Of a DNA stretch of 54,966 nucleotides, positions 1 to 54,966 are shown in pieces. Position 1 is the first letter of the stretch, and every line of letters starts with the position of its first letter. The DNA comes from a virus (lineage: Duplodnaviria > Caudoviricetes). A model generated the notes under the pieces. That model saw only the letters and a list, made by a program, of their open reading frames with translations, did no database searches and was not told the DNA's origin. Position numbers and translations under genes: made by a program. The stretch spans positions 1-54,966 of IMG/VR virus record IMGVR_UViG_3300003873_000010. One strand, written 5' to 3'.

Positions 1-938
1 CCTTCTGAGGCTTCAATCATACGTCCAGATATCATCGATGCGCAGGCGTACTTCACCGCTACACCCTCTGGCAGCTCAGTAGACCTGCCGGCCTCTATGT
101 CGTCTATGGACGGCAACCCTGCAGCTACCTCCATGTATGATAATAAGTCTACGGCCGCCGCACGGCCAACCGTAGCAAGTGCTAAGGCGTAGCACTCGTC
201 TGCGTCTAGGGCGTCTGCCCCCAAAGATGCAATGGTCTTGCCTAGCGCATCCCAGCTCCGAGGCGTTGGGAATGCGAACATGTCTGCGTCGGTGGCCGCA
301 ACCTCCGACGCATGAAAGTGTTCAGGCTTGTATGCCAAAAACCCCGCCAATAGGGTTTTCACATTTCTCGGCCACGGAGCAATAGGCAGGTATTGCTCGA
401 GCCATGCGTCTGGCGACGCGAAGACCTCTACGTGTGCAAACCGATTACGCAGTGGGGTTGCCATTTGTTGTGTGAGTGCAGCGTCCTGCCTGCGGTTCGT
501 CGCCGCTAGTATGTGTACTGTCTCCGGCAGCTGTTTATCAGCTACACGGCGGTTTTGCACAAGCTCGAATAGCGGGGGTTGTTGTGCTGGGCTTGCCTGC
601 CCTAGCTCATCTACGAATAGTAGAGCGAGACGCTCACCCTTCATATATGGGCCGTTATGGTCTAAAAGGTCGGAAAACGGCGATGCCGGCAGTACGCGCG
701 TCTCGCCAGCGGCAAGGTCAGGCACTGGCAACCCCGACATGGCAATCGGGTCTTTGTGACTCGGCAAGAAGGTTATCAAATCGCAAGGTAGCCCTAGCTG
801 AGCTGATAGCAGCGAGGCGACTTGAGGCGCGACGAGCTGTGTTTTTCCTATCCCCGGCGCACCATGTACAAGTACAGGTGACCCGCTCAAAAGGGTGTGG
901 ATTGTTTTTGATGCACTTCGTATCTCTAGTTTAAGCAT
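1..938 (-). CDS. MoxR-like AAA+ ATPase (runs off left edge; absent from ORF track)
   Basis: Manual translation from ATG 938 (AGGAG RBS) is open for 312 codons to the edge. Walker A GAPGIGKT, Walker B LLFVDE, sensor-1 AATNR, PLRNRF and FPTPRSW motifs. Confidence 0.9.
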   Translation of the reverse strand, partial: MLKLEIRSASKTIHTLLSGSPVLVHGAPGIGKTQLVAPQVASLLSAQLGLPCDLITFLPSHKDPIAMSGLPVPDLAAGETRVLPASPFSDLLDHNGPYMKGERLALLFVDELGQASPAQQPPLFELVQNRRVADKQLPETVHILAATNRRQDAALTQQMATPLRNRFAHVEVFASPDAWLEQYLPIAPWPRNVKTLLAGFLAYKPEHFHASEVAATDADMFAFPTPRSWDALGKTIASLGADALDADECYALALATVGRAAAVDLLSYMEVAAGLPSIDDIEAGRSTELPEGVAVKYACASMISGRMIEASE

Positions 939-947
939 GGTAGACTC

Positions 948-1049
948 CTATAGGTGGATGATTAAAAATGTTATTGTTAAACCCGTAAAGGTTGCAAGAG
1001 CGAGAAACCGTGCATATAGCTCGGTTGTAACTGTTTTTGATGTAGTCAT
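948..1049 (-). CDS. 33-aa single-TM peptide MTTSKTVTTELYARFLALATFTGLTITFLIIHL
   Basis: RBS context TAGGAGTCTGCCATG is almost identical to the next gene's (TAGGAGTCTACCATG). Its stop overlaps that RBS. Hydrophobic C-terminal half. Confidence 0.65.
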   Translation of the reverse strand: MTTSKTVTTELYARFLALATFTGLTITFLIIHL

Positions 1050-1184
1050 GGCAGACTCCTAGGTTAGAATAAAAAGGCAGACCCTGTTTCGCTAAGGCCT
1101 GCAACGGAAACGCGGTGGAAAACCGCAGGTTAAAAATAAAGGCGTGCAAACAGGCAGATATACGTCCATTTGCACTAAAAATCG

Positions 1185-1830
1185 ATACTGCACAGAAAAT
1201 TTAGATGCACAGCGTTATTCCGTGCAGTGTTCTGTGCACTATAAGTGCTTGAAATCGTTGAGGAAACGCGTTATTCCCTCAAAAAACACAACTTCATTTG
1301 CCCACTTAACTGTGCACTATAAGTGCTTGAAATCATTGAGGAAACGTCGATGCTGCACAGAATTGGGTGATTTTTGGAGAGAGAGTCTATGTAACAATAT
1401 TTATGTACACCCGATTTCGCAGAGAAAAAAGAAAAAGCGAAAAAAAATATGGAGCTCTCTCATTCTCTCTCTATATATATATATTTCTTTATTTAATAAT
1501 ATATATATAGAGGGATTTTTTCTGTGCACTATAAAGCGTTGATTTTAAAGGAGTTTCAAATTTTGAAAAAAAAAACGTTCCTGCACGTGAGTAACAAAAA
1601 TTCTGTGCAGCAAAAACAATTTCCTCTGCAAAAACAACGACTTATAGCGCACAACGCTTTGTGCAGTGTCGATTGCTCTGTGCAGTATCGCCATTTCTCT
1701 AAGCAAATCAACGACTTACGGCCGAAAGCTCGACGAAATCAAAACGCAAAAAAGATAAATCCCAAAGAAAATCAACAACTTACGGCCGATACCTCTCTGT
1801 GCAGTAAGTCGCACAAACACTGTGCAGGCA
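1185..1830. other. Candidate replication origin / nucleoprotein site
   Basis: AT-rich and non-coding. Six IHF-consensus-like units (WATCAANNNNTTR) in two opposed groups of three, more than 10 TGTGCA/TGCACA boxes, and a central (AT)n inverted repeat at about 1467-1512. Confidence 0.55.
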
Positions 1831-1885
1831 CTTTTACCCATAGATAATTTTTATGGAAAACGCCTAAACCATAAAAAATTTTTAT

Positions 1886-1914
1886 TGGACATTCGTTTTC
1901 ATTTCTGATAAGCT
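1886..1914 (+). promoter_or_regulatory. sigma70-type promoter with no downstream protein gene
   Basis: TGGACA-17-TAAGCT with TGn extension. A/T tract ATAAAAAATTTTTAT directly upstream. Confidence 0.5.
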
Positions 1915-1978
1915 ATACGCACCTAGCGTGCTAGGAGCAAGACTGCTCCGATGCGCTAGGTACTTAGCTTATCAGAAA
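1902..1978. repeat. 77-bp imperfect inverted repeat
   Basis: TTTCTGATAAGCTA/TAGCTTATCAGAAA, ACCTAGCG/CGCTAGGT and GGAGCA/TGCTCC stems with an AGAC loop. Confidence 0.9.
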
Positions 1979-1997
1979 CACTATTTTCATACGACAT

Positions 1998-2025
1998 ATG
2001 ACGCACGTCATATATCTCATATAAT
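1998..2025 (+). promoter_or_regulatory. Putative promoter with palindrome over -35
   Basis: ATGACG-16-TATAAT. ATATGACG-CA-CGTCATAT overlaps the -35. Confidence 0.35.
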
Positions 2026-2304
2026 GACATAAAATTCATGTCTAAGTAACCTTAAAGTATTTCTGGTTTTTGTGGGGCTTTTTCTTTTTCTGCGATGCGA
2101 CGCACCAAAAAAACTTTTCGATTTCAGTGCGTCGTAAAAAAATCTTTGCGTCCGCCTCATTTCTCGTCGCTGCCTTCAGGCCGTACGAACCCCTTACGAA
2201 CATACCGCAAAAAAATTTATTTCTCGTTTTCATCCCGCGTCCGCCCCACCTGCTTCATTGCCGTAACAAATCTGCACAGTGCCTTAACACTGCGGGGCGT
2301 TCGC

Positions 2305-2410
2305 TCACTTGTTCACTTGTTCACTTGTTCACTTGTTCACTTGTTCACTTGTTCACTTGTTCACTTGTTCACTTGTTCACTTGTTCACTTGTTCACTTCT
2401 TGTTCACTTG
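2305..2410. repeat. 8-bp microsatellite (TCACTTGT)x11 plus degenerate units
   Basis: Directly visible; perfect units span 2305-2392. Confidence 0.97.
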
Positions 2411-2468
2411 CTTCATACCATGTTTCGCTTCATTGCCGTAACAAATCCGCTTCGTCGCCTTAACGACT

Positions 2469-2571
2469 GGTTTATGCTTTTTAGTACTCTTATATATAAG
2501 CGTACTAAGTTAGTACGCTTATATATAAGAGTATGTGCCTAGGCACATACTCTTATCGGTTTATGCTTTTT
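2469..2571. repeat. Nested perfect palindromes between 14-bp direct repeats
   Basis: 24+1+24-bp palindrome at 2485-2533 and 32-bp palindrome at 2525-2556. GGTTTATGCTTTTT at 2469-2482 and 2558-2571. Confidence 0.95.
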
Positions 2572-3208
2572 CGATTACGCCGTTGAGCTTGAAGCCGTGT
2601 TTTTTCGCTTCTTTCGCTAAGCGTGCTAACTTTTCATTCCAATGGTCGGCCGTAGCTTTTTCTTGTAGTAAAGCCTGTTTCTTTTCCGCTTTGTCAGCTT
2701 CTTTTTTCAAGTCTAACTCTTTCGCTACATCTGCAATCGCTAATGCCATCACGCCCAGTTGGTCACGAAACACCGCAGGTACATTCTTCTTGTACTTGAT
2801 TTGATTTGTAACTTGAATTCCCCGCCATTCCGTCGGGGCTTCAAGTTTTCTTGCAGTGATTACTGCCCCTGCTCCGCAAGCAAGCAACAATTCTTTGCCG
2901 CGTTTTGCTACTGCTTCGACAGATATCAACGCCGACGCTGGGCTGGGATTGTTGCTTGCTAACTGCATAAGTGCGTATTTAGTCAGTGCTTGTATATCTG
3001 CATCTGTTACAGATAGTGTACCCAGCTTTCTAGCGTACGATGCTTCGCTGAACGCTTTGTTAGCTTTGTTAGCTGTGGTAGCTGTGGTAGCTTTGTTAGC
3101 TTTGTTAGCTGTGGTAGCTGTGGTAGCTTTGTTAGCTTTGTTAGCTGCGGTAACTGTGGTAGCTTTGTTAGTATTGTTTTCCATTTTATTTTCCATTTTG
3201 TTTTCCAT
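2561..3208 (-). CDS. Hypothetical early protein, Lys/Ala-rich with N-terminal repeats
   Basis: 215-aa ORF, AAGGA RBS, consensus promoter upstream. MENK/MENN x3 and NKANKATTATTA repeats. Confidence 0.8.
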   Translation of the reverse strand: MENKMENKMENNTNKATTVTAANKANKATTATTANKANKATTATTANKANKAFSEASYARKLGTLSVTDADIQALTKYALMQLASNNPSPASALISVEAVAKRGKELLLACGAGAVITARKLEAPTEWRGIQVTNQIKYKKNVPAVFRDQLGVMALAIADVAKELDLKKEADKAEKKQALLQEKATADHWNEKLARLAKEAKKHGFKLNGVIEKA

Positions 3209-3293
3209 TTTGTTTTCCTTTTTGTTTTGTTTTCGTATATCTGTGTTTGCGGATATATGGCCGTTTTTGGCCGTTTTCCTTTGCCACGCCCCT

Positions 3294-3321
3294 ATTATAT
3301 AACATACATTAACCTTGTCAA
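3294..3321 (-). promoter_or_regulatory. Consensus sigma70 promoter (early)
   Basis: TTGACA-16-TATAAT on the - strand with an AT-rich upstream tract. Confidence 0.85.
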
Positions 3322-3354
3322 GCTTTTTATGTCATTTATATGTATTATTTTTAG

Positions 3355-3512
3355 CATCTATGTGTCTATGTATCTATGTATCTATGTATCTATGTATCTG
3401 TGTATCTGTGTATCTGTGTATCTATGTATCTGTGTATCTGTGTATCTGTGTATCTGTGTATCTGTGTATCTGTGTATCTGTGTATCTATGTATCTATGTA
3501 TCTATGTATCTG
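3355..3512. repeat. 8-bp microsatellite TATCT(A/G)TG, about 19 units
   Basis: 17 clean units at 3371-3506 in the order A3 G3 A1 G7 A3. Confidence 0.97.
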
Positions 3513-3640
3513 GATATGCGGGTAGGGTGATGGGAACTTTGGCAGCCGGGGGGCGGGGGTCTCTATACGTATCTACGTTTACCCAACAGCCAAATTTCAA
3601 AAAAACAAAGACCCTACAAAAACTAAGGTTTCCCCCCGGC

Positions 3641-3680
3641 CAACCAAGCAACCAAGCAACCAAGCAACCAAGCAACCACA
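3641..3680. repeat. 8-bp microsatellite (CAACCAAG)x4
   Basis: Directly visible. Confidence 0.95.
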
Positions 3681-3687
3681 AACCCCT

Positions 3688-3715
3688 TTCAAACCCCCGC
3701 AGAAACCGCTATACT
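3688..3715 (+). promoter_or_regulatory. Putative terS/late promoter
   Basis: TTCAAA-16-TATACT, ending 6 nt before ATG 3722. Confidence 0.45.
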
Positions 3716-3721
3716 ATGCGT

Positions 3722-4225
3722 ATGAATTATCCATTTCCCCCCAAAATGCTCGTTGCCATAGCCGCCGGGCTCGAACCACCCGTAGACATAGCGGTCAACC
3801 ACGGGTACACCCCCGAGTCGTACGCGGCCGTGGCGAAAACTAGGGCTTTTCAGCAAGCCCTAGCTGCGGTTGCGCGCAAGATGGAGTCCGAGGGGATTAC
3901 ACCAGACATATTAGAGCTGGCCACACTGCAGGAGATGACGACACGTGTCACTCGGCAGCTATTTACGTCCCTCACTTCGGAGGAGTTAGAGCCGAAGGAA
4001 CGGGTACAGATTGCAAATCTACTATTCAACCGTGAAGATACTCTTACTAAGCGCACTCAGCAACGCGACTCGGAGCACGTTTCGGGGGGCGAGGACGCAT
4101 TTGTCATAAATATCACCCTGCCGTCTTCTGGCACTGCAACTGTTAGTGTTGGAGCCGCGGCAAAGAAAGAACCTATTGATGTAACCCCTGTAGAACCGGA
4201 GGCGATAGAGTATGGCGACGATTAA
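3722..4225 (+). CDS. terS: Putative terminase small subunit
   Basis: About 167 aa, helical, overlaps the terL start, C-terminal FVINITLP strand. The track's extension to 3227 is translated microsatellite. Call is positional. Confidence 0.65.
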   Translation: MNYPFPPKMLVAIAAGLEPPVDIAVNHGYTPESYAAVAKTRAFQQALAAVARKMESEGITPDILELATLQEMTTRVTRQLFTSLTSEELEPKERVQIANLLFNREDTLTKRTQQRDSEHVSGGEDAFVINITLPSSGTATVSVGAAAKKEPIDVTPVEPEAIEYGDD

Positions 4226-5657
4226 CTACGCCCCGCCTCGTTCCCTAGAGGCATACTTTAGTAGTGAGAAGTTCATATCCCTTGCGATGGGTCCTATTGG
4301 GTCGACCAAAACTACCGCATCCCTATTGAAGATTGCATATCATGCGGCACAAATCGCCCCTTGCGAGGATGGCGTGCGTCGTTCTCGGTGCGTTGTGGTT
4401 CGTAACACGCGTGAGCAGCTGCGCGATACAACTATTCCTGACTTCTTATCGTGGTATCCCGATGGCGTAGCGGGCGAGTATGCCAAAACAACAATGACAT
4501 TTAAGTTGCAGTTCGGCGATGTCGAGTGCGATGTCCTGTTCAGAAGCCTCGATGAGGCGAAAGACGTGCGTAAGTTATTATCTTTGCAGCTGTCTTTCGC
4601 GGCTATTGATGAGTTTCGTGAGCTTCACCCCGATGTGTTCCAGCAGTTGCAGGGGCGGTTGGGGCGTTTTCCTGACAAGCGTATGGTTGAGCCAGACCCA
4701 GAGCGCGGGTTCCCCGGTGGGTGCGTGTATGAGGACGGGACGGATGCGAGACGTTTGTGGGGGGCGTCGAACCCGCCAGATATGGGGACCTTTTGGGAGG
4801 ACTACATAACCCGAGCCCGTGAGGGGGAGTTTAAGAACACACATATAACTGTACAGCCCTCGGCTTTTTCTGAGACCGCAGACTGGCTGCAGTTTCTACC
4901 AGATGATTACTATGATGTACTCGTCGAGGGTAAGCCCGATGAGTGGGTGGACGTGTATGTAAAGTCCCAATTTGGGAAATCACTTGCGGGGCGCCCTGTT
5001 TTCAGCGGGTTCGACACAGATTTTCATGTTGCAGAACACACACTCAAGCCGTTCCCCACCTCGTCTAGTCCGCTCATATTGGGGATGGACTTCGGGTTGA
5101 CCCCTGCGTGTACCATATCGCAGGTTGACCCTCGAGGGAGGATGCTGACCTATGCGTCTCTCACGAGCGAGGGCATGGGGATTGTTAGGTTTATTGATGA
5201 GATGCTCCGTCCGCTGTTGATAAATCGTTTTGCTGGGTTGCGTACGTTAGTGGTTGGTGACCCTGCTGGGTCTCAGCGAGCTCAGACGGATGAGAAAAGT
5301 GTGTTTGATATTTTACGGATGCGAGGGTTCGATGTAATCCCTGCACCGACCAACTCGATAGCTTCGCGACTCGCGGCCGTCGAGTCTTTGTTAGCGCGTC
5401 AGGTGGACGGAAAACCTGCGCATCTTATAGACCCGGGCGCGACGGGGTTGATTGACGCTCTGCGTGGCGGGTATCGATACAGAAAGCGTAAGAATGGAGA
5501 TTATGATGACAAGCCAGAGAAAAATGAGTATTCCCACGTGGCCGATGCCCACCAGTATGCCTGCCTCTACATTGCAGGAGACCAAGTCGGAGCAGGGCCC
5601 CGAGTCAAATCAAAGCGACGAAGCGTTGGCACGGCTAGTGTCACCGCTTGGGTGTGA
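4212..5657 (+). CDS. terL: Terminase large subunit
   Basis: Walker A MGPIGSTKT, VVRNT, Walker B AAIDE, ASNPP coupling motif, nuclease GMDFG and SHVADA. Confidence 0.93.
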   Translation: MATINYAPPRSLEAYFSSEKFISLAMGPIGSTKTTASLLKIAYHAAQIAPCEDGVRRSRCVVVRNTREQLRDTTIPDFLSWYPDGVAGEYAKTTMTFKLQFGDVECDVLFRSLDEAKDVRKLLSLQLSFAAIDEFRELHPDVFQQLQGRLGRFPDKRMVEPDPERGFPGGCVYEDGTDARRLWGASNPPDMGTFWEDYITRAREGEFKNTHITVQPSAFSETADWLQFLPDDYYDVLVEGKPDEWVDVYVKSQFGKSLAGRPVFSGFDTDFHVAEHTLKPFPTSSSPLILGMDFGLTPACTISQVDPRGRMLTYASLTSEGMGIVRFIDEMLRPLLINRFAGLRTLVVGDPAGSQRAQTDEKSVFDILRMRGFDVIPAPTNSIASRLAAVESLLARQVDGKPAHLIDPGATGLIDALRGGYRYRKRKNGDYDDKPEKNEYSHVADAHQYACLYIAGDQVGAGPRVKSKRRSVGTASVTAWV

Positions 5658-5667
5658 CGTAGAGGCG

Positions 5668-5811
5668 ATGCGTGAGGTACACGCACAGGCCAAGAGTTTT
5701 GAGGGGGACGTGGCCCACACACGTAAGATTGTGGCCCGTGTTTCATGCGGGTTCAACATAGTCCTTGCCGTATCGATGTTGACGGTTTTGGGAGTTCTTA
5801 TATTCCTGTAG
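5668..5811 (+). CDS. Small C-terminal TM protein (47 aa)
   Basis: GAGG RBS, fills the gap after terL, hydrophobic tail. Confidence 0.45.
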   Translation: MREVHAQAKSFEGDVAHTRKIVARVSCGFNIVLAVSMLTVLGVLIFL

Positions 5812-5839
5812 TTGCGCCCACTTGCGCACAGTGTATAAT
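5812..5839 (+). promoter_or_regulatory. Putative promoter of the fibre block
   Basis: TTGCGC-16-TATAAT, then GGAGGT RBS and ATG 5870. Confidence 0.6.
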
Positions 5840-5869
5840 GGGCTTTATTTATGGTAGGGGAGGTAGTGT

Positions 5870-7426
5870 ATGGGAGCCAACGCGTATTATGATGAGGCGG
5901 AGTTTACGGCTGAGGTGTCTAGGATGCCCGTATTTGACAACGTCGTTAAGGTCCACGCGCCTGTTAGTGGGCACACTGACCCCACATCTAATTTCATTGT
6001 CGGGGCGTACTCTACCTATAAGGTGCCTGATGTTTCCTCGCCTAAAGTTTATGTGACGTCTGCGGGGCTATCGTACCCCGCATCATCCACTTCGGTGATT
6101 GATATTGCCCGGTCAGTGGAGGCTAGTAGTGCCAGCAGTCAATATATTACAGTAACCCCCCAAGATGGCGGGGCTGTTGTCGTGAATAGTATGGCGTTTA
6201 GTACGAGTAACTTGTATCAGTCCGCACTACTGGCAAACTACAAGCCTTATTTAGGGGTTCGGGGGTTGTTGTACCCCCTCTTATTCAAGGACTCCCAGAG
6301 CCAGCCTCTATTTTTGTATGGGGGGCTGTCGCAGGTTAGTCCCGTTGCGGACTCGAACGACGGGTACAACTCAAGCACCCCAGTGTTCGCAGCGACGGAT
6401 AAAGAGCTTGAGTACGCGAAGTATGCTCGTAGCCTTAATGGGGCGCCGGCACAGCCGATAGGCCCGACTGCCAAAACCGCGAGGGTGTCCTCTCGTGCTA
6501 TTAATGCCGCTATGGAGCAGAGTGTGCGAGGGCAACCCAAAGTGGCGGCGCTCCCCGCACACTCAGAGGGGTACGAGCTCGTATCCTCTTGTGAGGTGGG
6601 TGTTGGTGATGGGTATCATGTGGGCCTCTTCACCGGTGGGGTTGCGTATTCAAACCCTATTCCGGAGGGACGGTCACGGATTTTGTACAATGGTGGGGGG
6701 TATAAGCACAGCCCGTTTAACATATACGCAGTACCGCTTGTCAAGCACCTTCGAGTTCGCGCGATTACGAACCCTCAGTTTACAGGTGGGCCAGAGCCTC
6801 TGTATATGCAGATTATGTTCGCCACTAAAGTGGCGGGATATACGAAAACCTCGGGGGTGTTGGACAACGAGTGGCAGTCTGAACTGTCAAAAGTGCAGTA
6901 TAACGTAGACGAGTTCAGTGACCCGTGGTGTACCTCAGGTACGAAGGTCAGCACCTACCTCGCCCAGCACGTGTCTAAGCCTCCTTTGCATGGAGATTAT
7001 TCTGCTTTTCAGGCAGGCTTTTCCATCCCTACCGCGGTCCTGTTTGGGATTGATAATTATTTTGCGGTGACGATAGATGTTCCTGTCTCCGTGAGCGATG
7101 TGAGTCTCGTGTCCGGAGTGTACGTTGATGTTAAGGGGTCGGGGCATTGGACGTCAGCGGTGTTCGTACTCGAGTTTAGCTTGGATGGGACCGATTGGTA
7201 TCCTGTACACGCGATGGACTACGCACAGTTCAATGCGGACATCGCGACGGAGGCCCAGAATAGTTCAAGTAGTTCAAGTAGTTACAGCGACCCCACAACT
7301 ACCACAACCACTACGACCGCCTCTGGGACGACCTATCCGTCGTACTATAATGGTGATGTATGGACGATGACCAAGCAAGATGTCGCGTCCCCTAACCTTT
7401 TGGTGTTTAGAGGAGGCATAGTATGA
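5870..7426 (+). CDS. Putative virion/receptor-binding protein with discoidin-like C-terminal region
   Basis: 518 aa. FVLEFSLDGTDW resembles the F5/8-type-C motif. Ser/Thr tract. Confidence 0.55.
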   Translation: MGANAYYDEAEFTAEVSRMPVFDNVVKVHAPVSGHTDPTSNFIVGAYSTYKVPDVSSPKVYVTSAGLSYPASSTSVIDIARSVEASSASSQYITVTPQDGGAVVVNSMAFSTSNLYQSALLANYKPYLGVRGLLYPLLFKDSQSQPLFLYGGLSQVSPVADSNDGYNSSTPVFAATDKELEYAKYARSLNGAPAQPIGPTAKTARVSSRAINAAMEQSVRGQPKVAALPAHSEGYELVSSCEVGVGDGYHVGLFTGGVAYSNPIPEGRSRILYNGGGYKHSPFNIYAVPLVKHLRVRAITNPQFTGGPEPLYMQIMFATKVAGYTKTSGVLDNEWQSELSKVQYNVDEFSDPWCTSGTKVSTYLAQHVSKPPLHGDYSAFQAGFSIPTAVLFGIDNYFAVTIDVPVSVSDVSLVSGVYVDVKGSGHWTSAVFVLEFSLDGTDWYPVHAMDYAQFNADIATEAQNSSSSSSSYSDPTTTTTTTTASGTTYPSYYNGDVWTMTKQDVASPNLLVFRGGIV

Positions 7427-8130
7427 TTACGATAAAGCCCTCGGTTACAGTGACCGTTGATAACACATATGATGTAACTGCATTGCTGGCGGCGGAGAGC
7501 AACGACCAAGCGACCTATGACCTTTTGTATGCCATCACATCCAACAGCGGTGCGGGGTGGTCATTCGCCGAGTCGAGTGGGTATTACACCGACGCCAACG
7601 GTAACTACACCTACACGCTACAGATTACCGCGACGGGCGGGGCCGGGTCTGTAACCGTGCGTCAGGAGCAGGCGGGTACGAGCTACGGCACTCTCACTGG
7701 TACATATAGCAATTTCCTACTTGTGCTCGCTTCTGGCGGGCTCATACCAGCGGGTACGAGCGCTAACACCCCCGCTACGATAACACCGGTCCCGACCCCA
7801 CCAATGACATATACAAGCACAGCGGGTGTCGACGGCAGTACGATGGTGCCGGGGGAGGTGGCCCCCGTCGTCGTACAGGTGAATGCGCGTTTTACAAGTG
7901 GGGGAGTGGACAAGCATGACGATAAGGCGGTACGTGTGTTCGCTAGCATAAACCAGATTTCAGACCTGAGCAGGTATTATTACGCCGTCTGTAAAGTTTC
8001 TCTTGCATCCTCGTCCCCCGTCGACGGGGTTGTGACAGTCCCTATGAGTGCAATGGGGGCGACTGCGTTCATATTTGACGGCATAACAGCATCGGTTATC
8101 TCCACTGCACTAGATGATGCGGTGGTATAG
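7423..8130 (+). CDS. Putative virion protein, beta-rich
   Basis: GGAGG RBS, ATGA coupling, Thr/Gly/Ser-rich. Confidence 0.6.
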   Translation: MITIKPSVTVTVDNTYDVTALLAAESNDQATYDLLYAITSNSGAGWSFAESSGYYTDANGNYTYTLQITATGGAGSVTVRQEQAGTSYGTLTGTYSNFLLVLASGGLIPAGTSANTPATITPVPTPPMTYTSTAGVDGSTMVPGEVAPVVVQVNARFTSGGVDKHDDKAVRVFASINQISDLSRYYYAVCKVSLASSSPVDGVVTVPMSAMGATAFIFDGITASVISTALDDAVV

Positions 8131-8133
8131 GAT

Positions 8134-9111
8134 ATGACTACTATTAATACCGTAATGGATGTCACTGCCTTAACAGGTGCGAATGTGACAGTGACTGGTA
8201 ATCACGTAGTGGTGTCAGACGACTTGGTCATTCAGAGCGGGGGTGGCCTTATATGTAAGAACGCATCCCTCGTGGTTCTGGGGGCTAGATTTCAGGTTCA
8301 GACGGGAGGTTTTTTGCAGGTTGGGGAGCTAGTCGGAGGGACCCCTCGGAACGGCGCATATGTATACGCGCCCAATTTGAAACTTGCGTACGGGTTCGGG
8401 TCGGACGCCATTGACGCTGGACACGAGTCTGGTAGTGGCAACCTGTTCGTCTACGGGTCCCGTGTGGATGCGTATTGTTTCTGGGCGTTCTTCAACGCAC
8501 AGTCTACGGTAGATATACGTAACTCATCGATTAACGGGTTTGGGCGTGTAGGGGGTACTACCTCGATACTAAGCGATATATCGTTCGACACGGCCAACGG
8601 TAAGTATGGAGTGCTAGCGCCTAAAGGTACCATAGCTAGGATAGAGGCCCTTCGTGTTTCACAGGCCGTCGCTAACAGCGGGTTCGAATGCGGGATGTAT
8701 GTAAACCCCGCATTCGTGTCGTCTATGGAGGTATCAAACGCCTCTATACAGACCCCCCAGTTCGCCTACATAGAGGCTGGAACTGCGGAGGCGAGGTTTG
8801 TAGACTGCGACATCGCATCGTATGATTGTGTTTTCGCCTCTGGGGCGGATGCGACACTTAAGTTGTACAAGACTGTTATCGTAGTCTCTGATAGGGCGCG
8901 TGTTGTACAGGTCGGGTATTCTGGGGGGATAGCCTCCACAGCGGTCCCTGCTGGCGTATCAAAGATTAGGGCCCAGTACGGAGAGATTACAGCCACGAAG
9001 TCGACGGTCGACTCATATGTTACAGTAGCGGGCAATGCAGTATTGATTTCTGGTACAATGGCTATCGCGGTCGGCGGGAACACTATTAAATCATCCCCAA
9101 CATTTGTATAG
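8134..9111 (+). CDS. Putative tail spike (parallel beta-helix-like)
   Basis: Stacked short-strand pattern (LVIQSGGGLIC, FQVQTGGFLQVG, VDIRNSSING). Confidence 0.55.
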   Translation: MTTINTVMDVTALTGANVTVTGNHVVVSDDLVIQSGGGLICKNASLVVLGARFQVQTGGFLQVGELVGGTPRNGAYVYAPNLKLAYGFGSDAIDAGHESGSGNLFVYGSRVDAYCFWAFFNAQSTVDIRNSSINGFGRVGGTTSILSDISFDTANGKYGVLAPKGTIARIEALRVSQAVANSGFECGMYVNPAFVSSMEVSNASIQTPQFAYIEAGTAEARFVDCDIASYDCVFASGADATLKLYKTVIVVSDRARVVQVGYSGGIASTAVPAGVSKIRAQYGEITATKSTVDSYVTVAGNAVLISGTMAIAVGGNTIKSSPTFV

Positions 9112-9122
9112 GAGTATATACT

Positions 9123-9701
9123 ATGGCACAAAAAATAACACAAGGTGACGCATACCGCGTGGTATTAGACACCACCCCAAATGATTTGATTGGCATTGCC
9201 AGCACATTGTTTGTTTCAGTAACCCCCCCGGGCAGTGCGGTGGCGACTAAGGACGCGACTTCGTTTTCAGAGATTACAGAAGCCGCCCCCACTGCCGCGT
9301 TGTCAACCGTCACGCCCGGTGCTGCTGCACCTGCAGGGAGCACTGTTATCTCCGTCGATGCCACCCAAACCCTGGACGCTTCTATGGTAGGTTGCTCGTA
9401 CGAGTTCATAACTTCGACTTTGACGTTCTTCGCTCGTATTATAGCAGTTGACCCTGCAGGCTACACGATGACGCTAGCGGCGCCTACACCTGCGGCAATA
9501 GCTACTACAGACAATATCAGCTACTACGGTGGTACTGGAGTGTATTCTGCAGACATCGCGCTTCCAGACTTGGGGACATACGTCCTAACGGCTAGAGCTA
9601 GCGATAACAGCGTTTCAGTCGGCGCCACCTCTGTAGAGGTTGTAGCCCCGACGTCTGGTGCTCTGACTTCTGAGACCGTTTATGCGCGCTTAGTAGGGTA
9701 A
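9123..9701 (+). CDS. Putative virion protein (Ig-like)
   Basis: AGGAG RBS. GVYSADIALPDLGTYVLTA Ig-type strands. Confidence 0.6.
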   Translation: MAQKITQGDAYRVVLDTTPNDLIGIASTLFVSVTPPGSAVATKDATSFSEITEAAPTAALSTVTPGAAAPAGSTVISVDATQTLDASMVGCSYEFITSTLTFFARIIAVDPAGYTMTLAAPTPAAIATTDNISYYGGTGVYSADIALPDLGTYVLTARASDNSVSVGATSVEVVAPTSGALTSETVYARLVG

Positions 9702-9706
9702 TACCG

Positions 9707-10111
9707 ATGGAGGCTGTTGCAAATACCCCACATCGGGTAGCTGCTGCTGCCTCTTCACAACCCACGCTCACTGTTTTAGATGAGTCGGGGGTTGTGAAGT
9801 CTTCGGAGCTCATGACACCCCTTACGGGGGACTTGTATTTTGTGGATTTGACATTGCCCGTCGGAGTCTACACACTACAGGTTATCCTCAACAGTACCAC
9901 CCATGACGTACAACGTCTCGATGTCCGTGCCCGTACGGTCGACGAGAACGCCGACTTTATACGGCGTTTGTTATCAGGCAATAAGAGTGTAGTGGGCACT
10001 ACACTCATCATATATGATGAGGACGGGGTTACGCCGTTGATTAGCTGGGACTTGTACAACGCGAGCGGGGCCGCAGTGGCAGTCAACCCGGCGGAGGCGC
10101 GCCGTGTTTGA
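9707..10111 (+). CDS. Putative virion protein
   Basis: Operon position. Ig-like N-terminal half and C-terminal LIIYDEDGVTPL motif. Confidence 0.6.
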   Translation: MEAVANTPHRVAAAASSQPTLTVLDESGVVKSSELMTPLTGDLYFVDLTLPVGVYTLQVILNSTTHDVQRLDVRARTVDENADFIRRLLSGNKSVVGTTLIIYDEDGVTPLISWDLYNASGAAVAVNPAEARRV

Positions 10112-10355
10112 TATTACTTTTGGTCTGGCGCACTCCTCGGATGTGGTTCAGCGGAGCATCGTGTATACTGCCCTCCCATTGGAGGCTAAGGTCACTTCAA
10201 CCGGTTTGAGTGCTGTGATTACCGATGCTCGTATTGCAACTACCATAAAATATGGTAAGATAGTGGGAGTTTTGGACACCCCTGTTGTACAAGGGCGAGT
10301 CCGCCCACAGGTACTTAGAGCGAGAGTATACAATGAACAGTCTACAACGGTATAA
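10104..10355 (+). CDS. Hypothetical protein
   Basis: GGAGG RBS before GTG; tiles between its neighbours. Confidence 0.55.
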   Translation: MFDITFGLAHSSDVVQRSIVYTALPLEAKVTSTGLSAVITDARIATTIKYGKIVGVLDTPVVQGRVRPQVLRARVYNEQSTTV

Positions 10356-10647
10356 GCACGACACCTACCCTATCGTGGTAGAGGTTGTCGATGGTAGTGG
10401 AGCTCCCGTGTCCTTGGCCGGAGATAGTGTAGAGTTTCGAGTGCTGGACAATACCGGGGCGACGGTGAATGTACTATCCGTGTCTGTGGTGGATGCGTCT
10501 CGTGGGGTGGCGAATGTAGATTTTTCCACGACCGTGGTCCCTCCGGGGACGTATAGTTATGTGATAGGCCTGCAGGACTCCGCGGGGTTTTATCGTGTTA
10601 TCGATATGGGGCAACTTGTCATACTGGAGGATTTCCATGTCGGATAG
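10333..10647 (+). CDS. BppU-like (baseplate upper N-terminal) domain protein
   Basis: DTYPIVVEVVD..PVSLAG..VEFRV..GTYSY..GQLVILED pattern. Confidence 0.6.
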   Translation: MNSLQRYKHDTYPIVVEVVDGSGAPVSLAGDSVEFRVLDNTGATVNVLSVSVVDASRGVANVDFSTTVVPPGTYSYVIGLQDSAGFYRVIDMGQLVILEDFHVG

Positions 10648-10975
10648 CAACCCTTGTAGCAACGTCATGAACGACCTAAAAATATTGTCGACCCGCTTAG
10701 ACTACATGGCGGAGGAGTTTGCTTCATGCAAAACGCGCGTGGATGCGCTGACTACATATATGAACGACAGTCGCGTGACGGACGTCGAGAAAGCGGCCAA
10801 AGTCGACCGAGAGCTTCGCGACTTATCGGTAGTACTCGAGACTGCGACCGCTGATTTCAGAGGGTTTTCCTCTTTCGCGCGTACGATAGTGCTTCGTGTG
10901 GTTGGGACAATAGTAACCGGCGCCCTTGTAGGTGCTATAGTGTTAGCGGTTAAATTTGGAGGGCTCACTGTATGA
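10637..10975 (+). CDS. Holin/antiholin candidate: coiled coil plus one C-terminal TM
   Basis: GGAGG RBS; coupled to the endolysin by ATGA overlap. Confidence 0.55.
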   Translation: MSDSNPCSNVMNDLKILSTRLDYMAEEFASCKTRVDALTTYMNDSRVTDVEKAAKVDRELRDLSVVLETATADFRGFSSFARTIVLRVVGTIVTGALVGAIVLAVKFGGLTV

Positions 10976-11478
10976 CCTTAAATGATGTGATAAACGATAT
11001 TATAGACGCCGAGGGCGGATTTACCGATAACATAAACGATGCGGGGGGGCCTACTAAATATGGGGTGACCCAAGAGACCCTTTCGGCCTACCGCAAGCAA
11101 GTGGTTTCCGTCGACGATGTTCGACGTTTGAGCCGCTCTGAGGCGTTCACCATTCTCAAGTACCGCTATGTTGTCGACCCTCTTATCGACACACTGCCAT
11201 CACCTCTTATACCCGCCGTCGCGGATTTCTCAGTGAATTCTGGGGCGTCCCAAGCAGTTAAGACGCTTCAGCGTTTGGTAGGGGCCGCCGCGGATGGTAT
11301 AATAGGCGTCGAAACACAGAATGCAGTAAGGTCGGCGTTGGACAGAGAGTCTGCGCAGCGGCTGGTTATAGATTATACTGAGGCGCGGTTAGTGTTTTTG
11401 GCGGCGGTAGTGAAACGTCGGCCAGATAACGTAGCCTTTTTAGGGGGGTGGGTCCGTCGTGTCATGCGCTTCCTCTGA
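10972..11478 (+). CDS. Endolysin, glycoside hydrolase family 108 with PG-binding domain
   Basis: EGGF..D.GGPTKYGVT, DFSVNSG, ADGIIG and FLGGWVRRV motifs. Confidence 0.93.
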   Translation: MTLNDVINDIIDAEGGFTDNINDAGGPTKYGVTQETLSAYRKQVVSVDDVRRLSRSEAFTILKYRYVVDPLIDTLPSPLIPAVADFSVNSGASQAVKTLQRLVGAAADGIIGVETQNAVRSALDRESAQRLVIDYTEARLVFLAAVVKRRPDNVAFLGGWVRRVMRFL

Positions 11479-11689
11479 TATACCGCCTCCATTACGGAAC
11501 ACCCTCATACGCAGCGTGGCGCTGATTGCGTTCGCGGTATCGATGGCGGTATCGATGGCGGCTGCTTTTCATCTGGCTTCAGTACCAGATGGGTTTTATA
11601 GTTTCGCCGGGAGCATAGTGCTCGGGTGGATGTTTGCGAGTAAAGGAGGAGAAGTTGCTACCTACTATCATTCTAAGAATGCTGAGTGA
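11459..11689 (+). CDS. Holin candidate (2 TM)
   Basis: 76 aa, two hydrophobic helices, lies between endolysin and spanin. Confidence 0.6.
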   Translation: MSCASSDIPPPLRNTLIRSVALIAFAVSMAVSMAAAFHLASVPDGFYSFAGSIVLGWMFASKGGEVATYYHSKNAE

Positions 11690-12155
11690 GATGCTCACAC
11701 CAAGAGTCCTCATAGCGATAGTCGCTGCGATTTCTTTGGGGATGGCGATTAGGTTCGTGTATGGTCGGGGATACGAAGCGGGCTATACAGTAGCCACTAA
11801 CATCGACCGCAAGGCCTTAGACACCGTCAGCCATAATTTAGGCCGTGAGGTCGCGAACAATCGCAGGCTTGTCGCTGCGTCCGTCGCATATCAGAAACAG
11901 TTGCACGACGAGATGAGCACCACAATGGACAAAATAAACACACGATTAGGAGTCGCCGATGAGAGATACGATACGTACATGGGCAAAGTTACCCGCCTTA
12001 CTAATGATATTGAGTTTAAGTGTAATCCTCCCCCTAAGCTCTTGCGCGCGCTCCGACGTGCGAACTCCGTCTTGCGTCCCAGAGGTACACATGGTGCCGG
12101 TTCGTACAGTGATACCAACGCCTCCGCGGCTTCGGTGTCCAGCCCCGCCCCTTGA
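11679..12155 (+). CDS. Inner-membrane spanin (Rz-like)
   Basis: N-terminal TM, YGRGYEAGY, coiled coil, C-terminal Cys. Start may be 11691. Confidence 0.75.
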   Translation: MLSEMLTPRVLIAIVAAISLGMAIRFVYGRGYEAGYTVATNIDRKALDTVSHNLGREVANNRRLVAASVAYQKQLHDEMSTTMDKINTRLGVADERYDTYMGKVTRLTNDIEFKCNPPPKLLRALRRANSVLRPRGTHGAGSYSDTNASAASVSSPAP

Positions 12156-12294
12156 GGACCCCGTCGACGGCAAGGCCATAGTCTATAATTACGAGGGGAT
12201 GGCGGGGGCTCTGTACTTGTGTCGAGAGTCCGTGGCGGCGGTAAAGTTATATTTGAAAACGCTGGGGGATAAGCATGGCGAAGCAGACCATTGA
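12004..12294 (+). CDS. Outer-membrane lipoprotein spanin (Rz1-like), overlapped
   Basis: Signal MILSLSVILPLSSC with lipobox LSSC, Pro-rich, in the +1 frame over the i-spanin 3' end. Confidence 0.8.
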   Translation: MILSLSVILPLSSCARSDVRTPSCVPEVHMVPVRTVIPTPPRLRCPAPPLEDPVDGKAIVYNYEGMAGALYLCRESVAAVKLYLKTLGDKHGEADH

Positions 12295-13372
12295 GTTCCT
12301 GCCTCCAGTCGGGGGGGAGAAAGTAGGCTCCCAGACTATAGGGAGTAAGTCTACTAGGGCCTCCGTGGTGGAGGACTTACTATCTCACGGCGATTACGTA
12401 TCCCCTCGTCCCAAAGAGCGTACGCCTTTGTATCAAGGGCTGGATATTACAGGTGTGGTCCCCGCAGGTGATTATATGTTCCTCTGCGATGCCGGAGAAC
12501 TAAAGCGTGTGAGTCTGGCGGGGGAGGTTATTTCCTACGGGTTCATCGGTGTAGGCAGTACGATGGACTACACCAAGCTCAACGACTGGGTATTTTTCAC
12601 AACAGTAAATGGGGTGTTTCGTGTTGGGGCGTCGTTCGTCCCCGAGTCTATCAGCCTGCCGCAGCCCACTGTAACAGTGGGTACAGGGAACTACACCCTT
12701 GCGGTAACAGAGGTTATCGATGGTCTAGAGTCTCCCCCGTTATACATAACAGGTGCAGGTGTTCGAGGTTCTGGGTTTTATAGATTGTTTAAGCGCCATG
12801 CGGACGACGCGGTCTACCGGTTTGTAGGCGCTGGGAGCGACGTGTCAGGCAACGTGGACGACCCTAACGGGGTCATCCTGCAGACAGAAGACGCGGATAC
12901 ACTCCCGGGAGGGCACTTCTTGGAGTATATGGGCGGTAGGCTCGTAGTGGCTGCTGGGGCGATAGTTTATTTGTCGCTCCCATACGCAGTTAATCTTATC
13001 GACGGGGCGTTCGGGGCCATAGAGTTTACAGGACACATTATGTTCATCACACCCCTCGACCCTGCGACCCTTGTAGTAGGGGATAGTCGTGGTGTTTGGA
13101 TACTGCATATCACGGAGGAGTCCCAGTCCCTGCAACAGGTGTCGTATGAGCCCCCACTGTACGGCTCCGCATCCTTGGTGCGAAACACAAAACTGCTGGA
13201 ACACTCCGCCGCCTCTCATGTATGTACATATTTAGACAAGTACGGTAGAATAGTTGTCGATGCGGGAGGGCAAGTAAAGAAAATCCCGCAGAAGATATCA
13301 GGAGCAGGTTTCAGGTCTAGTAATTTTGACTTCGACGGTGTAGAGGGGGTAGTTTCATGGGAGCTCACGTAG
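12275..13372 (+). CDS. Putative tail nozzle/stabilisation-like beta-propeller protein
   Basis: GRLVVAAGAIVYLS, LVVGDSRGVWIL blade-like motifs. Confidence 0.55.
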   Translation: MAKQTIEFLPPVGGEKVGSQTIGSKSTRASVVEDLLSHGDYVSPRPKERTPLYQGLDITGVVPAGDYMFLCDAGELKRVSLAGEVISYGFIGVGSTMDYTKLNDWVFFTTVNGVFRVGASFVPESISLPQPTVTVGTGNYTLAVTEVIDGLESPPLYITGAGVRGSGFYRLFKRHADDAVYRFVGAGSDVSGNVDDPNGVILQTEDADTLPGGHFLEYMGGRLVVAAGAIVYLSLPYAVNLIDGAFGAIEFTGHIMFITPLDPATLVVGDSRGVWILHITEESQSLQQVSYEPPLYGSASLVRNTKLLEHSAASHVCTYLDKYGRIVVDAGGQVKKIPQKISGAGFRSSNFDFDGVEGVVSWELT

Positions 13373-13887
13373 GTGGACATGGTAGCATAGTGCTGAGTGA
13401 TGGCCGTATCGTGGAGGCCCCTAACTTCCTTCTCGACGCGGACGTGCTGACCGACATTCTGGATGCGGGATATTGGAGTAACCGCACCATACAGGATGCG
13501 GAGATGCGTCTCATACCCATAGTAAACATGGATATGTCCACGTCTTCGTACTTCAGTGTTGACCCGAATGTGATTTCGCAGTTTGGAGGCTCTTTAACCG
13601 CACAGATAGACGTGTCTTCTGGGTATCCAGCTGTGGTCCCCACGGTGTCTGGAGCTACGGTAACGTTCACTCAGAGTTGTGTGTCTTTAGTGGCGCAGTC
13701 AATCGTGGGGCTCATAGTGTCGATGGATACGGCCGCTAGCACTGTTGCGGCCTTAGACACGACGAGTTCGGGGGACGGTGCTGGAGGGAGCCCCGACGTT
13801 TTTGCGTATATTACGTTTGCGACTCCTGTTAGCGTTGCGGTAGGGGATGCGTTTAAACTACAATACAAGGTGACATTCGGTGGTTAA
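13357..13887 (+). CDS. Tail-associated protein, paralogue 1
   Basis: C-terminal PVSVAVGDAFKLQYKVTF is shared with the next two genes. Confidence 0.6.
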   Translation: MGAHVGGHGSIVLSDGRIVEAPNFLLDADVLTDILDAGYWSNRTIQDAEMRLIPIVNMDMSTSSYFSVDPNVISQFGGSLTAQIDVSSGYPAVVPTVSGATVTFTQSCVSLVAQSIVGLIVSMDTAASTVAALDTTSSGDGAGGSPDVFAYITFATPVSVAVGDAFKLQYKVTFGG

Positions 13888-14389
13888 GCTAACAGGGACG
13901 TATAAGATTATGCGGGATGGCATAATCCTTCGCGAGGGGAACAACCGGGTGTTCGGAGATAGTATCGCTACTATATTTGGAGCTGCATTCGATGCGAACA
14001 CCCCGGTGGCCTCTACATACACAACGGGGGTTACTTACATGACACTGGTTACGTATAGTGGGTTTTCCCTCCCCCCTACGGGTGCGTTGACCGTCGCAGA
14101 CTTGGCCGGCTTCACTTCGCAGTTTACAGATTTTGATGTCGTGGATGGCTCAGCCCCCAACGGGGAGGAGGAGAGTAGCAGCTCGTCGAGCGTCGCCACC
14201 GGCTCAGTAGACTACTATATGATGCTCGACGCGAGTAACAACACTGCGGACGTGACCGTTGATGGATTTGTTTTATTGCCTGCGACGCTCTCAGATGCTA
14301 AAATCGTGTTGTCTGGTGCAGCCATATCGCCACCACTCACTGTGGCGGTTGGTGATAGGCTGGATTTTTATTACAATATTTCGTTTTAA
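13880..14389 (+). CDS. Tail-associated protein, paralogue 2
   Basis: C-terminal PLTVAVGDRLDFYYNISF. Confidence 0.6.
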   Translation: MVKLTGTYKIMRDGIILREGNNRVFGDSIATIFGAAFDANTPVASTYTTGVTYMTLVTYSGFSLPPTGALTVADLAGFTSQFTDFDVVDGSAPNGEEESSSSSSVATGSVDYYMMLDASNNTADVTVDGFVLLPATLSDAKIVLSGAAISPPLTVAVGDRLDFYYNISF

Positions 14390-14406
14390 TGTCATTGGAG
14401 GCATAT

Positions 14407-15003
14407 ATGTTCAGTAAAGATTTATTAAAGCACGCTCGTTGGGTTCGTCGTATGATTGGCAACAACAAGCATGAGGTTTCAGAGGGTGGTATTGTGTTGC
14501 CCGGTGGAGCTACAGTTAAAGGGGCTTATGTTCACAGTGTCAACGGTGAAGACGAGCGATGGGATAGCAACTTAATCACCGACGAAGGTATCAACTATAT
14601 GTTAGATGCGGCGGTGTTGGGTGGGGCTGCCGCTTTGTCTAGCTGGTACATCGCATTGTGGAGCGCCAACGTCGTACCAAGCGCCACGTCGACCGCCGCC
14701 GACTTCACTAGCACATACAGCGAGATTGTTTCCTCTACCGAGGGTTACTCGGAGGCTTCTCGCCTGTCGTTTGCAGGTACTCGTACCGCTGCGGGTGTCG
14801 TGGACAACTTAGCATCACGTGCTGATTTCACCATCGCTACTGCGAGCAGTGTCGTCATCGCAGGTGCCGCAGTTCTTAGTGACGCCGCGAAAGGGGCTAC
14901 TACTGGTTCGTTACTATCAATTGCCCAGTTCTCACAAGCCCGTACGCAGTATGATGGTGACATCTTCAGCGTTGGTTATAAGCTTATGATTGTTCCGGGC
15001 TAA
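14407..15003 (+). CDS. Tail-associated protein, paralogue 3
   Basis: GGAGG RBS. NLITDEGINYML, WYIAL and C-terminal GDIFSVGYKL. Confidence 0.7.
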   Translation: MFSKDLLKHARWVRRMIGNNKHEVSEGGIVLPGGATVKGAYVHSVNGEDERWDSNLITDEGINYMLDAAVLGGAAALSSWYIALWSANVVPSATSTAADFTSTYSEIVSSTEGYSEASRLSFAGTRTAAGVVDNLASRADFTIATASSVVIAGAAVLSDAAKGATTGSLLSIAQFSQARTQYDGDIFSVGYKLMIVPG

Positions 15004-15012
15004 GGCGCTCAT

Positions 15013-18000
15013 ATGGATACACGCCCTTATCGTGTCGCGGTTGAGGGGGGTGGCACAATAACGCCCCACCTCAAAACGATAGTGCATAAGGTGCGCAAAC
15101 TTATATCTCGTCACCCACGTCACAACGTATGCGACACGCTACACACTCTCGTAGATGGACACCACGTCACCGTACGTCGTGGGGGGCTCATAGATAACAT
15201 ATACATTCTATACACCTCACATCATACTCACGCAGAAGAAGAGTTCTTGCAGGGGTGGTTTTACGGTGTCTGTACGACAAGTGAAATTCTTGGTGGCTAC
15301 AGGAACGACATCACTTTGCTGGACAACAGCTCCTATTTAAATGCCCACACTGATGCAGCTACGCAGGGGCTTTACGCCACCGCGGTAGCTATTATGTTGG
15401 GCAACTTGCCATACCCTCGGCATAGCATAAACGTCTCAGGCCCAGTTCCAAACTCTACAGTGGTGCGCTGGGGTAGGGGTGGTGTGTTTTCGTTTGTAGC
15501 CCAAGGCTTCGCCTCTCTATGTACAGACGCTAGTTCGCAGGTCGTCGACCGCGCCTTATTTGTGCGGGCGTTTAAGAGTAATGCCGCACACGCGTTCGTG
15601 GGAAATGAAATCCCTCCAAGCCTAACGTCCTACCAGATAGGACTCTTGGAGCAGACCGCATTCGACGCTACTATTGAGTATCTCCGGAAACATAAGCAAG
15701 CCGCCGCGGCCGAGGTGGTTGTGGCATCCCTCACCAACCCAGATGTGCACAGTGTATACGGCTACGCGGGACTTAAAAAAGCGATGCCGAACGTGTGGTA
15801 CGGACTCGAATGCGCGCCAGCCTCGTTGCTCGACGAGAATGGGATGTTTGTGTACATGGATAAGATGCCCGTGTCTATGTACCTCGCAACCTACGCTAAT
15901 GTCATCGGATACACCACCCACGCGGACTCGGTTAAGGTCGGGGCGATGGCGGACCTCGCTAGCCTCAAACCGCAGAGTAACCCCCCAGCGCAGAATGGAC
16001 GCAATTCAGACCCGGGGCTTGCAGTGTACCGAATAGTGAAGCGTGATAAGGTTGGCAAAAGCACCACTGTTCGCGTGGCGGTGTCTTTCGTGCCCGCGTA
16101 TGCGTATGACGCTCACCGCACCCCAGCATATGCGTCTTTACAGACATTGGCGGCTATTGTGGCTATACAGCTCCCGCGATACCTGCTTGAGCTGACGATA
16201 GACCCCATACTACGGCTCAACAAGCAGTATCCCACATCGATTGAGTTTGTGAATACCCATACCGTGAGGGATATGTCTCCCTCTACTACGATTAGCAACC
16301 CGATGATGGCGTTCTACCGCGCTATGGTTGACCATGTTAACGACATGCCGTGGTCCGAATATATAGACCGTAGATACCCACTGCTTCGTTTGGAGTTTAG
16401 TTATGGGGTCGACCCGGATGCGACGGGTCTATACGTCAACTCCTTTTACGGGCTGATACGCGCCTCCTTTACGGCGGATGCGGAATACTATTCACCTCCA
16501 TATCGAGGCGGGTACATTCCGATAGACTACAACGCCCTCGCTGACATCGGGGGGTCGTGGATGGCCCCGGTCGCACGCGGCCCCGAGCCGGATAAGTGGG
16601 CGTCCGCGGATGATGTCCGCGCGACAATGGCGGTCACTAAATGCACACTTGAATATAAGAAGTCCGAGCTTGTAGGTATTAAGGATATTACGCTTTCGTG
16701 CGTTGGGGCTATAGGTTTATTCTCTACGGGGCGCGGGGGGCGGATGATGGACGAGTACAATACTCGGAGCTTAAACACTGATACTTGCGTATCTGCCCTC
16801 ACTCCTTTGTCCGCCACCGAGGGGCAGTCTAACACAAAGGCTACACTCTTAAACGTCTCAGGGAACCTACTGACATTTGACGAGTCCGCCACCCAGACGG
16901 TGCCATACTACAACCGCAGGCTATACCGCAACATACTGACAAACGAAATCGTAGACACCTCTGACACTGCAATACGCAACGCCTCCTCTACCCTGCTTCG
17001 TGTTAAGCACGGTACGGTGCGCTCCGGCCTCGATGCGCAGTACCAATTTCGCCTGAGACACAAAACTCTGCTTGGCTCTGACCCGCGGCTCACTCCGATA
17101 GACCACAGGACACAGCTGACTCTCTCGGGGGAGGATGTATTCAATGCGGACGTTACCCACGAGCTGGGGCAGTTGTCCCTTGCGAGCTCGGAGGACTCCG
17201 TGTTTGTGGCGGAGCTCACGTGCGATGTGTCGTCCGACGGGCTCGCGGTTACAGGTGCAACCATACACCATGCCCCACATCGCCCCCTAACTGCCTCGAT
17301 GCCCGCCTTTGTGGGGGTACGGACTAAGTTAAGCCATACACGAACACGTCGGTCTTCAGACCTCAAGGCGCATCCGACGGCTCGTGACTTCTTCAGGATT
17401 GGGTATAGTTATACATCAGAGGTGAAGCTGTCGAACTCGGTCTCTGGCTCATCCTTACGTGCAGCCCCCGGTGGGTGGACCGCCTCCAACGGTTCCCCGT
17501 ATGTGGCGTTCACCAGTGTATTCTCAGGGTTCGAGCCGTGCAGTACGCCTTCTACGCCCCTCAAGGCGACGCACGTGGGTGATACCCACACCGTGAGCCA
17601 CGTACTGCGCACAGATGCGACACTTAGTATTGAGCTTGGTCCTCCTGATGTCCTACAGCCCGAGGTCACGTCTATTAGTTACAGGGCGGTCGGTAAAGAG
17701 AAGCGGGGTACCGGGCACATCGACGATGCAGGGCCTAGACTCAGTCGCGAAACTGGTGTCAGCGTCATAGATATGCTCTACAGGTTGTCGACCCCCCTTA
17801 TATTTGCGTTGCCGAGCGCCGAAACGGCGTATCTGGATGGGCTTATACTACACGTGGATAGTGCCGACGATGCTGCGAAGCTCACAGAGAGAATGCTTAG
17901 GCGTGTACGTAACCTCGCCACGGACGAACCCCTCTCCTCCAACGATGCCTACATTGTCGCTCATACAAAGCGTGGGTTTGTGGATGGGACCTTCAAACCC

Positions 18001-18459
18001 TACGACATAGTGGACACCCCTCTCATACGCATATTGGCCCCGGTGTTGGACACATACACCAACGGGGGTGGCTACGATGTCAAAATCCGCACGATAGAAG
18101 ACTATAGGCAAATACACACATTCTCTGAGTTCATGCGGTACTACAAAGACCACGCCGCGCCCCCCGACGCTACACCAACGGCCCCTACCGCATCAGACGC
18201 GGTAACATGGGTGACCGGTGGGGCACACCAAACCATCACTCAGGATGACAAGACATACATCAACGGGGGCGACACCCCTGCTAGAATATACGCCGACATA
18301 GCGAAGCCCGGATACTACACAACCTATGAGTTCAGGGTGAATACAGTGTCGGTGAATGGTGGCACATACAGACACTTGTATGTACCACCAGCGCTGAAGC
18401 GCCTAGTTTTCTGCCAGACATACGGGACTTTATATGACCCTTTTAGGACTTTAAAATGA
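15013..18459 (+). CDS. Large hypothetical virion protein (1148 aa)
   Basis: Long ORF in the structural operon; no recognised motif. Confidence 0.7.
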   Translation: MDTRPYRVAVEGGGTITPHLKTIVHKVRKLISRHPRHNVCDTLHTLVDGHHVTVRRGGLIDNIYILYTSHHTHAEEEFLQGWFYGVCTTSEILGGYRNDITLLDNSSYLNAHTDAATQGLYATAVAIMLGNLPYPRHSINVSGPVPNSTVVRWGRGGVFSFVAQGFASLCTDASSQVVDRALFVRAFKSNAAHAFVGNEIPPSLTSYQIGLLEQTAFDATIEYLRKHKQAAAAEVVVASLTNPDVHSVYGYAGLKKAMPNVWYGLECAPASLLDENGMFVYMDKMPVSMYLATYANVIGYTTHADSVKVGAMADLASLKPQSNPPAQNGRNSDPGLAVYRIVKRDKVGKSTTVRVAVSFVPAYAYDAHRTPAYASLQTLAAIVAIQLPRYLLELTIDPILRLNKQYPTSIEFVNTHTVRDMSPSTTISNPMMAFYRAMVDHVNDMPWSEYIDRRYPLLRLEFSYGVDPDATGLYVNSFYGLIRASFTADAEYYSPPYRGGYIPIDYNALADIGGSWMAPVARGPEPDKWASADDVRATMAVTKCTLEYKKSELVGIKDITLSCVGAIGLFSTGRGGRMMDEYNTRSLNTDTCVSALTPLSATEGQSNTKATLLNVSGNLLTFDESATQTVPYYNRRLYRNILTNEIVDTSDTAIRNASSTLLRVKHGTVRSGLDAQYQFRLRHKTLLGSDPRLTPIDHRTQLTLSGEDVFNADVTHELGQLSLASSEDSVFVAELTCDVSSDGLAVTGATIHHAPHRPLTASMPAFVGVRTKLSHTRTRRSSDLKAHPTARDFFRIGYSYTSEVKLSNSVSGSSLRAAPGGWTASNGSPYVAFTSVFSGFEPCSTPSTPLKATHVGDTHTVSHVLRTDATLSIELGPPDVLQPEVTSISYRAVGKEKRGTGHIDDAGPRLSRETGVSVIDMLYRLSTPLIFALPSAETAYLDGLILHVDSADDAAKLTERMLRRVRNLATDEPLSSNDAYIVAHTKRGFVDGTFKPYDIVDTPLIRILAPVLDTYTNGGGYDVKIRTIEDYRQIHTFSEFMRYYKDHAAPPDATPTAPTASDAVTWVTGGAHQTITQDDKTYINGGDTPARIYADIAKPGYYTTYEFRVNTVSVNGGTYRHLYVPPALKRLVFCQTYGTLYDPFRTLK

Positions 18460-19367
18460 ACCGATATGCACTGTTTAATATAGGGGTGTTCCTCTCCGAT
18501 ACAGACGTGGACTTGATGGGGCTTACTGACCCTGAGGGCTCTACCAGCAAGCTGTTTGGCGGGCTTGGGATTGACGATGTGTCTAAGGTAGACACATCGA
18601 AGTGGGTTGAAGATGGGACCGGCCGCTCTGGTGGCGACATCCCTACCCCATACGCCACGCTCGCCGGGGCCTCAGCGGGTAGTTTTTTTGTGCCGGGGTC
18701 TGCGGTTCGGGCGACCTACATAGCTGGTGCCGTTGTACAGGACGGGCGTTCTCGCATCGACACGGATTTCCGTGCCACCCACGACTTCGAGGCTCTGGGG
18801 CTCGGCCCGTACGATGCGGTCGAGATGGGCCCCAACACGGACGGCAACCACATGCGTAGTAATGGGTCCGCGACGGCAGAAGGTACATTGTCCTCCACGA
18901 CGTCTGGGGGGCACGAGCGTGTAATCCTAGATGTCACAGCGTTTCAGTGCTCTCTCGGAGGCCAAACTCGAACTATGGTGGTGCGAGGTCGGGCGATTAA
19001 TAATAATATTGACCGTACGGAGGTGGACACGGGGACTGGGCTCTCGCCCTACAAGCACTTTCGTGTGGGGTTGACACTCCAGCTGCAGATGGCCGATGGT
19101 AACGTGACCGTTGATGTTCCTATGTGGGATGTACTCTTAGTCTCGAAACTGCACGCTGACCGGAATAACGTTCCTGTAGAGCGTAGTGATGTTATAATGG
19201 TGGGGGAGGATGAGTACCTAGTGGCGAAAGATAACACGAAGCGTATGATAGACCGTGTTGCTAGCTCGATAGAGGTGCATGCTAGTGCATGGGACTCTCC
19301 AGTGGTCCTCGATGCGTGGCCCATCCATGAGGTATACTCGATTGCAACTTATATAGGATACTTATAA
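18456..19367 (+). CDS. Hypothetical virion protein
   Basis: AGGA RBS, ATGA coupling. Confidence 0.7.
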   Translation: MNRYALFNIGVFLSDTDVDLMGLTDPEGSTSKLFGGLGIDDVSKVDTSKWVEDGTGRSGGDIPTPYATLAGASAGSFFVPGSAVRATYIAGAVVQDGRSRIDTDFRATHDFEALGLGPYDAVEMGPNTDGNHMRSNGSATAEGTLSSTTSGGHERVILDVTAFQCSLGGQTRTMVVRGRAINNNIDRTEVDTGTGLSPYKHFRVGLTLQLQMADGNVTVDVPMWDVLLVSKLHADRNNVPVERSDVIMVGEDEYLVAKDNTKRMIDRVASSIEVHASAWDSPVVLDAWPIHEVYSIATYIGYL

Positions 19368-21286
19368 TGTCGAATGATACGCTAACCATAGTAGAGTCCG
19401 GCGGGCTGATACGGACCATACTCGAGGACGTAACAGATAGTGCTACAATGTCCGGCTCCACAGCTGTTTACGCCTCCCAGAGCGTTACCGACACGGCCAC
19501 AATATCGGGGCAGTGGGGCGTTATGGGTGTCGCATACGTAACTGAGACCGCCACCCTCAGCGGGGCACTATCTCTTGGCGCGTTCACGCACAACATCGCG
19601 GACACTGCGAGTATCACCGACAGTTACGTACACACCCAGCAGATACCCGCGCTGGTGGATAATCTCACTGCTTCGGATGTTGTAGGCCCAGCATATTCAG
19701 CCTATGTGGTAGCCACAGTCACTGCGTCGGCCACTACAACGTCTAGTATGTATCTCCTCGCTACAGGGGTGGCGGTTGCGACCTCTACGCTTTCGGTCTC
19801 TCCAGTGCATACCCGCGCAGATGTGAGCAGTGTCTCCACTGCATCGGACGGGGTCGGCGTAAAGAACTTCGGCACTATAAATGACAGTGCATCTATACAG
19901 GCACAGATATATAAGGGCGTCACCATCGACACACAGGAGCAGGCTAGTACCTTTGATGCGGCCTCCATATATCACGTTGCCGATATAACTTCTTCGTCTC
20001 GTTTAGTTTCTGGGTTTGTGTCGGACTCTGTGGCCTTACTGACTTCTTCAGCTACAGTCAGCGACGTGTACAACGGAGGCACGTATGTTACGGAGGTAGA
20101 TTGGTGCCGTCTGGAGGATGTCGTCGAACGTACAGCCGCCGTACATCTTGAGTTAGTGTCCTCTGCAACCGCAGCATCTAGCACCTATAGGTATAGGGGT
20201 GTTCTGGTAACTGATGTGGCTCACATGTCGAGCATCGGGTACAGTGTTTGGAACGCCGTCGAGGACCTCAGCTCTACGGCCAGCAGCTTCGCATCCTCAG
20301 GTACGATATCACACAGTAAGATGGTCGCTACATCGGTGTCAACCGCGAAGGGCGAAGCTACAGGCGACGGGTATTACAAGCTTGTTTCGACAGCAACCGC
20401 CGCCGCAACCGCCCTCGCCGCCCCCGCAGTATCTTGCATAGACCGACTATACGGACGAAGTGGCGTCTATGGCGGAGTGTCACTCGCAGTCGCTAACGCA
20501 GCCGTGGCCAGAGACAGTTTGAGTACAGGGTCATACAGCGTCATGTCCGATATGGCGCACATGAGCGATAATACTGCGGTGCATAGCCGTACGACTTCAG
20601 ACTTTGCAGACGTACTCGGACTTAGCGTGCACGCTATCGGAGTCGCCTCGAGCAGGGCCACTGTTTTAGATACGTTGCGCATGCAGTCCGCCTATGGTGT
20701 AGGGTCCCTCGTGCTCAGGGACGCACAGTCGACAGCCACTGCGAATTCCGAGTGTGTGTCCAACATGTATGCAGAGCTGTTATCTAAGGCCCTCGCGAGC
20801 ACTACAACACAGACGAATACGAGTACTACTCCAACCACCACCAGTCGTGCGAGCGCATACACCACCATGCGGATTACAATCCCAGTGCAGGTACAATCCA
20901 GCATGATGCACACCGATACGGTGGGGTGTCGCGCCCACGTACCGACATTGCACATCGACACCTGCGACATTACAGACACAAGTGCTACATCTGCGCGCTC
21001 GCATATCACAGTAGGGGACAGCTGGAGGGTTACCGCACAGGTCCACAGCATGAGCAGCGTAGTCCTCAGTGATAGTGCAACAGCATCCACAGGTTTATAC
21101 ATGTCGTCCGCACTTACCGTCAACGATGTCGGACACATGCAGGGGGTGGGAACTCTGAAGGCGACCAGCTTCGCCACAGGATACAGTCAGGCGTCCGCCT
21201 TAGACATGGCGAAAGGCGTCGAAACAGTAGTGGTCAATTCAAGCTGCTACGTAACAGAACGTGTAGCGTTAGGAGTTAGCACATGA
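19367..21286 (+). CDS. Ser/Thr/Ala-rich repetitive fibre-like protein
   Basis: Recurring (L/V/I)x(D/S)xAxxS(D) motif through 639 aa. Confidence 0.65.
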   Translation: MSNDTLTIVESGGLIRTILEDVTDSATMSGSTAVYASQSVTDTATISGQWGVMGVAYVTETATLSGALSLGAFTHNIADTASITDSYVHTQQIPALVDNLTASDVVGPAYSAYVVATVTASATTTSSMYLLATGVAVATSTLSVSPVHTRADVSSVSTASDGVGVKNFGTINDSASIQAQIYKGVTIDTQEQASTFDAASIYHVADITSSSRLVSGFVSDSVALLTSSATVSDVYNGGTYVTEVDWCRLEDVVERTAAVHLELVSSATAASSTYRYRGVLVTDVAHMSSIGYSVWNAVEDLSSTASSFASSGTISHSKMVATSVSTAKGEATGDGYYKLVSTATAAATALAAPAVSCIDRLYGRSGVYGGVSLAVANAAVARDSLSTGSYSVMSDMAHMSDNTAVHSRTTSDFADVLGLSVHAIGVASSRATVLDTLRMQSAYGVGSLVLRDAQSTATANSECVSNMYAELLSKALASTTTQTNTSTTPTTTSRASAYTTMRITIPVQVQSSMMHTDTVGCRAHVPTLHIDTCDITDTSATSARSHITVGDSWRVTAQVHSMSSVVLSDSATASTGLYMSSALTVNDVGHMQGVGTLKATSFATGYSQASALDMAKGVETVVVNSSCYVTERVALGVST

Positions 21287-21849
21287 TTGCAGATACTTTA
21301 CATGCATCCGCAACGGTCGAGGCTACAACCCGAGCCGTGCAGGATGTAACAGGACAAGGTGTTCCTACGGGTGAAGCCTCTAACAACGTGAAAGCGAGTA
21401 TGCTTGCGCGGTCCTCCCGCGTTGGTATTGGGTATACAGCCTCCGCCAACCACTCCGTGGCCAACACCGGATATGTATTACAGCCTAACGGTGCAGTATC
21501 TCGCTTCGCAGGAGGCGCGGTGTTCCAGTTTGTACCCCTGCGAAGCGGTACCATAGCCGTTTCCCCGTCTACTATTATGTCGATGGATGGCCGCGCCTAC
21601 GGCAGGATAGAGTATGACCTGAACTCCGCAGGTATGCGGTTCACCCCACAGAAACTCATGCTGCACACAGACGCACGCGTGCGTCTCCAAGTGTCGGGGG
21701 TGGCCTACAGTGGTCGTCGTGTTGTACAAATAGGGCGCGGGGTAGTGTTCGCCACGGGTACTTTTGTGGTAGAATTCAGGTCAACAAGTGAATATTACGG
21801 GTGTACCCTATTCGTTAGCGGTACACAAAGAGGGTGGAGACGGCGATGA
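21283..21849 (+). CDS. Hypothetical virion protein
   Basis: AGGAG RBS, coupled on both sides. Confidence 0.65.
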   Translation: MIADTLHASATVEATTRAVQDVTGQGVPTGEASNNVKASMLARSSRVGIGYTASANHSVANTGYVLQPNGAVSRFAGGAVFQFVPLRSGTIAVSPSTIMSMDGRAYGRIEYDLNSAGMRFTPQKLMLHTDARVRLQVSGVAYSGRRVVQIGRGVVFATGTFVVEFRSTSEYYGCTLFVSGTQRGWRRR

Positions 21850-24800
21850 GTAGTTCGGTACGTAGTAAATATAATGACGATAAACAGTGGGTCACAAGTA
21901 GACTATCAGACGCACAGAAGTCTTTAGATGGGTTGCTTGGCTCGTTCTCAAAGTCTATAAATGACCTATCCCGTCAGTATGGCGGGGTGTCTAATTCGGT
22001 CGCATCCGCGCTTAACAACATGGCCAAATCAGTCCAGTCGACTGTAGGGAACCTCGGGAGGGGCACATCTTCCGCCGTCAAACCCCCAGCGCCCACTCTG
22101 CACGCCCCCTTGCAACCGCCAACTGTACGCGCATATCAGTATACTGCGCAGTCTATCTCTCCGTTGGACGCCAGTCGTGTAGGCACACACATACGCAATG
22201 TGGGGCCGTTCGATACGCCCGCCCCTACGATGGGCTCTATACCTGCGGTTGATAGTAATATACCTAGCATCCAGTTCGGCACTACACCCTCAGCGAAGCC
22301 TTTACAGACGTCCGCATACACTCCGGGCACATTGGACTATAAGGCTCCTAACGCTCCGTCGTTCGGACCCACCCCCAGCGCGCAGTTAGATGGCGACGTC
22401 ACAAAAGGGATGGACTCTGTTGGAGTCCCGACACTTGCCGACTATACCACAGAGGTGCCAGCGGCTGCCCCGGGGCCGTTGGTCGGTAGCACCGCGATAC
22501 AGGTTGACTCCTTGGCGACACTAAACGCTCCGTCGTTCGGGCAAGCTCCCGCGAAGCACGCCACGACTGCTCCCGGCTTCTTGGCGGTGCCTGATGTCGC
22601 TATCAGCGATGTGCCCCAGTCGTTACTGGACACCTCTGGCACGAACAACCTACTTAGTACGGCCCAGACAATAGCAGGTAAAGTGAAGACAGATTTTGGT
22701 GCTGCACCTACCGCGGGTACGGTCTCTGAGACTCTACAGACTGCGACTGCGCTTGACACGACTGCGTTGGATAACATCTCCGCCAAAGTAGACGACTTAT
22801 TGAAACTCACGAACGCCCCGCCGACCGTAGGGTCTGCGTATGTTACAGCAGGCGCGGCACCTGTTGCGAGCGCGACCGGTATGGCCGCTGGAACTGCCCC
22901 GGCAGTAGATGCGACCACACCTACAGTTGACACTGCACCGACAGCGACGGCACAAGGGGCAACACTTGGGGATGCGCCTACGCTCAGCGCTACTGCACCT
23001 ACTATTAGCAGTTCGCCAACCGTGACCACCCCCGACCTGACTGTACCCGAGGCCCCCGCGCTATCAACTGGGACCTTGACACTGGACAGCGTCCCCACAA
23101 TCGCGGACCGTGCATTGCCCACGGCGCCTACTCTCGCAAACCTCGTCAGCCCTACAATAAACGCGCCTAGCACGCCTACATCACCTACCCTGACGCAGTA
23201 TGCTGCGCCATCCGCTCCGACCTTAGATTGGGGCGTTACGGTGGCCGCGGCTCCGGCTGTATCTCTGCCCACATTCCCACAGTTACAAGATGTAACTATG
23301 CCACAACCCCTGCAGGTGAACATAGACACGATGACCGAGGTGTTTGATTGGCAGGATATCTCCCTAACAGCCCCCGCATACACGTTCGCACCAGAGAAGT
23401 ACATATCGAGTTTAGACGCCGTGATGAAAGGGACAGCGGACGAGATACAAACCTTTGAGGAGGTGTCTGCCAAAGTGCGTGGGGTTCTGTATAAATTCCC
23501 AACGGTCGCAATCGACAACGATACCGCTGAGGCCGTCAACACTGCCCGGGCCGACTACTCGTTTGGTGGGTTCACACGGCCTACGTCCCTGATGGACGCC
23601 CGCATTGCGAAGATACGACGCGACGGTGACAAGCGCAAAGCAGAAGTGTACGCGAAACTCTCAGAGAGCATCGTGCAGCACACACTGCAGTACCGCTCTG
23701 AGGTGCGGGCTTCGTACCAGAAACTACAAGAATTAAGTTACCAATCGTTCAAAGACTACCACGTCATGCTGAAAGAAATCGCAGACACTACCTACGCTAC
23801 GGCGGTGGACCTCCTTAAGGTGCAGGTTGAAGTCGTGAAAGCGAAAGCTGCGTGGTTCAACGCCCACGTAGAGAAGTATAGAATATCTATGACCAGAGCA
23901 GCGGTAGAGGTGGATGCGTACAAGGCGCGTGTCACAGGCCTGCAGGTCGTAGGAGCGCTGAACGAGACCAAAGCTCGTATATACGAGGCCCAGCTCAAAG
24001 GCAGTCTAGCCGTGCTCGACCAGTACAAGCAACAGTTGGAGGCGGACAAACTCAAAATAGAGTTGAACAGTGCGCAAGTAAAAGCCTACGGGGAACAGGT
24101 GTCCGCTTACGGTGAACTCAACCGTGCCGAGGGTGTGAAAGCCCAGATTTACGAAGCCCAGATTAAGGCCTATATCGGAGCGTGGGACGGAGAGCGTGCC
24201 AAGTTGGATGTGTACAAGTCCCAGATGGCTGCTGAGAAGTTGAAAGCGGATGTGTATGAGAGTGGTGTCCGAGCCGTCTCTACCGCCGTTACCGCAGATG
24301 TGGAGAAAGTCAAGGCCGTTGTGAGCCACAACCAAGGACTCATCGACGCGTTCAAGGCCCACATAGCGGAGGACAGTGCGAAGCTGAAAGCATACGAGGT
24401 GACAACGCAGGGTACAATCGACGCATACAAAGCCCGTCTATCCGGAGATGATATGCGTATCAAGGCCTACGACGCCGAGGTGCGTGGCAAATCTGAGATT
24501 TACAAAGCCACCATCTCAGGGTACGAAGCGGCCATGCGAGGGTATGAGGCCTACACTCATGCGCAGGCAGAGGGCGTCAAGTCTAGCATCGCCATTGACG
24601 ACTTGGGGTTACGTCGATACGAAGCGATTAACACCGCAAAACTTAATGCAGCGAAGTTCGACCTTGCGAGAGCGGAGGCGAAACTACACGCATACGAAGT
24701 CCAACAGCACGCTTCGTACGAAGTGTTCAAGTCCAAGCTTGACGTCGACGACCTCAAGATGCGTCTGTACCGCACCACCGTGGAGGCCAAGGTGGACGCG

Positions 24801-26444
24801 TTCAAAACGCGCCAAGCGGTAGACGAGATGAACGTCAAGCTATACGACGCGCAGTCTACGGTCGTCGCCCGTGGTATTGACAGTGCGAGTCGTGGTGCAG
24901 CCGTTGCGGTTGACATCGCACGTGTGAACGAGAGCGCAGTTACAGGCCACAACCAGTTCGTTATCGACAGATACAAAACAAACACAGAACAGTTCCAAGC
25001 CGATATCGAGGCGTACAAAGCCTCTATCGCGGTAGCAAGTCAGCTGGCAAGTGCCGCGGGGTCGATTGGCTCTGCAGCCGGCTCTGTTGCTAGCTCACAG
25101 GCGGACGCCATCCGAGGGTTCGTCGCTTCACAAGGGGCAAAAGTTGACAAAGTAAAAGCCATCGCAGAGGTGAACCGAGCGAAAGCCGAAGTATATCGCG
25201 CGGATGTGCAAGCTTACACGGCAGAAGTGGATGCGTATCGTGCTACGGTGGGCGGGGAGCAGAGCAAGATGACTGCATGGGCAGCATATTACAATGCCGC
25301 ATCAAGCCGGGCCACCGCGCAAGCTACAGGAGCGACAGCAGCCTCGGACGCATATCGGGCACATGCCAACTCCTACATCGCGCAGGCCTCGGCTTACTCC
25401 GCTCAGAACTCCGCCGCTGCATCTCGTTATGACACGATGCGAGCCTTGGAGAGCGTTAAGTCTGCAACCATAGACGCTAAAGCGAGAGTAGCTACCGCGA
25501 ACGCGCAGGTGCAAGCGGCGTTCGCAGATGTGCAGAAGTCTAAGGCGTACGTGGAGCAGGCAAAAGCAGATGTGTATACAAACAATGTGAAAGCGTCTCA
25601 AGCATATGTGGCGGCCCAGAGTACCGTAGAGCAGGCACGGGCTGATGTCGCTATTGACAACGCCAAAATCATACAGATTGAGGGCGAGATAAACAAAGCC
25701 CAGTTCCAGTCGTACGCCGCATCGGTCGACGCCCAAGCTCGCAAAGTCGCAGCGTACGGCGAAGTAGCACGTGCACAAGCCACCGCTGCGCAAGCGGCCA
25801 GTGAAGCGAACAAAGCGAAGTCTGTAGCGTTCAGTGCGCAGGCGGACGCATACAGGGCCAAAGTCCAAGCGGCTATGGCGGCAGAGCAGGGAGAAGCTGC
25901 GTATGTCAGCGCCCAAGGCGATAGAGCGCGGGCCCAGATGGCCAGCGTCGAGGCCGAGGGACAGCGACTCCGTGCACAAGGGCAGGCGGACGCAGCCCAC
26001 GCATCGAGTATTGGCGCGTACAACCAAGCGATTGGCCAGCAGAACGCCACAGAGGCCGACAAGCTCCGTGCATGGGCCTCGTATAACCAAGCCCTCGGAG
26101 CGTACGATACCGCGAAAGGTAAGATAGAAGCCTACCAAGCTCAAGCTGCGGTGGAGGCTGCGCGAGCAGGGATGGATAAAGCCCTCGTCGCTGCGCAGAG
26201 TACCCTTGGAAACATCGATAAGCAGATGAACTGGGTGTCCACTTCGGTCTCGGCGAGAGCCAGAGCGCAAGAAAGTATTATCGCTGGTATATCGTCCGCG
26301 GTTAATTTCTCGACAAGTTTATCGTATAATGAGTCCATGTCTGAGCAGTACCAGAAGTCAATCGGTCAAACTCAGTCAATTTACTCGCAGGCCGAAGGCG
26401 CGGGGTACGCCCCCAACGCGTCTTGGAACGCCGTTTTACCGTAG
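21846..26444 (+). CDS. 1532-aa fibrous virion protein: Pro/Thr-rich arm then Ala/Tyr-rich helical arm
   Basis: GGAG RBS. 13-aa and 25-aa repeat blocks (see findings). Confidence 0.8.
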   Translation: MSSSVRSKYNDDKQWVTSRLSDAQKSLDGLLGSFSKSINDLSRQYGGVSNSVASALNNMAKSVQSTVGNLGRGTSSAVKPPAPTLHAPLQPPTVRAYQYTAQSISPLDASRVGTHIRNVGPFDTPAPTMGSIPAVDSNIPSIQFGTTPSAKPLQTSAYTPGTLDYKAPNAPSFGPTPSAQLDGDVTKGMDSVGVPTLADYTTEVPAAAPGPLVGSTAIQVDSLATLNAPSFGQAPAKHATTAPGFLAVPDVAISDVPQSLLDTSGTNNLLSTAQTIAGKVKTDFGAAPTAGTVSETLQTATALDTTALDNISAKVDDLLKLTNAPPTVGSAYVTAGAAPVASATGMAAGTAPAVDATTPTVDTAPTATAQGATLGDAPTLSATAPTISSSPTVTTPDLTVPEAPALSTGTLTLDSVPTIADRALPTAPTLANLVSPTINAPSTPTSPTLTQYAAPSAPTLDWGVTVAAAPAVSLPTFPQLQDVTMPQPLQVNIDTMTEVFDWQDISLTAPAYTFAPEKYISSLDAVMKGTADEIQTFEEVSAKVRGVLYKFPTVAIDNDTAEAVNTARADYSFGGFTRPTSLMDARIAKIRRDGDKRKAEVYAKLSESIVQHTLQYRSEVRASYQKLQELSYQSFKDYHVMLKEIADTTYATAVDLLKVQVEVVKAKAAWFNAHVEKYRISMTRAAVEVDAYKARVTGLQVVGALNETKARIYEAQLKGSLAVLDQYKQQLEADKLKIELNSAQVKAYGEQVSAYGELNRAEGVKAQIYEAQIKAYIGAWDGERAKLDVYKSQMAAEKLKADVYESGVRAVSTAVTADVEKVKAVVSHNQGLIDAFKAHIAEDSAKLKAYEVTTQGTIDAYKARLSGDDMRIKAYDAEVRGKSEIYKATISGYEAAMRGYEAYTHAQAEGVKSSIAIDDLGLRRYEAINTAKLNAAKFDLARAEAKLHAYEVQQHASYEVFKSKLDVDDLKMRLYRTTVEAKVDAFKTRQAVDEMNVKLYDAQSTVVARGIDSASRGAAVAVDIARVNESAVTGHNQFVIDRYKTNTEQFQADIEAYKASIAVASQLASAAGSIGSAAGSVASSQADAIRGFVASQGAKVDKVKAIAEVNRAKAEVYRADVQAYTAEVDAYRATVGGEQSKMTAWAAYYNAASSRATAQATGATAASDAYRAHANSYIAQASAYSAQNSAAASRYDTMRALESVKSATIDAKARVATANAQVQAAFADVQKSKAYVEQAKADVYTNNVKASQAYVAAQSTVEQARADVAIDNAKIIQIEGEINKAQFQSYAASVDAQARKVAAYGEVARAQATAAQAASEANKAKSVAFSAQADAYRAKVQAAMAAEQGEAAYVSAQGDRARAQMASVEAEGQRLRAQGQADAAHASSIGAYNQAIGQQNATEADKLRAWASYNQALGAYDTAKGKIEAYQAQAAVEAARAGMDKALVAAQSTLGNIDKQMNWVSTSVSARARAQESIIAGISSAVNFSTSLSYNESMSEQYQKSIGQTQSIYSQAEGAGYAPNASWNAVLP

Positions 26445-26452
26445 GATGAGAT

Positions 26453-28504
26453 ATGAACGAACAAGCCATACCAATTAGTGCCTCCACAAATGCAGGTTCC
26501 ACAGATGAAACCCCGTCGACGAATAAGTTAGTACGTGCGGTCTCAGCGCACGATGTGGTGAACGAGACACGCACCGTAGAGGATATACCTGTTCGCTACC
26601 GCGACGAGGTTGCCCATCTAGTAGAGGACGCGTTTTCCGCTGCAAAAACATACAGACGTGCGGCTGCAATAGACCAACGCATAAACGACGCACGTAGAGC
26701 TCGCGACGGGGAGTATAACCCTGCGAAATTGGCTGCGATTAGGGCTGCCGGGGTTTCGACGGAGTACGCCCGCATCGTGGCCAACAAGGGGCGGGTCGTG
26801 TCCGCGTGGCTCGCGGATGTGTACACAAACATTAGTGAACCGCCGTGGCGCGTCGCTCCCCCTGCAGACATAGAAATTCCTGATAGCACGAAGCAACACA
26901 TCCGCCAGCAGGTTGGGCAGTACTTTATGCAGCTGGCACAGAGCGGTGTTCCTGTTGACCCGCAGGTGATGACGGCACTGATAGAGCAGGAGGAGTCGCA
27001 GGTACGGTCTAAGCTTAGGCAGCAAGCCATTACGGAGGCGGAGACTATAACAAACGAACTGAAGACTACACTGCGCCAAAGCAAGTTCGACAGTGTAGTT
27101 AGTGAGTTCTTACATGACTTCGCTTTCTTCCCTACGGCCATCATCAAAGGCCCTATTATGCGCAACCGTACCACCTACGACTTTAAGACTATGGAGCCGG
27201 GGGACGAGCTGGTTTATGCGTTTGAGCGCGTCGACCCTGAGAACTTCTACCCTGCCCCCGAGGCCACCACAATCGAAGAGGGGTACGTAATTGAAGTCAC
27301 CCGCATCACGTACAAAGATTTGCTCGATATGAAGCATGACCTAGGGTTTGACAGCAAGGCAGTGTCTGAGACATTGCGTAAGGCCCGTAATGGAGAGCTA
27401 GATAACTGGCTCGATTATATCGACAACCCTCTGCGTGAGGGTCTGATAATGAATATGCGCAACCCTGGCGAACTGCTTGGGTATACGATTGACTGCATCG
27501 AGTATCACGGGGCTATGTACGGCGACACCCTACGAGATTTTGGACTTATAAGCGTCGAGGACGAAGATGTCTATGAGGCTTCTATCCTAGTCGTTGACGG
27601 GTGCACACTGCGAGTAGAGATAAACGCAGACCCCCTCAAACGCAGACCCTATTTCTCTGCGTCCTATGAGCCAGTACCCGGCAGTTTCTGGGGTCACGGG
27701 CTCCCTGATGTGTTACAGGACGTGCAGAACGTCGCGAACGCAGCGACTCGAGCCCTAGTGAACAACATGGGTATGGCCTCAGGGCCTCAAGTCGTAGTCG
27801 ACGTAGACAACCTCGCCGACGGAGAAGAGATTACGAACATAACACCGTGGCGTGTGTGGCAGGTGTCATCCGCGTATAACCAAGGGTCAGAACCCGTCCG
27901 TTTCCACCAGCCCACATCCAATGTCGGAGAGCTCTTATCCGTGTTTGACCGGATGTACGAGCTGGCAGATGAGCTTAGTATGACCCCTCGCCTGCTCACA
28001 TCCGGGCAAGCGGGCACGCTAGGCAGGACTGCGAGCGGGCTCTCAATGCTCATGAACTCCGCATCAAAAGGCCTACGCCGTGCCGTGCACACTATCGACA
28101 CGAGGGTTCTAACGCCCGCCATCGAGCGACTGTACCACACACTCTTGCGATACGACGACATAGACACCCCCATATTCGGAGGCGACTTGCGGGTCTCTGG
28201 TGCGAGCAGTGTATTACACGAAGACACTTTACAGGTGCGCCGTAACGAGTTCTTGCAGATGACGGCCAATCCGATTGACTCTCAGTTGATGGGGCCAGAG
28301 GGTAGACTTGCGGTACTTCGAGAGGTTGCAAAAAGTCTTGACATGGATGTTGACCTCGTGATGCCCACACAACAGGAGCTCGAGGCGCGTATGCAACAAG
28401 GGCAGCAACAAGGGCAGCAACAAGGGCAGCAACAAGGGCAAGTGGGCAGTGGGCAGCAGCTACAATCAGGTGCAGAAGTAACTAATAACGTACAACCATC
28501 ATAA
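26453..28504 (+). CDS. Portal protein
   Basis: 683 aa before scaffold/capsid. ERVDPENFYPAP, PGSFWGHG, NNMGMASGPQ and RTASGLSMLM motifs; Gln-rich tail. Confidence 0.9.
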   Translation: MNEQAIPISASTNAGSTDETPSTNKLVRAVSAHDVVNETRTVEDIPVRYRDEVAHLVEDAFSAAKTYRRAAAIDQRINDARRARDGEYNPAKLAAIRAAGVSTEYARIVANKGRVVSAWLADVYTNISEPPWRVAPPADIEIPDSTKQHIRQQVGQYFMQLAQSGVPVDPQVMTALIEQEESQVRSKLRQQAITEAETITNELKTTLRQSKFDSVVSEFLHDFAFFPTAIIKGPIMRNRTTYDFKTMEPGDELVYAFERVDPENFYPAPEATTIEEGYVIEVTRITYKDLLDMKHDLGFDSKAVSETLRKARNGELDNWLDYIDNPLREGLIMNMRNPGELLGYTIDCIEYHGAMYGDTLRDFGLISVEDEDVYEASILVVDGCTLRVEINADPLKRRPYFSASYEPVPGSFWGHGLPDVLQDVQNVANAATRALVNNMGMASGPQVVVDVDNLADGEEITNITPWRVWQVSSAYNQGSEPVRFHQPTSNVGELLSVFDRMYELADELSMTPRLLTSGQAGTLGRTASGLSMLMNSASKGLRRAVHTIDTRVLTPAIERLYHTLLRYDDIDTPIFGGDLRVSGASSVLHEDTLQVRRNEFLQMTANPIDSQLMGPEGRLAVLREVAKSLDMDVDLVMPTQQELEARMQQGQQQGQQQGQQQGQVGSGQQLQSGAEVTNNVQPS

Positions 28505-28529
28505 TATACTTGATTTTTAGGGCGAAAAC

Positions 28530-28724
28530 ATGGAACATACTACACAGAACACAAAACTTCGTCGGGCCTCTATGGACTCGGACTTACTGTCATATATCGA
28601 AACGCTAATAGACTCACGCAAAACGAGTCTTGTAAGCGCCGATACTGTAGAAGAAGTCCGCCGTTTACAGGGAGGCATCACGGAGCTAGTGCTATTACTT
28701 AAAACCATCAAGAGGTCCAACTAA
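28530..28724 (+). CDS. Small head-associated protein
   Basis: 64 aa with RRLQG motif between portal and scaffold. Confidence 0.65.
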   Translation: MEHTTQNTKLRRASMDSDLLSYIETLIDSRKTSLVSADTVEEVRRLQGGITELVLLLKTIKRSN

Positions 28725-29611
28725 TGCCTACAGAAAATAACTACGATACCGTACCCGAAGGTGCAGCCCCATCTACGTCCGCCACGTCTGAAACGAACGA
28801 CAACGTGAGCAACGATTTGGGTGTAGCACCTGAGGCCGTCGTCGATGAAACCCCTGCAGAAACCGAAGCGCCAGCGCCAGCTGACACGCAAGCACAACTA
28901 GACAAGATGGAACAGCGTTACCGTTCCCTAGCCGGTGTGCTTCGCAGTAAAGATGAGCAACTGCAACAGATGCAACAGCTTATGCAAGACATGAGCAAAC
29001 AGCAGAAGGCGCAGAGTGCTCCGCCAGAGGACCCCCTAGTTACCGACGCGGACCGTTCCGTAGTAGGTGACGAGGTCGCGGCCTTTGTGCAACGTGTAGT
29101 AGATACCGCAGTTAAGCGTACCACTCGTACCTTAGAGGAAAGGCTAGACCAGCTAGAAGCCTCTCTCGGGCAGACGCAACAAACCGCGGGTGTGTCAGCA
29201 CAGCACAGCTTTATTGAGCGCTTGGCGAAAGCGGTTCCAGATTGGGAGGCTCTCAACACGGACCCTATGTTCTTGTCGTGGTTGGATGTGTCCCCCACGC
29301 GTAAAGGGCAGTTTGAGGCTGCTGCATCTCAGTTCGATGCCGATGCGGTAGCTGTCTATTTCACTGCATACAAAGCAGAAAACGGGGTGCAAGCCCCAAC
29401 AAGCAAACCAAAACCACAGAAACGCGCCCAAGGCACTCGTTCCGCACCCGCACAAAAATCGATGGACCCTAGCAAGGGCAAGAAGACATGGACTCGACCT
29501 GAGATTATAGACTTCTATGCCACTGGTAGAGCGCGATTAAGTGCGGACGAATATACACGCACCGAGCGTGACATATTCGATGCGCAACGAGAGGGGCGAG
29601 TGCAGTTATAG
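28724..29611 (+). CDS. Capsid scaffolding protein
   Basis: Acidic disordered N-terminus, coiled coil, VPDWEALNTDPMFLSWL, IFDAQREGRV end; directly before the MCP. Confidence 0.8.
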   Translation: MPTENNYDTVPEGAAPSTSATSETNDNVSNDLGVAPEAVVDETPAETEAPAPADTQAQLDKMEQRYRSLAGVLRSKDEQLQQMQQLMQDMSKQQKAQSAPPEDPLVTDADRSVVGDEVAAFVQRVVDTAVKRTTRTLEERLDQLEASLGQTQQTAGVSAQHSFIERLAKAVPDWEALNTDPMFLSWLDVSPTRKGQFEAAASQFDADAVAVYFTAYKAENGVQAPTSKPKPQKRAQGTRSAPAQKSMDPSKGKKTWTRPEIIDFYATGRARLSADEYTRTERDIFDAQREGRVQL

Positions 29612-29621
29612 GAGATAACAT

Positions 29622-30542
29622 ATGCCATATCCAGTCACAACAGGCGTGACCAGCCAGTCAGGAATTTTCATTCCAGAAATTTGGTCGGGGAAATTAGTAG
29701 AACGTTACTATGCTAATACAGTATTGTCGCAGATTGCGAACACCAACTATGAGGGTGAAATCAAAGGTCAGGGCGATAAAGTAATTATCCGTACTACCCC
29801 CACAATCACAATCAACGATTACAAAATCGGGCAGACTTTAAACAACGAGCGCCCAATTGGTAATGTTATTGATTTGAACATCGACAAAGGTAAGTACTGG
29901 TCCGCAGTAATTGACGATGTTAACCGCGTGCAGTCAGACATCAAGCAGATGTCTTTGTGGGCCGACGACGCGTCTGAGCGTTTAAAGCTCGCGGTCGATA
30001 GTGAAGTACTAGCCGGCTTAGCCGTCGATGTATCAGCCGACAACAAGGGTGCGCAGGCAGGGGTCATCAGCGGGAACTTGAACTTAGGTAAGACTGGAGC
30101 ACCAGTCGCCCTGACTCCAGCTAACATCTTGCAGCACATACTTGATTTAGGGCAAGCGTTAGATGAGCAGAACGTACCTGAAGAGGGACGATACTTAATC
30201 CTGCCATTCTGGGCTACTAACCTGCTGAAACAATCTGACATCAAGGCCGCGTACTTGACTGGGGATACAATCTCTCCACTGCGCAACGGGCTAGTTGGAA
30301 TGGTTGACCGCTTCAAAGTGTTCAACTCCAACCTACTACCGGTCATGACAGACGGCACTGCGAAGACTACATACATCTATGCAGGTATCGATTATGGGTT
30401 GACCTATGCAGCACAGTTGACTAAGACTGAAACCTTGCGCGCACAGACCACCTTCGGTGAAATCATGCGTGGGCTATTCGTTTATGGCCACAAGGTAGTC
30501 AAACCAGAAGCCCTTGCAGCGTTATACTGCACTAAAGGCTAA
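29622..30542 (+). CDS. Major capsid protein (P22 coat-like, HK97 fold)
   Basis: FIPEIWSGKL, NTNYEGEI, GDKVII, RGLFVYGHKVVKPEAL; AGGAG RBS; downstream terminator. Confidence 0.92.
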   Translation: MPYPVTTGVTSQSGIFIPEIWSGKLVERYYANTVLSQIANTNYEGEIKGQGDKVIIRTTPTITINDYKIGQTLNNERPIGNVIDLNIDKGKYWSAVIDDVNRVQSDIKQMSLWADDASERLKLAVDSEVLAGLAVDVSADNKGAQAGVISGNLNLGKTGAPVALTPANILQHILDLGQALDEQNVPEEGRYLILPFWATNLLKQSDIKAAYLTGDTISPLRNGLVGMVDRFKVFNSNLLPVMTDGTAKTTYIYAGIDYGLTYAAQLTKTETLRAQTTFGEIMRGLFVYGHKVVKPEALAALYCTKG

Positions 30543-30550
30543 ACGTTAAA

Positions 30551-30576
30551 GCCCTCCTAGAGGGGGGCGTTTTCTT
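30551..30576 (+). terminator. Intrinsic terminator after MCP
   Basis: GCCCTCC-TAGA-GGGGGGC followed by GTTTTCTT. Confidence 0.7.
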
Positions 30577-30590
30577 AGAGGATTTATACA

Positions 30591-30806
30591 ATGAGTACAC
30601 AAACACCTCCATATCTATTGCATACGGAAACTGACACCGTATACCCATACAACGAATTAATGGCGCGGCACGAGGGGATGGAACCCTGTAGCGTGGCCAA
30701 GAAAGCTGCTATCACGAAGAAGCTAGCAGCAGAAGCTGAGAAGCCCGAAGCTGAGAAGCCCGAAGCTGAGAAGCCAGCTGCACCCGTAGGCGCAGGAGCT
30801 AAGTAA
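30591..30806 (+). CDS. Small protein with EAEKP repeats
   Basis: GAGG RBS; 15-bp repeat x3. Confidence 0.7.
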   Translation: MSTQTPPYLLHTETDTVYPYNELMARHEGMEPCSVAKKAAITKKLAAEAEKPEAEKPEAEKPAAPVGAGAK

Positions 30807-30808
30807 CC

Positions 30809-31381
30809 ATGAACTGGTACGAGCTGCGTGGGTTACTACGGGGGTTGTTGCGAGATGAGGTCGAGCCGTTTTTATGGTCTGATGCAATCTTACAATCGCT
30901 AGTCAATCAAGCGTACGTAGACGTCGTGCAGACTGTAGGACAGCCTCGCATGCGTACCCCGTTTCACTTAGCCGCAGGTGACGACACAATTACAATCGCC
31001 GAGAAAGTACTATCCCCTACCGTAGGGGTGCATATCGACAACCGCATAGTCGCGGGGGCATTCGACCTTGTCAACAGTGCATACGTGCTCGCCGACCCCG
31101 TGCCCAAACCTACGAACGGGGTCTACACTTATGTACCACTGCCCCCGCCACTTGTGGGCTCTACGGACGTGCCAAGTCTTGTACCGCCCGAGTGGCACCA
31201 CACGCTTGCCTACTGGGCTGCGTACTCAGCGTTGTTGATTGATGACGCAGAGGGACGCAACGACAATTTGGCGGCGACATATTACAAGCGATACCGCGCG
31301 GACATAGCACGGTATCGCACTACGTTAGACAGACAAGGTCGCCTGCAGCTGACTGCACGCCCCCAAGCTGCATATATATAG
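30809..31381 (+). CDS. Head-tail adaptor
   Basis: LRDEVEPFLWSDAIL..VNQA, VPPEWHHTLAYWAAYSA pattern and position. Confidence 0.75.
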   Translation: MNWYELRGLLRGLLRDEVEPFLWSDAILQSLVNQAYVDVVQTVGQPRMRTPFHLAAGDDTITIAEKVLSPTVGVHIDNRIVAGAFDLVNSAYVLADPVPKPTNGVYTYVPLPPPLVGSTDVPSLVPPEWHHTLAYWAAYSALLIDDAEGRNDNLAATYYKRYRADIARYRTTLDRQGRLQLTARPQAAYI

Positions 31382-31390
31382 GAGGTCCAC

Positions 31391-32161
31391 ATGGGACTAC
31401 TAAGCTCTATTTTGAACTTGGGCATGGCCGCACTGAAGAAAGGTGGAGGTCTTGCGATGAAGCACCCGAAGACTACCGCCGCTTTGGCAGCCATCCCCGC
31501 GGTGGGTGCGGCCTTATCTCCGGGCACTCCCCCTGCCAACGCGCACTTAAAGTCTACTGTACCTCCGGGGAGCTTTATAGGAGCGAACCAGCGCGATGCA
31601 CTGAGTAGGTTTCTTGACCCCGCGATGAACGCCCACGCGTATGACGCGCTCCAACAGGCCCAAGGTATCCTAGGCCAATACCACAATGCCATAGGGATTG
31701 GGACTCAAGCCCAGCAGATGGCTCTGGAGGCTTTCAAGCAGGATAGAGCCAACGCGGCGTCTGCTCGTAATGCGGGGCAGTTGTACCTTATGGCCCCGGG
31801 GAAATGGCAGGCGGACCTTGCCGGTGCGGAGAACCCGTTCCTTAAAGCCCTAACTGCGCTACCGAGTGCGTCTAAGTCCGTGACGCAGGCTGCTATCGCC
31901 CCTACGGCGGCGAACACTGACCATATGAACGCCCTTTCTCGTATGCTCCAAGCTACGGGGAACATGATACCGGGCAGTGGTAGTGAGGGGGTGAACTACG
32001 CCGTTAACAGCTATATGCCCCCTGCGAACGCGCATCCGCTGTTTGCAGGTGCGATGCCGCAGTATTCGCAGTACGCCATGCCACATCCTGCGCAGCAGTA
32101 CGCCATGCCACATCCTGCGCAGCAGTACGCAATACCTAACCCGAATAGCGCTGGGTACTAA
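31391..32161 (+). CDS. Putative small ejection (internal virion) protein
   Basis: AGGAGG RBS; Gly/Ala amphipathic N-terminus; QQYAMPHPA repeats. Confidence 0.6.
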   Translation: MGLLSSILNLGMAALKKGGGLAMKHPKTTAALAAIPAVGAALSPGTPPANAHLKSTVPPGSFIGANQRDALSRFLDPAMNAHAYDALQQAQGILGQYHNAIGIGTQAQQMALEAFKQDRANAASARNAGQLYLMAPGKWQADLAGAENPFLKALTALPSASKSVTQAAIAPTAANTDHMNALSRMLQATGNMIPGSGSEGVNYAVNSYMPPANAHPLFAGAMPQYSQYAMPHPAQQYAMPHPAQQYAIPNPNSAGY

Positions 32162-32206
32162 CATACAGTATAATGAACTCTGACACTATAGTATCGGAGT
32201 TCAATC

Positions 32207-35200
32207 ATGCCTAAGCAAGCCATCCCACAAGTAGACCAAAACACCTCCGCCCTCGGCGATTTAATTACCAGTGGACAAATAGGACTTGAAAGTGTACCGG
32301 GGGCCTTAACAGGTTTACTGGATACATATGCAGGGCTATTTGGGGAGAACCACCCGTACGGACGGGCCGCGGATGCGCTTGGGCGTGCCACAGGCTTTCA
32401 ACCCCACGAGTGGATTAAGCAGAACCAAGCCGAATACACCCCCGAATACCAGCAGGTGCAGCAAGATTTCCACAACGCCGACGGTTTTCTACCCTCTGCC
32501 CTTACATTGCTTGAACACCCCACATTAGCACTTAACACAGCGGTGCAATCCGTTCCGTCGATGATGGCGGGGGGGTTGGCAGGTAGAGCTCTTCGCGCTG
32601 TAGCCCCGGGGATGGAAGCAACCACCGCCGCAGGTGCAGGTGAGGGTGTCGTGATGGCGGGGTCGCAGATGGACAGTCTGCAACACACAGGACTCAACCC
32701 CTTTACGGACGCGCTCGCATCGGTCGCGACTGGGGCGCTAGGTGGTCTAATTGGAGCCAAGGGCGCGAAGACGGCCGAGGCCCACGGGGCGCGGGATATA
32801 AACGTGATGCTCTCAGGGGGGAGTGGTATGAAGGGTGCGAGTATCCGGCAGGGTATCGCACACGAAGCCGCGCAAGAAGCCTTACAGAGCACGGGTGAAA
32901 CTGTGCTCGGTAACGTAGCTCAAGGCATTGACCCGTTTAACCAGCTCGCGCAGAATGTGGTGCTGGGTGCAGCTGCGGGGGGTATGATGGGTGGTGGTGC
33001 GAACGCATACGCAAAACTCCGCAACCACCAAGCGGCCCAAGCGAACGAGCCTCCAATGGGGGTGCCCATACTGCACCCTGAGACCGGGGCTATTACAGAC
33101 TCCAACACAGGCGCAGTACTGATGCCCAAGGAAGAAGTGGCGCAATACGTCACTCCAGAGGACGCCGCGCTAACTACTCCAGAGGGCATACCTGCTACTC
33201 CAGAGGGCATACCTGCTACTCCAGATGGCATACCTGCTACTCCAGATGGCATACCTGCTACTCCAGATGGCATACCTGCTACTCCTGCTACTCCAGATGG
33301 CATACCTGCTACTCCTGCACCGCAAGTGGAACCTACAATTACTGTCCCTGCGGACACCAAGCCCCCCCGCACCTTAATCCCGAACGAAGCCGTGCATGAA
33401 AAAATAGCAAAGGCTCTGACGCGTCGCAATGTAGTAAGTGTCGACGCTGCAGATGTACACCACGCGGACCTCGGGAGCGTGCATATAATCGGGGACCACT
33501 TTGCGAAAGTAACAAACGTATCTGATAAAGGGAAAGTACTTCTAGCACGCACGAAGCCAGAGGACGTTATTAATGGCATAATAAAATCTCTTAACACGGA
33601 GGGCAATGCATCGCCTTTCGTCCCCAACCCCAAAGACTCCCACACCCCCGATACAGGCGCCCCGCACCTTGCGATGTCACCGGCGCAGTTCGTGCAGGCA
33701 GTCGCACGCACCACCAGTACACGCAAGGTGAAGAACATTATCCAGCCCACAGTAGAGGCGAAAACGCCCGAAGCCGCCGCCATACACCAAGCCGTGTATG
33801 TGGCTAGCAATGTTAGTAAGCACAACCTGCCATCGAACGTAACAGATGTAGCGGCCAAATTCGCTGATAGCGCAGTCACGAACAAAGACCCCGCGGCGTC
33901 TTTGGCCCTAAGAGCTATGACGGTAGGAGTAGAACACGTGCATAGAAGCGCCCAGTCTCCTGTAGTCCGCGTGAAACCCACCCCAGAGGCATATGGAAAG
34001 GTGGTGTCCGCCATCGGGACTGAACTCACAAGCGATTTGACCCCTGCAATTGCCGGGCACTCTATGGCTTCGGACTTCTTCGGGGTAGGTACACATAACG
34101 CGTCGGTCCCAGACCCAATACTCCCAAGCGCGGTACCCGTTGCAGTTGATAACCTGCACGCGCAGGGGCACTCTAACGCAGCTAAGGTTGTCAGCGATGC
34201 ATATCTAAGCACAGACACCCCCATCGTTACGCAATCTGACTTGACGGCTGCAGTTGTGGCCAACGATAGCCTCTCTACTGATGAGAAAAGTGCAGCGGTG
34301 TATGCACTGATGGATGCGACCTTGTCGGGCAGTGTGGACACCACCTCGTCAGCGGAGCGTTTACAAGAGAAAAGCAGTGTGCCCCCTCCAGAGTATGTGC
34401 CCTACGCGCCTAGCGTCAAACAACCAAAGGGTAAGAGCAAGCCAGTCTCCACCCTCGAAGCCCACCTACCCCCTGAGGCCTTAGACTCTCTGAGCAAACT
34501 AGGCTCTCATGTAGTAAACACTGCGGACTCGTTACTGCGCAGAACACAACCGCAGACGGAGAAGCCCGCAGGGCAGACGGCCACGAGGGACCTCGTACGT
34601 GATGTCAAAGGCGACCCCCTCTTAAAGAACACGATAGATTACATCTCGAAACGCCAAGGGTCCGGAGACCACACCCTGCCTACCGCCCTCATAGATGCTA
34701 GAACGCCGGCCACGAAGGATGCAGGGATAGCGTCGGTGCACGGCCTAGTAACCAGTGCGCTGACCAAAGCGGGGGTAAACCCCGTGATAACTTCGCAAAT
34801 AGCGGACCGTCTAGTCCACGGCAAACTTGCAGGCTACTTGAAGAGCGGGGATGGGGCACAAGGGTTCACGGCCCCTCTGAAGCACATGATGGCTAACATC
34901 GCAACTGACGCCGCCACTACAGTAGGCGAACAAGACAGCAGTGTCGATGTGGCCTCAGAACTGAATAAGATAAAGGACGTACACCTGCCAAACGTTGTGT
35001 CCGTGCTAAACCCAGACGACCCCACTCTGAAGTCCACCGTGTACCACGAGCTGATGCACTCGGGCATGTCCCCAGCAGGGCGTAAAGCTGCGTTACAGTA
35101 TATGCACCGAGCCGCGAAATCAACGAACCCAGAGATACGCAAGTTGTTCGCCAATGCGGTTACCCGTGCATCAATGTCCGGCACAGGTGCGCCAGTTTCC

Positions 35201-38200
35201 AATGGGAAAGTTGAGGAGGCCGTGGCCTACATGCTCTCGTCGGCCGCCGACAAAGCTACCTCGCAGGGAGTTACGCTCGACCACTATCTTAACAAGGGGG
35301 CGGGCAAAAGCATCAAGCACTTCATCTCACACATCATCTTGCCTAAAGTTAGAGCCTACGGCCTGCGTAAGAACATGAAACTTAAAACAAGTGCGGGGTT
35401 GAACCTACAGACTTTTGCAGAGCTCGCCCGCTATGCAGGTGTGGATGGGGCGAAGAACACCACGACGCAAGAAGCTACTCCACCTGAGCAAGCTCCACCT
35501 GAGCAAATGTCCAACGCATCCGACGGCATCATGCCCTCAATGCCGACTCCAACGGACGCTGGTAGTGGTGGTGTTAATGAACCCCCCGTGAATGACGCAG
35601 GCGCAGCGCCAGATGGAGGGTTCCGTAGCCCAGAAGCGGAGTCACGGCAACAGGTCGTGGGCGCCGCGTACAAAATATACTGGGGGTTAAAGGCCCTAGG
35701 GTCTAAATTAAACCAGCTATTCAACTTTCGCCACCGCCTCGTGCAACAAGCTGACAAATACTTACGAGGCTTGCCAAGCAAGTACTTCGACTTTATGAAG
35801 CGCGTCACGGCAGACGCTCGAAGCGCGAACGCAACACTGCACGATATGCTACAGCAAACAGGGGCGATGTCCGACGAAGACATCAACGGCACGAACGAAT
35901 TACTGGTCAGGATGCAGGAACTCATACAAGTTGCAGAGTCCGAAAAGGACGCCCCCTATCTATGGCCGTTCCACCCTGACTGGCTCGCCGGAGAGAACAA
36001 GGGGCGTCCTGTCGAGGTCGACTACGAGCTCGCGCAGATGTTCGACGCCCTCAGCCCGCAAGCGCAAGAGCTGTTAAAAGGTATGATGCACGAGTCCTAC
36101 CTATCTACGAAGCGTCACATGGACGCTCTCCATGTATTCCAGAATGAGACAATAGCAGAGTTGCTTTCGGAAGGGGTAATCACCGCGGCAGAAGTGGCGG
36201 ACTTGGATGCAGATTTCACTGCCCAGATGGAACAGTTGCAGAAGCGCGCCGCAGCTCCATACGCACCTCTGTCCCGCGACGGGGCGTATGTTGTCGTCGG
36301 GCAGTCGGATGAGTATGCAGAACTCGACGCCGAGATAAGTAAGCGACGAGTTCTCATCAACGAGACCCGTAGCAAACGCAGGAATGCGCTAAAGAATGGG
36401 GACGTCGGGATAGTCGAAGCCCTGACGGAAGTACTGCAGATGCAACTGGATGAGCTGAAACCCCTGACGAAAGATGCAGAGGATATGCGGGGGGACCCAG
36501 AGCACTACTTCTTTAGTATGGCCGATACTCTAGCAGAAGCGAAAGGGTTGGAGCAAACCCTAACTGAATTCCCATCTACTCGCGTGGCGGAACGTAGTGC
36601 CGCGGAAGACATCACGGGGGGCTCGAAAGCTGTTGAGCTGGCACGCCTGCACGCTGAGAGCGCTCTCGGTACTGCGGATGCGGGTGGGGTAGACGCCGTA
36701 CTGTCGTTATACCTCATACAGTTACAACATAATAGCCTAGCGTCGCACTTGAAACACCGTAGGTTAGTGCAAGGGTTCGATGAGAACTTGCTAGCGAGCA
36801 TGGCGCACTCAATTACGGCGCGGAACAACGCGGCTGTCAGTGCAAAGAACTCCGGTACCGCTGTAGATTTACTGCACCAGATGCGTAATGTCGCCCGGGC
36901 CGCCACAGATGAGGACGCCCTCGACGCGTCGAAGTACGCGAACGAAATGATACGAGGGCATCGAGCACTGACCCGCCCCATCAACGGTTCAGAGCATTCA
37001 ATCCGCAAAGCCTCCGCCGCTGTGATGGCGGGCAACGCGTTCTTTAACCTGCTGACGAGCCCTATGTTTTACGCGCAAACGTGGTTGCAGAACTTGCAGA
37101 TGGTATTCCCTCTACTATCAGGGTTCGGAGTGGCAAATGCCGCCAACGCATTGATACAGGCGCACAAGGATATGTTCGCGGCCAGAGAGCGAACCAAGAA
37201 ACGCTACGGGCTGGGGTGGGCAAAGGGTATTTTCTCAGGGGAACTCCTGCTCGACGATGCCATCGAGGACCCAGCTGAGCAAAAAGTGCTTCAGGTCCTA
37301 TGGGACGCGGAGCTTTTAGACTTAGGTCTCAGCTCCGACTTCGGGGACTTATCCGCGATGGGGGACTCAAACCCTATAATGCGCAAGGCTAAGCAGCTTC
37401 ACCTTGCACTATCCCACGCGTCCCGTGTTGCAGAGGTGCACGCTCGCGGCGCTGCGGCGCTGGCGGCATATAGAATGAAGCTCGCGAACGTTACGAAGCT
37501 AGAGATGGCTACGGTTGGACCTCCCCGATATAAAGGGGAAGAGGGCTTAACTCAGAAAGAGCTGGTTGCGTTACGATATGCGAGGGAGACACTTGTCAAA
37601 GGTCACGGGGATTACTCGCACACTGATGCACCTAGGATTATATCGTCTATCCCAGGGGGTATCGGTAACGCCTTGTTCCAATACAAGAAGTTCATGATTA
37701 TTCAGCTACTATACACAAAAGATTTGTTTGTGGATGCTATCAAGTCCGCGCGAACCCCAGACGAAAAGGCCGCGGCTGTCGTCGCTAAGAAACAGTTGGC
37801 CGTTACATTCGCAACTGCACTGGCGACAACAGGCCTGCTTGGCCTGCCGGGGGCCACTATCCTGCTGCACCTCATGGCCTTTGGCGGCGGGGACGACACG
37901 CCAGACGATGACGCTGTCAAACTTAAACTGCGAGAGATGTTCGGCTCGAACGCCGACCTTGCACTGCACGGACTGCCTACACTACTTGGTCTATCACTCA
38001 CGGAGTCCATCGGGTTCGGGAATGTAGGCGTCCCTGTGCCTTACGCCCAGATGGATATGTCTAAGAACGGGTTCAATGGGCTACTCGTCTCATTATTAGG
38101 CCCGACGCCGGGCAACGCCTCCAAGATTTGGACGGGCGCAGGGCGCGTTGCGCAGGGAGACCTCCTCGGAGGCATGCGTGATATGGCTCCTACTGGACTG

Positions 38201-38641
38201 CGAGGGGTGCTTGACTTAGTTAGGTATCATGTAGAGGATGGACTGCGAACTGCGAGCGGTCGCGCTCTCATACAAAAAGATGGGTTAGACGCGTGGCAGC
38301 AGGCGCTGCTTGCTACAAACATGAACCCTATTACAAAGGCACGCAATACAGAAGTCTACTATGGGCTAAAAGCGGTCACGAAATCGCTCGACGGCAAGGA
38401 CGCTAACCTGCGTAGACTAATAGGCGACGGGGTGCGCAAGCATGAGAATGTCGACGGGTATATACATGAGTGGGCCAATGTCCAGCACGTTCGCCGTGCA
38501 TGGGGGCTTCGTTCCGCGAGCGCTTCATCTCTCATGCGCAGCATACACTCGCGCCTGCGTAGTGATGCTATGTTCCTCAACGATATACCGTACGACCAAC
38601 AGAGTGCGGGCGCACTTGCACGTCTTATGAGTATGAACTAG
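32207..38641 (+). CDS. Large polyvalent/ejection protein with zincin-like HExxH and PLxRFG-like region
   Basis: Gly/Ala-rich N-terminus, YHELMH..EEAVAY, YAPLSRDG; last gene of the virion operon. Confidence 0.8.
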   Translation: MPKQAIPQVDQNTSALGDLITSGQIGLESVPGALTGLLDTYAGLFGENHPYGRAADALGRATGFQPHEWIKQNQAEYTPEYQQVQQDFHNADGFLPSALTLLEHPTLALNTAVQSVPSMMAGGLAGRALRAVAPGMEATTAAGAGEGVVMAGSQMDSLQHTGLNPFTDALASVATGALGGLIGAKGAKTAEAHGARDINVMLSGGSGMKGASIRQGIAHEAAQEALQSTGETVLGNVAQGIDPFNQLAQNVVLGAAAGGMMGGGANAYAKLRNHQAAQANEPPMGVPILHPETGAITDSNTGAVLMPKEEVAQYVTPEDAALTTPEGIPATPEGIPATPDGIPATPDGIPATPDGIPATPATPDGIPATPAPQVEPTITVPADTKPPRTLIPNEAVHEKIAKALTRRNVVSVDAADVHHADLGSVHIIGDHFAKVTNVSDKGKVLLARTKPEDVINGIIKSLNTEGNASPFVPNPKDSHTPDTGAPHLAMSPAQFVQAVARTTSTRKVKNIIQPTVEAKTPEAAAIHQAVYVASNVSKHNLPSNVTDVAAKFADSAVTNKDPAASLALRAMTVGVEHVHRSAQSPVVRVKPTPEAYGKVVSAIGTELTSDLTPAIAGHSMASDFFGVGTHNASVPDPILPSAVPVAVDNLHAQGHSNAAKVVSDAYLSTDTPIVTQSDLTAAVVANDSLSTDEKSAAVYALMDATLSGSVDTTSSAERLQEKSSVPPPEYVPYAPSVKQPKGKSKPVSTLEAHLPPEALDSLSKLGSHVVNTADSLLRRTQPQTEKPAGQTATRDLVRDVKGDPLLKNTIDYISKRQGSGDHTLPTALIDARTPATKDAGIASVHGLVTSALTKAGVNPVITSQIADRLVHGKLAGYLKSGDGAQGFTAPLKHMMANIATDAATTVGEQDSSVDVASELNKIKDVHLPNVVSVLNPDDPTLKSTVYHELMHSGMSPAGRKAALQYMHRAAKSTNPEIRKLFANAVTRASMSGTGAPVSNGKVEEAVAYMLSSAADKATSQGVTLDHYLNKGAGKSIKHFISHIILPKVRAYGLRKNMKLKTSAGLNLQTFAELARYAGVDGAKNTTTQEATPPEQAPPEQMSNASDGIMPSMPTPTDAGSGGVNEPPVNDAGAAPDGGFRSPEAESRQQVVGAAYKIYWGLKALGSKLNQLFNFRHRLVQQADKYLRGLPSKYFDFMKRVTADARSANATLHDMLQQTGAMSDEDINGTNELLVRMQELIQVAESEKDAPYLWPFHPDWLAGENKGRPVEVDYELAQMFDALSPQAQELLKGMMHESYLSTKRHMDALHVFQNETIAELLSEGVITAAEVADLDADFTAQMEQLQKRAAAPYAPLSRDGAYVVVGQSDEYAELDAEISKRRVLINETRSKRRNALKNGDVGIVEALTEVLQMQLDELKPLTKDAEDMRGDPEHYFFSMADTLAEAKGLEQTLTEFPSTRVAERSAAEDITGGSKAVELARLHAESALGTADAGGVDAVLSLYLIQLQHNSLASHLKHRRLVQGFDENLLASMAHSITARNNAAVSAKNSGTAVDLLHQMRNVARAATDEDALDASKYANEMIRGHRALTRPINGSEHSIRKASAAVMAGNAFFNLLTSPMFYAQTWLQNLQMVFPLLSGFGVANAANALIQAHKDMFAARERTKKRYGLGWAKGIFSGELLLDDAIEDPAEQKVLQVLWDAELLDLGLSSDFGDLSAMGDSNPIMRKAKQLHLALSHASRVAEVHARGAAALAAYRMKLANVTKLEMATVGPPRYKGEEGLTQKELVALRYARETLVKGHGDYSHTDAPRIISSIPGGIGNALFQYKKFMIIQLLYTKDLFVDAIKSARTPDEKAAAVVAKKQLAVTFATALATTGLLGLPGATILLHLMAFGGGDDTPDDDAVKLKLREMFGSNADLALHGLPTLLGLSLTESIGFGNVGVPVPYAQMDMSKNGFNGLLVSLLGPTPGNASKIWTGAGRVAQGDLLGGMRDMAPTGLRGVLDLVRYHVEDGLRTASGRALIQKDGLDAWQQALLATNMNPITKARNTEVYYGLKAVTKSLDGKDANLRRLIGDGVRKHENVDGYIHEWANVQHVRRAWGLRSASASSLMRSIHSRLRSDAMFLNDIPYDQQSAGALARLMSMN

Positions 38642-38645
38642 GGAC

Positions 38646-38679
38646 AAAAAACCCCCTTTACCTAGAAGACAAAGGGGGT
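38646..38679 (-). terminator. Terminator between the convergent operons
   Basis: ACCCCCTTT/AAAGGGGGT stem with T-run on the - strand. Confidence 0.75.
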
Positions 38680-38709
38680 CAATCGCTCGGCAGGAACGAC
38701 TTGTATATT

Positions 38710-41691
38710 CTACATAGATGCGGAGGCCGTGTCAAACTCCTCAAGCTCTAATCCCTGCTCAATCAACACTGTAGCGTCGATACCAACACATCGCGCCCTG
38801 CCTCCTTGCAGGTGTGTGTGTGCCGATAGGGTTACTTGCTCAGACCTGTGCACCGTAGTAACCTCTGCTATGGTATCGAACAGGTCCTCTACGCCAAGTC
38901 TTCGCTGTGCGCACCAGTGTTTTATATACTTGTTAGATATGTATATCCACCCATCGCGCGCGCTCTTCTGGTCTGAGGCCGTCGTGGGTAACGACATGCG
39001 GGCCTCCAAGATATTAACAGGTTCCGTAATGACGGGGACTCGACTGCGCCCTGTTCCGTATCCATTAGTTACCAGCAGTCTGCGTTCCCCTTGTAAGTCA
39101 CGCACCAACTCATCTAGTAATCCGTGCCCGCTTCGAGCGTCGACGGAGTTATCGCGCACCACGGCAACAAGCGTCTCAATATGCGCCGCTGCCCACGCGG
39201 TTACAGCTTTCATGTCAAAAGCTATGAACCCTAGTGAGTGCAGGAACAACCCTGCGGCGATGGTGCACACTGCGTGATATCTGTAGAAGCGGTACTTAGG
39301 TTGGTTGAGAGAGGGGGCACGGCGCACTAGTGCCTTCTCTACCTGCGAGAGGGTCTCATATACCCGCTTCGTGTCCTTTAAGAGTTCTCTGCCAAACGCA
39401 AGGCCTACAACCCCACGAGACTTCAGGGCTTTATCCATGTGCATATCCACCTGAACAGGGTCTAGTTTTGGCACGCCGTATTTCGAGGGGTCTATCTCAA
39501 ACACGCGCACTTGGTTTGCTTCTGTGTCAACCCTCATCGCGGCTAATTTTGTAATTAGGTGCTCGTTCGCTGTGATGTACACACTGCTGTTCCAGCTCTC
39601 TACAGGACGTAACGTCCCATCGGAGGCCAAACGCTGTCTGTCGCGCCCATTAGATACGTTATACAGCAAGTCTGACAACTCGTTGGGGTCGATGTCTGTA
39701 AGCTCGTCGAGCAGTACGGGGAAGTTACCCATAGCAGAAATGGTACTCACTCTGGCCATGCGTGTCGCACCTGCGCTACTAGACAAGAACATCTCACGCC
39801 AGTCCCCGAACGCCGTTAGTGCTAGCTTGGCCACTGTAGTTTTACCAATCCCTGACTCTTGCGAAGTGATGGCACAGGGGACCCCTGCGTAGGCATCTCC
39901 ACTGATGAATGGACCGAGCAAAGACCCGAACCCACTTAGGAGGGCATACTGCATACTTGCGGAGTTAGGCCGGTTATATAAGTACTCAACCGCATCAACC
40001 CATCCGTCACCCCTACCGTCGCCTATCACAAATGCCGGAGCTTTTGAGACTGCGTTCCCCGCTAATGATGCGTGGTGCATTCCGCTAGTATCTACGAGGG
40101 TGTTTCCAAAAACAATCCCGTCTTTAGCAGGTGTCCAACCGAACTGTCGGTATGTTCTGGTGACCTGCACATCTTTGACCAACCCTGTGCAGTAGTCGAT
40201 GGCGTACTGCGTAATGGCCGTACGTATTTTAGCTGTTGCTTTCATATTATAAATCTCCACTTTAGCGAGGCACTCTATCAAAGAGTTCGTCGTCGCGATT
40301 GACTTTGCAGGTATTTCAAACTCTTCAACCGTAGTGCCTTTTATAGCGCGGCACCGATATGAGAATTCACCGGCTTCGTCGCGAACACGTGCGTAAGGGT
40401 ACCACGCGAATGTACTTATCTGCACTACCTCTGTCCCGGTGTCCGTAGCGACTATCCTACCAATCCCCCCATTCTCATATACGTACCCGGGAGGCAGTGA
40501 GAATGTCTCTGTATGCGCGTCCGCTATTGTAGCATCTGCGATTAGGAACCTGTCTACTCCAACCGATACCTCAGTTATAGCAGGACTTTCCTCGGGTGCA
40601 GTCTGCGGCTCGCTTGGGACCACAACATCTCGCACGTTTCCCAGATGTAGGGGCGTAGCGCAGGTGCCTCGATGCTTGCACGCGGCGCACTTATCAGGCT
40701 CATAGTCTGATAGATACGAGCAGGTCGTAGGCCCTGCGCTGTATGTATCGTACTTCTCTTGCGTCTCTGCGTAGGAGTACCCTGCGTGTCCGTTACTCCA
40801 GTCATGTAGGACCGATGCGCCATCAACGCAGTGCTTCAAGATGCCTATACACCCGCGCCATACAGGCTCTAACACGTTACCTCGTGTGTCTCGAACCTCT
40901 CCTATAATCGCGCATTCATTTGCAACGATGGATGCGTAGGTCGGAGGCTGAGTACCCAGCTTGTCAAGCCCTGTTGGAAAGTCAGTAGGCGTCACGCAGG
41001 ATGTTGGGGCGGACGGACTATATTCCACTCCCGGTACTGCATCTAGTAGGCGCTCTAAATCCGCAGGGTTATATTCCCCCGCGTCAATCAGAACCCGTAC
41101 GGGTTGCGCGGGGGTGTACTTATGGTTCAGCCCCCCTACGGGGCGAAGCACCGAGGCCTCATCAAGTGTGCGTGTGGGGTCTGCTCTGAGCCCGCACACT
41201 TGGGTGGCCGCTTTCAAACGACCTGCGATAGGTCTCCAGTCTTGCACGTCAATGGGCGCTACGAACGGCCAGTAGACATGCAGGCCCCCGCCTGAAGATG
41301 TAACTAGAGGGGTAGGCAGCTTAGTAACTTTGAGAAACTCTGCGAGGGCGACCAGCGCCTCACGCTGTGTACCATACCCCTTGGTATCGCCCACATCTAA
41401 GTCGAGCCACAAGGCTTTTAATTGCTTGACTTGTTTCTTGGTGCGTCTGCTATATTTAGGGCGACCTGCGGTATCTAATATGGGGGCGCCTGATGCGTCC
41501 ACCTTTGGTATGGGGTCGCTATATGATGCTAACGCCATAAAGGCGTTCGAGGTCGTCGTATATCTCCGCAGTATCGCTGCCAATGCGGCGATACTCTCTG
41601 CTTTGTAATGTAACATGGACCCGTTTTGTTTCTGTATGACTGCGTACAGATTGGGGGTGTCGGGTATCACCAACTTCAAAAAATTTATCAT
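38710..41691 (-). CDS. Primase (AEP/RepB-like) fused to DUF927 helicase
   Basis: LWLDLD, SSGGGLHVYW, LRPVG; Cys cluster TTC..CAAC..C; Walker A ESGIGKTT and LDELT. Confidence 0.88.
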   Translation of the reverse strand: MINFLKLVIPDTPNLYAVIQKQNGSMLHYKAESIAALAAILRRYTTTSNAFMALASYSDPIPKVDASGAPILDTAGRPKYSRRTKKQVKQLKALWLDLDVGDTKGYGTQREALVALAEFLKVTKLPTPLVTSSGGGLHVYWPFVAPIDVQDWRPIAGRLKAATQVCGLRADPTRTLDEASVLRPVGGLNHKYTPAQPVRVLIDAGEYNPADLERLLDAVPGVEYSPSAPTSCVTPTDFPTGLDKLGTQPPTYASIVANECAIIGEVRDTRGNVLEPVWRGCIGILKHCVDGASVLHDWSNGHAGYSYAETQEKYDTYSAGPTTCSYLSDYEPDKCAACKHRGTCATPLHLGNVRDVVVPSEPQTAPEESPAITEVSVGVDRFLIADATIADAHTETFSLPPGYVYENGGIGRIVATDTGTEVVQISTFAWYPYARVRDEAGEFSYRCRAIKGTTVEEFEIPAKSIATTNSLIECLAKVEIYNMKATAKIRTAITQYAIDYCTGLVKDVQVTRTYRQFGWTPAKDGIVFGNTLVDTSGMHHASLAGNAVSKAPAFVIGDGRGDGWVDAVEYLYNRPNSASMQYALLSGFGSLLGPFISGDAYAGVPCAITSQESGIGKTTVAKLALTAFGDWREMFLSSSAGATRMARVSTISAMGNFPVLLDELTDIDPNELSDLLYNVSNGRDRQRLASDGTLRPVESWNSSVYITANEHLITKLAAMRVDTEANQVRVFEIDPSKYGVPKLDPVQVDMHMDKALKSRGVVGLAFGRELLKDTKRVYETLSQVEKALVRRAPSLNQPKYRFYRYHAVCTIAAGLFLHSLGFIAFDMKAVTAWAAAHIETLVAVVRDNSVDARSGHGLLDELVRDLQGERRLLVTNGYGTGRSRVPVITEPVNILEARMSLPTTASDQKSARDGWIYISNKYIKHWCAQRRLGVEDLFDTIAEVTTVHRSEQVTLSAHTHLQGGRARCVGIDATVLIEQGLELEEFDTASASM

Positions 41692-41709
41692 CCTGCCGAG
41701 CCTCGATTG

Positions 41710-42027
41710 TTATGTACTTTCTGCTAGTGCCGCCTCGATTAAACAGGCCGACCGTAATTCATCGACCGTATTATATACATGCGCTCGCATTCGCGTCAAT
41801 CGTATCATCCCGTCGTGGAACGAGCGGATGGTACGAATATCCTTGTCAGAGAGCGGAACATGCTCGTGTAATTTACGCGACGCATACGCATGCGACACCC
41901 TCAATAAGACCGCTAAGTCTTTTACAGATACCCCCGACTCACGCAGCTCTAGTAAGAGCTGGTGAGCCGAACGCGGCCGGACGGATGCAGTAAGTGCACC
42001 CCCCAATGTTGGTTTGTTCGACTCCAT
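41710..42027 (-). CDS. Small HTH protein
   Basis: SVKDLAVLLRVSHAYASR; AGGAGG RBS. Confidence 0.65.
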   Translation of the reverse strand: MESNKPTLGGALTASVRPRSAHQLLLELRESGVSVKDLAVLLRVSHAYASRKLHEHVPLSDKDIRTIRSFHDGMIRLTRMRAHVYNTVDELRSACLIEAALAEST

Positions 42028-42035
42028 AATACCTC

Positions 42036-43064
42036 CTATAAGTCTGCTGCTGCTTGCATCACAGCGTCAATAGCTGCGGCCATGTCGTCTGCCACTTCGA
42101 CTGCGGCTGCTACAGCTTGTACGTTATCATCAGGCGCGCTAGCTGCGACGGGCGCAGGTTGTTGTACCGGTTGGGCCACTGGCTGTTGTACCGGTTGGGC
42201 CATTGGCTGTTGTACCGGTTGGGCTACTGGCTGTTGTACCGGTTGGGCCATTGGCTGTTGTACCGGTTGGGCTACTGGCTGTTGTACCGGTTGGGCCACT
42301 GGCTGTTGTACCGGTTGGGCCATTGGGTCCGCCGCCATATCTACCCCCGCAGACGGTGAGAGGTGCAGTAAATCTTTAACCCCTGCCGACGCACCTACCT
42401 CGTGCGCACGGGCCGACGCGTCTTCGGGTAGCCCGCCCGCAGCTGTGAAGATTAACTTAGGAGCCGACGCCTCGTAGTCAAACGTGATGGCAGTGACTAC
42501 GGATGCGAAATCCGTGATGCCGTATGTACTTAACGTAGTAACGAACTGGCGTAGGTTCTTGAACGACCCCGGAGGCACGTCCAAAATGTACGTGTTCTCG
42601 TCTGTAATATCCTTGTTTAGCAGTGATACTATGAGGCGCTTACGGTCTCCACAGCGTTTGCCCACGCCGTTTGTGCCTGAACCGAATACGTTATGAGGGC
42701 ATGACGCGCAGTTGGCCGCTTGTGGTTGCGCTGCATCTGTAGCGGGAGTAACTGCATCCATAGACCAGCAGGTCGGGGTGTTATCAGTACTGTTAGGGTC
42801 GTAAGCCATAGGGAAATATGTTTTATGCAATGTGTCTGATGCGCGAACAATCACCACGTTTATCTGTGGGTACGGCATACCACGCTCGTCCACAAGTAGC
42901 GTACTCTCGCCACCCTCGGCCACTGCGAACTTACTGTTTTTGATAGAAATACGTCTGATGTCGACGCCCCCGATGCCTGCGGATAACGCTTCAAGTGCGT
43001 TGCCTGCAGTGGGTAGGCCTACTTGCTGTTGTAGTTGTGACAGTGGGATTATTTGTGTACTCAT
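42036..43064 (-). CDS. Putative ssDNA-binding/annealing protein with 4-Cys motif
   Basis: RISIK, PTCWS, CASCP, GKRC; AQPVQQP(V/M) repeats; replication-module position. Confidence 0.6.
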   Translation of the reverse strand: MSTQIIPLSQLQQQVGLPTAGNALEALSAGIGGVDIRRISIKNSKFAVAEGGESTLLVDERGMPYPQINVVIVRASDTLHKTYFPMAYDPNSTDNTPTCWSMDAVTPATDAAQPQAANCASCPHNVFGSGTNGVGKRCGDRKRLIVSLLNKDITDENTYILDVPPGSFKNLRQFVTTLSTYGITDFASVVTAITFDYEASAPKLIFTAAGGLPEDASARAHEVGASAGVKDLLHLSPSAGVDMAADPMAQPVQQPVAQPVQQPVAQPVQQPMAQPVQQPVAQPVQQPMAQPVQQPVAQPVQQPAPVAASAPDDNVQAVAAAVEVADDMAAAIDAVMQAAADL

Positions 43065-43074
43065 GGTGTTCTCC

Positions 43075-43476
43075 TTAGTTTGAACGGATGTTTGTTTTTC
43101 TAATTTGGACTTTGTTAAGCCCTGCGGGTACGGCGCCTAGCTCATCTTCGAGCTCTGCGACCGCGGTTTTAGCAACTCTTCTCTGGACCAGGTCCAAGCG
43201 CCCTTGCGTCATTACAAGGTCTGAGAACGCATCCCAGTCTGCGACAGAATACTGTGTGACGGTCGAGGTGTATGCTGTTCCAGCATCTGTCTTGACTGAC
43301 TCCACACCTTGCTCTCGCATGATGGCCGAGATTGAGTCCTCAATCTCTTTTAACTTCACGTCAAAACCCTTAGCCGCAGTCTTATATGCAGTATCAAGGG
43401 CTTTCTTTTTGCCCCTCAATGCCATATAATCTGCCACAAGGCTTTGAACAGTAGTTGTTAGTTTCTCGTCTTTCAT
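43075..43476 (-). CDS. Conserved phage replication-module protein
   Basis: Coiled coil, SVKTDAGTAY, VADWDAF; AGGAGG RBS. Confidence 0.7.
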   Translation of the reverse strand: MKDEKLTTTVQSLVADYMALRGKKKALDTAYKTAAKGFDVKLKEIEDSISAIMREQGVESVKTDAGTAYTSTVTQYSVADWDAFSDLVMTQGRLDLVQRRVAKTAVAELEDELGAVPAGLNKVQIRKTNIRSN

Positions 43477-43491
43477 TTCGTTTCCTCCTTA

Positions 43492-45072
43492 CTATAAATA
43501 CCTTAACAGGTCGAGTAGTTTGTCTTGCGATTGCCCTTTGTTTCTGAGTAATCGTAAGACTTTTTTCTCTGCAGCTGTCGTTGCAAATATAACAACCGCA
43601 GTCTTCTTCTTTTGTCCCGGTCTTCTAACCCTTGCGTTTGCCTGCTCGAATGTTTCGTAGCTTGTTATAAGTCCGTACCATATAATGGTGGTCGCTTCTG
43701 TCAGTGTCAACCCATGACTCATCGTCGCAGGTTGGGCTAATAGGACTTTAACATCAGGGTCGGTCTTGAACGCATCGAAGCGTTCTCTGCGTTTCCCTCC
43801 ACTTATGCTACCGGTTATAATAACATACCCTATATGTTCCTTGTCAAGCTTTTCTTTCACTTTTTCTATTGCGTTACTAAACGGAACGAACACAAGGACC
43901 TTGCCCTCACTTTCGTTGATAGCTTCTACCGTAGCATCCAAGCGGGCTGTGGGAGATAGGTCCACCACATTGCGGGTCTTGCCCCCGTCGTCGTTCGCGT
44001 ACACTGCGCCGCAGGAAACCTGCAGTAGTTTATTCACAAGCACGGCAGCGTTGACTGCTGTAACTTCTCCGTCCTCCATCTGCACATGCATATCATTGCG
44101 CATCTTGTCGTAGGCTTTTTGTTGCTTCTTAGACAGCTCGGGCTCTTGCTCAAGCACCACCTGCTCTGGCAGTTCAACGACGTCATCGAGTGCGTATCGG
44201 ACTGAGGGGCGCATGACTCGCTTTAAGAACTCCTCTGCATCGGGGCGCGCTAGCCACTTGAATGCGTTTATCTGCGTCATAGTGCGGCTTTTGAACGCTG
44301 TTAGAGAACGAACCCGCTCTCTGTCTAGCATCCCCGGGTTGACTAACTTAACCTGTGCATACGCGTCTGTTGGTGCGTTAGGAGTAGGCGTTCCAGTCAA
44401 ACCCCACACCCGACGCGCCCCGTTAAGTTGCTTGTTGACGATGTAGTTCATGAATTTCCAACGCAACGAGCTTGCGTTCTTGTACACTGAGAGTTCGTCC
44501 AACACTATAAGGTCGATGTCGTCCCGGTCTGCGAGCTCGTCCGCGATTATTTTTGCGCCGTCATGATTGACTATGTATACATCCGCGTCGGATGCGAGTA
44601 GCTCCTTTCTTTTGTCCCTGCTACCGTACACTGTAACGGCTTTGAGGTGCGGGAAATGGTGGAACACTTCCCTTGCCCATGTCATGTTCATCGTCGATAG
44701 TGGGCAGGTGATAAGTACTTTGTGCACCACACCCATACTGCGGAGATAGTCGTAGGCCCACAAGGCTGAGATTGTTTTCCCCGTTCCCATGTCATTCAAA
44801 CAGAACATCCTATCGTGCAGGGTAAAGTACTCCGCGGTAACGCGTTGGGCGTCCCGCGGAGTAAACAGCCCCGACCACTCATAGTCCGTCGAGATGCACG
44901 CAGGTGCAGGTATGTTTGTGTTTCGCAACAACCTTACAACATCGTCGGTGTGCGGGACGGATACGATGCCCGCAGCCTCCCGTACAATCTGCGCTGTGGG
45001 TATTGTCTCGCACAGAAACGTAGGGTCTACCGCTTTGAAAACTAAGCGGTCCTGCACTTTGACAAATTTCAT
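43492..45072 (-). CDS. SNF2-family helicase
   Basis: DMGTGKT, LDELS, LTGTP, HGLTLT and QANARVRRPGQ. Confidence 0.92.
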   Translation of the reverse strand: MKFVKVQDRLVFKAVDPTFLCETIPTAQIVREAAGIVSVPHTDDVVRLLRNTNIPAPACISTDYEWSGLFTPRDAQRVTAEYFTLHDRMFCLNDMGTGKTISALWAYDYLRSMGVVHKVLITCPLSTMNMTWAREVFHHFPHLKAVTVYGSRDKRKELLASDADVYIVNHDGAKIIADELADRDDIDLIVLDELSVYKNASSLRWKFMNYIVNKQLNGARRVWGLTGTPTPNAPTDAYAQVKLVNPGMLDRERVRSLTAFKSRTMTQINAFKWLARPDAEEFLKRVMRPSVRYALDDVVELPEQVVLEQEPELSKKQQKAYDKMRNDMHVQMEDGEVTAVNAAVLVNKLLQVSCGAVYANDDGGKTRNVVDLSPTARLDATVEAINESEGKVLVFVPFSNAIEKVKEKLDKEHIGYVIITGSISGGKRRERFDAFKTDPDVKVLLAQPATMSHGLTLTEATTIIWYGLITSYETFEQANARVRRPGQKKKTAVVIFATTAAEKKVLRLLRNKGQSQDKLLDLLRYL

Positions 45073-45365
45073 AGCCCTGCCTCCTGCATAAGGGTCTCAA
45101 GCATTTTTTCTGAGTCGACCACGAATACATGGCCACCTGCACTTTCTATCTCACGCTTGCGTGCTTTTTGATTGGCAGTGAGGTTCTTGAGTTTGCCCGG
45201 GGCTTTTGTTTCCACCCCGACGAACCTCCCGTCTTTACACCCAACGAAGTCTGGTATACCAACCACACCCATCCCATTCTGCACGGGCATGTAGTACCAC
45301 ACACCCCTCGCTTTTAAAAACTTCTTGACTGCGTCTTTGACGCGCCCCTCTGGTGTCTGTGCCAT
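45069..45365 (-). CDS. VRR-NUC domain nuclease
   Basis: PEGRVK, GIPD, VETKAP and LTANQ. Confidence 0.9.
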   Translation of the reverse strand: MAQTPEGRVKDAVKKFLKARGVWYYMPVQNGMGVVGIPDFVGCKDGRFVGVETKAPGKLKNLTANQKARKREIESAGGHVFVVDSEKMLETLMQEAGL

Positions 45366-45367
45366 TA

Positions 45368-46060
45368 TCATTCCCTCCCAGAATATTCACACTTCGATTT
45401 CGGTACTGGACACCAGCGCTTGCAAAGGCCCGAGGGCTTCGGCGGCCAGTGGTCGACCTTAAACGCGGTATCAAACTGTTCCAGTCGCTTCTGAAAACCC
45501 GCCCAGATTTCTGGGACTTGCGAGCGGGTGTACCCGATAGGGTCTATCTTCCCGTCTTTGAGCCACACGTATGTGGCCACTACGTCCTCGACTTCAGGAA
45601 AGACCGTGAACACTGCGAACGCAAACAAATCCATCTGGTCGACGCTTACTCGTCGCTTGCCTGTCTTCCAATCAAAGACTAAGGCCGTGCTGCCACGAAC
45701 AGAAAGCACGTCCAACTTCGAGCGCAACCAAGCGTCATCATCCCACCAACCCACACGTTCTAGGTCTTTGTTAAGTACTATCTCTACCTCAGCCCTTGTG
45801 TCCCATCCGACCGAAGCAGAGCGGCCTTTTATCCGTTGCACCACTGGCAACCACTGCTCGAACCACGATGGGACTTGAGAGAGGTCCCCGTTTATGTAGT
45901 CCTCAAAGGTTTTGTGTACTGTGTTCCCCCACGTAAGATGTTCGCTTATGGGTTCCACCACGTCTTTTGCGACTGCCTTGTGATAGAACTGTTTAGGGCA
46001 GGTCTCAAAGGCTGTGAGCCTAGAGTATGACCATGATACTGGTTTGTTTTCATGTCTCAT
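45368..46060 (-). CDS. PD-(D/E)XK exonuclease (Cas4/RecB-like)
   Basis: WSYSRL..CP, GNTVH, KLD, DWKTG and terminal C..C....C. Confidence 0.88.
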   Translation of the reverse strand: MRHENKPVSWSYSRLTAFETCPKQFYHKAVAKDVVEPISEHLTWGNTVHKTFEDYINGDLSQVPSWFEQWLPVVQRIKGRSASVGWDTRAEVEIVLNKDLERVGWWDDDAWLRSKLDVLSVRGSTALVFDWKTGKRRVSVDQMDLFAFAVFTVFPEVEDVVATYVWLKDGKIDPIGYTRSQVPEIWAGFQKRLEQFDTAFKVDHWPPKPSGLCKRWCPVPKSKCEYSGRE

Positions 46061-48039
46061 TTCGCCTCCCCGTATCTAACTGCAACGTCGCCGTCTGCGT
46101 CCAAGGGCCAGCCTTGTGCCCACTCAGGGGCTCGGCGCATCTGTTGTATCATATTGTCATACACGACCTGACCTGCCTCTTCAGGCACGACAACAACTAC
46201 CTCGTCGTGCACCGTCAATACAGTTTTAAACCTGCGGTATGGAGTATCCATCTTGCGTAATGCTGCATCGATAGTCTCAATCTGGTCAAAGACTACAATG
46301 CGCGCTAGGGCTTGTACAATGTTCTCCGTGATGACGCCGCCCCATAGAGGCTTGAGCACGCGGGTTCTACCTTTTTTCTGGTAGTACGCGTAGCCGTCTA
46401 GCTCTATGTTGTAGTGTAGACCGTTGTAACGCAGTTGCATGTTATTAGGCAGTATAATGCGAGGGGGTTCGTCTCCCTCTGCAGGTAGGAACTGAAGTGT
46501 ACACCCTGCAACTGGCCCCAACTCGTATGTCGCTCCGTGCATCACTGCATCTAAAGCTTTGTCACATTTACGCCAATAGGCCGTGATGTTACTGTTCGCT
46601 TGTCTGTATATCTTGACTACGCGTTGGGCTTCTTCTTCGTCAATCTCAATGCCTGTGAAGGCTTTAAGAGTGTCACGATACTTCGACGCACCCATTCCGT
46701 ACCCGAGGCCGAGTACCGCAACCTTGCCTACTTGACGTTCTTTCTTGTCGTCCTTTGTGATTTCTCTGCCGTAGATACGACTCGCCATCCAGCAATATAC
46801 ATCGTCGCCACGAGCGAACGCCTCTAGCAACTCCTGTTCACCCGCAACCCACGCTGTCCCACGAGCCTCAATCTGCCCTGAGTCTGCAACGACTAATGTG
46901 TGCTTCTCTGGAGCACGCATGGCCATGCGAAGCGAAGACCCACGAGGCATATTCTGTAAGTTCACTTTGTCACGCCCTGAAGTACGCCCTGTGAATGCGC
47001 CCCAGTAAGTGAGTGGTATGGGGAACGCTCCGCGCTCCCGTATACCGATGAACCGTTCAACCCGTGACTCCATCAATGTCGATTTCACCCGCTGACGAGC
47101 TGCGATTAAAGTCTGCATGCACGCATCGTCTACGGTAGCCTCTTGGAATTCCAAGAACTCAGGGTCTTTCTTCCCAAGCGCGGGAATTTCTTTCCCTGTA
47201 GTCGGGCTTGTTTTGGTAGGACACTCATACCCTAGGGCCCCGATGATATTCTTAAACATCGGGTTAGACGATAGTAGTTTAGTGGCAGCTTCCCCCTTAC
47301 GAGCGAGCTCCATAATCCTATCCGCCACCTTTTTAGACCTCGCACTTGCATCTAACAAGGCTTTACGCAGCAGCTCCAACCTACCGATACGCAGGTTCTC
47401 AAGCTCAGTCTTTAAAAGCTCGACGTCGATGTCCAGCACAGGGTCGTTACCCATGCGTTGGTGCATGTCGATAACAGGCATCTCGCAGGGGTAGTTATTA
47501 AGTATGTGCCAGAATATTCTCGAGCACAACAACACATCGTTACGGCAGTACGCACCGTACTGCTCTAACTCGTTAGGGTGAAAGTCCGATAGGTGTTTAC
47601 CTAGTGCATCCTCCACCTCTGTACCTTTTTCCCCGAACCCGAGGCGGGCCGCGATAGCTTTCAAGCTGCCTCCAACCTCAAGGCCGAACCAAGGGCGGGA
47701 CATGTTTAACGTGCAAGCGTACTGTTGCGGTACGATATCGTATATCTGCGATAAGATAAACCCGTCGAACGCCATGTTATGCGCGACCACACAGGTTTTA
47801 TTCCAGTCGATGGTGGCGAGCATACCTGCCACCGCGTCGCCTATAACCCAGCTGGTGTCGGATATACTGTTACCTGCAAGGTCAAATTGTGTGAGCGACA
47901 CCCCTATTACTTCGAACCTAGGGTCTCTAACATACTCCTCCGTCGTGAGCTTGGATAGTGTGTATGTTTTGCTGTAGTACGTCTCAAAATCAAGAACGAC
48001 TACCGCCTCTACCCCAGGTAGAAACTTAATCTTGTTCAT
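46057..48039 (-). CDS. DNA polymerase family A with 3'-5' exonuclease
   Basis: DFET, AHNMAFD and YCRND exo motifs. Motif A DSGQIEAR, motif B RQVGKVAVLGLGYG, motif C VHDE. Confidence 0.95.
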   Translation of the reverse strand: MNKIKFLPGVEAVVVLDFETYYSKTYTLSKLTTEEYVRDPRFEVIGVSLTQFDLAGNSISDTSWVIGDAVAGMLATIDWNKTCVVAHNMAFDGFILSQIYDIVPQQYACTLNMSRPWFGLEVGGSLKAIAARLGFGEKGTEVEDALGKHLSDFHPNELEQYGAYCRNDVLLCSRIFWHILNNYPCEMPVIDMHQRMGNDPVLDIDVELLKTELENLRIGRLELLRKALLDASARSKKVADRIMELARKGEAATKLLSSNPMFKNIIGALGYECPTKTSPTTGKEIPALGKKDPEFLEFQEATVDDACMQTLIAARQRVKSTLMESRVERFIGIRERGAFPIPLTYWGAFTGRTSGRDKVNLQNMPRGSSLRMAMRAPEKHTLVVADSGQIEARGTAWVAGEQELLEAFARGDDVYCWMASRIYGREITKDDKKERQVGKVAVLGLGYGMGASKYRDTLKAFTGIEIDEEEAQRVVKIYRQANSNITAYWRKCDKALDAVMHGATYELGPVAGCTLQFLPAEGDEPPRIILPNNMQLRYNGLHYNIELDGYAYYQKKGRTRVLKPLWGGVITENIVQALARIVVFDQIETIDAALRKMDTPYRRFKTVLTVHDEVVVVVPEEAGQVVYDNMIQQMRRAPEWAQGWPLDADGDVAVRYGEAK

Positions 48040-48047
48040 ACGACCTC

Positions 48048-48740
48048 CTATTTGTCGGTTCTATCCTCTGCTCGGGTCACAATGACGTCTACATCATCTC
48101 CCACTGTAAGTGTGTCGCCATCTGACGCGTCTAGGAGCTCCGTGTTGCGGGCCACCATCATGTTCCCAAAGTTCTGTACCGTTGAACCCTCTGGGAATTC
48201 ACGTGGCACGCCGCCCAGTTCTGCTATACGCTCCTGCACCTCTACAGGCACCTCAGAGGTGAACATCAACACAATGTCTTGTGAGTCGTCTTGCGCTTCA
48301 AGCATAAAAGCGAACTGTACTGGAGCGGCGCCCACTACAAGGCGCGACATCCACATGTGCAGTTGTGTATCTGGAATGAAAGGGGCTACACCGTCCATAT
48401 ACCTCGAGAACAACTCGAACGCTTTGACCTGCCCGTCCTCCCCGGGGGCGAATACCCAGACGTTCTCTTGCACGTTGTGAAACTCTATCTTTGCCCCTGC
48501 GATAAGGGCTTCGGCACGCAACTCTTCTCTAGGGGCGATGAACCCTGTTGGCCCCAGGTCTGGGTGTATTAGCACCCCGTCCGCGACTGTCGTTAGCCCG
48601 AGAGACATCGCGACCTTCGAGATGTTTGCGTACGCGGCGTCTGCCACTGTATTAAACTCGTCTATAATCGAGATAGGTAAACGATACGCCGCGATAATTT
48701 GTTGCGCGTTGATGTGTTCCTGTTCTTGCTTCTGTTCCAT
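48048..48740 (-). CDS. Hypothetical acidic protein (230 aa)
   Basis: Start moved to MEQKQ after the AAGGA RBS. Confidence 0.7.
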   Translation of the reverse strand: MEQKQEQEHINAQQIIAAYRLPISIIDEFNTVADAAYANISKVAMSLGLTTVADGVLIHPDLGPTGFIAPREELRAEALIAGAKIEFHNVQENVWVFAPGEDGQVKAFELFSRYMDGVAPFIPDTQLHMWMSRLVVGAAPVQFAFMLEAQDDSQDIVLMFTSEVPVEVQERIAELGGVPREFPEGSTVQNFGNMMVARNTELLDASDGDTLTVGDDVDVIVTRAEDRTDK

Positions 48741-48941
48741 AGTTACTTCCTTTCTTTTTGTTGCCCTTGAATGGGCTAGTGATTTGCCACCCACTGCACA
48801 AGATGTACTAGCAGGATGACGCCTATAATGCGCATGTAGTTGTTGCACGTTATAATCATTATTATGAGCCACAGCATAATACCTACGAGGGCTACGCTGC
48901 TTAGTAGTGCGAGCCCCCCCACAAAGAGGGACAAAAACACG

Positions 48942-49520
48942 CTAGCCATATACAATCCCGAGAGCGTCGAGGGCCCGCATTACTTTACGACGTAGTGCTT
49001 TCATGTCCCCGTCGTTTACTATCGTAATGTCAGGCAGCACCTCGTTACCCGCAGGTGAATAATCCTCGACCTCCCACGGCTCGCGGGGGCGTATGACTCT
49101 TATCATAGTCCCATGTAACGTGCGAACCATACGGCTCATGCCCCCTGCCTTAGTACTGATGTCGGGGATTGTGACGTCGCGCCCTTCCATCAATCCGGCT
49201 GTCACACGTTGGGCCGCAAGTCGCGTCCATAAGTTAGGGTTCACGAGCTCCCGCCCCCACTTATCGCTGAGCGTCTGCAGTAGGTATTGCATGGTGTGGT
49301 CGGTGAGGGGTATGTTTTCGTCTGAGTGTTCTAGCTGCGCCACTTTTTCGCTTGAGATGCCTAGCATCGCAGCGACGGCGTGCCGCACAGGGTCGGTGAT
49401 GGCGACAGATAAAACATCGCGCCCTCGTAAGTCCGCGATGATACTGGCGACGGTATTTCTGCCATCGCCAGTACGCCCTGTTATCCCTATTAACACGGGG
49501 GTGTTTCGTTTCTTGTCCAT
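48942..49520 (-). CDS. dNMP kinase-like protein, degenerate
   Basis: IGITGRTGDGRNTVA, LLQTL...WGR, D..IVNDG; catalytic positions altered. Confidence 0.8.
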   Translation of the reverse strand: MDKKRNTPVLIGITGRTGDGRNTVASIIADLRGRDVLSVAITDPVRHAVAAMLGISSEKVAQLEHSDENIPLTDHTMQYLLQTLSDKWGRELVNPNLWTRLAAQRVTAGLMEGRDVTIPDISTKAGGMSRMVRTLHGTMIRVIRPREPWEVEDYSPAGNEVLPDITIVNDGDMKALRRKVMRALDALGIVYG

Positions 49521-49537
49521 TGTTTTCTCCTGCCTTA

Positions 49538-50083
49538 CTAGATTCCCATTATATATAACTCGTGCGCGTTGTCAAGTGCTGAATGTAATAACGGCTCTGA
49601 ACAACCCCACGTCTGCATCACAGCCAGCGCCACCATCTGCGCGTCAGCGTCCACTCCGGCGTCCTCTAAGCGTGCTTGGTATGCCTTTAATTTTTCCGAC
49701 TTCTGAGCCGCATGGCGAGGCCCATTTGCAGCTAATACAGCTATGACGTCCCCATACTGTACGGTGTACTCAGTAACCCCTATGTGGTGGTGCAGTTTGC
49801 CTGTCGTACCTACCTGCACGAAGACGCTATATGGCACGGATGCCACTGTCGCCCACGGAGCCGACAAAGGTAGCACCTCAACGAATGCCGCGTTGCCGGC
49901 CTTAATCTGCACCTTTATATATCCGCCCTCGTTACAAGTACCCTTAAATTTAAGAGCGGTGCTATCCGGCGGGCACACCACGTCGGCGGGGTATACTACC
50001 TCGTTGGCGGAGAGCAGTACCTGCGGGTCGAGCGACACTGATAAAGACGCGGGTAGTATCGGTGAATGTAATATAAACTCCAT
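49538..50083 (-). CDS. Hypothetical protein
   Basis: GGAGG RBS before MEFIL; tiles the operon. Confidence 0.65.
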   Translation of the reverse strand: MEFILHSPILPASLSVSLDPQVLLSANEVVYPADVVCPPDSTALKFKGTCNEGGYIKVQIKAGNAAFVEVLPLSAPWATVASVPYSVFVQVGTTGKLHHHIGVTEYTVQYGDVIAVLAANGPRHAAQKSEKLKAYQARLEDAGVDADAQMVALAVMQTWGCSEPLLHSALDNAHELYIMGI

Positions 50084-50084
50084 C

Positions 50085-50810
50085 TTAATCCCCCTCCCAG
50101 TCACTCGTATACGGGGGGAGGTCTGTAGCTACAAACTGCGCCCTGTACTCCGCAGGTACACAAGCGAGCATAACTGGCGTGCGAACCTCCAAACCAGCGA
50201 CGATGTCTCTAAACGCGCCTCGCAATGTTTCGGCAATACTGTCCTCGTCCCCCTGACGCATCCGCAGGTTACATAATCTCTGCATGTCCATCTCCTCCGT
50301 CGCGAAGAACTCTAGCCACATCCCTTGCAGTGCACTTTGGACCTCTGGTGCGAGCTCGTCCCACGGGAGGAGCGCCCTCGGGCCGTCGCCGTCTATCTTA
50401 TGTGCGATGGCGAACGCCTCTTGCAAGTCCTCGTTTAGTGCCTCATATGCACTCCTACCAGATGCTGTTGTTTTCGCCCACGGGCAGTAGTGCACTATGT
50501 ACACGTGCACAAGGAACGACTCTGTCGCTAGGTCATCCAAACGGTAGCGCGCTTGAGACACGATGTCGCGAATAAACACCGCCGCCTCTACTGCACTGAG
50601 TTGGAACATAGTTTGCAGGTCCACGGGTGCGCTAAAATGCGTATCTATCCCCGTAGTCACCTCCACCGATGCCGTCGAGATTGCGTCGTCAAATATGGAT
50701 ATAAACATCTCGTCCAATTCTTCCTGCAAGTATCGTATGAGCGGGCATGGACTCGAGTCGAGGTTGTTGTTCGGGGGGGTAGAACCCTTAGTGTTTGTGT
50801 GGTTTTTCAT
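50085..50810 (-). CDS. Hypothetical acidic protein
   Basis: 241-aa ORF, AAGGGA RBS. Confidence 0.7.
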   Translation of the reverse strand: MKNHTNTKGSTPPNNNLDSSPCPLIRYLQEELDEMFISIFDDAISTASVEVTTGIDTHFSAPVDLQTMFQLSAVEAAVFIRDIVSQARYRLDDLATESFLVHVYIVHYCPWAKTTASGRSAYEALNEDLQEAFAIAHKIDGDGPRALLPWDELAPEVQSALQGMWLEFFATEEMDMQRLCNLRMRQGDEDSIAETLRGAFRDIVAGLEVRTPVMLACVPAEYRAQFVATDLPPYTSDWEGD

Positions 50811-50851
50811 GTGTATGTGTCCCTTATTTATTGGGTTTTATATTCGTGCGA

Positions 50852-50874
50852 GATAAAGGGGGCTCGCGCCCCCC
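50852..50874 (-). terminator. Intrinsic terminator after the fibre gene
   Basis: GGGGGC-GCGA-GCCCCC then TTTAT on the - strand. Confidence 0.7.
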
Positions 50875-50886
50875 ATGTAACTTAGT

Positions 50887-51927
50887 TTATAGACCTGAAG
50901 CAGTAGCAGCTAAAGGTGCTAGTCCCATAACATTACGGAACACGTTGGCAGCCTTGCGACCGTCAAATACACCAGATGGCATACCTGATGCGAACGCTTC
51001 TACGGCCACTACACGAGTGTCCATAGCGGTATTCTTAGCATCTTGGTCTGCTTGGTTCGCGATAAGACCAGCTTCTAAATCAGAAACTTTAGTCTTGACA
51101 CCTTTGACAATGTCGCCGTTGGCGTCAGTAGTGTCGTTTAAAACGTCCTCAACAGTAGCTACACGACCGTCAAGGGCTGTGCCAGCTGCTTCTAACGCAT
51201 CTAAACGTGTGTTCTGAGCCGCGTCAGCAGTTGAAGCCGCGACTGTAATGTTGCTAACAGCCGAGCTGATTTTACTATCAACAGAACCTGCTACAGTACT
51301 GTCTCCGTTTAAAGTATCCACCTGTGCTTGGGTAGCTGCTTGGGCTGCTTGGTTAGCAGCTTCTACAGCTTTGGCACGGGTGGCTTCCGCGTCGATTTGG
51401 TTCGCAATTGAACCTGTTACGGTCTTGTCACCTTTAAGGGTGGTTAAGTCGCCTTCGGTTGCAGTTACACGGTCGCCCATGTCTGAGATAGCGAGGTCAG
51501 TAGCGCTCTTGTTGTCACTAACTGTTACAGCCAAGTTAGTAATGTTAGACGCATTCTGTGCGACGCCGTTACTGTTGGTATCAATAGCACTTTGTAGAGC
51601 TGCTTCGGCCGCAGTGGCACGAGTAGCTTCTGCACTAAGGCCAGAGGCGTTAGTGGCGATACGGTTTAGTAAGTCAGTCGCTAAGGTATTATTAGCAGGG
51701 TCAGTCAGTAGGGCGTTAATCGCCTTTACTTTCTCTGCTAATGTCTCTACACCATCAGTCGCATCGATAACATCAATCGCGTCTAAACGTGAAGTGATAC
51801 CTGCAACAGTGGTGTCGATTTCGCCTTTGGTGTAGAACGCCGCTAGGATTTCCTGCAGGGATACCCCCAAATCGTTCGCTAACTGTTCTAATTGTGCTTG
51901 TAGTTCTGCAGATGTAACTGTAGCCAT
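50887..51927 (-). CDS. Coiled-coil fibre protein (EATRA-type repeats)
   Basis: AEATRATAAE/AEATRAKAVE, L.GD.TV.GS x2, R(V/L)xAxE heptads; GGAG RBS. Confidence 0.75.
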   Translation of the reverse strand: MATVTSAELQAQLEQLANDLGVSLQEILAAFYTKGEIDTTVAGITSRLDAIDVIDATDGVETLAEKVKAINALLTDPANNTLATDLLNRIATNASGLSAEATRATAAEAALQSAIDTNSNGVAQNASNITNLAVTVSDNKSATDLAISDMGDRVTATEGDLTTLKGDKTVTGSIANQIDAEATRAKAVEAANQAAQAATQAQVDTLNGDSTVAGSVDSKISSAVSNITVAASTADAAQNTRLDALEAAGTALDGRVATVEDVLNDTTDANGDIVKGVKTKVSDLEAGLIANQADQDAKNTAMDTRVVAVEAFASGMPSGVFDGRKAANVFRNVMGLAPLAATASGL

Positions 51928-52307
51928 TATTTTTCTCCATTTTTGTTTTTTGGATAACCAATAGTCACATACACTAGCATACCGTGGTTGTGGTATGTTT
52001 TGTATATGTAAGTGTAACGTGCATCCTGCCCTACCTTTACAACCTTCTCACGGGTCATGTCGATTGGGAGTGGGCACGCTGAGGTCACTGTGACCTCAGG
52101 TATAATTTTACCACGAGTTGCCTTCTTATCACACTCTATTCCGTCGTATAGTGGTGCTAGTACGTACGCCACCACTGCCATCTCCACTACGAATAGGAAC
52201 ACGAGGGCTACTAGATACCACCGTAAGCACCGCCGCGCATATTCTTTCGTCCCTCTTCCGACCTCATTGGCAAAGACTTCTATCTCTTTCTGTGCACTGT
52301 TTTCCAT
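51927..52307 (-). CDS. Single-TM membrane protein
   Basis: WYLVALVFLFVVEMAVVAYVLAPL; AGGAGG RBS; TAATG coupling to the fibre gene. Confidence 0.7.
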   Translation of the reverse strand: MENSAQKEIEVFANEVGRGTKEYARRCLRWYLVALVFLFVVEMAVVAYVLAPLYDGIECDKKATRGKIIPEVTVTSACPLPIDMTREKVVKVGQDARYTYIYKTYHNHGMLVYVTIGYPKNKNGEK

Positions 52308-52316
52308 CTAATCCTC

Positions 52317-52787
52317 CTAACACCGTCTAGGCCTTAACTCGGGTTCGTCCTCAATGAGCATGCCCATGAAGTCATCGAGCACGTCGAGGATAGCGGTGAC
52401 AACATCGGGCGCGTAGCTCGCCACGAGGTTCAAAAGATATCCATCTATCCCGCACATAAAGCGCATCATTATATCGCTCCACATTCTAGTCTGTACAGGT
52501 GTGTCACGCCATACGAACTCGTCCCTTCGAACCCGTCTGTTGTCCATATGCACGAACACGTCACAAACTAGATGGAACATAGTCTCAGGGGTAAGCACTC
52601 CGCCGGCATCCGTGTAGGATGTCACGGCGCCCTCCAACGCCTCGTCTATGTAGATGGCGAACCCGTCTGGCGTGTACTCATCTATATACAGCTCCAGCCC
52701 ACCCCTGCAGCGCATCGCTCGCATCTCTTGCCATATCAAGTCCTCTAGGTCTCCGGCCGTGGGGATAACTATAGTTTCTATTTCCAT
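52317..52787 (-). CDS. Acidic paralogue C
   Basis: FVWRDTPVQTRMWSDIMMRF; AGGAG RBS. Confidence 0.8.
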   Translation of the reverse strand: MEIETIVIPTAGDLEDLIWQEMRAMRCRGGLELYIDEYTPDGFAIYIDEALEGAVTSYTDAGGVLTPETMFHLVCDVFVHMDNRRVRRDEFVWRDTPVQTRMWSDIMMRFMCGIDGYLLNLVASYAPDVVTAILDVLDDFMGMLIEDEPELRPRRC

Positions 52788-52796
52788 ATATTTCTC

Positions 52797-53441
52797 CTAT
52801 CTCCCGTACACGAATATATCGTGCAGGGTATCTTCCATATCAAACACTACGTCCACGACGTACTGGCTGAATACACTCTCCAGCTCCTCGCGGAGGCTGT
52901 CTACCGCATACACGGACTCCAATACAGTCGCACCGAGGGTGTACCGCATCAGCACATCACTCCATTGGGCGTTCTGCTCGGGTGTGTCGCTCCACACGAG
53001 GCCAGCTCGCGCCTCACTTCTTGCCTCCATTTTGGCTAACACCCCACAGACCACCTCAAACAGCAGGTTGGGGGTCAGGCTTTCCCCCGCGTCCGTGCAG
53101 GTCTCTACAGCTTCTCTGACAGCGGAGTGCATCACCCCAACAACACTATTGTCCTCTGGGTCTTCCCCCCAATCGTTGCAGATTTCGTCTTTGGTGCTGT
53201 CGATGGCATATTGTATAGTACCATCGACGAAGGAGGCGAGGAAATGGGGCGCTATATTCTCCATATCCTCCATAGTTATGTCAAAAAGCCTCATGTCCCC
53301 CGCCGCCACGTGGAGCTCGTCTGCGTACATGTCGTGTTCCGAGTCCACGCAGCGCTTAGCCTCTGCCTCTACCGCGTCTTTGATATCGTCGAAAGCGACG
53401 TATACTGCGCGCTCTATAGTTGTGTTCACGTCTGTACTCAT
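52797..53441 (-). CDS. Acidic paralogue B
   Basis: LVWSDTPEQNAQWSDVLMRY; AGGAG RBS. Confidence 0.8.
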   Translation of the reverse strand: MSTDVNTTIERAVYVAFDDIKDAVEAEAKRCVDSEHDMYADELHVAAGDMRLFDITMEDMENIAPHFLASFVDGTIQYAIDSTKDEICNDWGEDPEDNSVVGVMHSAVREAVETCTDAGESLTPNLLFEVVCGVLAKMEARSEARAGLVWSDTPEQNAQWSDVLMRYTLGATVLESVYAVDSLREELESVFSQYVVDVVFDMEDTLHDIFVYGR

Positions 53442-53442
53442 G

Positions 53443-54072
53443 TTAATCTCCTAAATACGCGTTGTATAATTCGTTGTCGTTATCATCGACGATATCCCTA
53501 CAGAGTATAGACATCAGGTCATATACATCCTCTTGCATAGTTTTATCAGACAACACGGCCGTGAGGATATTTTTGCCCATCACGTACCGCATAAGAATAT
53601 CACTCCATTGGTCGTTCTGCTCGGGTGTGTTGCTCCACACAAACAGCTCGCGTGGTGGGTTGTCCTTATCGAGCTTTACCATCACCCCACAGAATACATT
53701 GAACAGCAGCTCGGAGGTGAGCGGTAGCCCAGCATTCTTGCAGTCGGCAACAGCGTCGTCAATTGTGTCATGCAGGTGGGTCGTGAACCCCCCCACGGCC
53801 ACTGACCACGCGGGGTCTTCTAGCCCCGCTAAGATATCTTCGATGCCCGCGTCATAAATATCTCGGGCCGTCTCGCGGAGGTCATGCGGGAGGAGACGGT
53901 CGAGCTCCTCTAGGGTGATAGGCATCGAAATCCGTCCGTCGTCGGATAGTACATGCAGTCCCTGCGACGTAGACTCGTGGGCCGCGGTAACGTAATCAAG
54001 TAGCATGTCCTTCACCACCCCTGGTATATGAGAGGCCGCGGCCTCCACGGCGTTACTTATTATGGTGTCCAT
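53443..54072 (-). CDS. Acidic paralogue A
   Basis: FVWSNTPEQNDQWSDILMRY; AAGGAG RBS. Confidence 0.8.
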   Translation of the reverse strand: MDTIISNAVEAAASHIPGVVKDMLLDYVTAAHESTSQGLHVLSDDGRISMPITLEELDRLLPHDLRETARDIYDAGIEDILAGLEDPAWSVAVGGFTTHLHDTIDDAVADCKNAGLPLTSELLFNVFCGVMVKLDKDNPPRELFVWSNTPEQNDQWSDILMRYVMGKNILTAVLSDKTMQEDVYDLMSILCRDIVDDNDNELYNAYLGD

Positions 54073-54086
54073 ATCATTCTCCTTGT

Positions 54087-54542
54087 TTAATCTAAATCAC
54101 TACACCGCATGGCGTACTTGTAGTAGGTAGTATTGATTGTCTCAATATTAGTTTTACCGTCGGACATACCTAGATACTTATTTTCAGTAGAAGCGACTAC
54201 CAGCCGTTTCACCCGTTTGTTCATCACTTCGACGATATCAAACCCCACATAACACCACTCGGATTGTCCGACCTCTAGTGTTAGAGGTACATAATCGAAT
54301 GTCGGATGTCCGTAGTCCCATTCTGGTATAGCCTCCCACCCAAATCTTAGGGTTGGAGTGCAGTCGGTGTCGTGCAGTCGCCCAGTTGTAGTGTAGGCTA
54401 TATTTTGTGCGTACTCGCCATCTATAAACAGGACGTTGACCGGACATTGCTTAGTGCAGTCTACCGCAGTGATTTTCCCTCTCCCATGTAGAGTGCTATA
54501 TACCTGTTGGCCAATGTGTTTGGTTGTAAAAACATTTTTCAT
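54087..54542 (-). CDS. Hypothetical protein (SH3-like N-terminus)
   Basis: GQQVYSTLHGRGKI..PVNVLF..YTTTG pattern; AGGAG RBS. Confidence 0.7.
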   Translation of the reverse strand: MKNVFTTKHIGQQVYSTLHGRGKITAVDCTKQCPVNVLFIDGEYAQNIAYTTTGRLHDTDCTPTLRFGWEAIPEWDYGHPTFDYVPLTLEVGQSEWCYVGFDIVEVMNKRVKRLVVASTENKYLGMSDGKTNIETINTTYYKYAMRCSDLD

Positions 54543-54551
54543 ATCATTCTC

Positions 54552-54944
54552 CTACAAATCTCTTAACTTTTTCCATTGCTTGTATTGCTTTCTGGACACC
54601 GCTCGAGGGTTGTATACTTTGACCCATGAGGTGTCACCCTCTAACTCGGCCATGAGAGGGGCACAGAACCCCTCTGTCGAAAACCCCACCGTTAGGTGCT
54701 CAGCGAGCTCCACCGCACCCTCGTCTACAAGTTCGAGGGCGTCGAACCGCCCCGCATAGTGTGCGACTAGGCGCGCGGAGGTTTCTTTTGTGAAAAAATC
54801 TCGGGTGTACTGTCGTAGCACATCAACAAGTCCTACATCTGCGTTCCCCCACATATACTCCACAAACTCAGAGTAGTGGAACTCATACCCCTCCATAGTC
54901 TCCACTACATCAACTTTCATATATCTTTTATTTTCGTTTTTCAT
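54552..54944 (-). CDS. Hypothetical protein
   Basis: 130-aa ORF, AAGGAG RBS. Confidence 0.7.
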   Translation of the reverse strand: MKNENKRYMKVDVVETMEGYEFHYSEFVEYMWGNADVGLVDVLRQYTRDFFTKETSARLVAHYAGRFDALELVDEGAVELAEHLTVGFSTEGFCAPLMAELEGDTSWVKVYNPRAVSRKQYKQWKKLRDL

Positions 54945-54966
54945 TTTGTTCTCCTTCCGTTTTGTT

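Follow-up and report, generated by a model that had tools for sequence, protein, structure and literature searches.

The window analysed here, the complete 54,966 nucleotides of the Caudoviricetes record IMGVR_UViG_3300003873_000010, encodes a giant protein with two long arms of very different composition, and the question raised by this locus is which part of a phage particle is built from such a chain. The open reading frame lies on the + strand, as do all features described below. It starts with an ATG at 21846, which overlaps the stop of the upstream ORF (21283-21849), and extends to a stop at 26444, giving 1532 residues plus stop. Fifty-nine of its 61 prolines are located within residues 80-579. 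None occurs before residue 80, and residues 580-1522 form a run of 943 residues devoid of proline, which confirms the layout given in a preliminary description of this DNA, a Pro/Thr/Ala arm followed by a Pro-free helical arm.

At the N terminus stands a Pro-free, Ser-rich segment (residues 1-79, 21846-22082); a helix was predicted at residues 9-44 of the related protein P0007. The Pro/Thr/Ala-rich arm (residues 80-516, 22083-23393) was delimited by composition, by AF2 and by the core HMM, which leaves an N flank of 516 residues, and no regular secondary structure is predicted for it. Since it contains only about 12% Pro, in addition to Thr, Ala and Ser, it is not polyproline; the positions of its prolines are nearly invariant across the family. 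The conserved core (residues 517-656, 23394-23813) is followed by the Pro-free, Ala/Tyr-rich helical arm (residues 657-1451, 23814-26198), assigned from composition, periodicity and AF2 helices, and by a Ser-rich, non-helical C-terminal tail (residues 1452-1532, 26199-26441). This tail has no regular structure in AF2 (pLDDT <40) and is partly conserved in the family, with an alignment occupancy of 0.68 at residues 1476-1500. A segment between the arms is indeed present as previously noted, but the "short non-repetitive turn" seen there is the most conserved part of the protein, residues 451-750 showing column occupancies of 0.78-1.0 in a 151-row alignment.

Pfam recognised no family in the whole protein at E≤0.01, neither an antigen I/II domain nor any other. 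With phmmer, residues 380-1100 matched 1002 proteins at E≤1e-3 and 426 at E≤1e-10, and the whole ORF matched phrog_10969 with E 9.8e-47. The best 150 of the 1002 matches are mostly 600-660 aa long, and phage records matching the family are H66 gp58, phiC725A_52, PalP_Y7 and SbaS_Y11. These similarities place the giant protein in the large F116/H66 gp58 family (phrog_10969), typically of about 630 aa. It is a full-length member with the same three-part architecture, and residues 347-899 are 24% identical to H66 gp58, but its arms are longer: the flanks of the core measure 516 and 876 residues as compared to 189 and 301 in H66 gp58, a factor of about 2.7-2.9 for both. The closest relative among the matches listed is P0002 (928 aa, 31% identity). 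A homologue search with the full protein at near lengths gave no match, and a family-profile search at shorter lengths returned only four fragments of 168-197 aa. The annotation of phrog_10969 is "unknown function", and the literature found assigns no function to the F116/H66 gp58 family. Its members are annotated as hypothetical or, wrongly, as LigA, Rho exchange factor or chromosome segregation ATPase.

The middle domain provided the link to a solved structure. A profile of 147 family members matched PDB 26la_X/44nx (318 aa) with E 7.6e-17, positions 200-309 aligning with chain residues 96-207; 44NX is gp37 of Pseudomonas phage A1002, of 318 residues (PMC13730344). With hhalign, the family matched ORF003 of KPP25, a phage placed like A1002 in the genus Kochitakasuvirus (318 aa), at a probability of 97.9% and E 3.4e-13, and in BLASTP against the comparison set KPP25 ORF003 found 74 of the 155 other sequences with E≤1e-5, the best being 7e-17 across 233 columns. 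In the giant protein itself, the core HMM was found at residues 519-653 (i-E 8.9e-9); a single-sequence phmmer search of residues 451-825 against the PDB gave no match. The profile matches identify the middle domain of the family, with its two antiparallel helices, as homologous to the nozzle-dock domain of gp37. The part recognisably homologous to gp37 is limited to about 115-233 residues, with 26-29% identity, and the arms do not align. In the structural report, gp37 is divided into a peripheral outer-wall domain (4-105), a nozzle-dock domain (106-186) and an inner-channel domain (187-305), and the virion structure shows twelve copies arranged as a double-layered tail tube of 240 Å, the N-terminal part being the outer wall and the C-terminal helices the inner channel (PMC13730344). 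KPP25 ORF003 and its homologues in 8P and Epa33 are annotated as "structural protein". The earlier view that this architecture was not known from phage virions is out of date, the 318-aa version having been published in November 2026 (PMC13730344). Of the roles considered at that time, appendage, ruler or DNA conduit, the homology favours the DNA conduit.

AF2 modelled residues 333-1532 with modest confidence (mean pLDDT 61.9, pTM 0.36). Residues 333-521 are mostly irregular, with two 3-residue helices only, and the core shows helices at 522-573 and from 580 onward. The C arm comprises ten helices, covering 580-983 and 1033-1451 with eight short breaks and separated by a non-helical stretch of 49 residues (984-1032), so that a single straight rod of 130 nm is not predicted as such. 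In the model of P0007, the N-terminal helix is followed by a non-regular N arm (pLDDT 70-92 at residues 50-110), a helical hairpin and then one helix, 255-599. Both models display the domain order of the A1002 gp37-type tube protein, namely an irregular N-terminal part, two antiparallel helices and long C-terminal helices. Complex prediction of the N arm (residues 45-194) with the C arm (255-600) of P0007, both with alignments, scored 0.11 (mark 0.32), which speaks neither for nor against contact between the arms. A Foldseek search with the P0007 model found no PDB match at E≤0.001 in a library reaching to 2026-04-08, from which the A1002 entries (paper of November 2026) may be absent, and a VIA-align wide search with the same model retrieved only generic helical hairpins (residues 214-289, Z up to 8.9), within the noise of helical models. 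Finally, the dominant hydropathy period of the C arm of the giant protein is 2.30-2.33 (7/3) and not 3.5, which would not be the pattern of a simple two- or three-stranded coiled coil.

Neighbouring genes point to the same type of tail. A 365-aa nozzle-base-like protein (12275-13372) matched H66 gp54 (BLASTP E 4.9e-7), KPP25 ORF008 (E 4.9e-4) and phrog_8040 (E 1.6e-18), with no match to the PDB in phmmer, and a 204-aa protein (14389-15003) is a homologue of A1002 fiber II gp41 (phmmer to PDB 26la_U/44nx, 171 aa, E 7.5e-16; KPP25 ORF007 E 3.5e-20; H66 gp55 E 7e-31). Both genes lie upstream of the putative tube gene in the order seen in KPP25 and H66, and the latter gene is thus encoded together with nozzle-base and chain-fibre genes, as is gp37. 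An ORF of 1148 aa (15013-18459) occupies the position of the nozzle-rope gene when the gene order is compared with KPP25 and H66; this assignment is by position only, and neither sequence similarity, to the nozzle rope or otherwise, nor internal repeats were found for it. Among the three small ORFs at 13357-15003 a search for paralogy yielded nothing convincing, only a shared C-terminal stretch of 18 residues (E 0.003). Downstream follow the portal protein (26453-28504; PF23899 E 3.1e-18, annotated Rhizobium phage portal genes E 1e-82) and a giant protein of 2144 aa (32207-38641), the N-terminus of which resembles H66 gp60 (tblastn E 1.7e-12; phrog_30335 E 5.9e-33), described as an IVP-D-like internal virion protein (PMC4819975). 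Pfam recognised only portal and adaptor among the 1532-residue protein and its neighbours, and no tape measure or tube-ring families were found among the window ORFs scanned.

Both arms contain tandem repeats. Six to seven 13-aa repeats had been described in the Pro-rich arm; seven were found (residues 339-429, 22860-23132), with units beginning at residues 339, 352, 365, 378, 391, 404 and 417. Autocorrelation of residues 330-440 gave z 5.7 at lag 13 and 6.9 at lag 26, with a shuffle maximum of 3.6. The seven 25-aa repeats (7+7+11) proposed for the helical arm were recovered at exactly 24330-24854 (residues 829-1003), with z 11.7 at lag 25 and 10.4 at lag 50 (shuffle maximum 4.3), whereas in the remaining helical arm the heptad lags 7 and 14 are dominant (z 8.5-9.9). 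In the 151-row alignment the two blocks fall in columns with occupancies of 0.01-0.05 (0.01 for the 13-aa block) and are insertions specific to this protein. The repeats exist at the protein level only, Tandem Repeats Finder returning 0 rows on the DNA. Measured from the core, the two blocks lie 87-178 residues towards the N terminus and 173-347 residues towards the C terminus and are therefore in register, at a ratio of 0.50-0.51, which agrees with the mirror positions suggested before. Paired repeats were seen in three separate lineages, of 13/25 residues in the giant protein, 21/39 in P0100 and 23/42 in Y7 and Y11 (about 6 and 6.5 copies), with N/C ratios of 0.52-0.55. They are recognisable in four of nine long proteins scanned; in P0002, P0004, P0041, P0099 and P0122 scanning revealed no N-arm repeats.

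The arm lengths across the family were anchored on the core HMM; a fixed motif matched only 95 of 151 sequences and missed both the giant protein and H66. For 150 family members, the N flank scales with the C flank with a slope of 0.51-0.54. A fit on 147 members, leaving out the giant protein and two probable N-truncated calls, gave N = 0.508*C + 37.7. The N flanks predicted by this line are 85 residues for the solved 318-aa protein (84 observed), 191 for H66 (189), 275 for Y7 and Y11 (285 and 293) and 483 for the giant protein (516). Independent contrasts on a core-region tree gave r 0.90 and a slope of 0.56 (150 contrasts). The nearest neighbour of every long form is of normal length, and long forms arose at least seven times. 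Coupling is weak among the 140 members shorter than 720 aa (Pearson 0.22, Spearman 0.39), the robust Theil-Sen slope is 0.38 (0.27-0.47), and eight of the 28 sister pairs that changed by at least 10 aa did so in opposite directions. Comparison of homologues, the test put forward in the preliminary description, hence showed that the arm lengths co-vary, and the idea of length-matched arms co-expanded at about 1:2 is upheld by the slope, by the contrasts and by paired repeats in two other lineages. The slope implies an axial rise of about 2.7-2.9 Å per N-arm residue, that of an extended chain. The protein is best read as a hairpin of two length-matched arms which expanded together at about 1:2.

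We propose, with a probability of roughly 0.7, that the product of this ORF is the tail tube subunit, in a phage of podovirus lineage whose tail is of the A1002/F116 type. The protein resembles a five-fold lengthened gp37-type tube subunit, and its own length probably sets an unusually long tail. By homology with A1002 gp37, some twelve copies would form one tube, with residues 517-656 docked under the nozzle. The Pro-free C arm (residues 657-1451) would run down the tail as one of the collinear helices of a 12-helix barrel, the inner channel for the DNA, and the Pro-rich N arm (residues 80-516) would be extended along the outside of this barrel as the outer wall. With one arm descending inside and the other lying along the outside, each chain would be a hairpin spanning the tail twice with both termini distal, and the gp37 topology would put residues 1-79 at the distal tail tip. 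In such a design one polypeptide would, by its own length, directly determine how long the tail is, with neither a tape measure protein nor stacked rings. For the tail to grow, both arms would have to gain insertions in step, about one residue in the outer wall per two in the helix, and such a need would account for the pairing of the 13-aa with the 25-aa repeats, at about 3.7 nm per pair.

When compared to gp37 and KPP25 ORF003, the giant protein has in common the nozzle-dock homology, the order of parts, the nozzle-base and fiber II neighbours and the line relating N to C flank. It differs in size (1532 aa as opposed to 318), in predicted tube length (about 135 nm as opposed to 24 nm) and in the presence of the 13-aa and 25-aa repeat blocks, which are absent from gp37. 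The outer domain of gp37, moreover, consists of three helices with loops between them (PMC13730344), whereas the giant protein has a Pro/Thr/Ala arm of 437 residues in this place. For the N4-like phages N4, DEV, Moo19 and B2, the same report describes tubes of twelve long helical subunits without stacked rings; these are given as single-layered, in contrast to the double-layered design proposed here (PMC13730344).

Three other readings have to be weighed against a tube subunit. The model of the preliminary description is a fibre in which one α-helix and one polyproline-II strand intertwine; taken as solitary or trimeric, it would act as an appendage or ruler and would not form the wall of a tube. 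The precedent given was the stalk of streptococcal antigen I/II, a monomeric cell-wall adhesin with an A-region helix wound with a P-region polyproline-II helix. There too a helical arm is matched to an extended Pro-rich arm at about two residues to one, with repeats in both, and this pairing was found in the present family (slope 0.51-0.56, repeat ratios 0.52-0.55); the in-register blocks and the lack of predicted regular structure in the Pro arm are equally compatible with such a fibre. We nevertheless consider it very unlikely: the middle shows homology to the nozzle-dock domain of gp37, whose solved structure is a dodecameric tube, and a 12-fold tube is therefore the likely assembly. Neither homology to antigen I/II nor any Pfam domain was detected, the low proline content does not suit a polyproline strand, and the hydropathy period of the C arm would be unlike that of a simple coiled coil. 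It is likewise unlikely, if slightly less so, that the protein is an ejection protein analogous to internal virion protein C, which would be stored in the particle, extend through the cell envelope at infection and share only the docking domain with gp37. The gene does lie after the nozzle gene and before the IVP-D-like giant gene, at a site where podoviruses carry highly helical internal virion proteins (PMC4819975), and in the H66 GenBank record gp52, gp54 and gp60 are flagged as virion proteins verified by mass spectrometry, while gp58 and the fibre homologue gp55 are not flagged. Against this, gp37 is an external component in the structure of the mature A1002 tail (PMC13730344), the thin tails of F116-like phages and Y11 are permanent and, at 66-72 nm, much longer than a nozzle on its own, and the coupling of Pro-rich and helical arms would have no obvious role in a stored protein. 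The giant protein had no Pfam match to IVP-B, IVP-C or IVP-D, and phrog_10969 was its only PHROG match; such proteins are described as hard to recognise by sequence (PMC4819975).

The remaining alternative retains a tube subunit but has the long C arm folding back in helical hairpins or bundles, with a tail far below 135 nm and the extra length serving as decoration or a distal knob. The ten AF2 helices with short linkers and one 49-residue gap could be read in this way, and the published tail of Y11 is shorter than a collinear arrangement predicts. A folded arm, however, would not need to match an extended N arm at 0.5 to 1 or to carry repeats in register, and calibration with collinear helices agrees with the 66 and 69 nm published for F116-like tails; we regard this alternative as improbable. 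A tape measure protein was also considered and rejected, in view of the homology to a tube wall protein and because the ORFs scanned yielded no tape measure or sipho-type tube family. Common to both would be that the length of one helical protein sets tail length and that repeats change it, but a tape measure sits inside a tube made of many copies of another protein, whereas the tube subunit proposed here would itself be the tube.

The calibration was made on A1002, with a tail of 40 nm and a tube of 24 nm (PMC13730344), using 0.155 nm per helical residue plus 16 nm. For the 630-aa, F116-like proteins it predicts 69 nm, as compared to published tails of 66 nm for phiC725A, a rigid "short thin tail (66nm)" (PMC5217972), and 69 nm for YF1204 (PMC13028781). 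For Shewanella phage Y11 it predicts 95 nm against a published 72.2 nm; the reported head of this phage measures only 57.8 nm, which may point to a different scale. By the same calibration, the tube of the giant protein would be about 135 nm long.

In the usual view of long phage tails, the number of stacked tube rings is set by a tape measure protein. The A1002 structure revealed another design, a short helical tube with two layers, and the window and its roughly 1000 relatives suggest that this design is scalable from 24 nm to about 135 nm by lengthening one gene, with an apparent rule of one outer-wall residue per two channel residues. This would assign a putative function to a large family so far hypothetical or misannotated, would explain why F116-like "podoviruses" and Y11 were described with thin tails of 66-72 nm or as siphoviruses, and gives a testable predictor of tail length from sequence. 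It also offers a case from nature in which two parts of a chain, far apart from each other, have to lengthen in step. More tentatively, at somewhat less than even odds, the lineage may build long, rigid, siphovirus-looking tails without tape measure or stacked tube rings from twelve giant hairpins that span the tail twice, with the length written in one gene and evolving in quanta by paired tandem duplications, the present protein with its tube of about 135 nm being the most extreme found so far. Each repeat pair would then add about 3.7 nm (13/25), 5.9 nm (21/39) or 6.3 nm (23/42) per unit.

The 1532-residue protein is encoded from the ATG at 21846 through the stop at 26444; of its 61 prolines, 59 lie in residues 80–579 and none in residues 580–1522. 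Autocorrelation revealed a period of 13 in residues 330–440 (z 5.7 at lag 13, rising to 6.9 at lag 26; shuffle maximum 3.6) and one of 25 in residues 829–1003 (z 11.7; shuffle maximum 4.3), outside of which the helical arm was governed by heptad lags. Comparison with shuffles confirms both repeats; location and features are accurate in the preliminary description, which had proposed a hairpin rod of a helix and a polyproline II arm of matched length. The latter arm, with only about 12% proline, is not polyproline. Tandem Repeats Finder found no tandem repeats in the DNA of the ORF and the repeats are therefore old. In the helical arm (23814–26198; residues 657–1451), the hydropathy spectrum peaked at a period of 2.30–2.33 (7/3; power 176–318) and not at 3.5, and the same peak was present in the family members P0007, P0004 and P0099; the shuffle baseline of this spectrum covers periods 3.0–4.2 only. 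A 7/3 period suggests that each helix carries three hydrophobic stripes instead of a single seam.

A Pfam scan of the window protein recognised no family, and its sole PHROGs match was phrog_10969, "unknown function". Residues 380–1100 matched 1002 relatives at E ≤ 1e-3 (HMMER, 1.84 billion representatives). The lengths of the 150 listed among these matches were mostly 600–660 aa; the homologues in the F116-like Pseudomonas phages H66 (gp58) and phiC725A (phiC725A_52) have 630 aa each, and those of Pseudoalteromonas phage PalP_Y7 and Shewanella phage SbaS_Y11 893 and 901 aa. An alignment of 151 rows placed the conserved part at residues 451–825 of the window protein and showed both repeat blocks to be insertions unique to this protein. 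Homologues in phage records carry the labels "LigA", "Rho guanine nucleotide exchange factor 11" and "chromosome segregation ATPase", which probably stem from low-complexity or coiled-coil matches. The literature found on the tube and on these genera assigned no function to the gp58 family.

A profile of 147 members gave one strong match in the PDB, 26la_X/44nx (318 aa; E 7.6e-17). Entry 44NX contains gp37 (318 residues), the tail tube protein of Pseudomonas podophage A1002, in which, according to the structure paper, residues 4–105 form an irregular outer wall, residues 106–186 two antiparallel helices for nozzle docking and residues 187–305 the channel-lining helices, twelve copies building a double-layered tube 240 Å in height (PMC13730344). 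KPP25 ORF003 (318 aa), from the genus of A1002, aligned with the family at a probability of 97.9% (hhalign) and matched 74 of the 155 other sequences of the comparison set by BLASTP. Residues 519–653 of the window protein matched the family core HMM (i-E 8.9e-9); its middle, as a single query against the PDB, gave no match. This putative tail tube protein would be the A1002 tube design, five times longer. Homologues of the A1002 fiber II protein gp41 (14389–15003 (+), E 7.5e-16) and, by sequence match, of the nozzle-base protein (12275–13372 (+)) are encoded upstream of the tube gene, the same order as in KPP25 and H66.

After the nozzle-base-like gene, three small ORFs (176, 169 and 204 aa) stand in a row at 13357–15003. 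The third alone matches fiber II; similarity between the other two is limited to 18 residues at the C-terminus (E 0.003), and they may encode further chain-fibre subunits. An endolysin gene (10972–11478; phrog_315, E 5.6e-34) precedes the nozzle-base-like gene by about 800 bases. A 173-aa ORF (11634–12155) intervenes; in KPP25 the endolysin comes immediately before the nozzle-base gene.

The predicted structure of the 634-aa member P0007 (mean pLDDT 75.6) has an N-terminal helix (residues 9–44), a stretch that is non-regular (45–194) yet confident at residues 50–110, a helical hairpin and then a single helix (255–599). Residues 333–1532 of the window protein were modelled with lower confidence (mean pLDDT 61.9); regular secondary structure was mostly absent from residues 333–521, and the nozzle-dock helix was followed by ten helices (residues 580–1451), with one non-helical gap of 49 residues and a disordered Ser-rich tail.

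To compare arm lengths, each sequence was anchored on the core HMM and the residues before (N flank) and after it (C flank) were counted. The N and C flanks were 84 and 92 residues in KPP25 ORF003, 189 and 301 in both H66 gp58 and phiC725A_52, 285 and 466 in PalP_Y7, 293 and 466 in SbaS_Y11, 424 and 726 in the member P0004, and 516 and 876 in the window protein. A fit to 147 members, with the window protein left out together with P0144 and P0077, two gene calls probably truncated at the N-terminus, gave N = 0.508 × C + 37.7. It predicted the N flank of the solved 318-aa protein within one residue and that of the window protein as 483, against 516 observed. On a tree built from the core region, independent contrasts gave r 0.90 and a slope of 0.56. 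The co-variation of the arms across homologues expected from the preliminary description is thus borne out by both analyses. The nearest relatives of each long form (the window protein with P0002; P0004; P0041; P0099; P0100; P0122; Y7 with Y11) are of ordinary length, and both arms therefore lengthened jointly at least seven separate times. The coupling is weakened by the members under 720 aa (n = 140), where Pearson's coefficient was 0.22, by a Theil–Sen slope of 0.38, and by opposite changes of the arms in 8 of the 28 sister pairs in which the change was at least 10 residues.

The 13-aa block lies 87–178 residues before the core and the 25-aa block 173–347 residues after it, which puts both at one axial level provided that each outer residue pairs with two residues of the helix. 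Paired repeats occur in the window protein and in other long forms: seven of 13 aa with seven of 25 aa in the window protein (ratio 0.52), about 6 of 23 aa with about 6.5 of 42 aa in Y11 and Y7 (0.55), and about 4 recognisable repeats of 21 aa with about 6 of 39 aa in P0100 (0.54). In five other long proteins scanned, an N-arm repeat was not recognisable. With 1.5 Å per helical residue, these ratios give about 2.7–2.9 Å per outer residue, which implies an extended chain. Neither the arm scaling rule nor the paired repeats were found in print: the discussion of the A1002 paper mentions neither a length rule nor longer versions, nor homologues in F116-like phages (PMC13730344).

The A1002 tail measures 40 nm, of which the tube accounts for 24 nm (PMC13730344). 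On the resulting calibration, each helical residue contributes 0.155 nm and the part between portal and nozzle a further 16 nm. Published tail and head sizes were taken from passages of PMC5217972, PMC13028781 and PMC10846135. The F116-like tails agree with the prediction: 69 nm predicted and 66 nm published for phiC725A (630 aa; "short thin", rigid; head 78 nm), and 69 nm for both in YF1204 (relatives' tube proteins about 630 aa; head 67 nm). The tail of SbaS_Y11 (901 aa), at 72.2 nm, is below the predicted 95 nm, and its reported head, 57.8 nm, is likewise small. A published description among these passages suits a tube of the A1002 kind with chain fibres wound around it. For the window phage the calibration predicts a tail of 151 nm with a tube of about 135 nm. 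Twelve-fold assembly, the outside arm, helix collinearity and the real tail length are inferred from a homologue that has only the middle domain in common with the window protein.

Head genes (26453–32161) sit between the tube gene and a giant IVP-D-like gene: a portal (26453–28504 (+)), a 295-aa ORF (phrog_13678), the major capsid protein (29622–30542) and an SU10-type adaptor (30809–31381). In H66 (gp52–gp60), by contrast, the tail genes reach the giant gene with just one 695-aa ORF intervening, and in KPP25 the head genes lie upstream of those for the tail; the order of modules in the window is therefore rearranged. The giant ORF (2144 aa; 32207–38641 (+); phrog_30335) resembles over its first ~260 residues the N-terminus of H66 gp60, a giant IVP-D-like virion protein (tblastn E 1.7e-12), and had no match beyond them. 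In passages of Hardies 2016, no IVP-A or IVP-B candidates are listed for the F116 group (PMC4819975). Immediately after the large terminase, five ORFs (518, 235, 325, 192 and 134 aa; 5870–10111) had no PHROG match, and the first four no Pfam match; the portal and capsid genes are located elsewhere. A 993-aa primase/helicase-like protein (38710–41691 (−); phrog_25314, E 2e-93) starts a minus-strand replication module extending to the window end.
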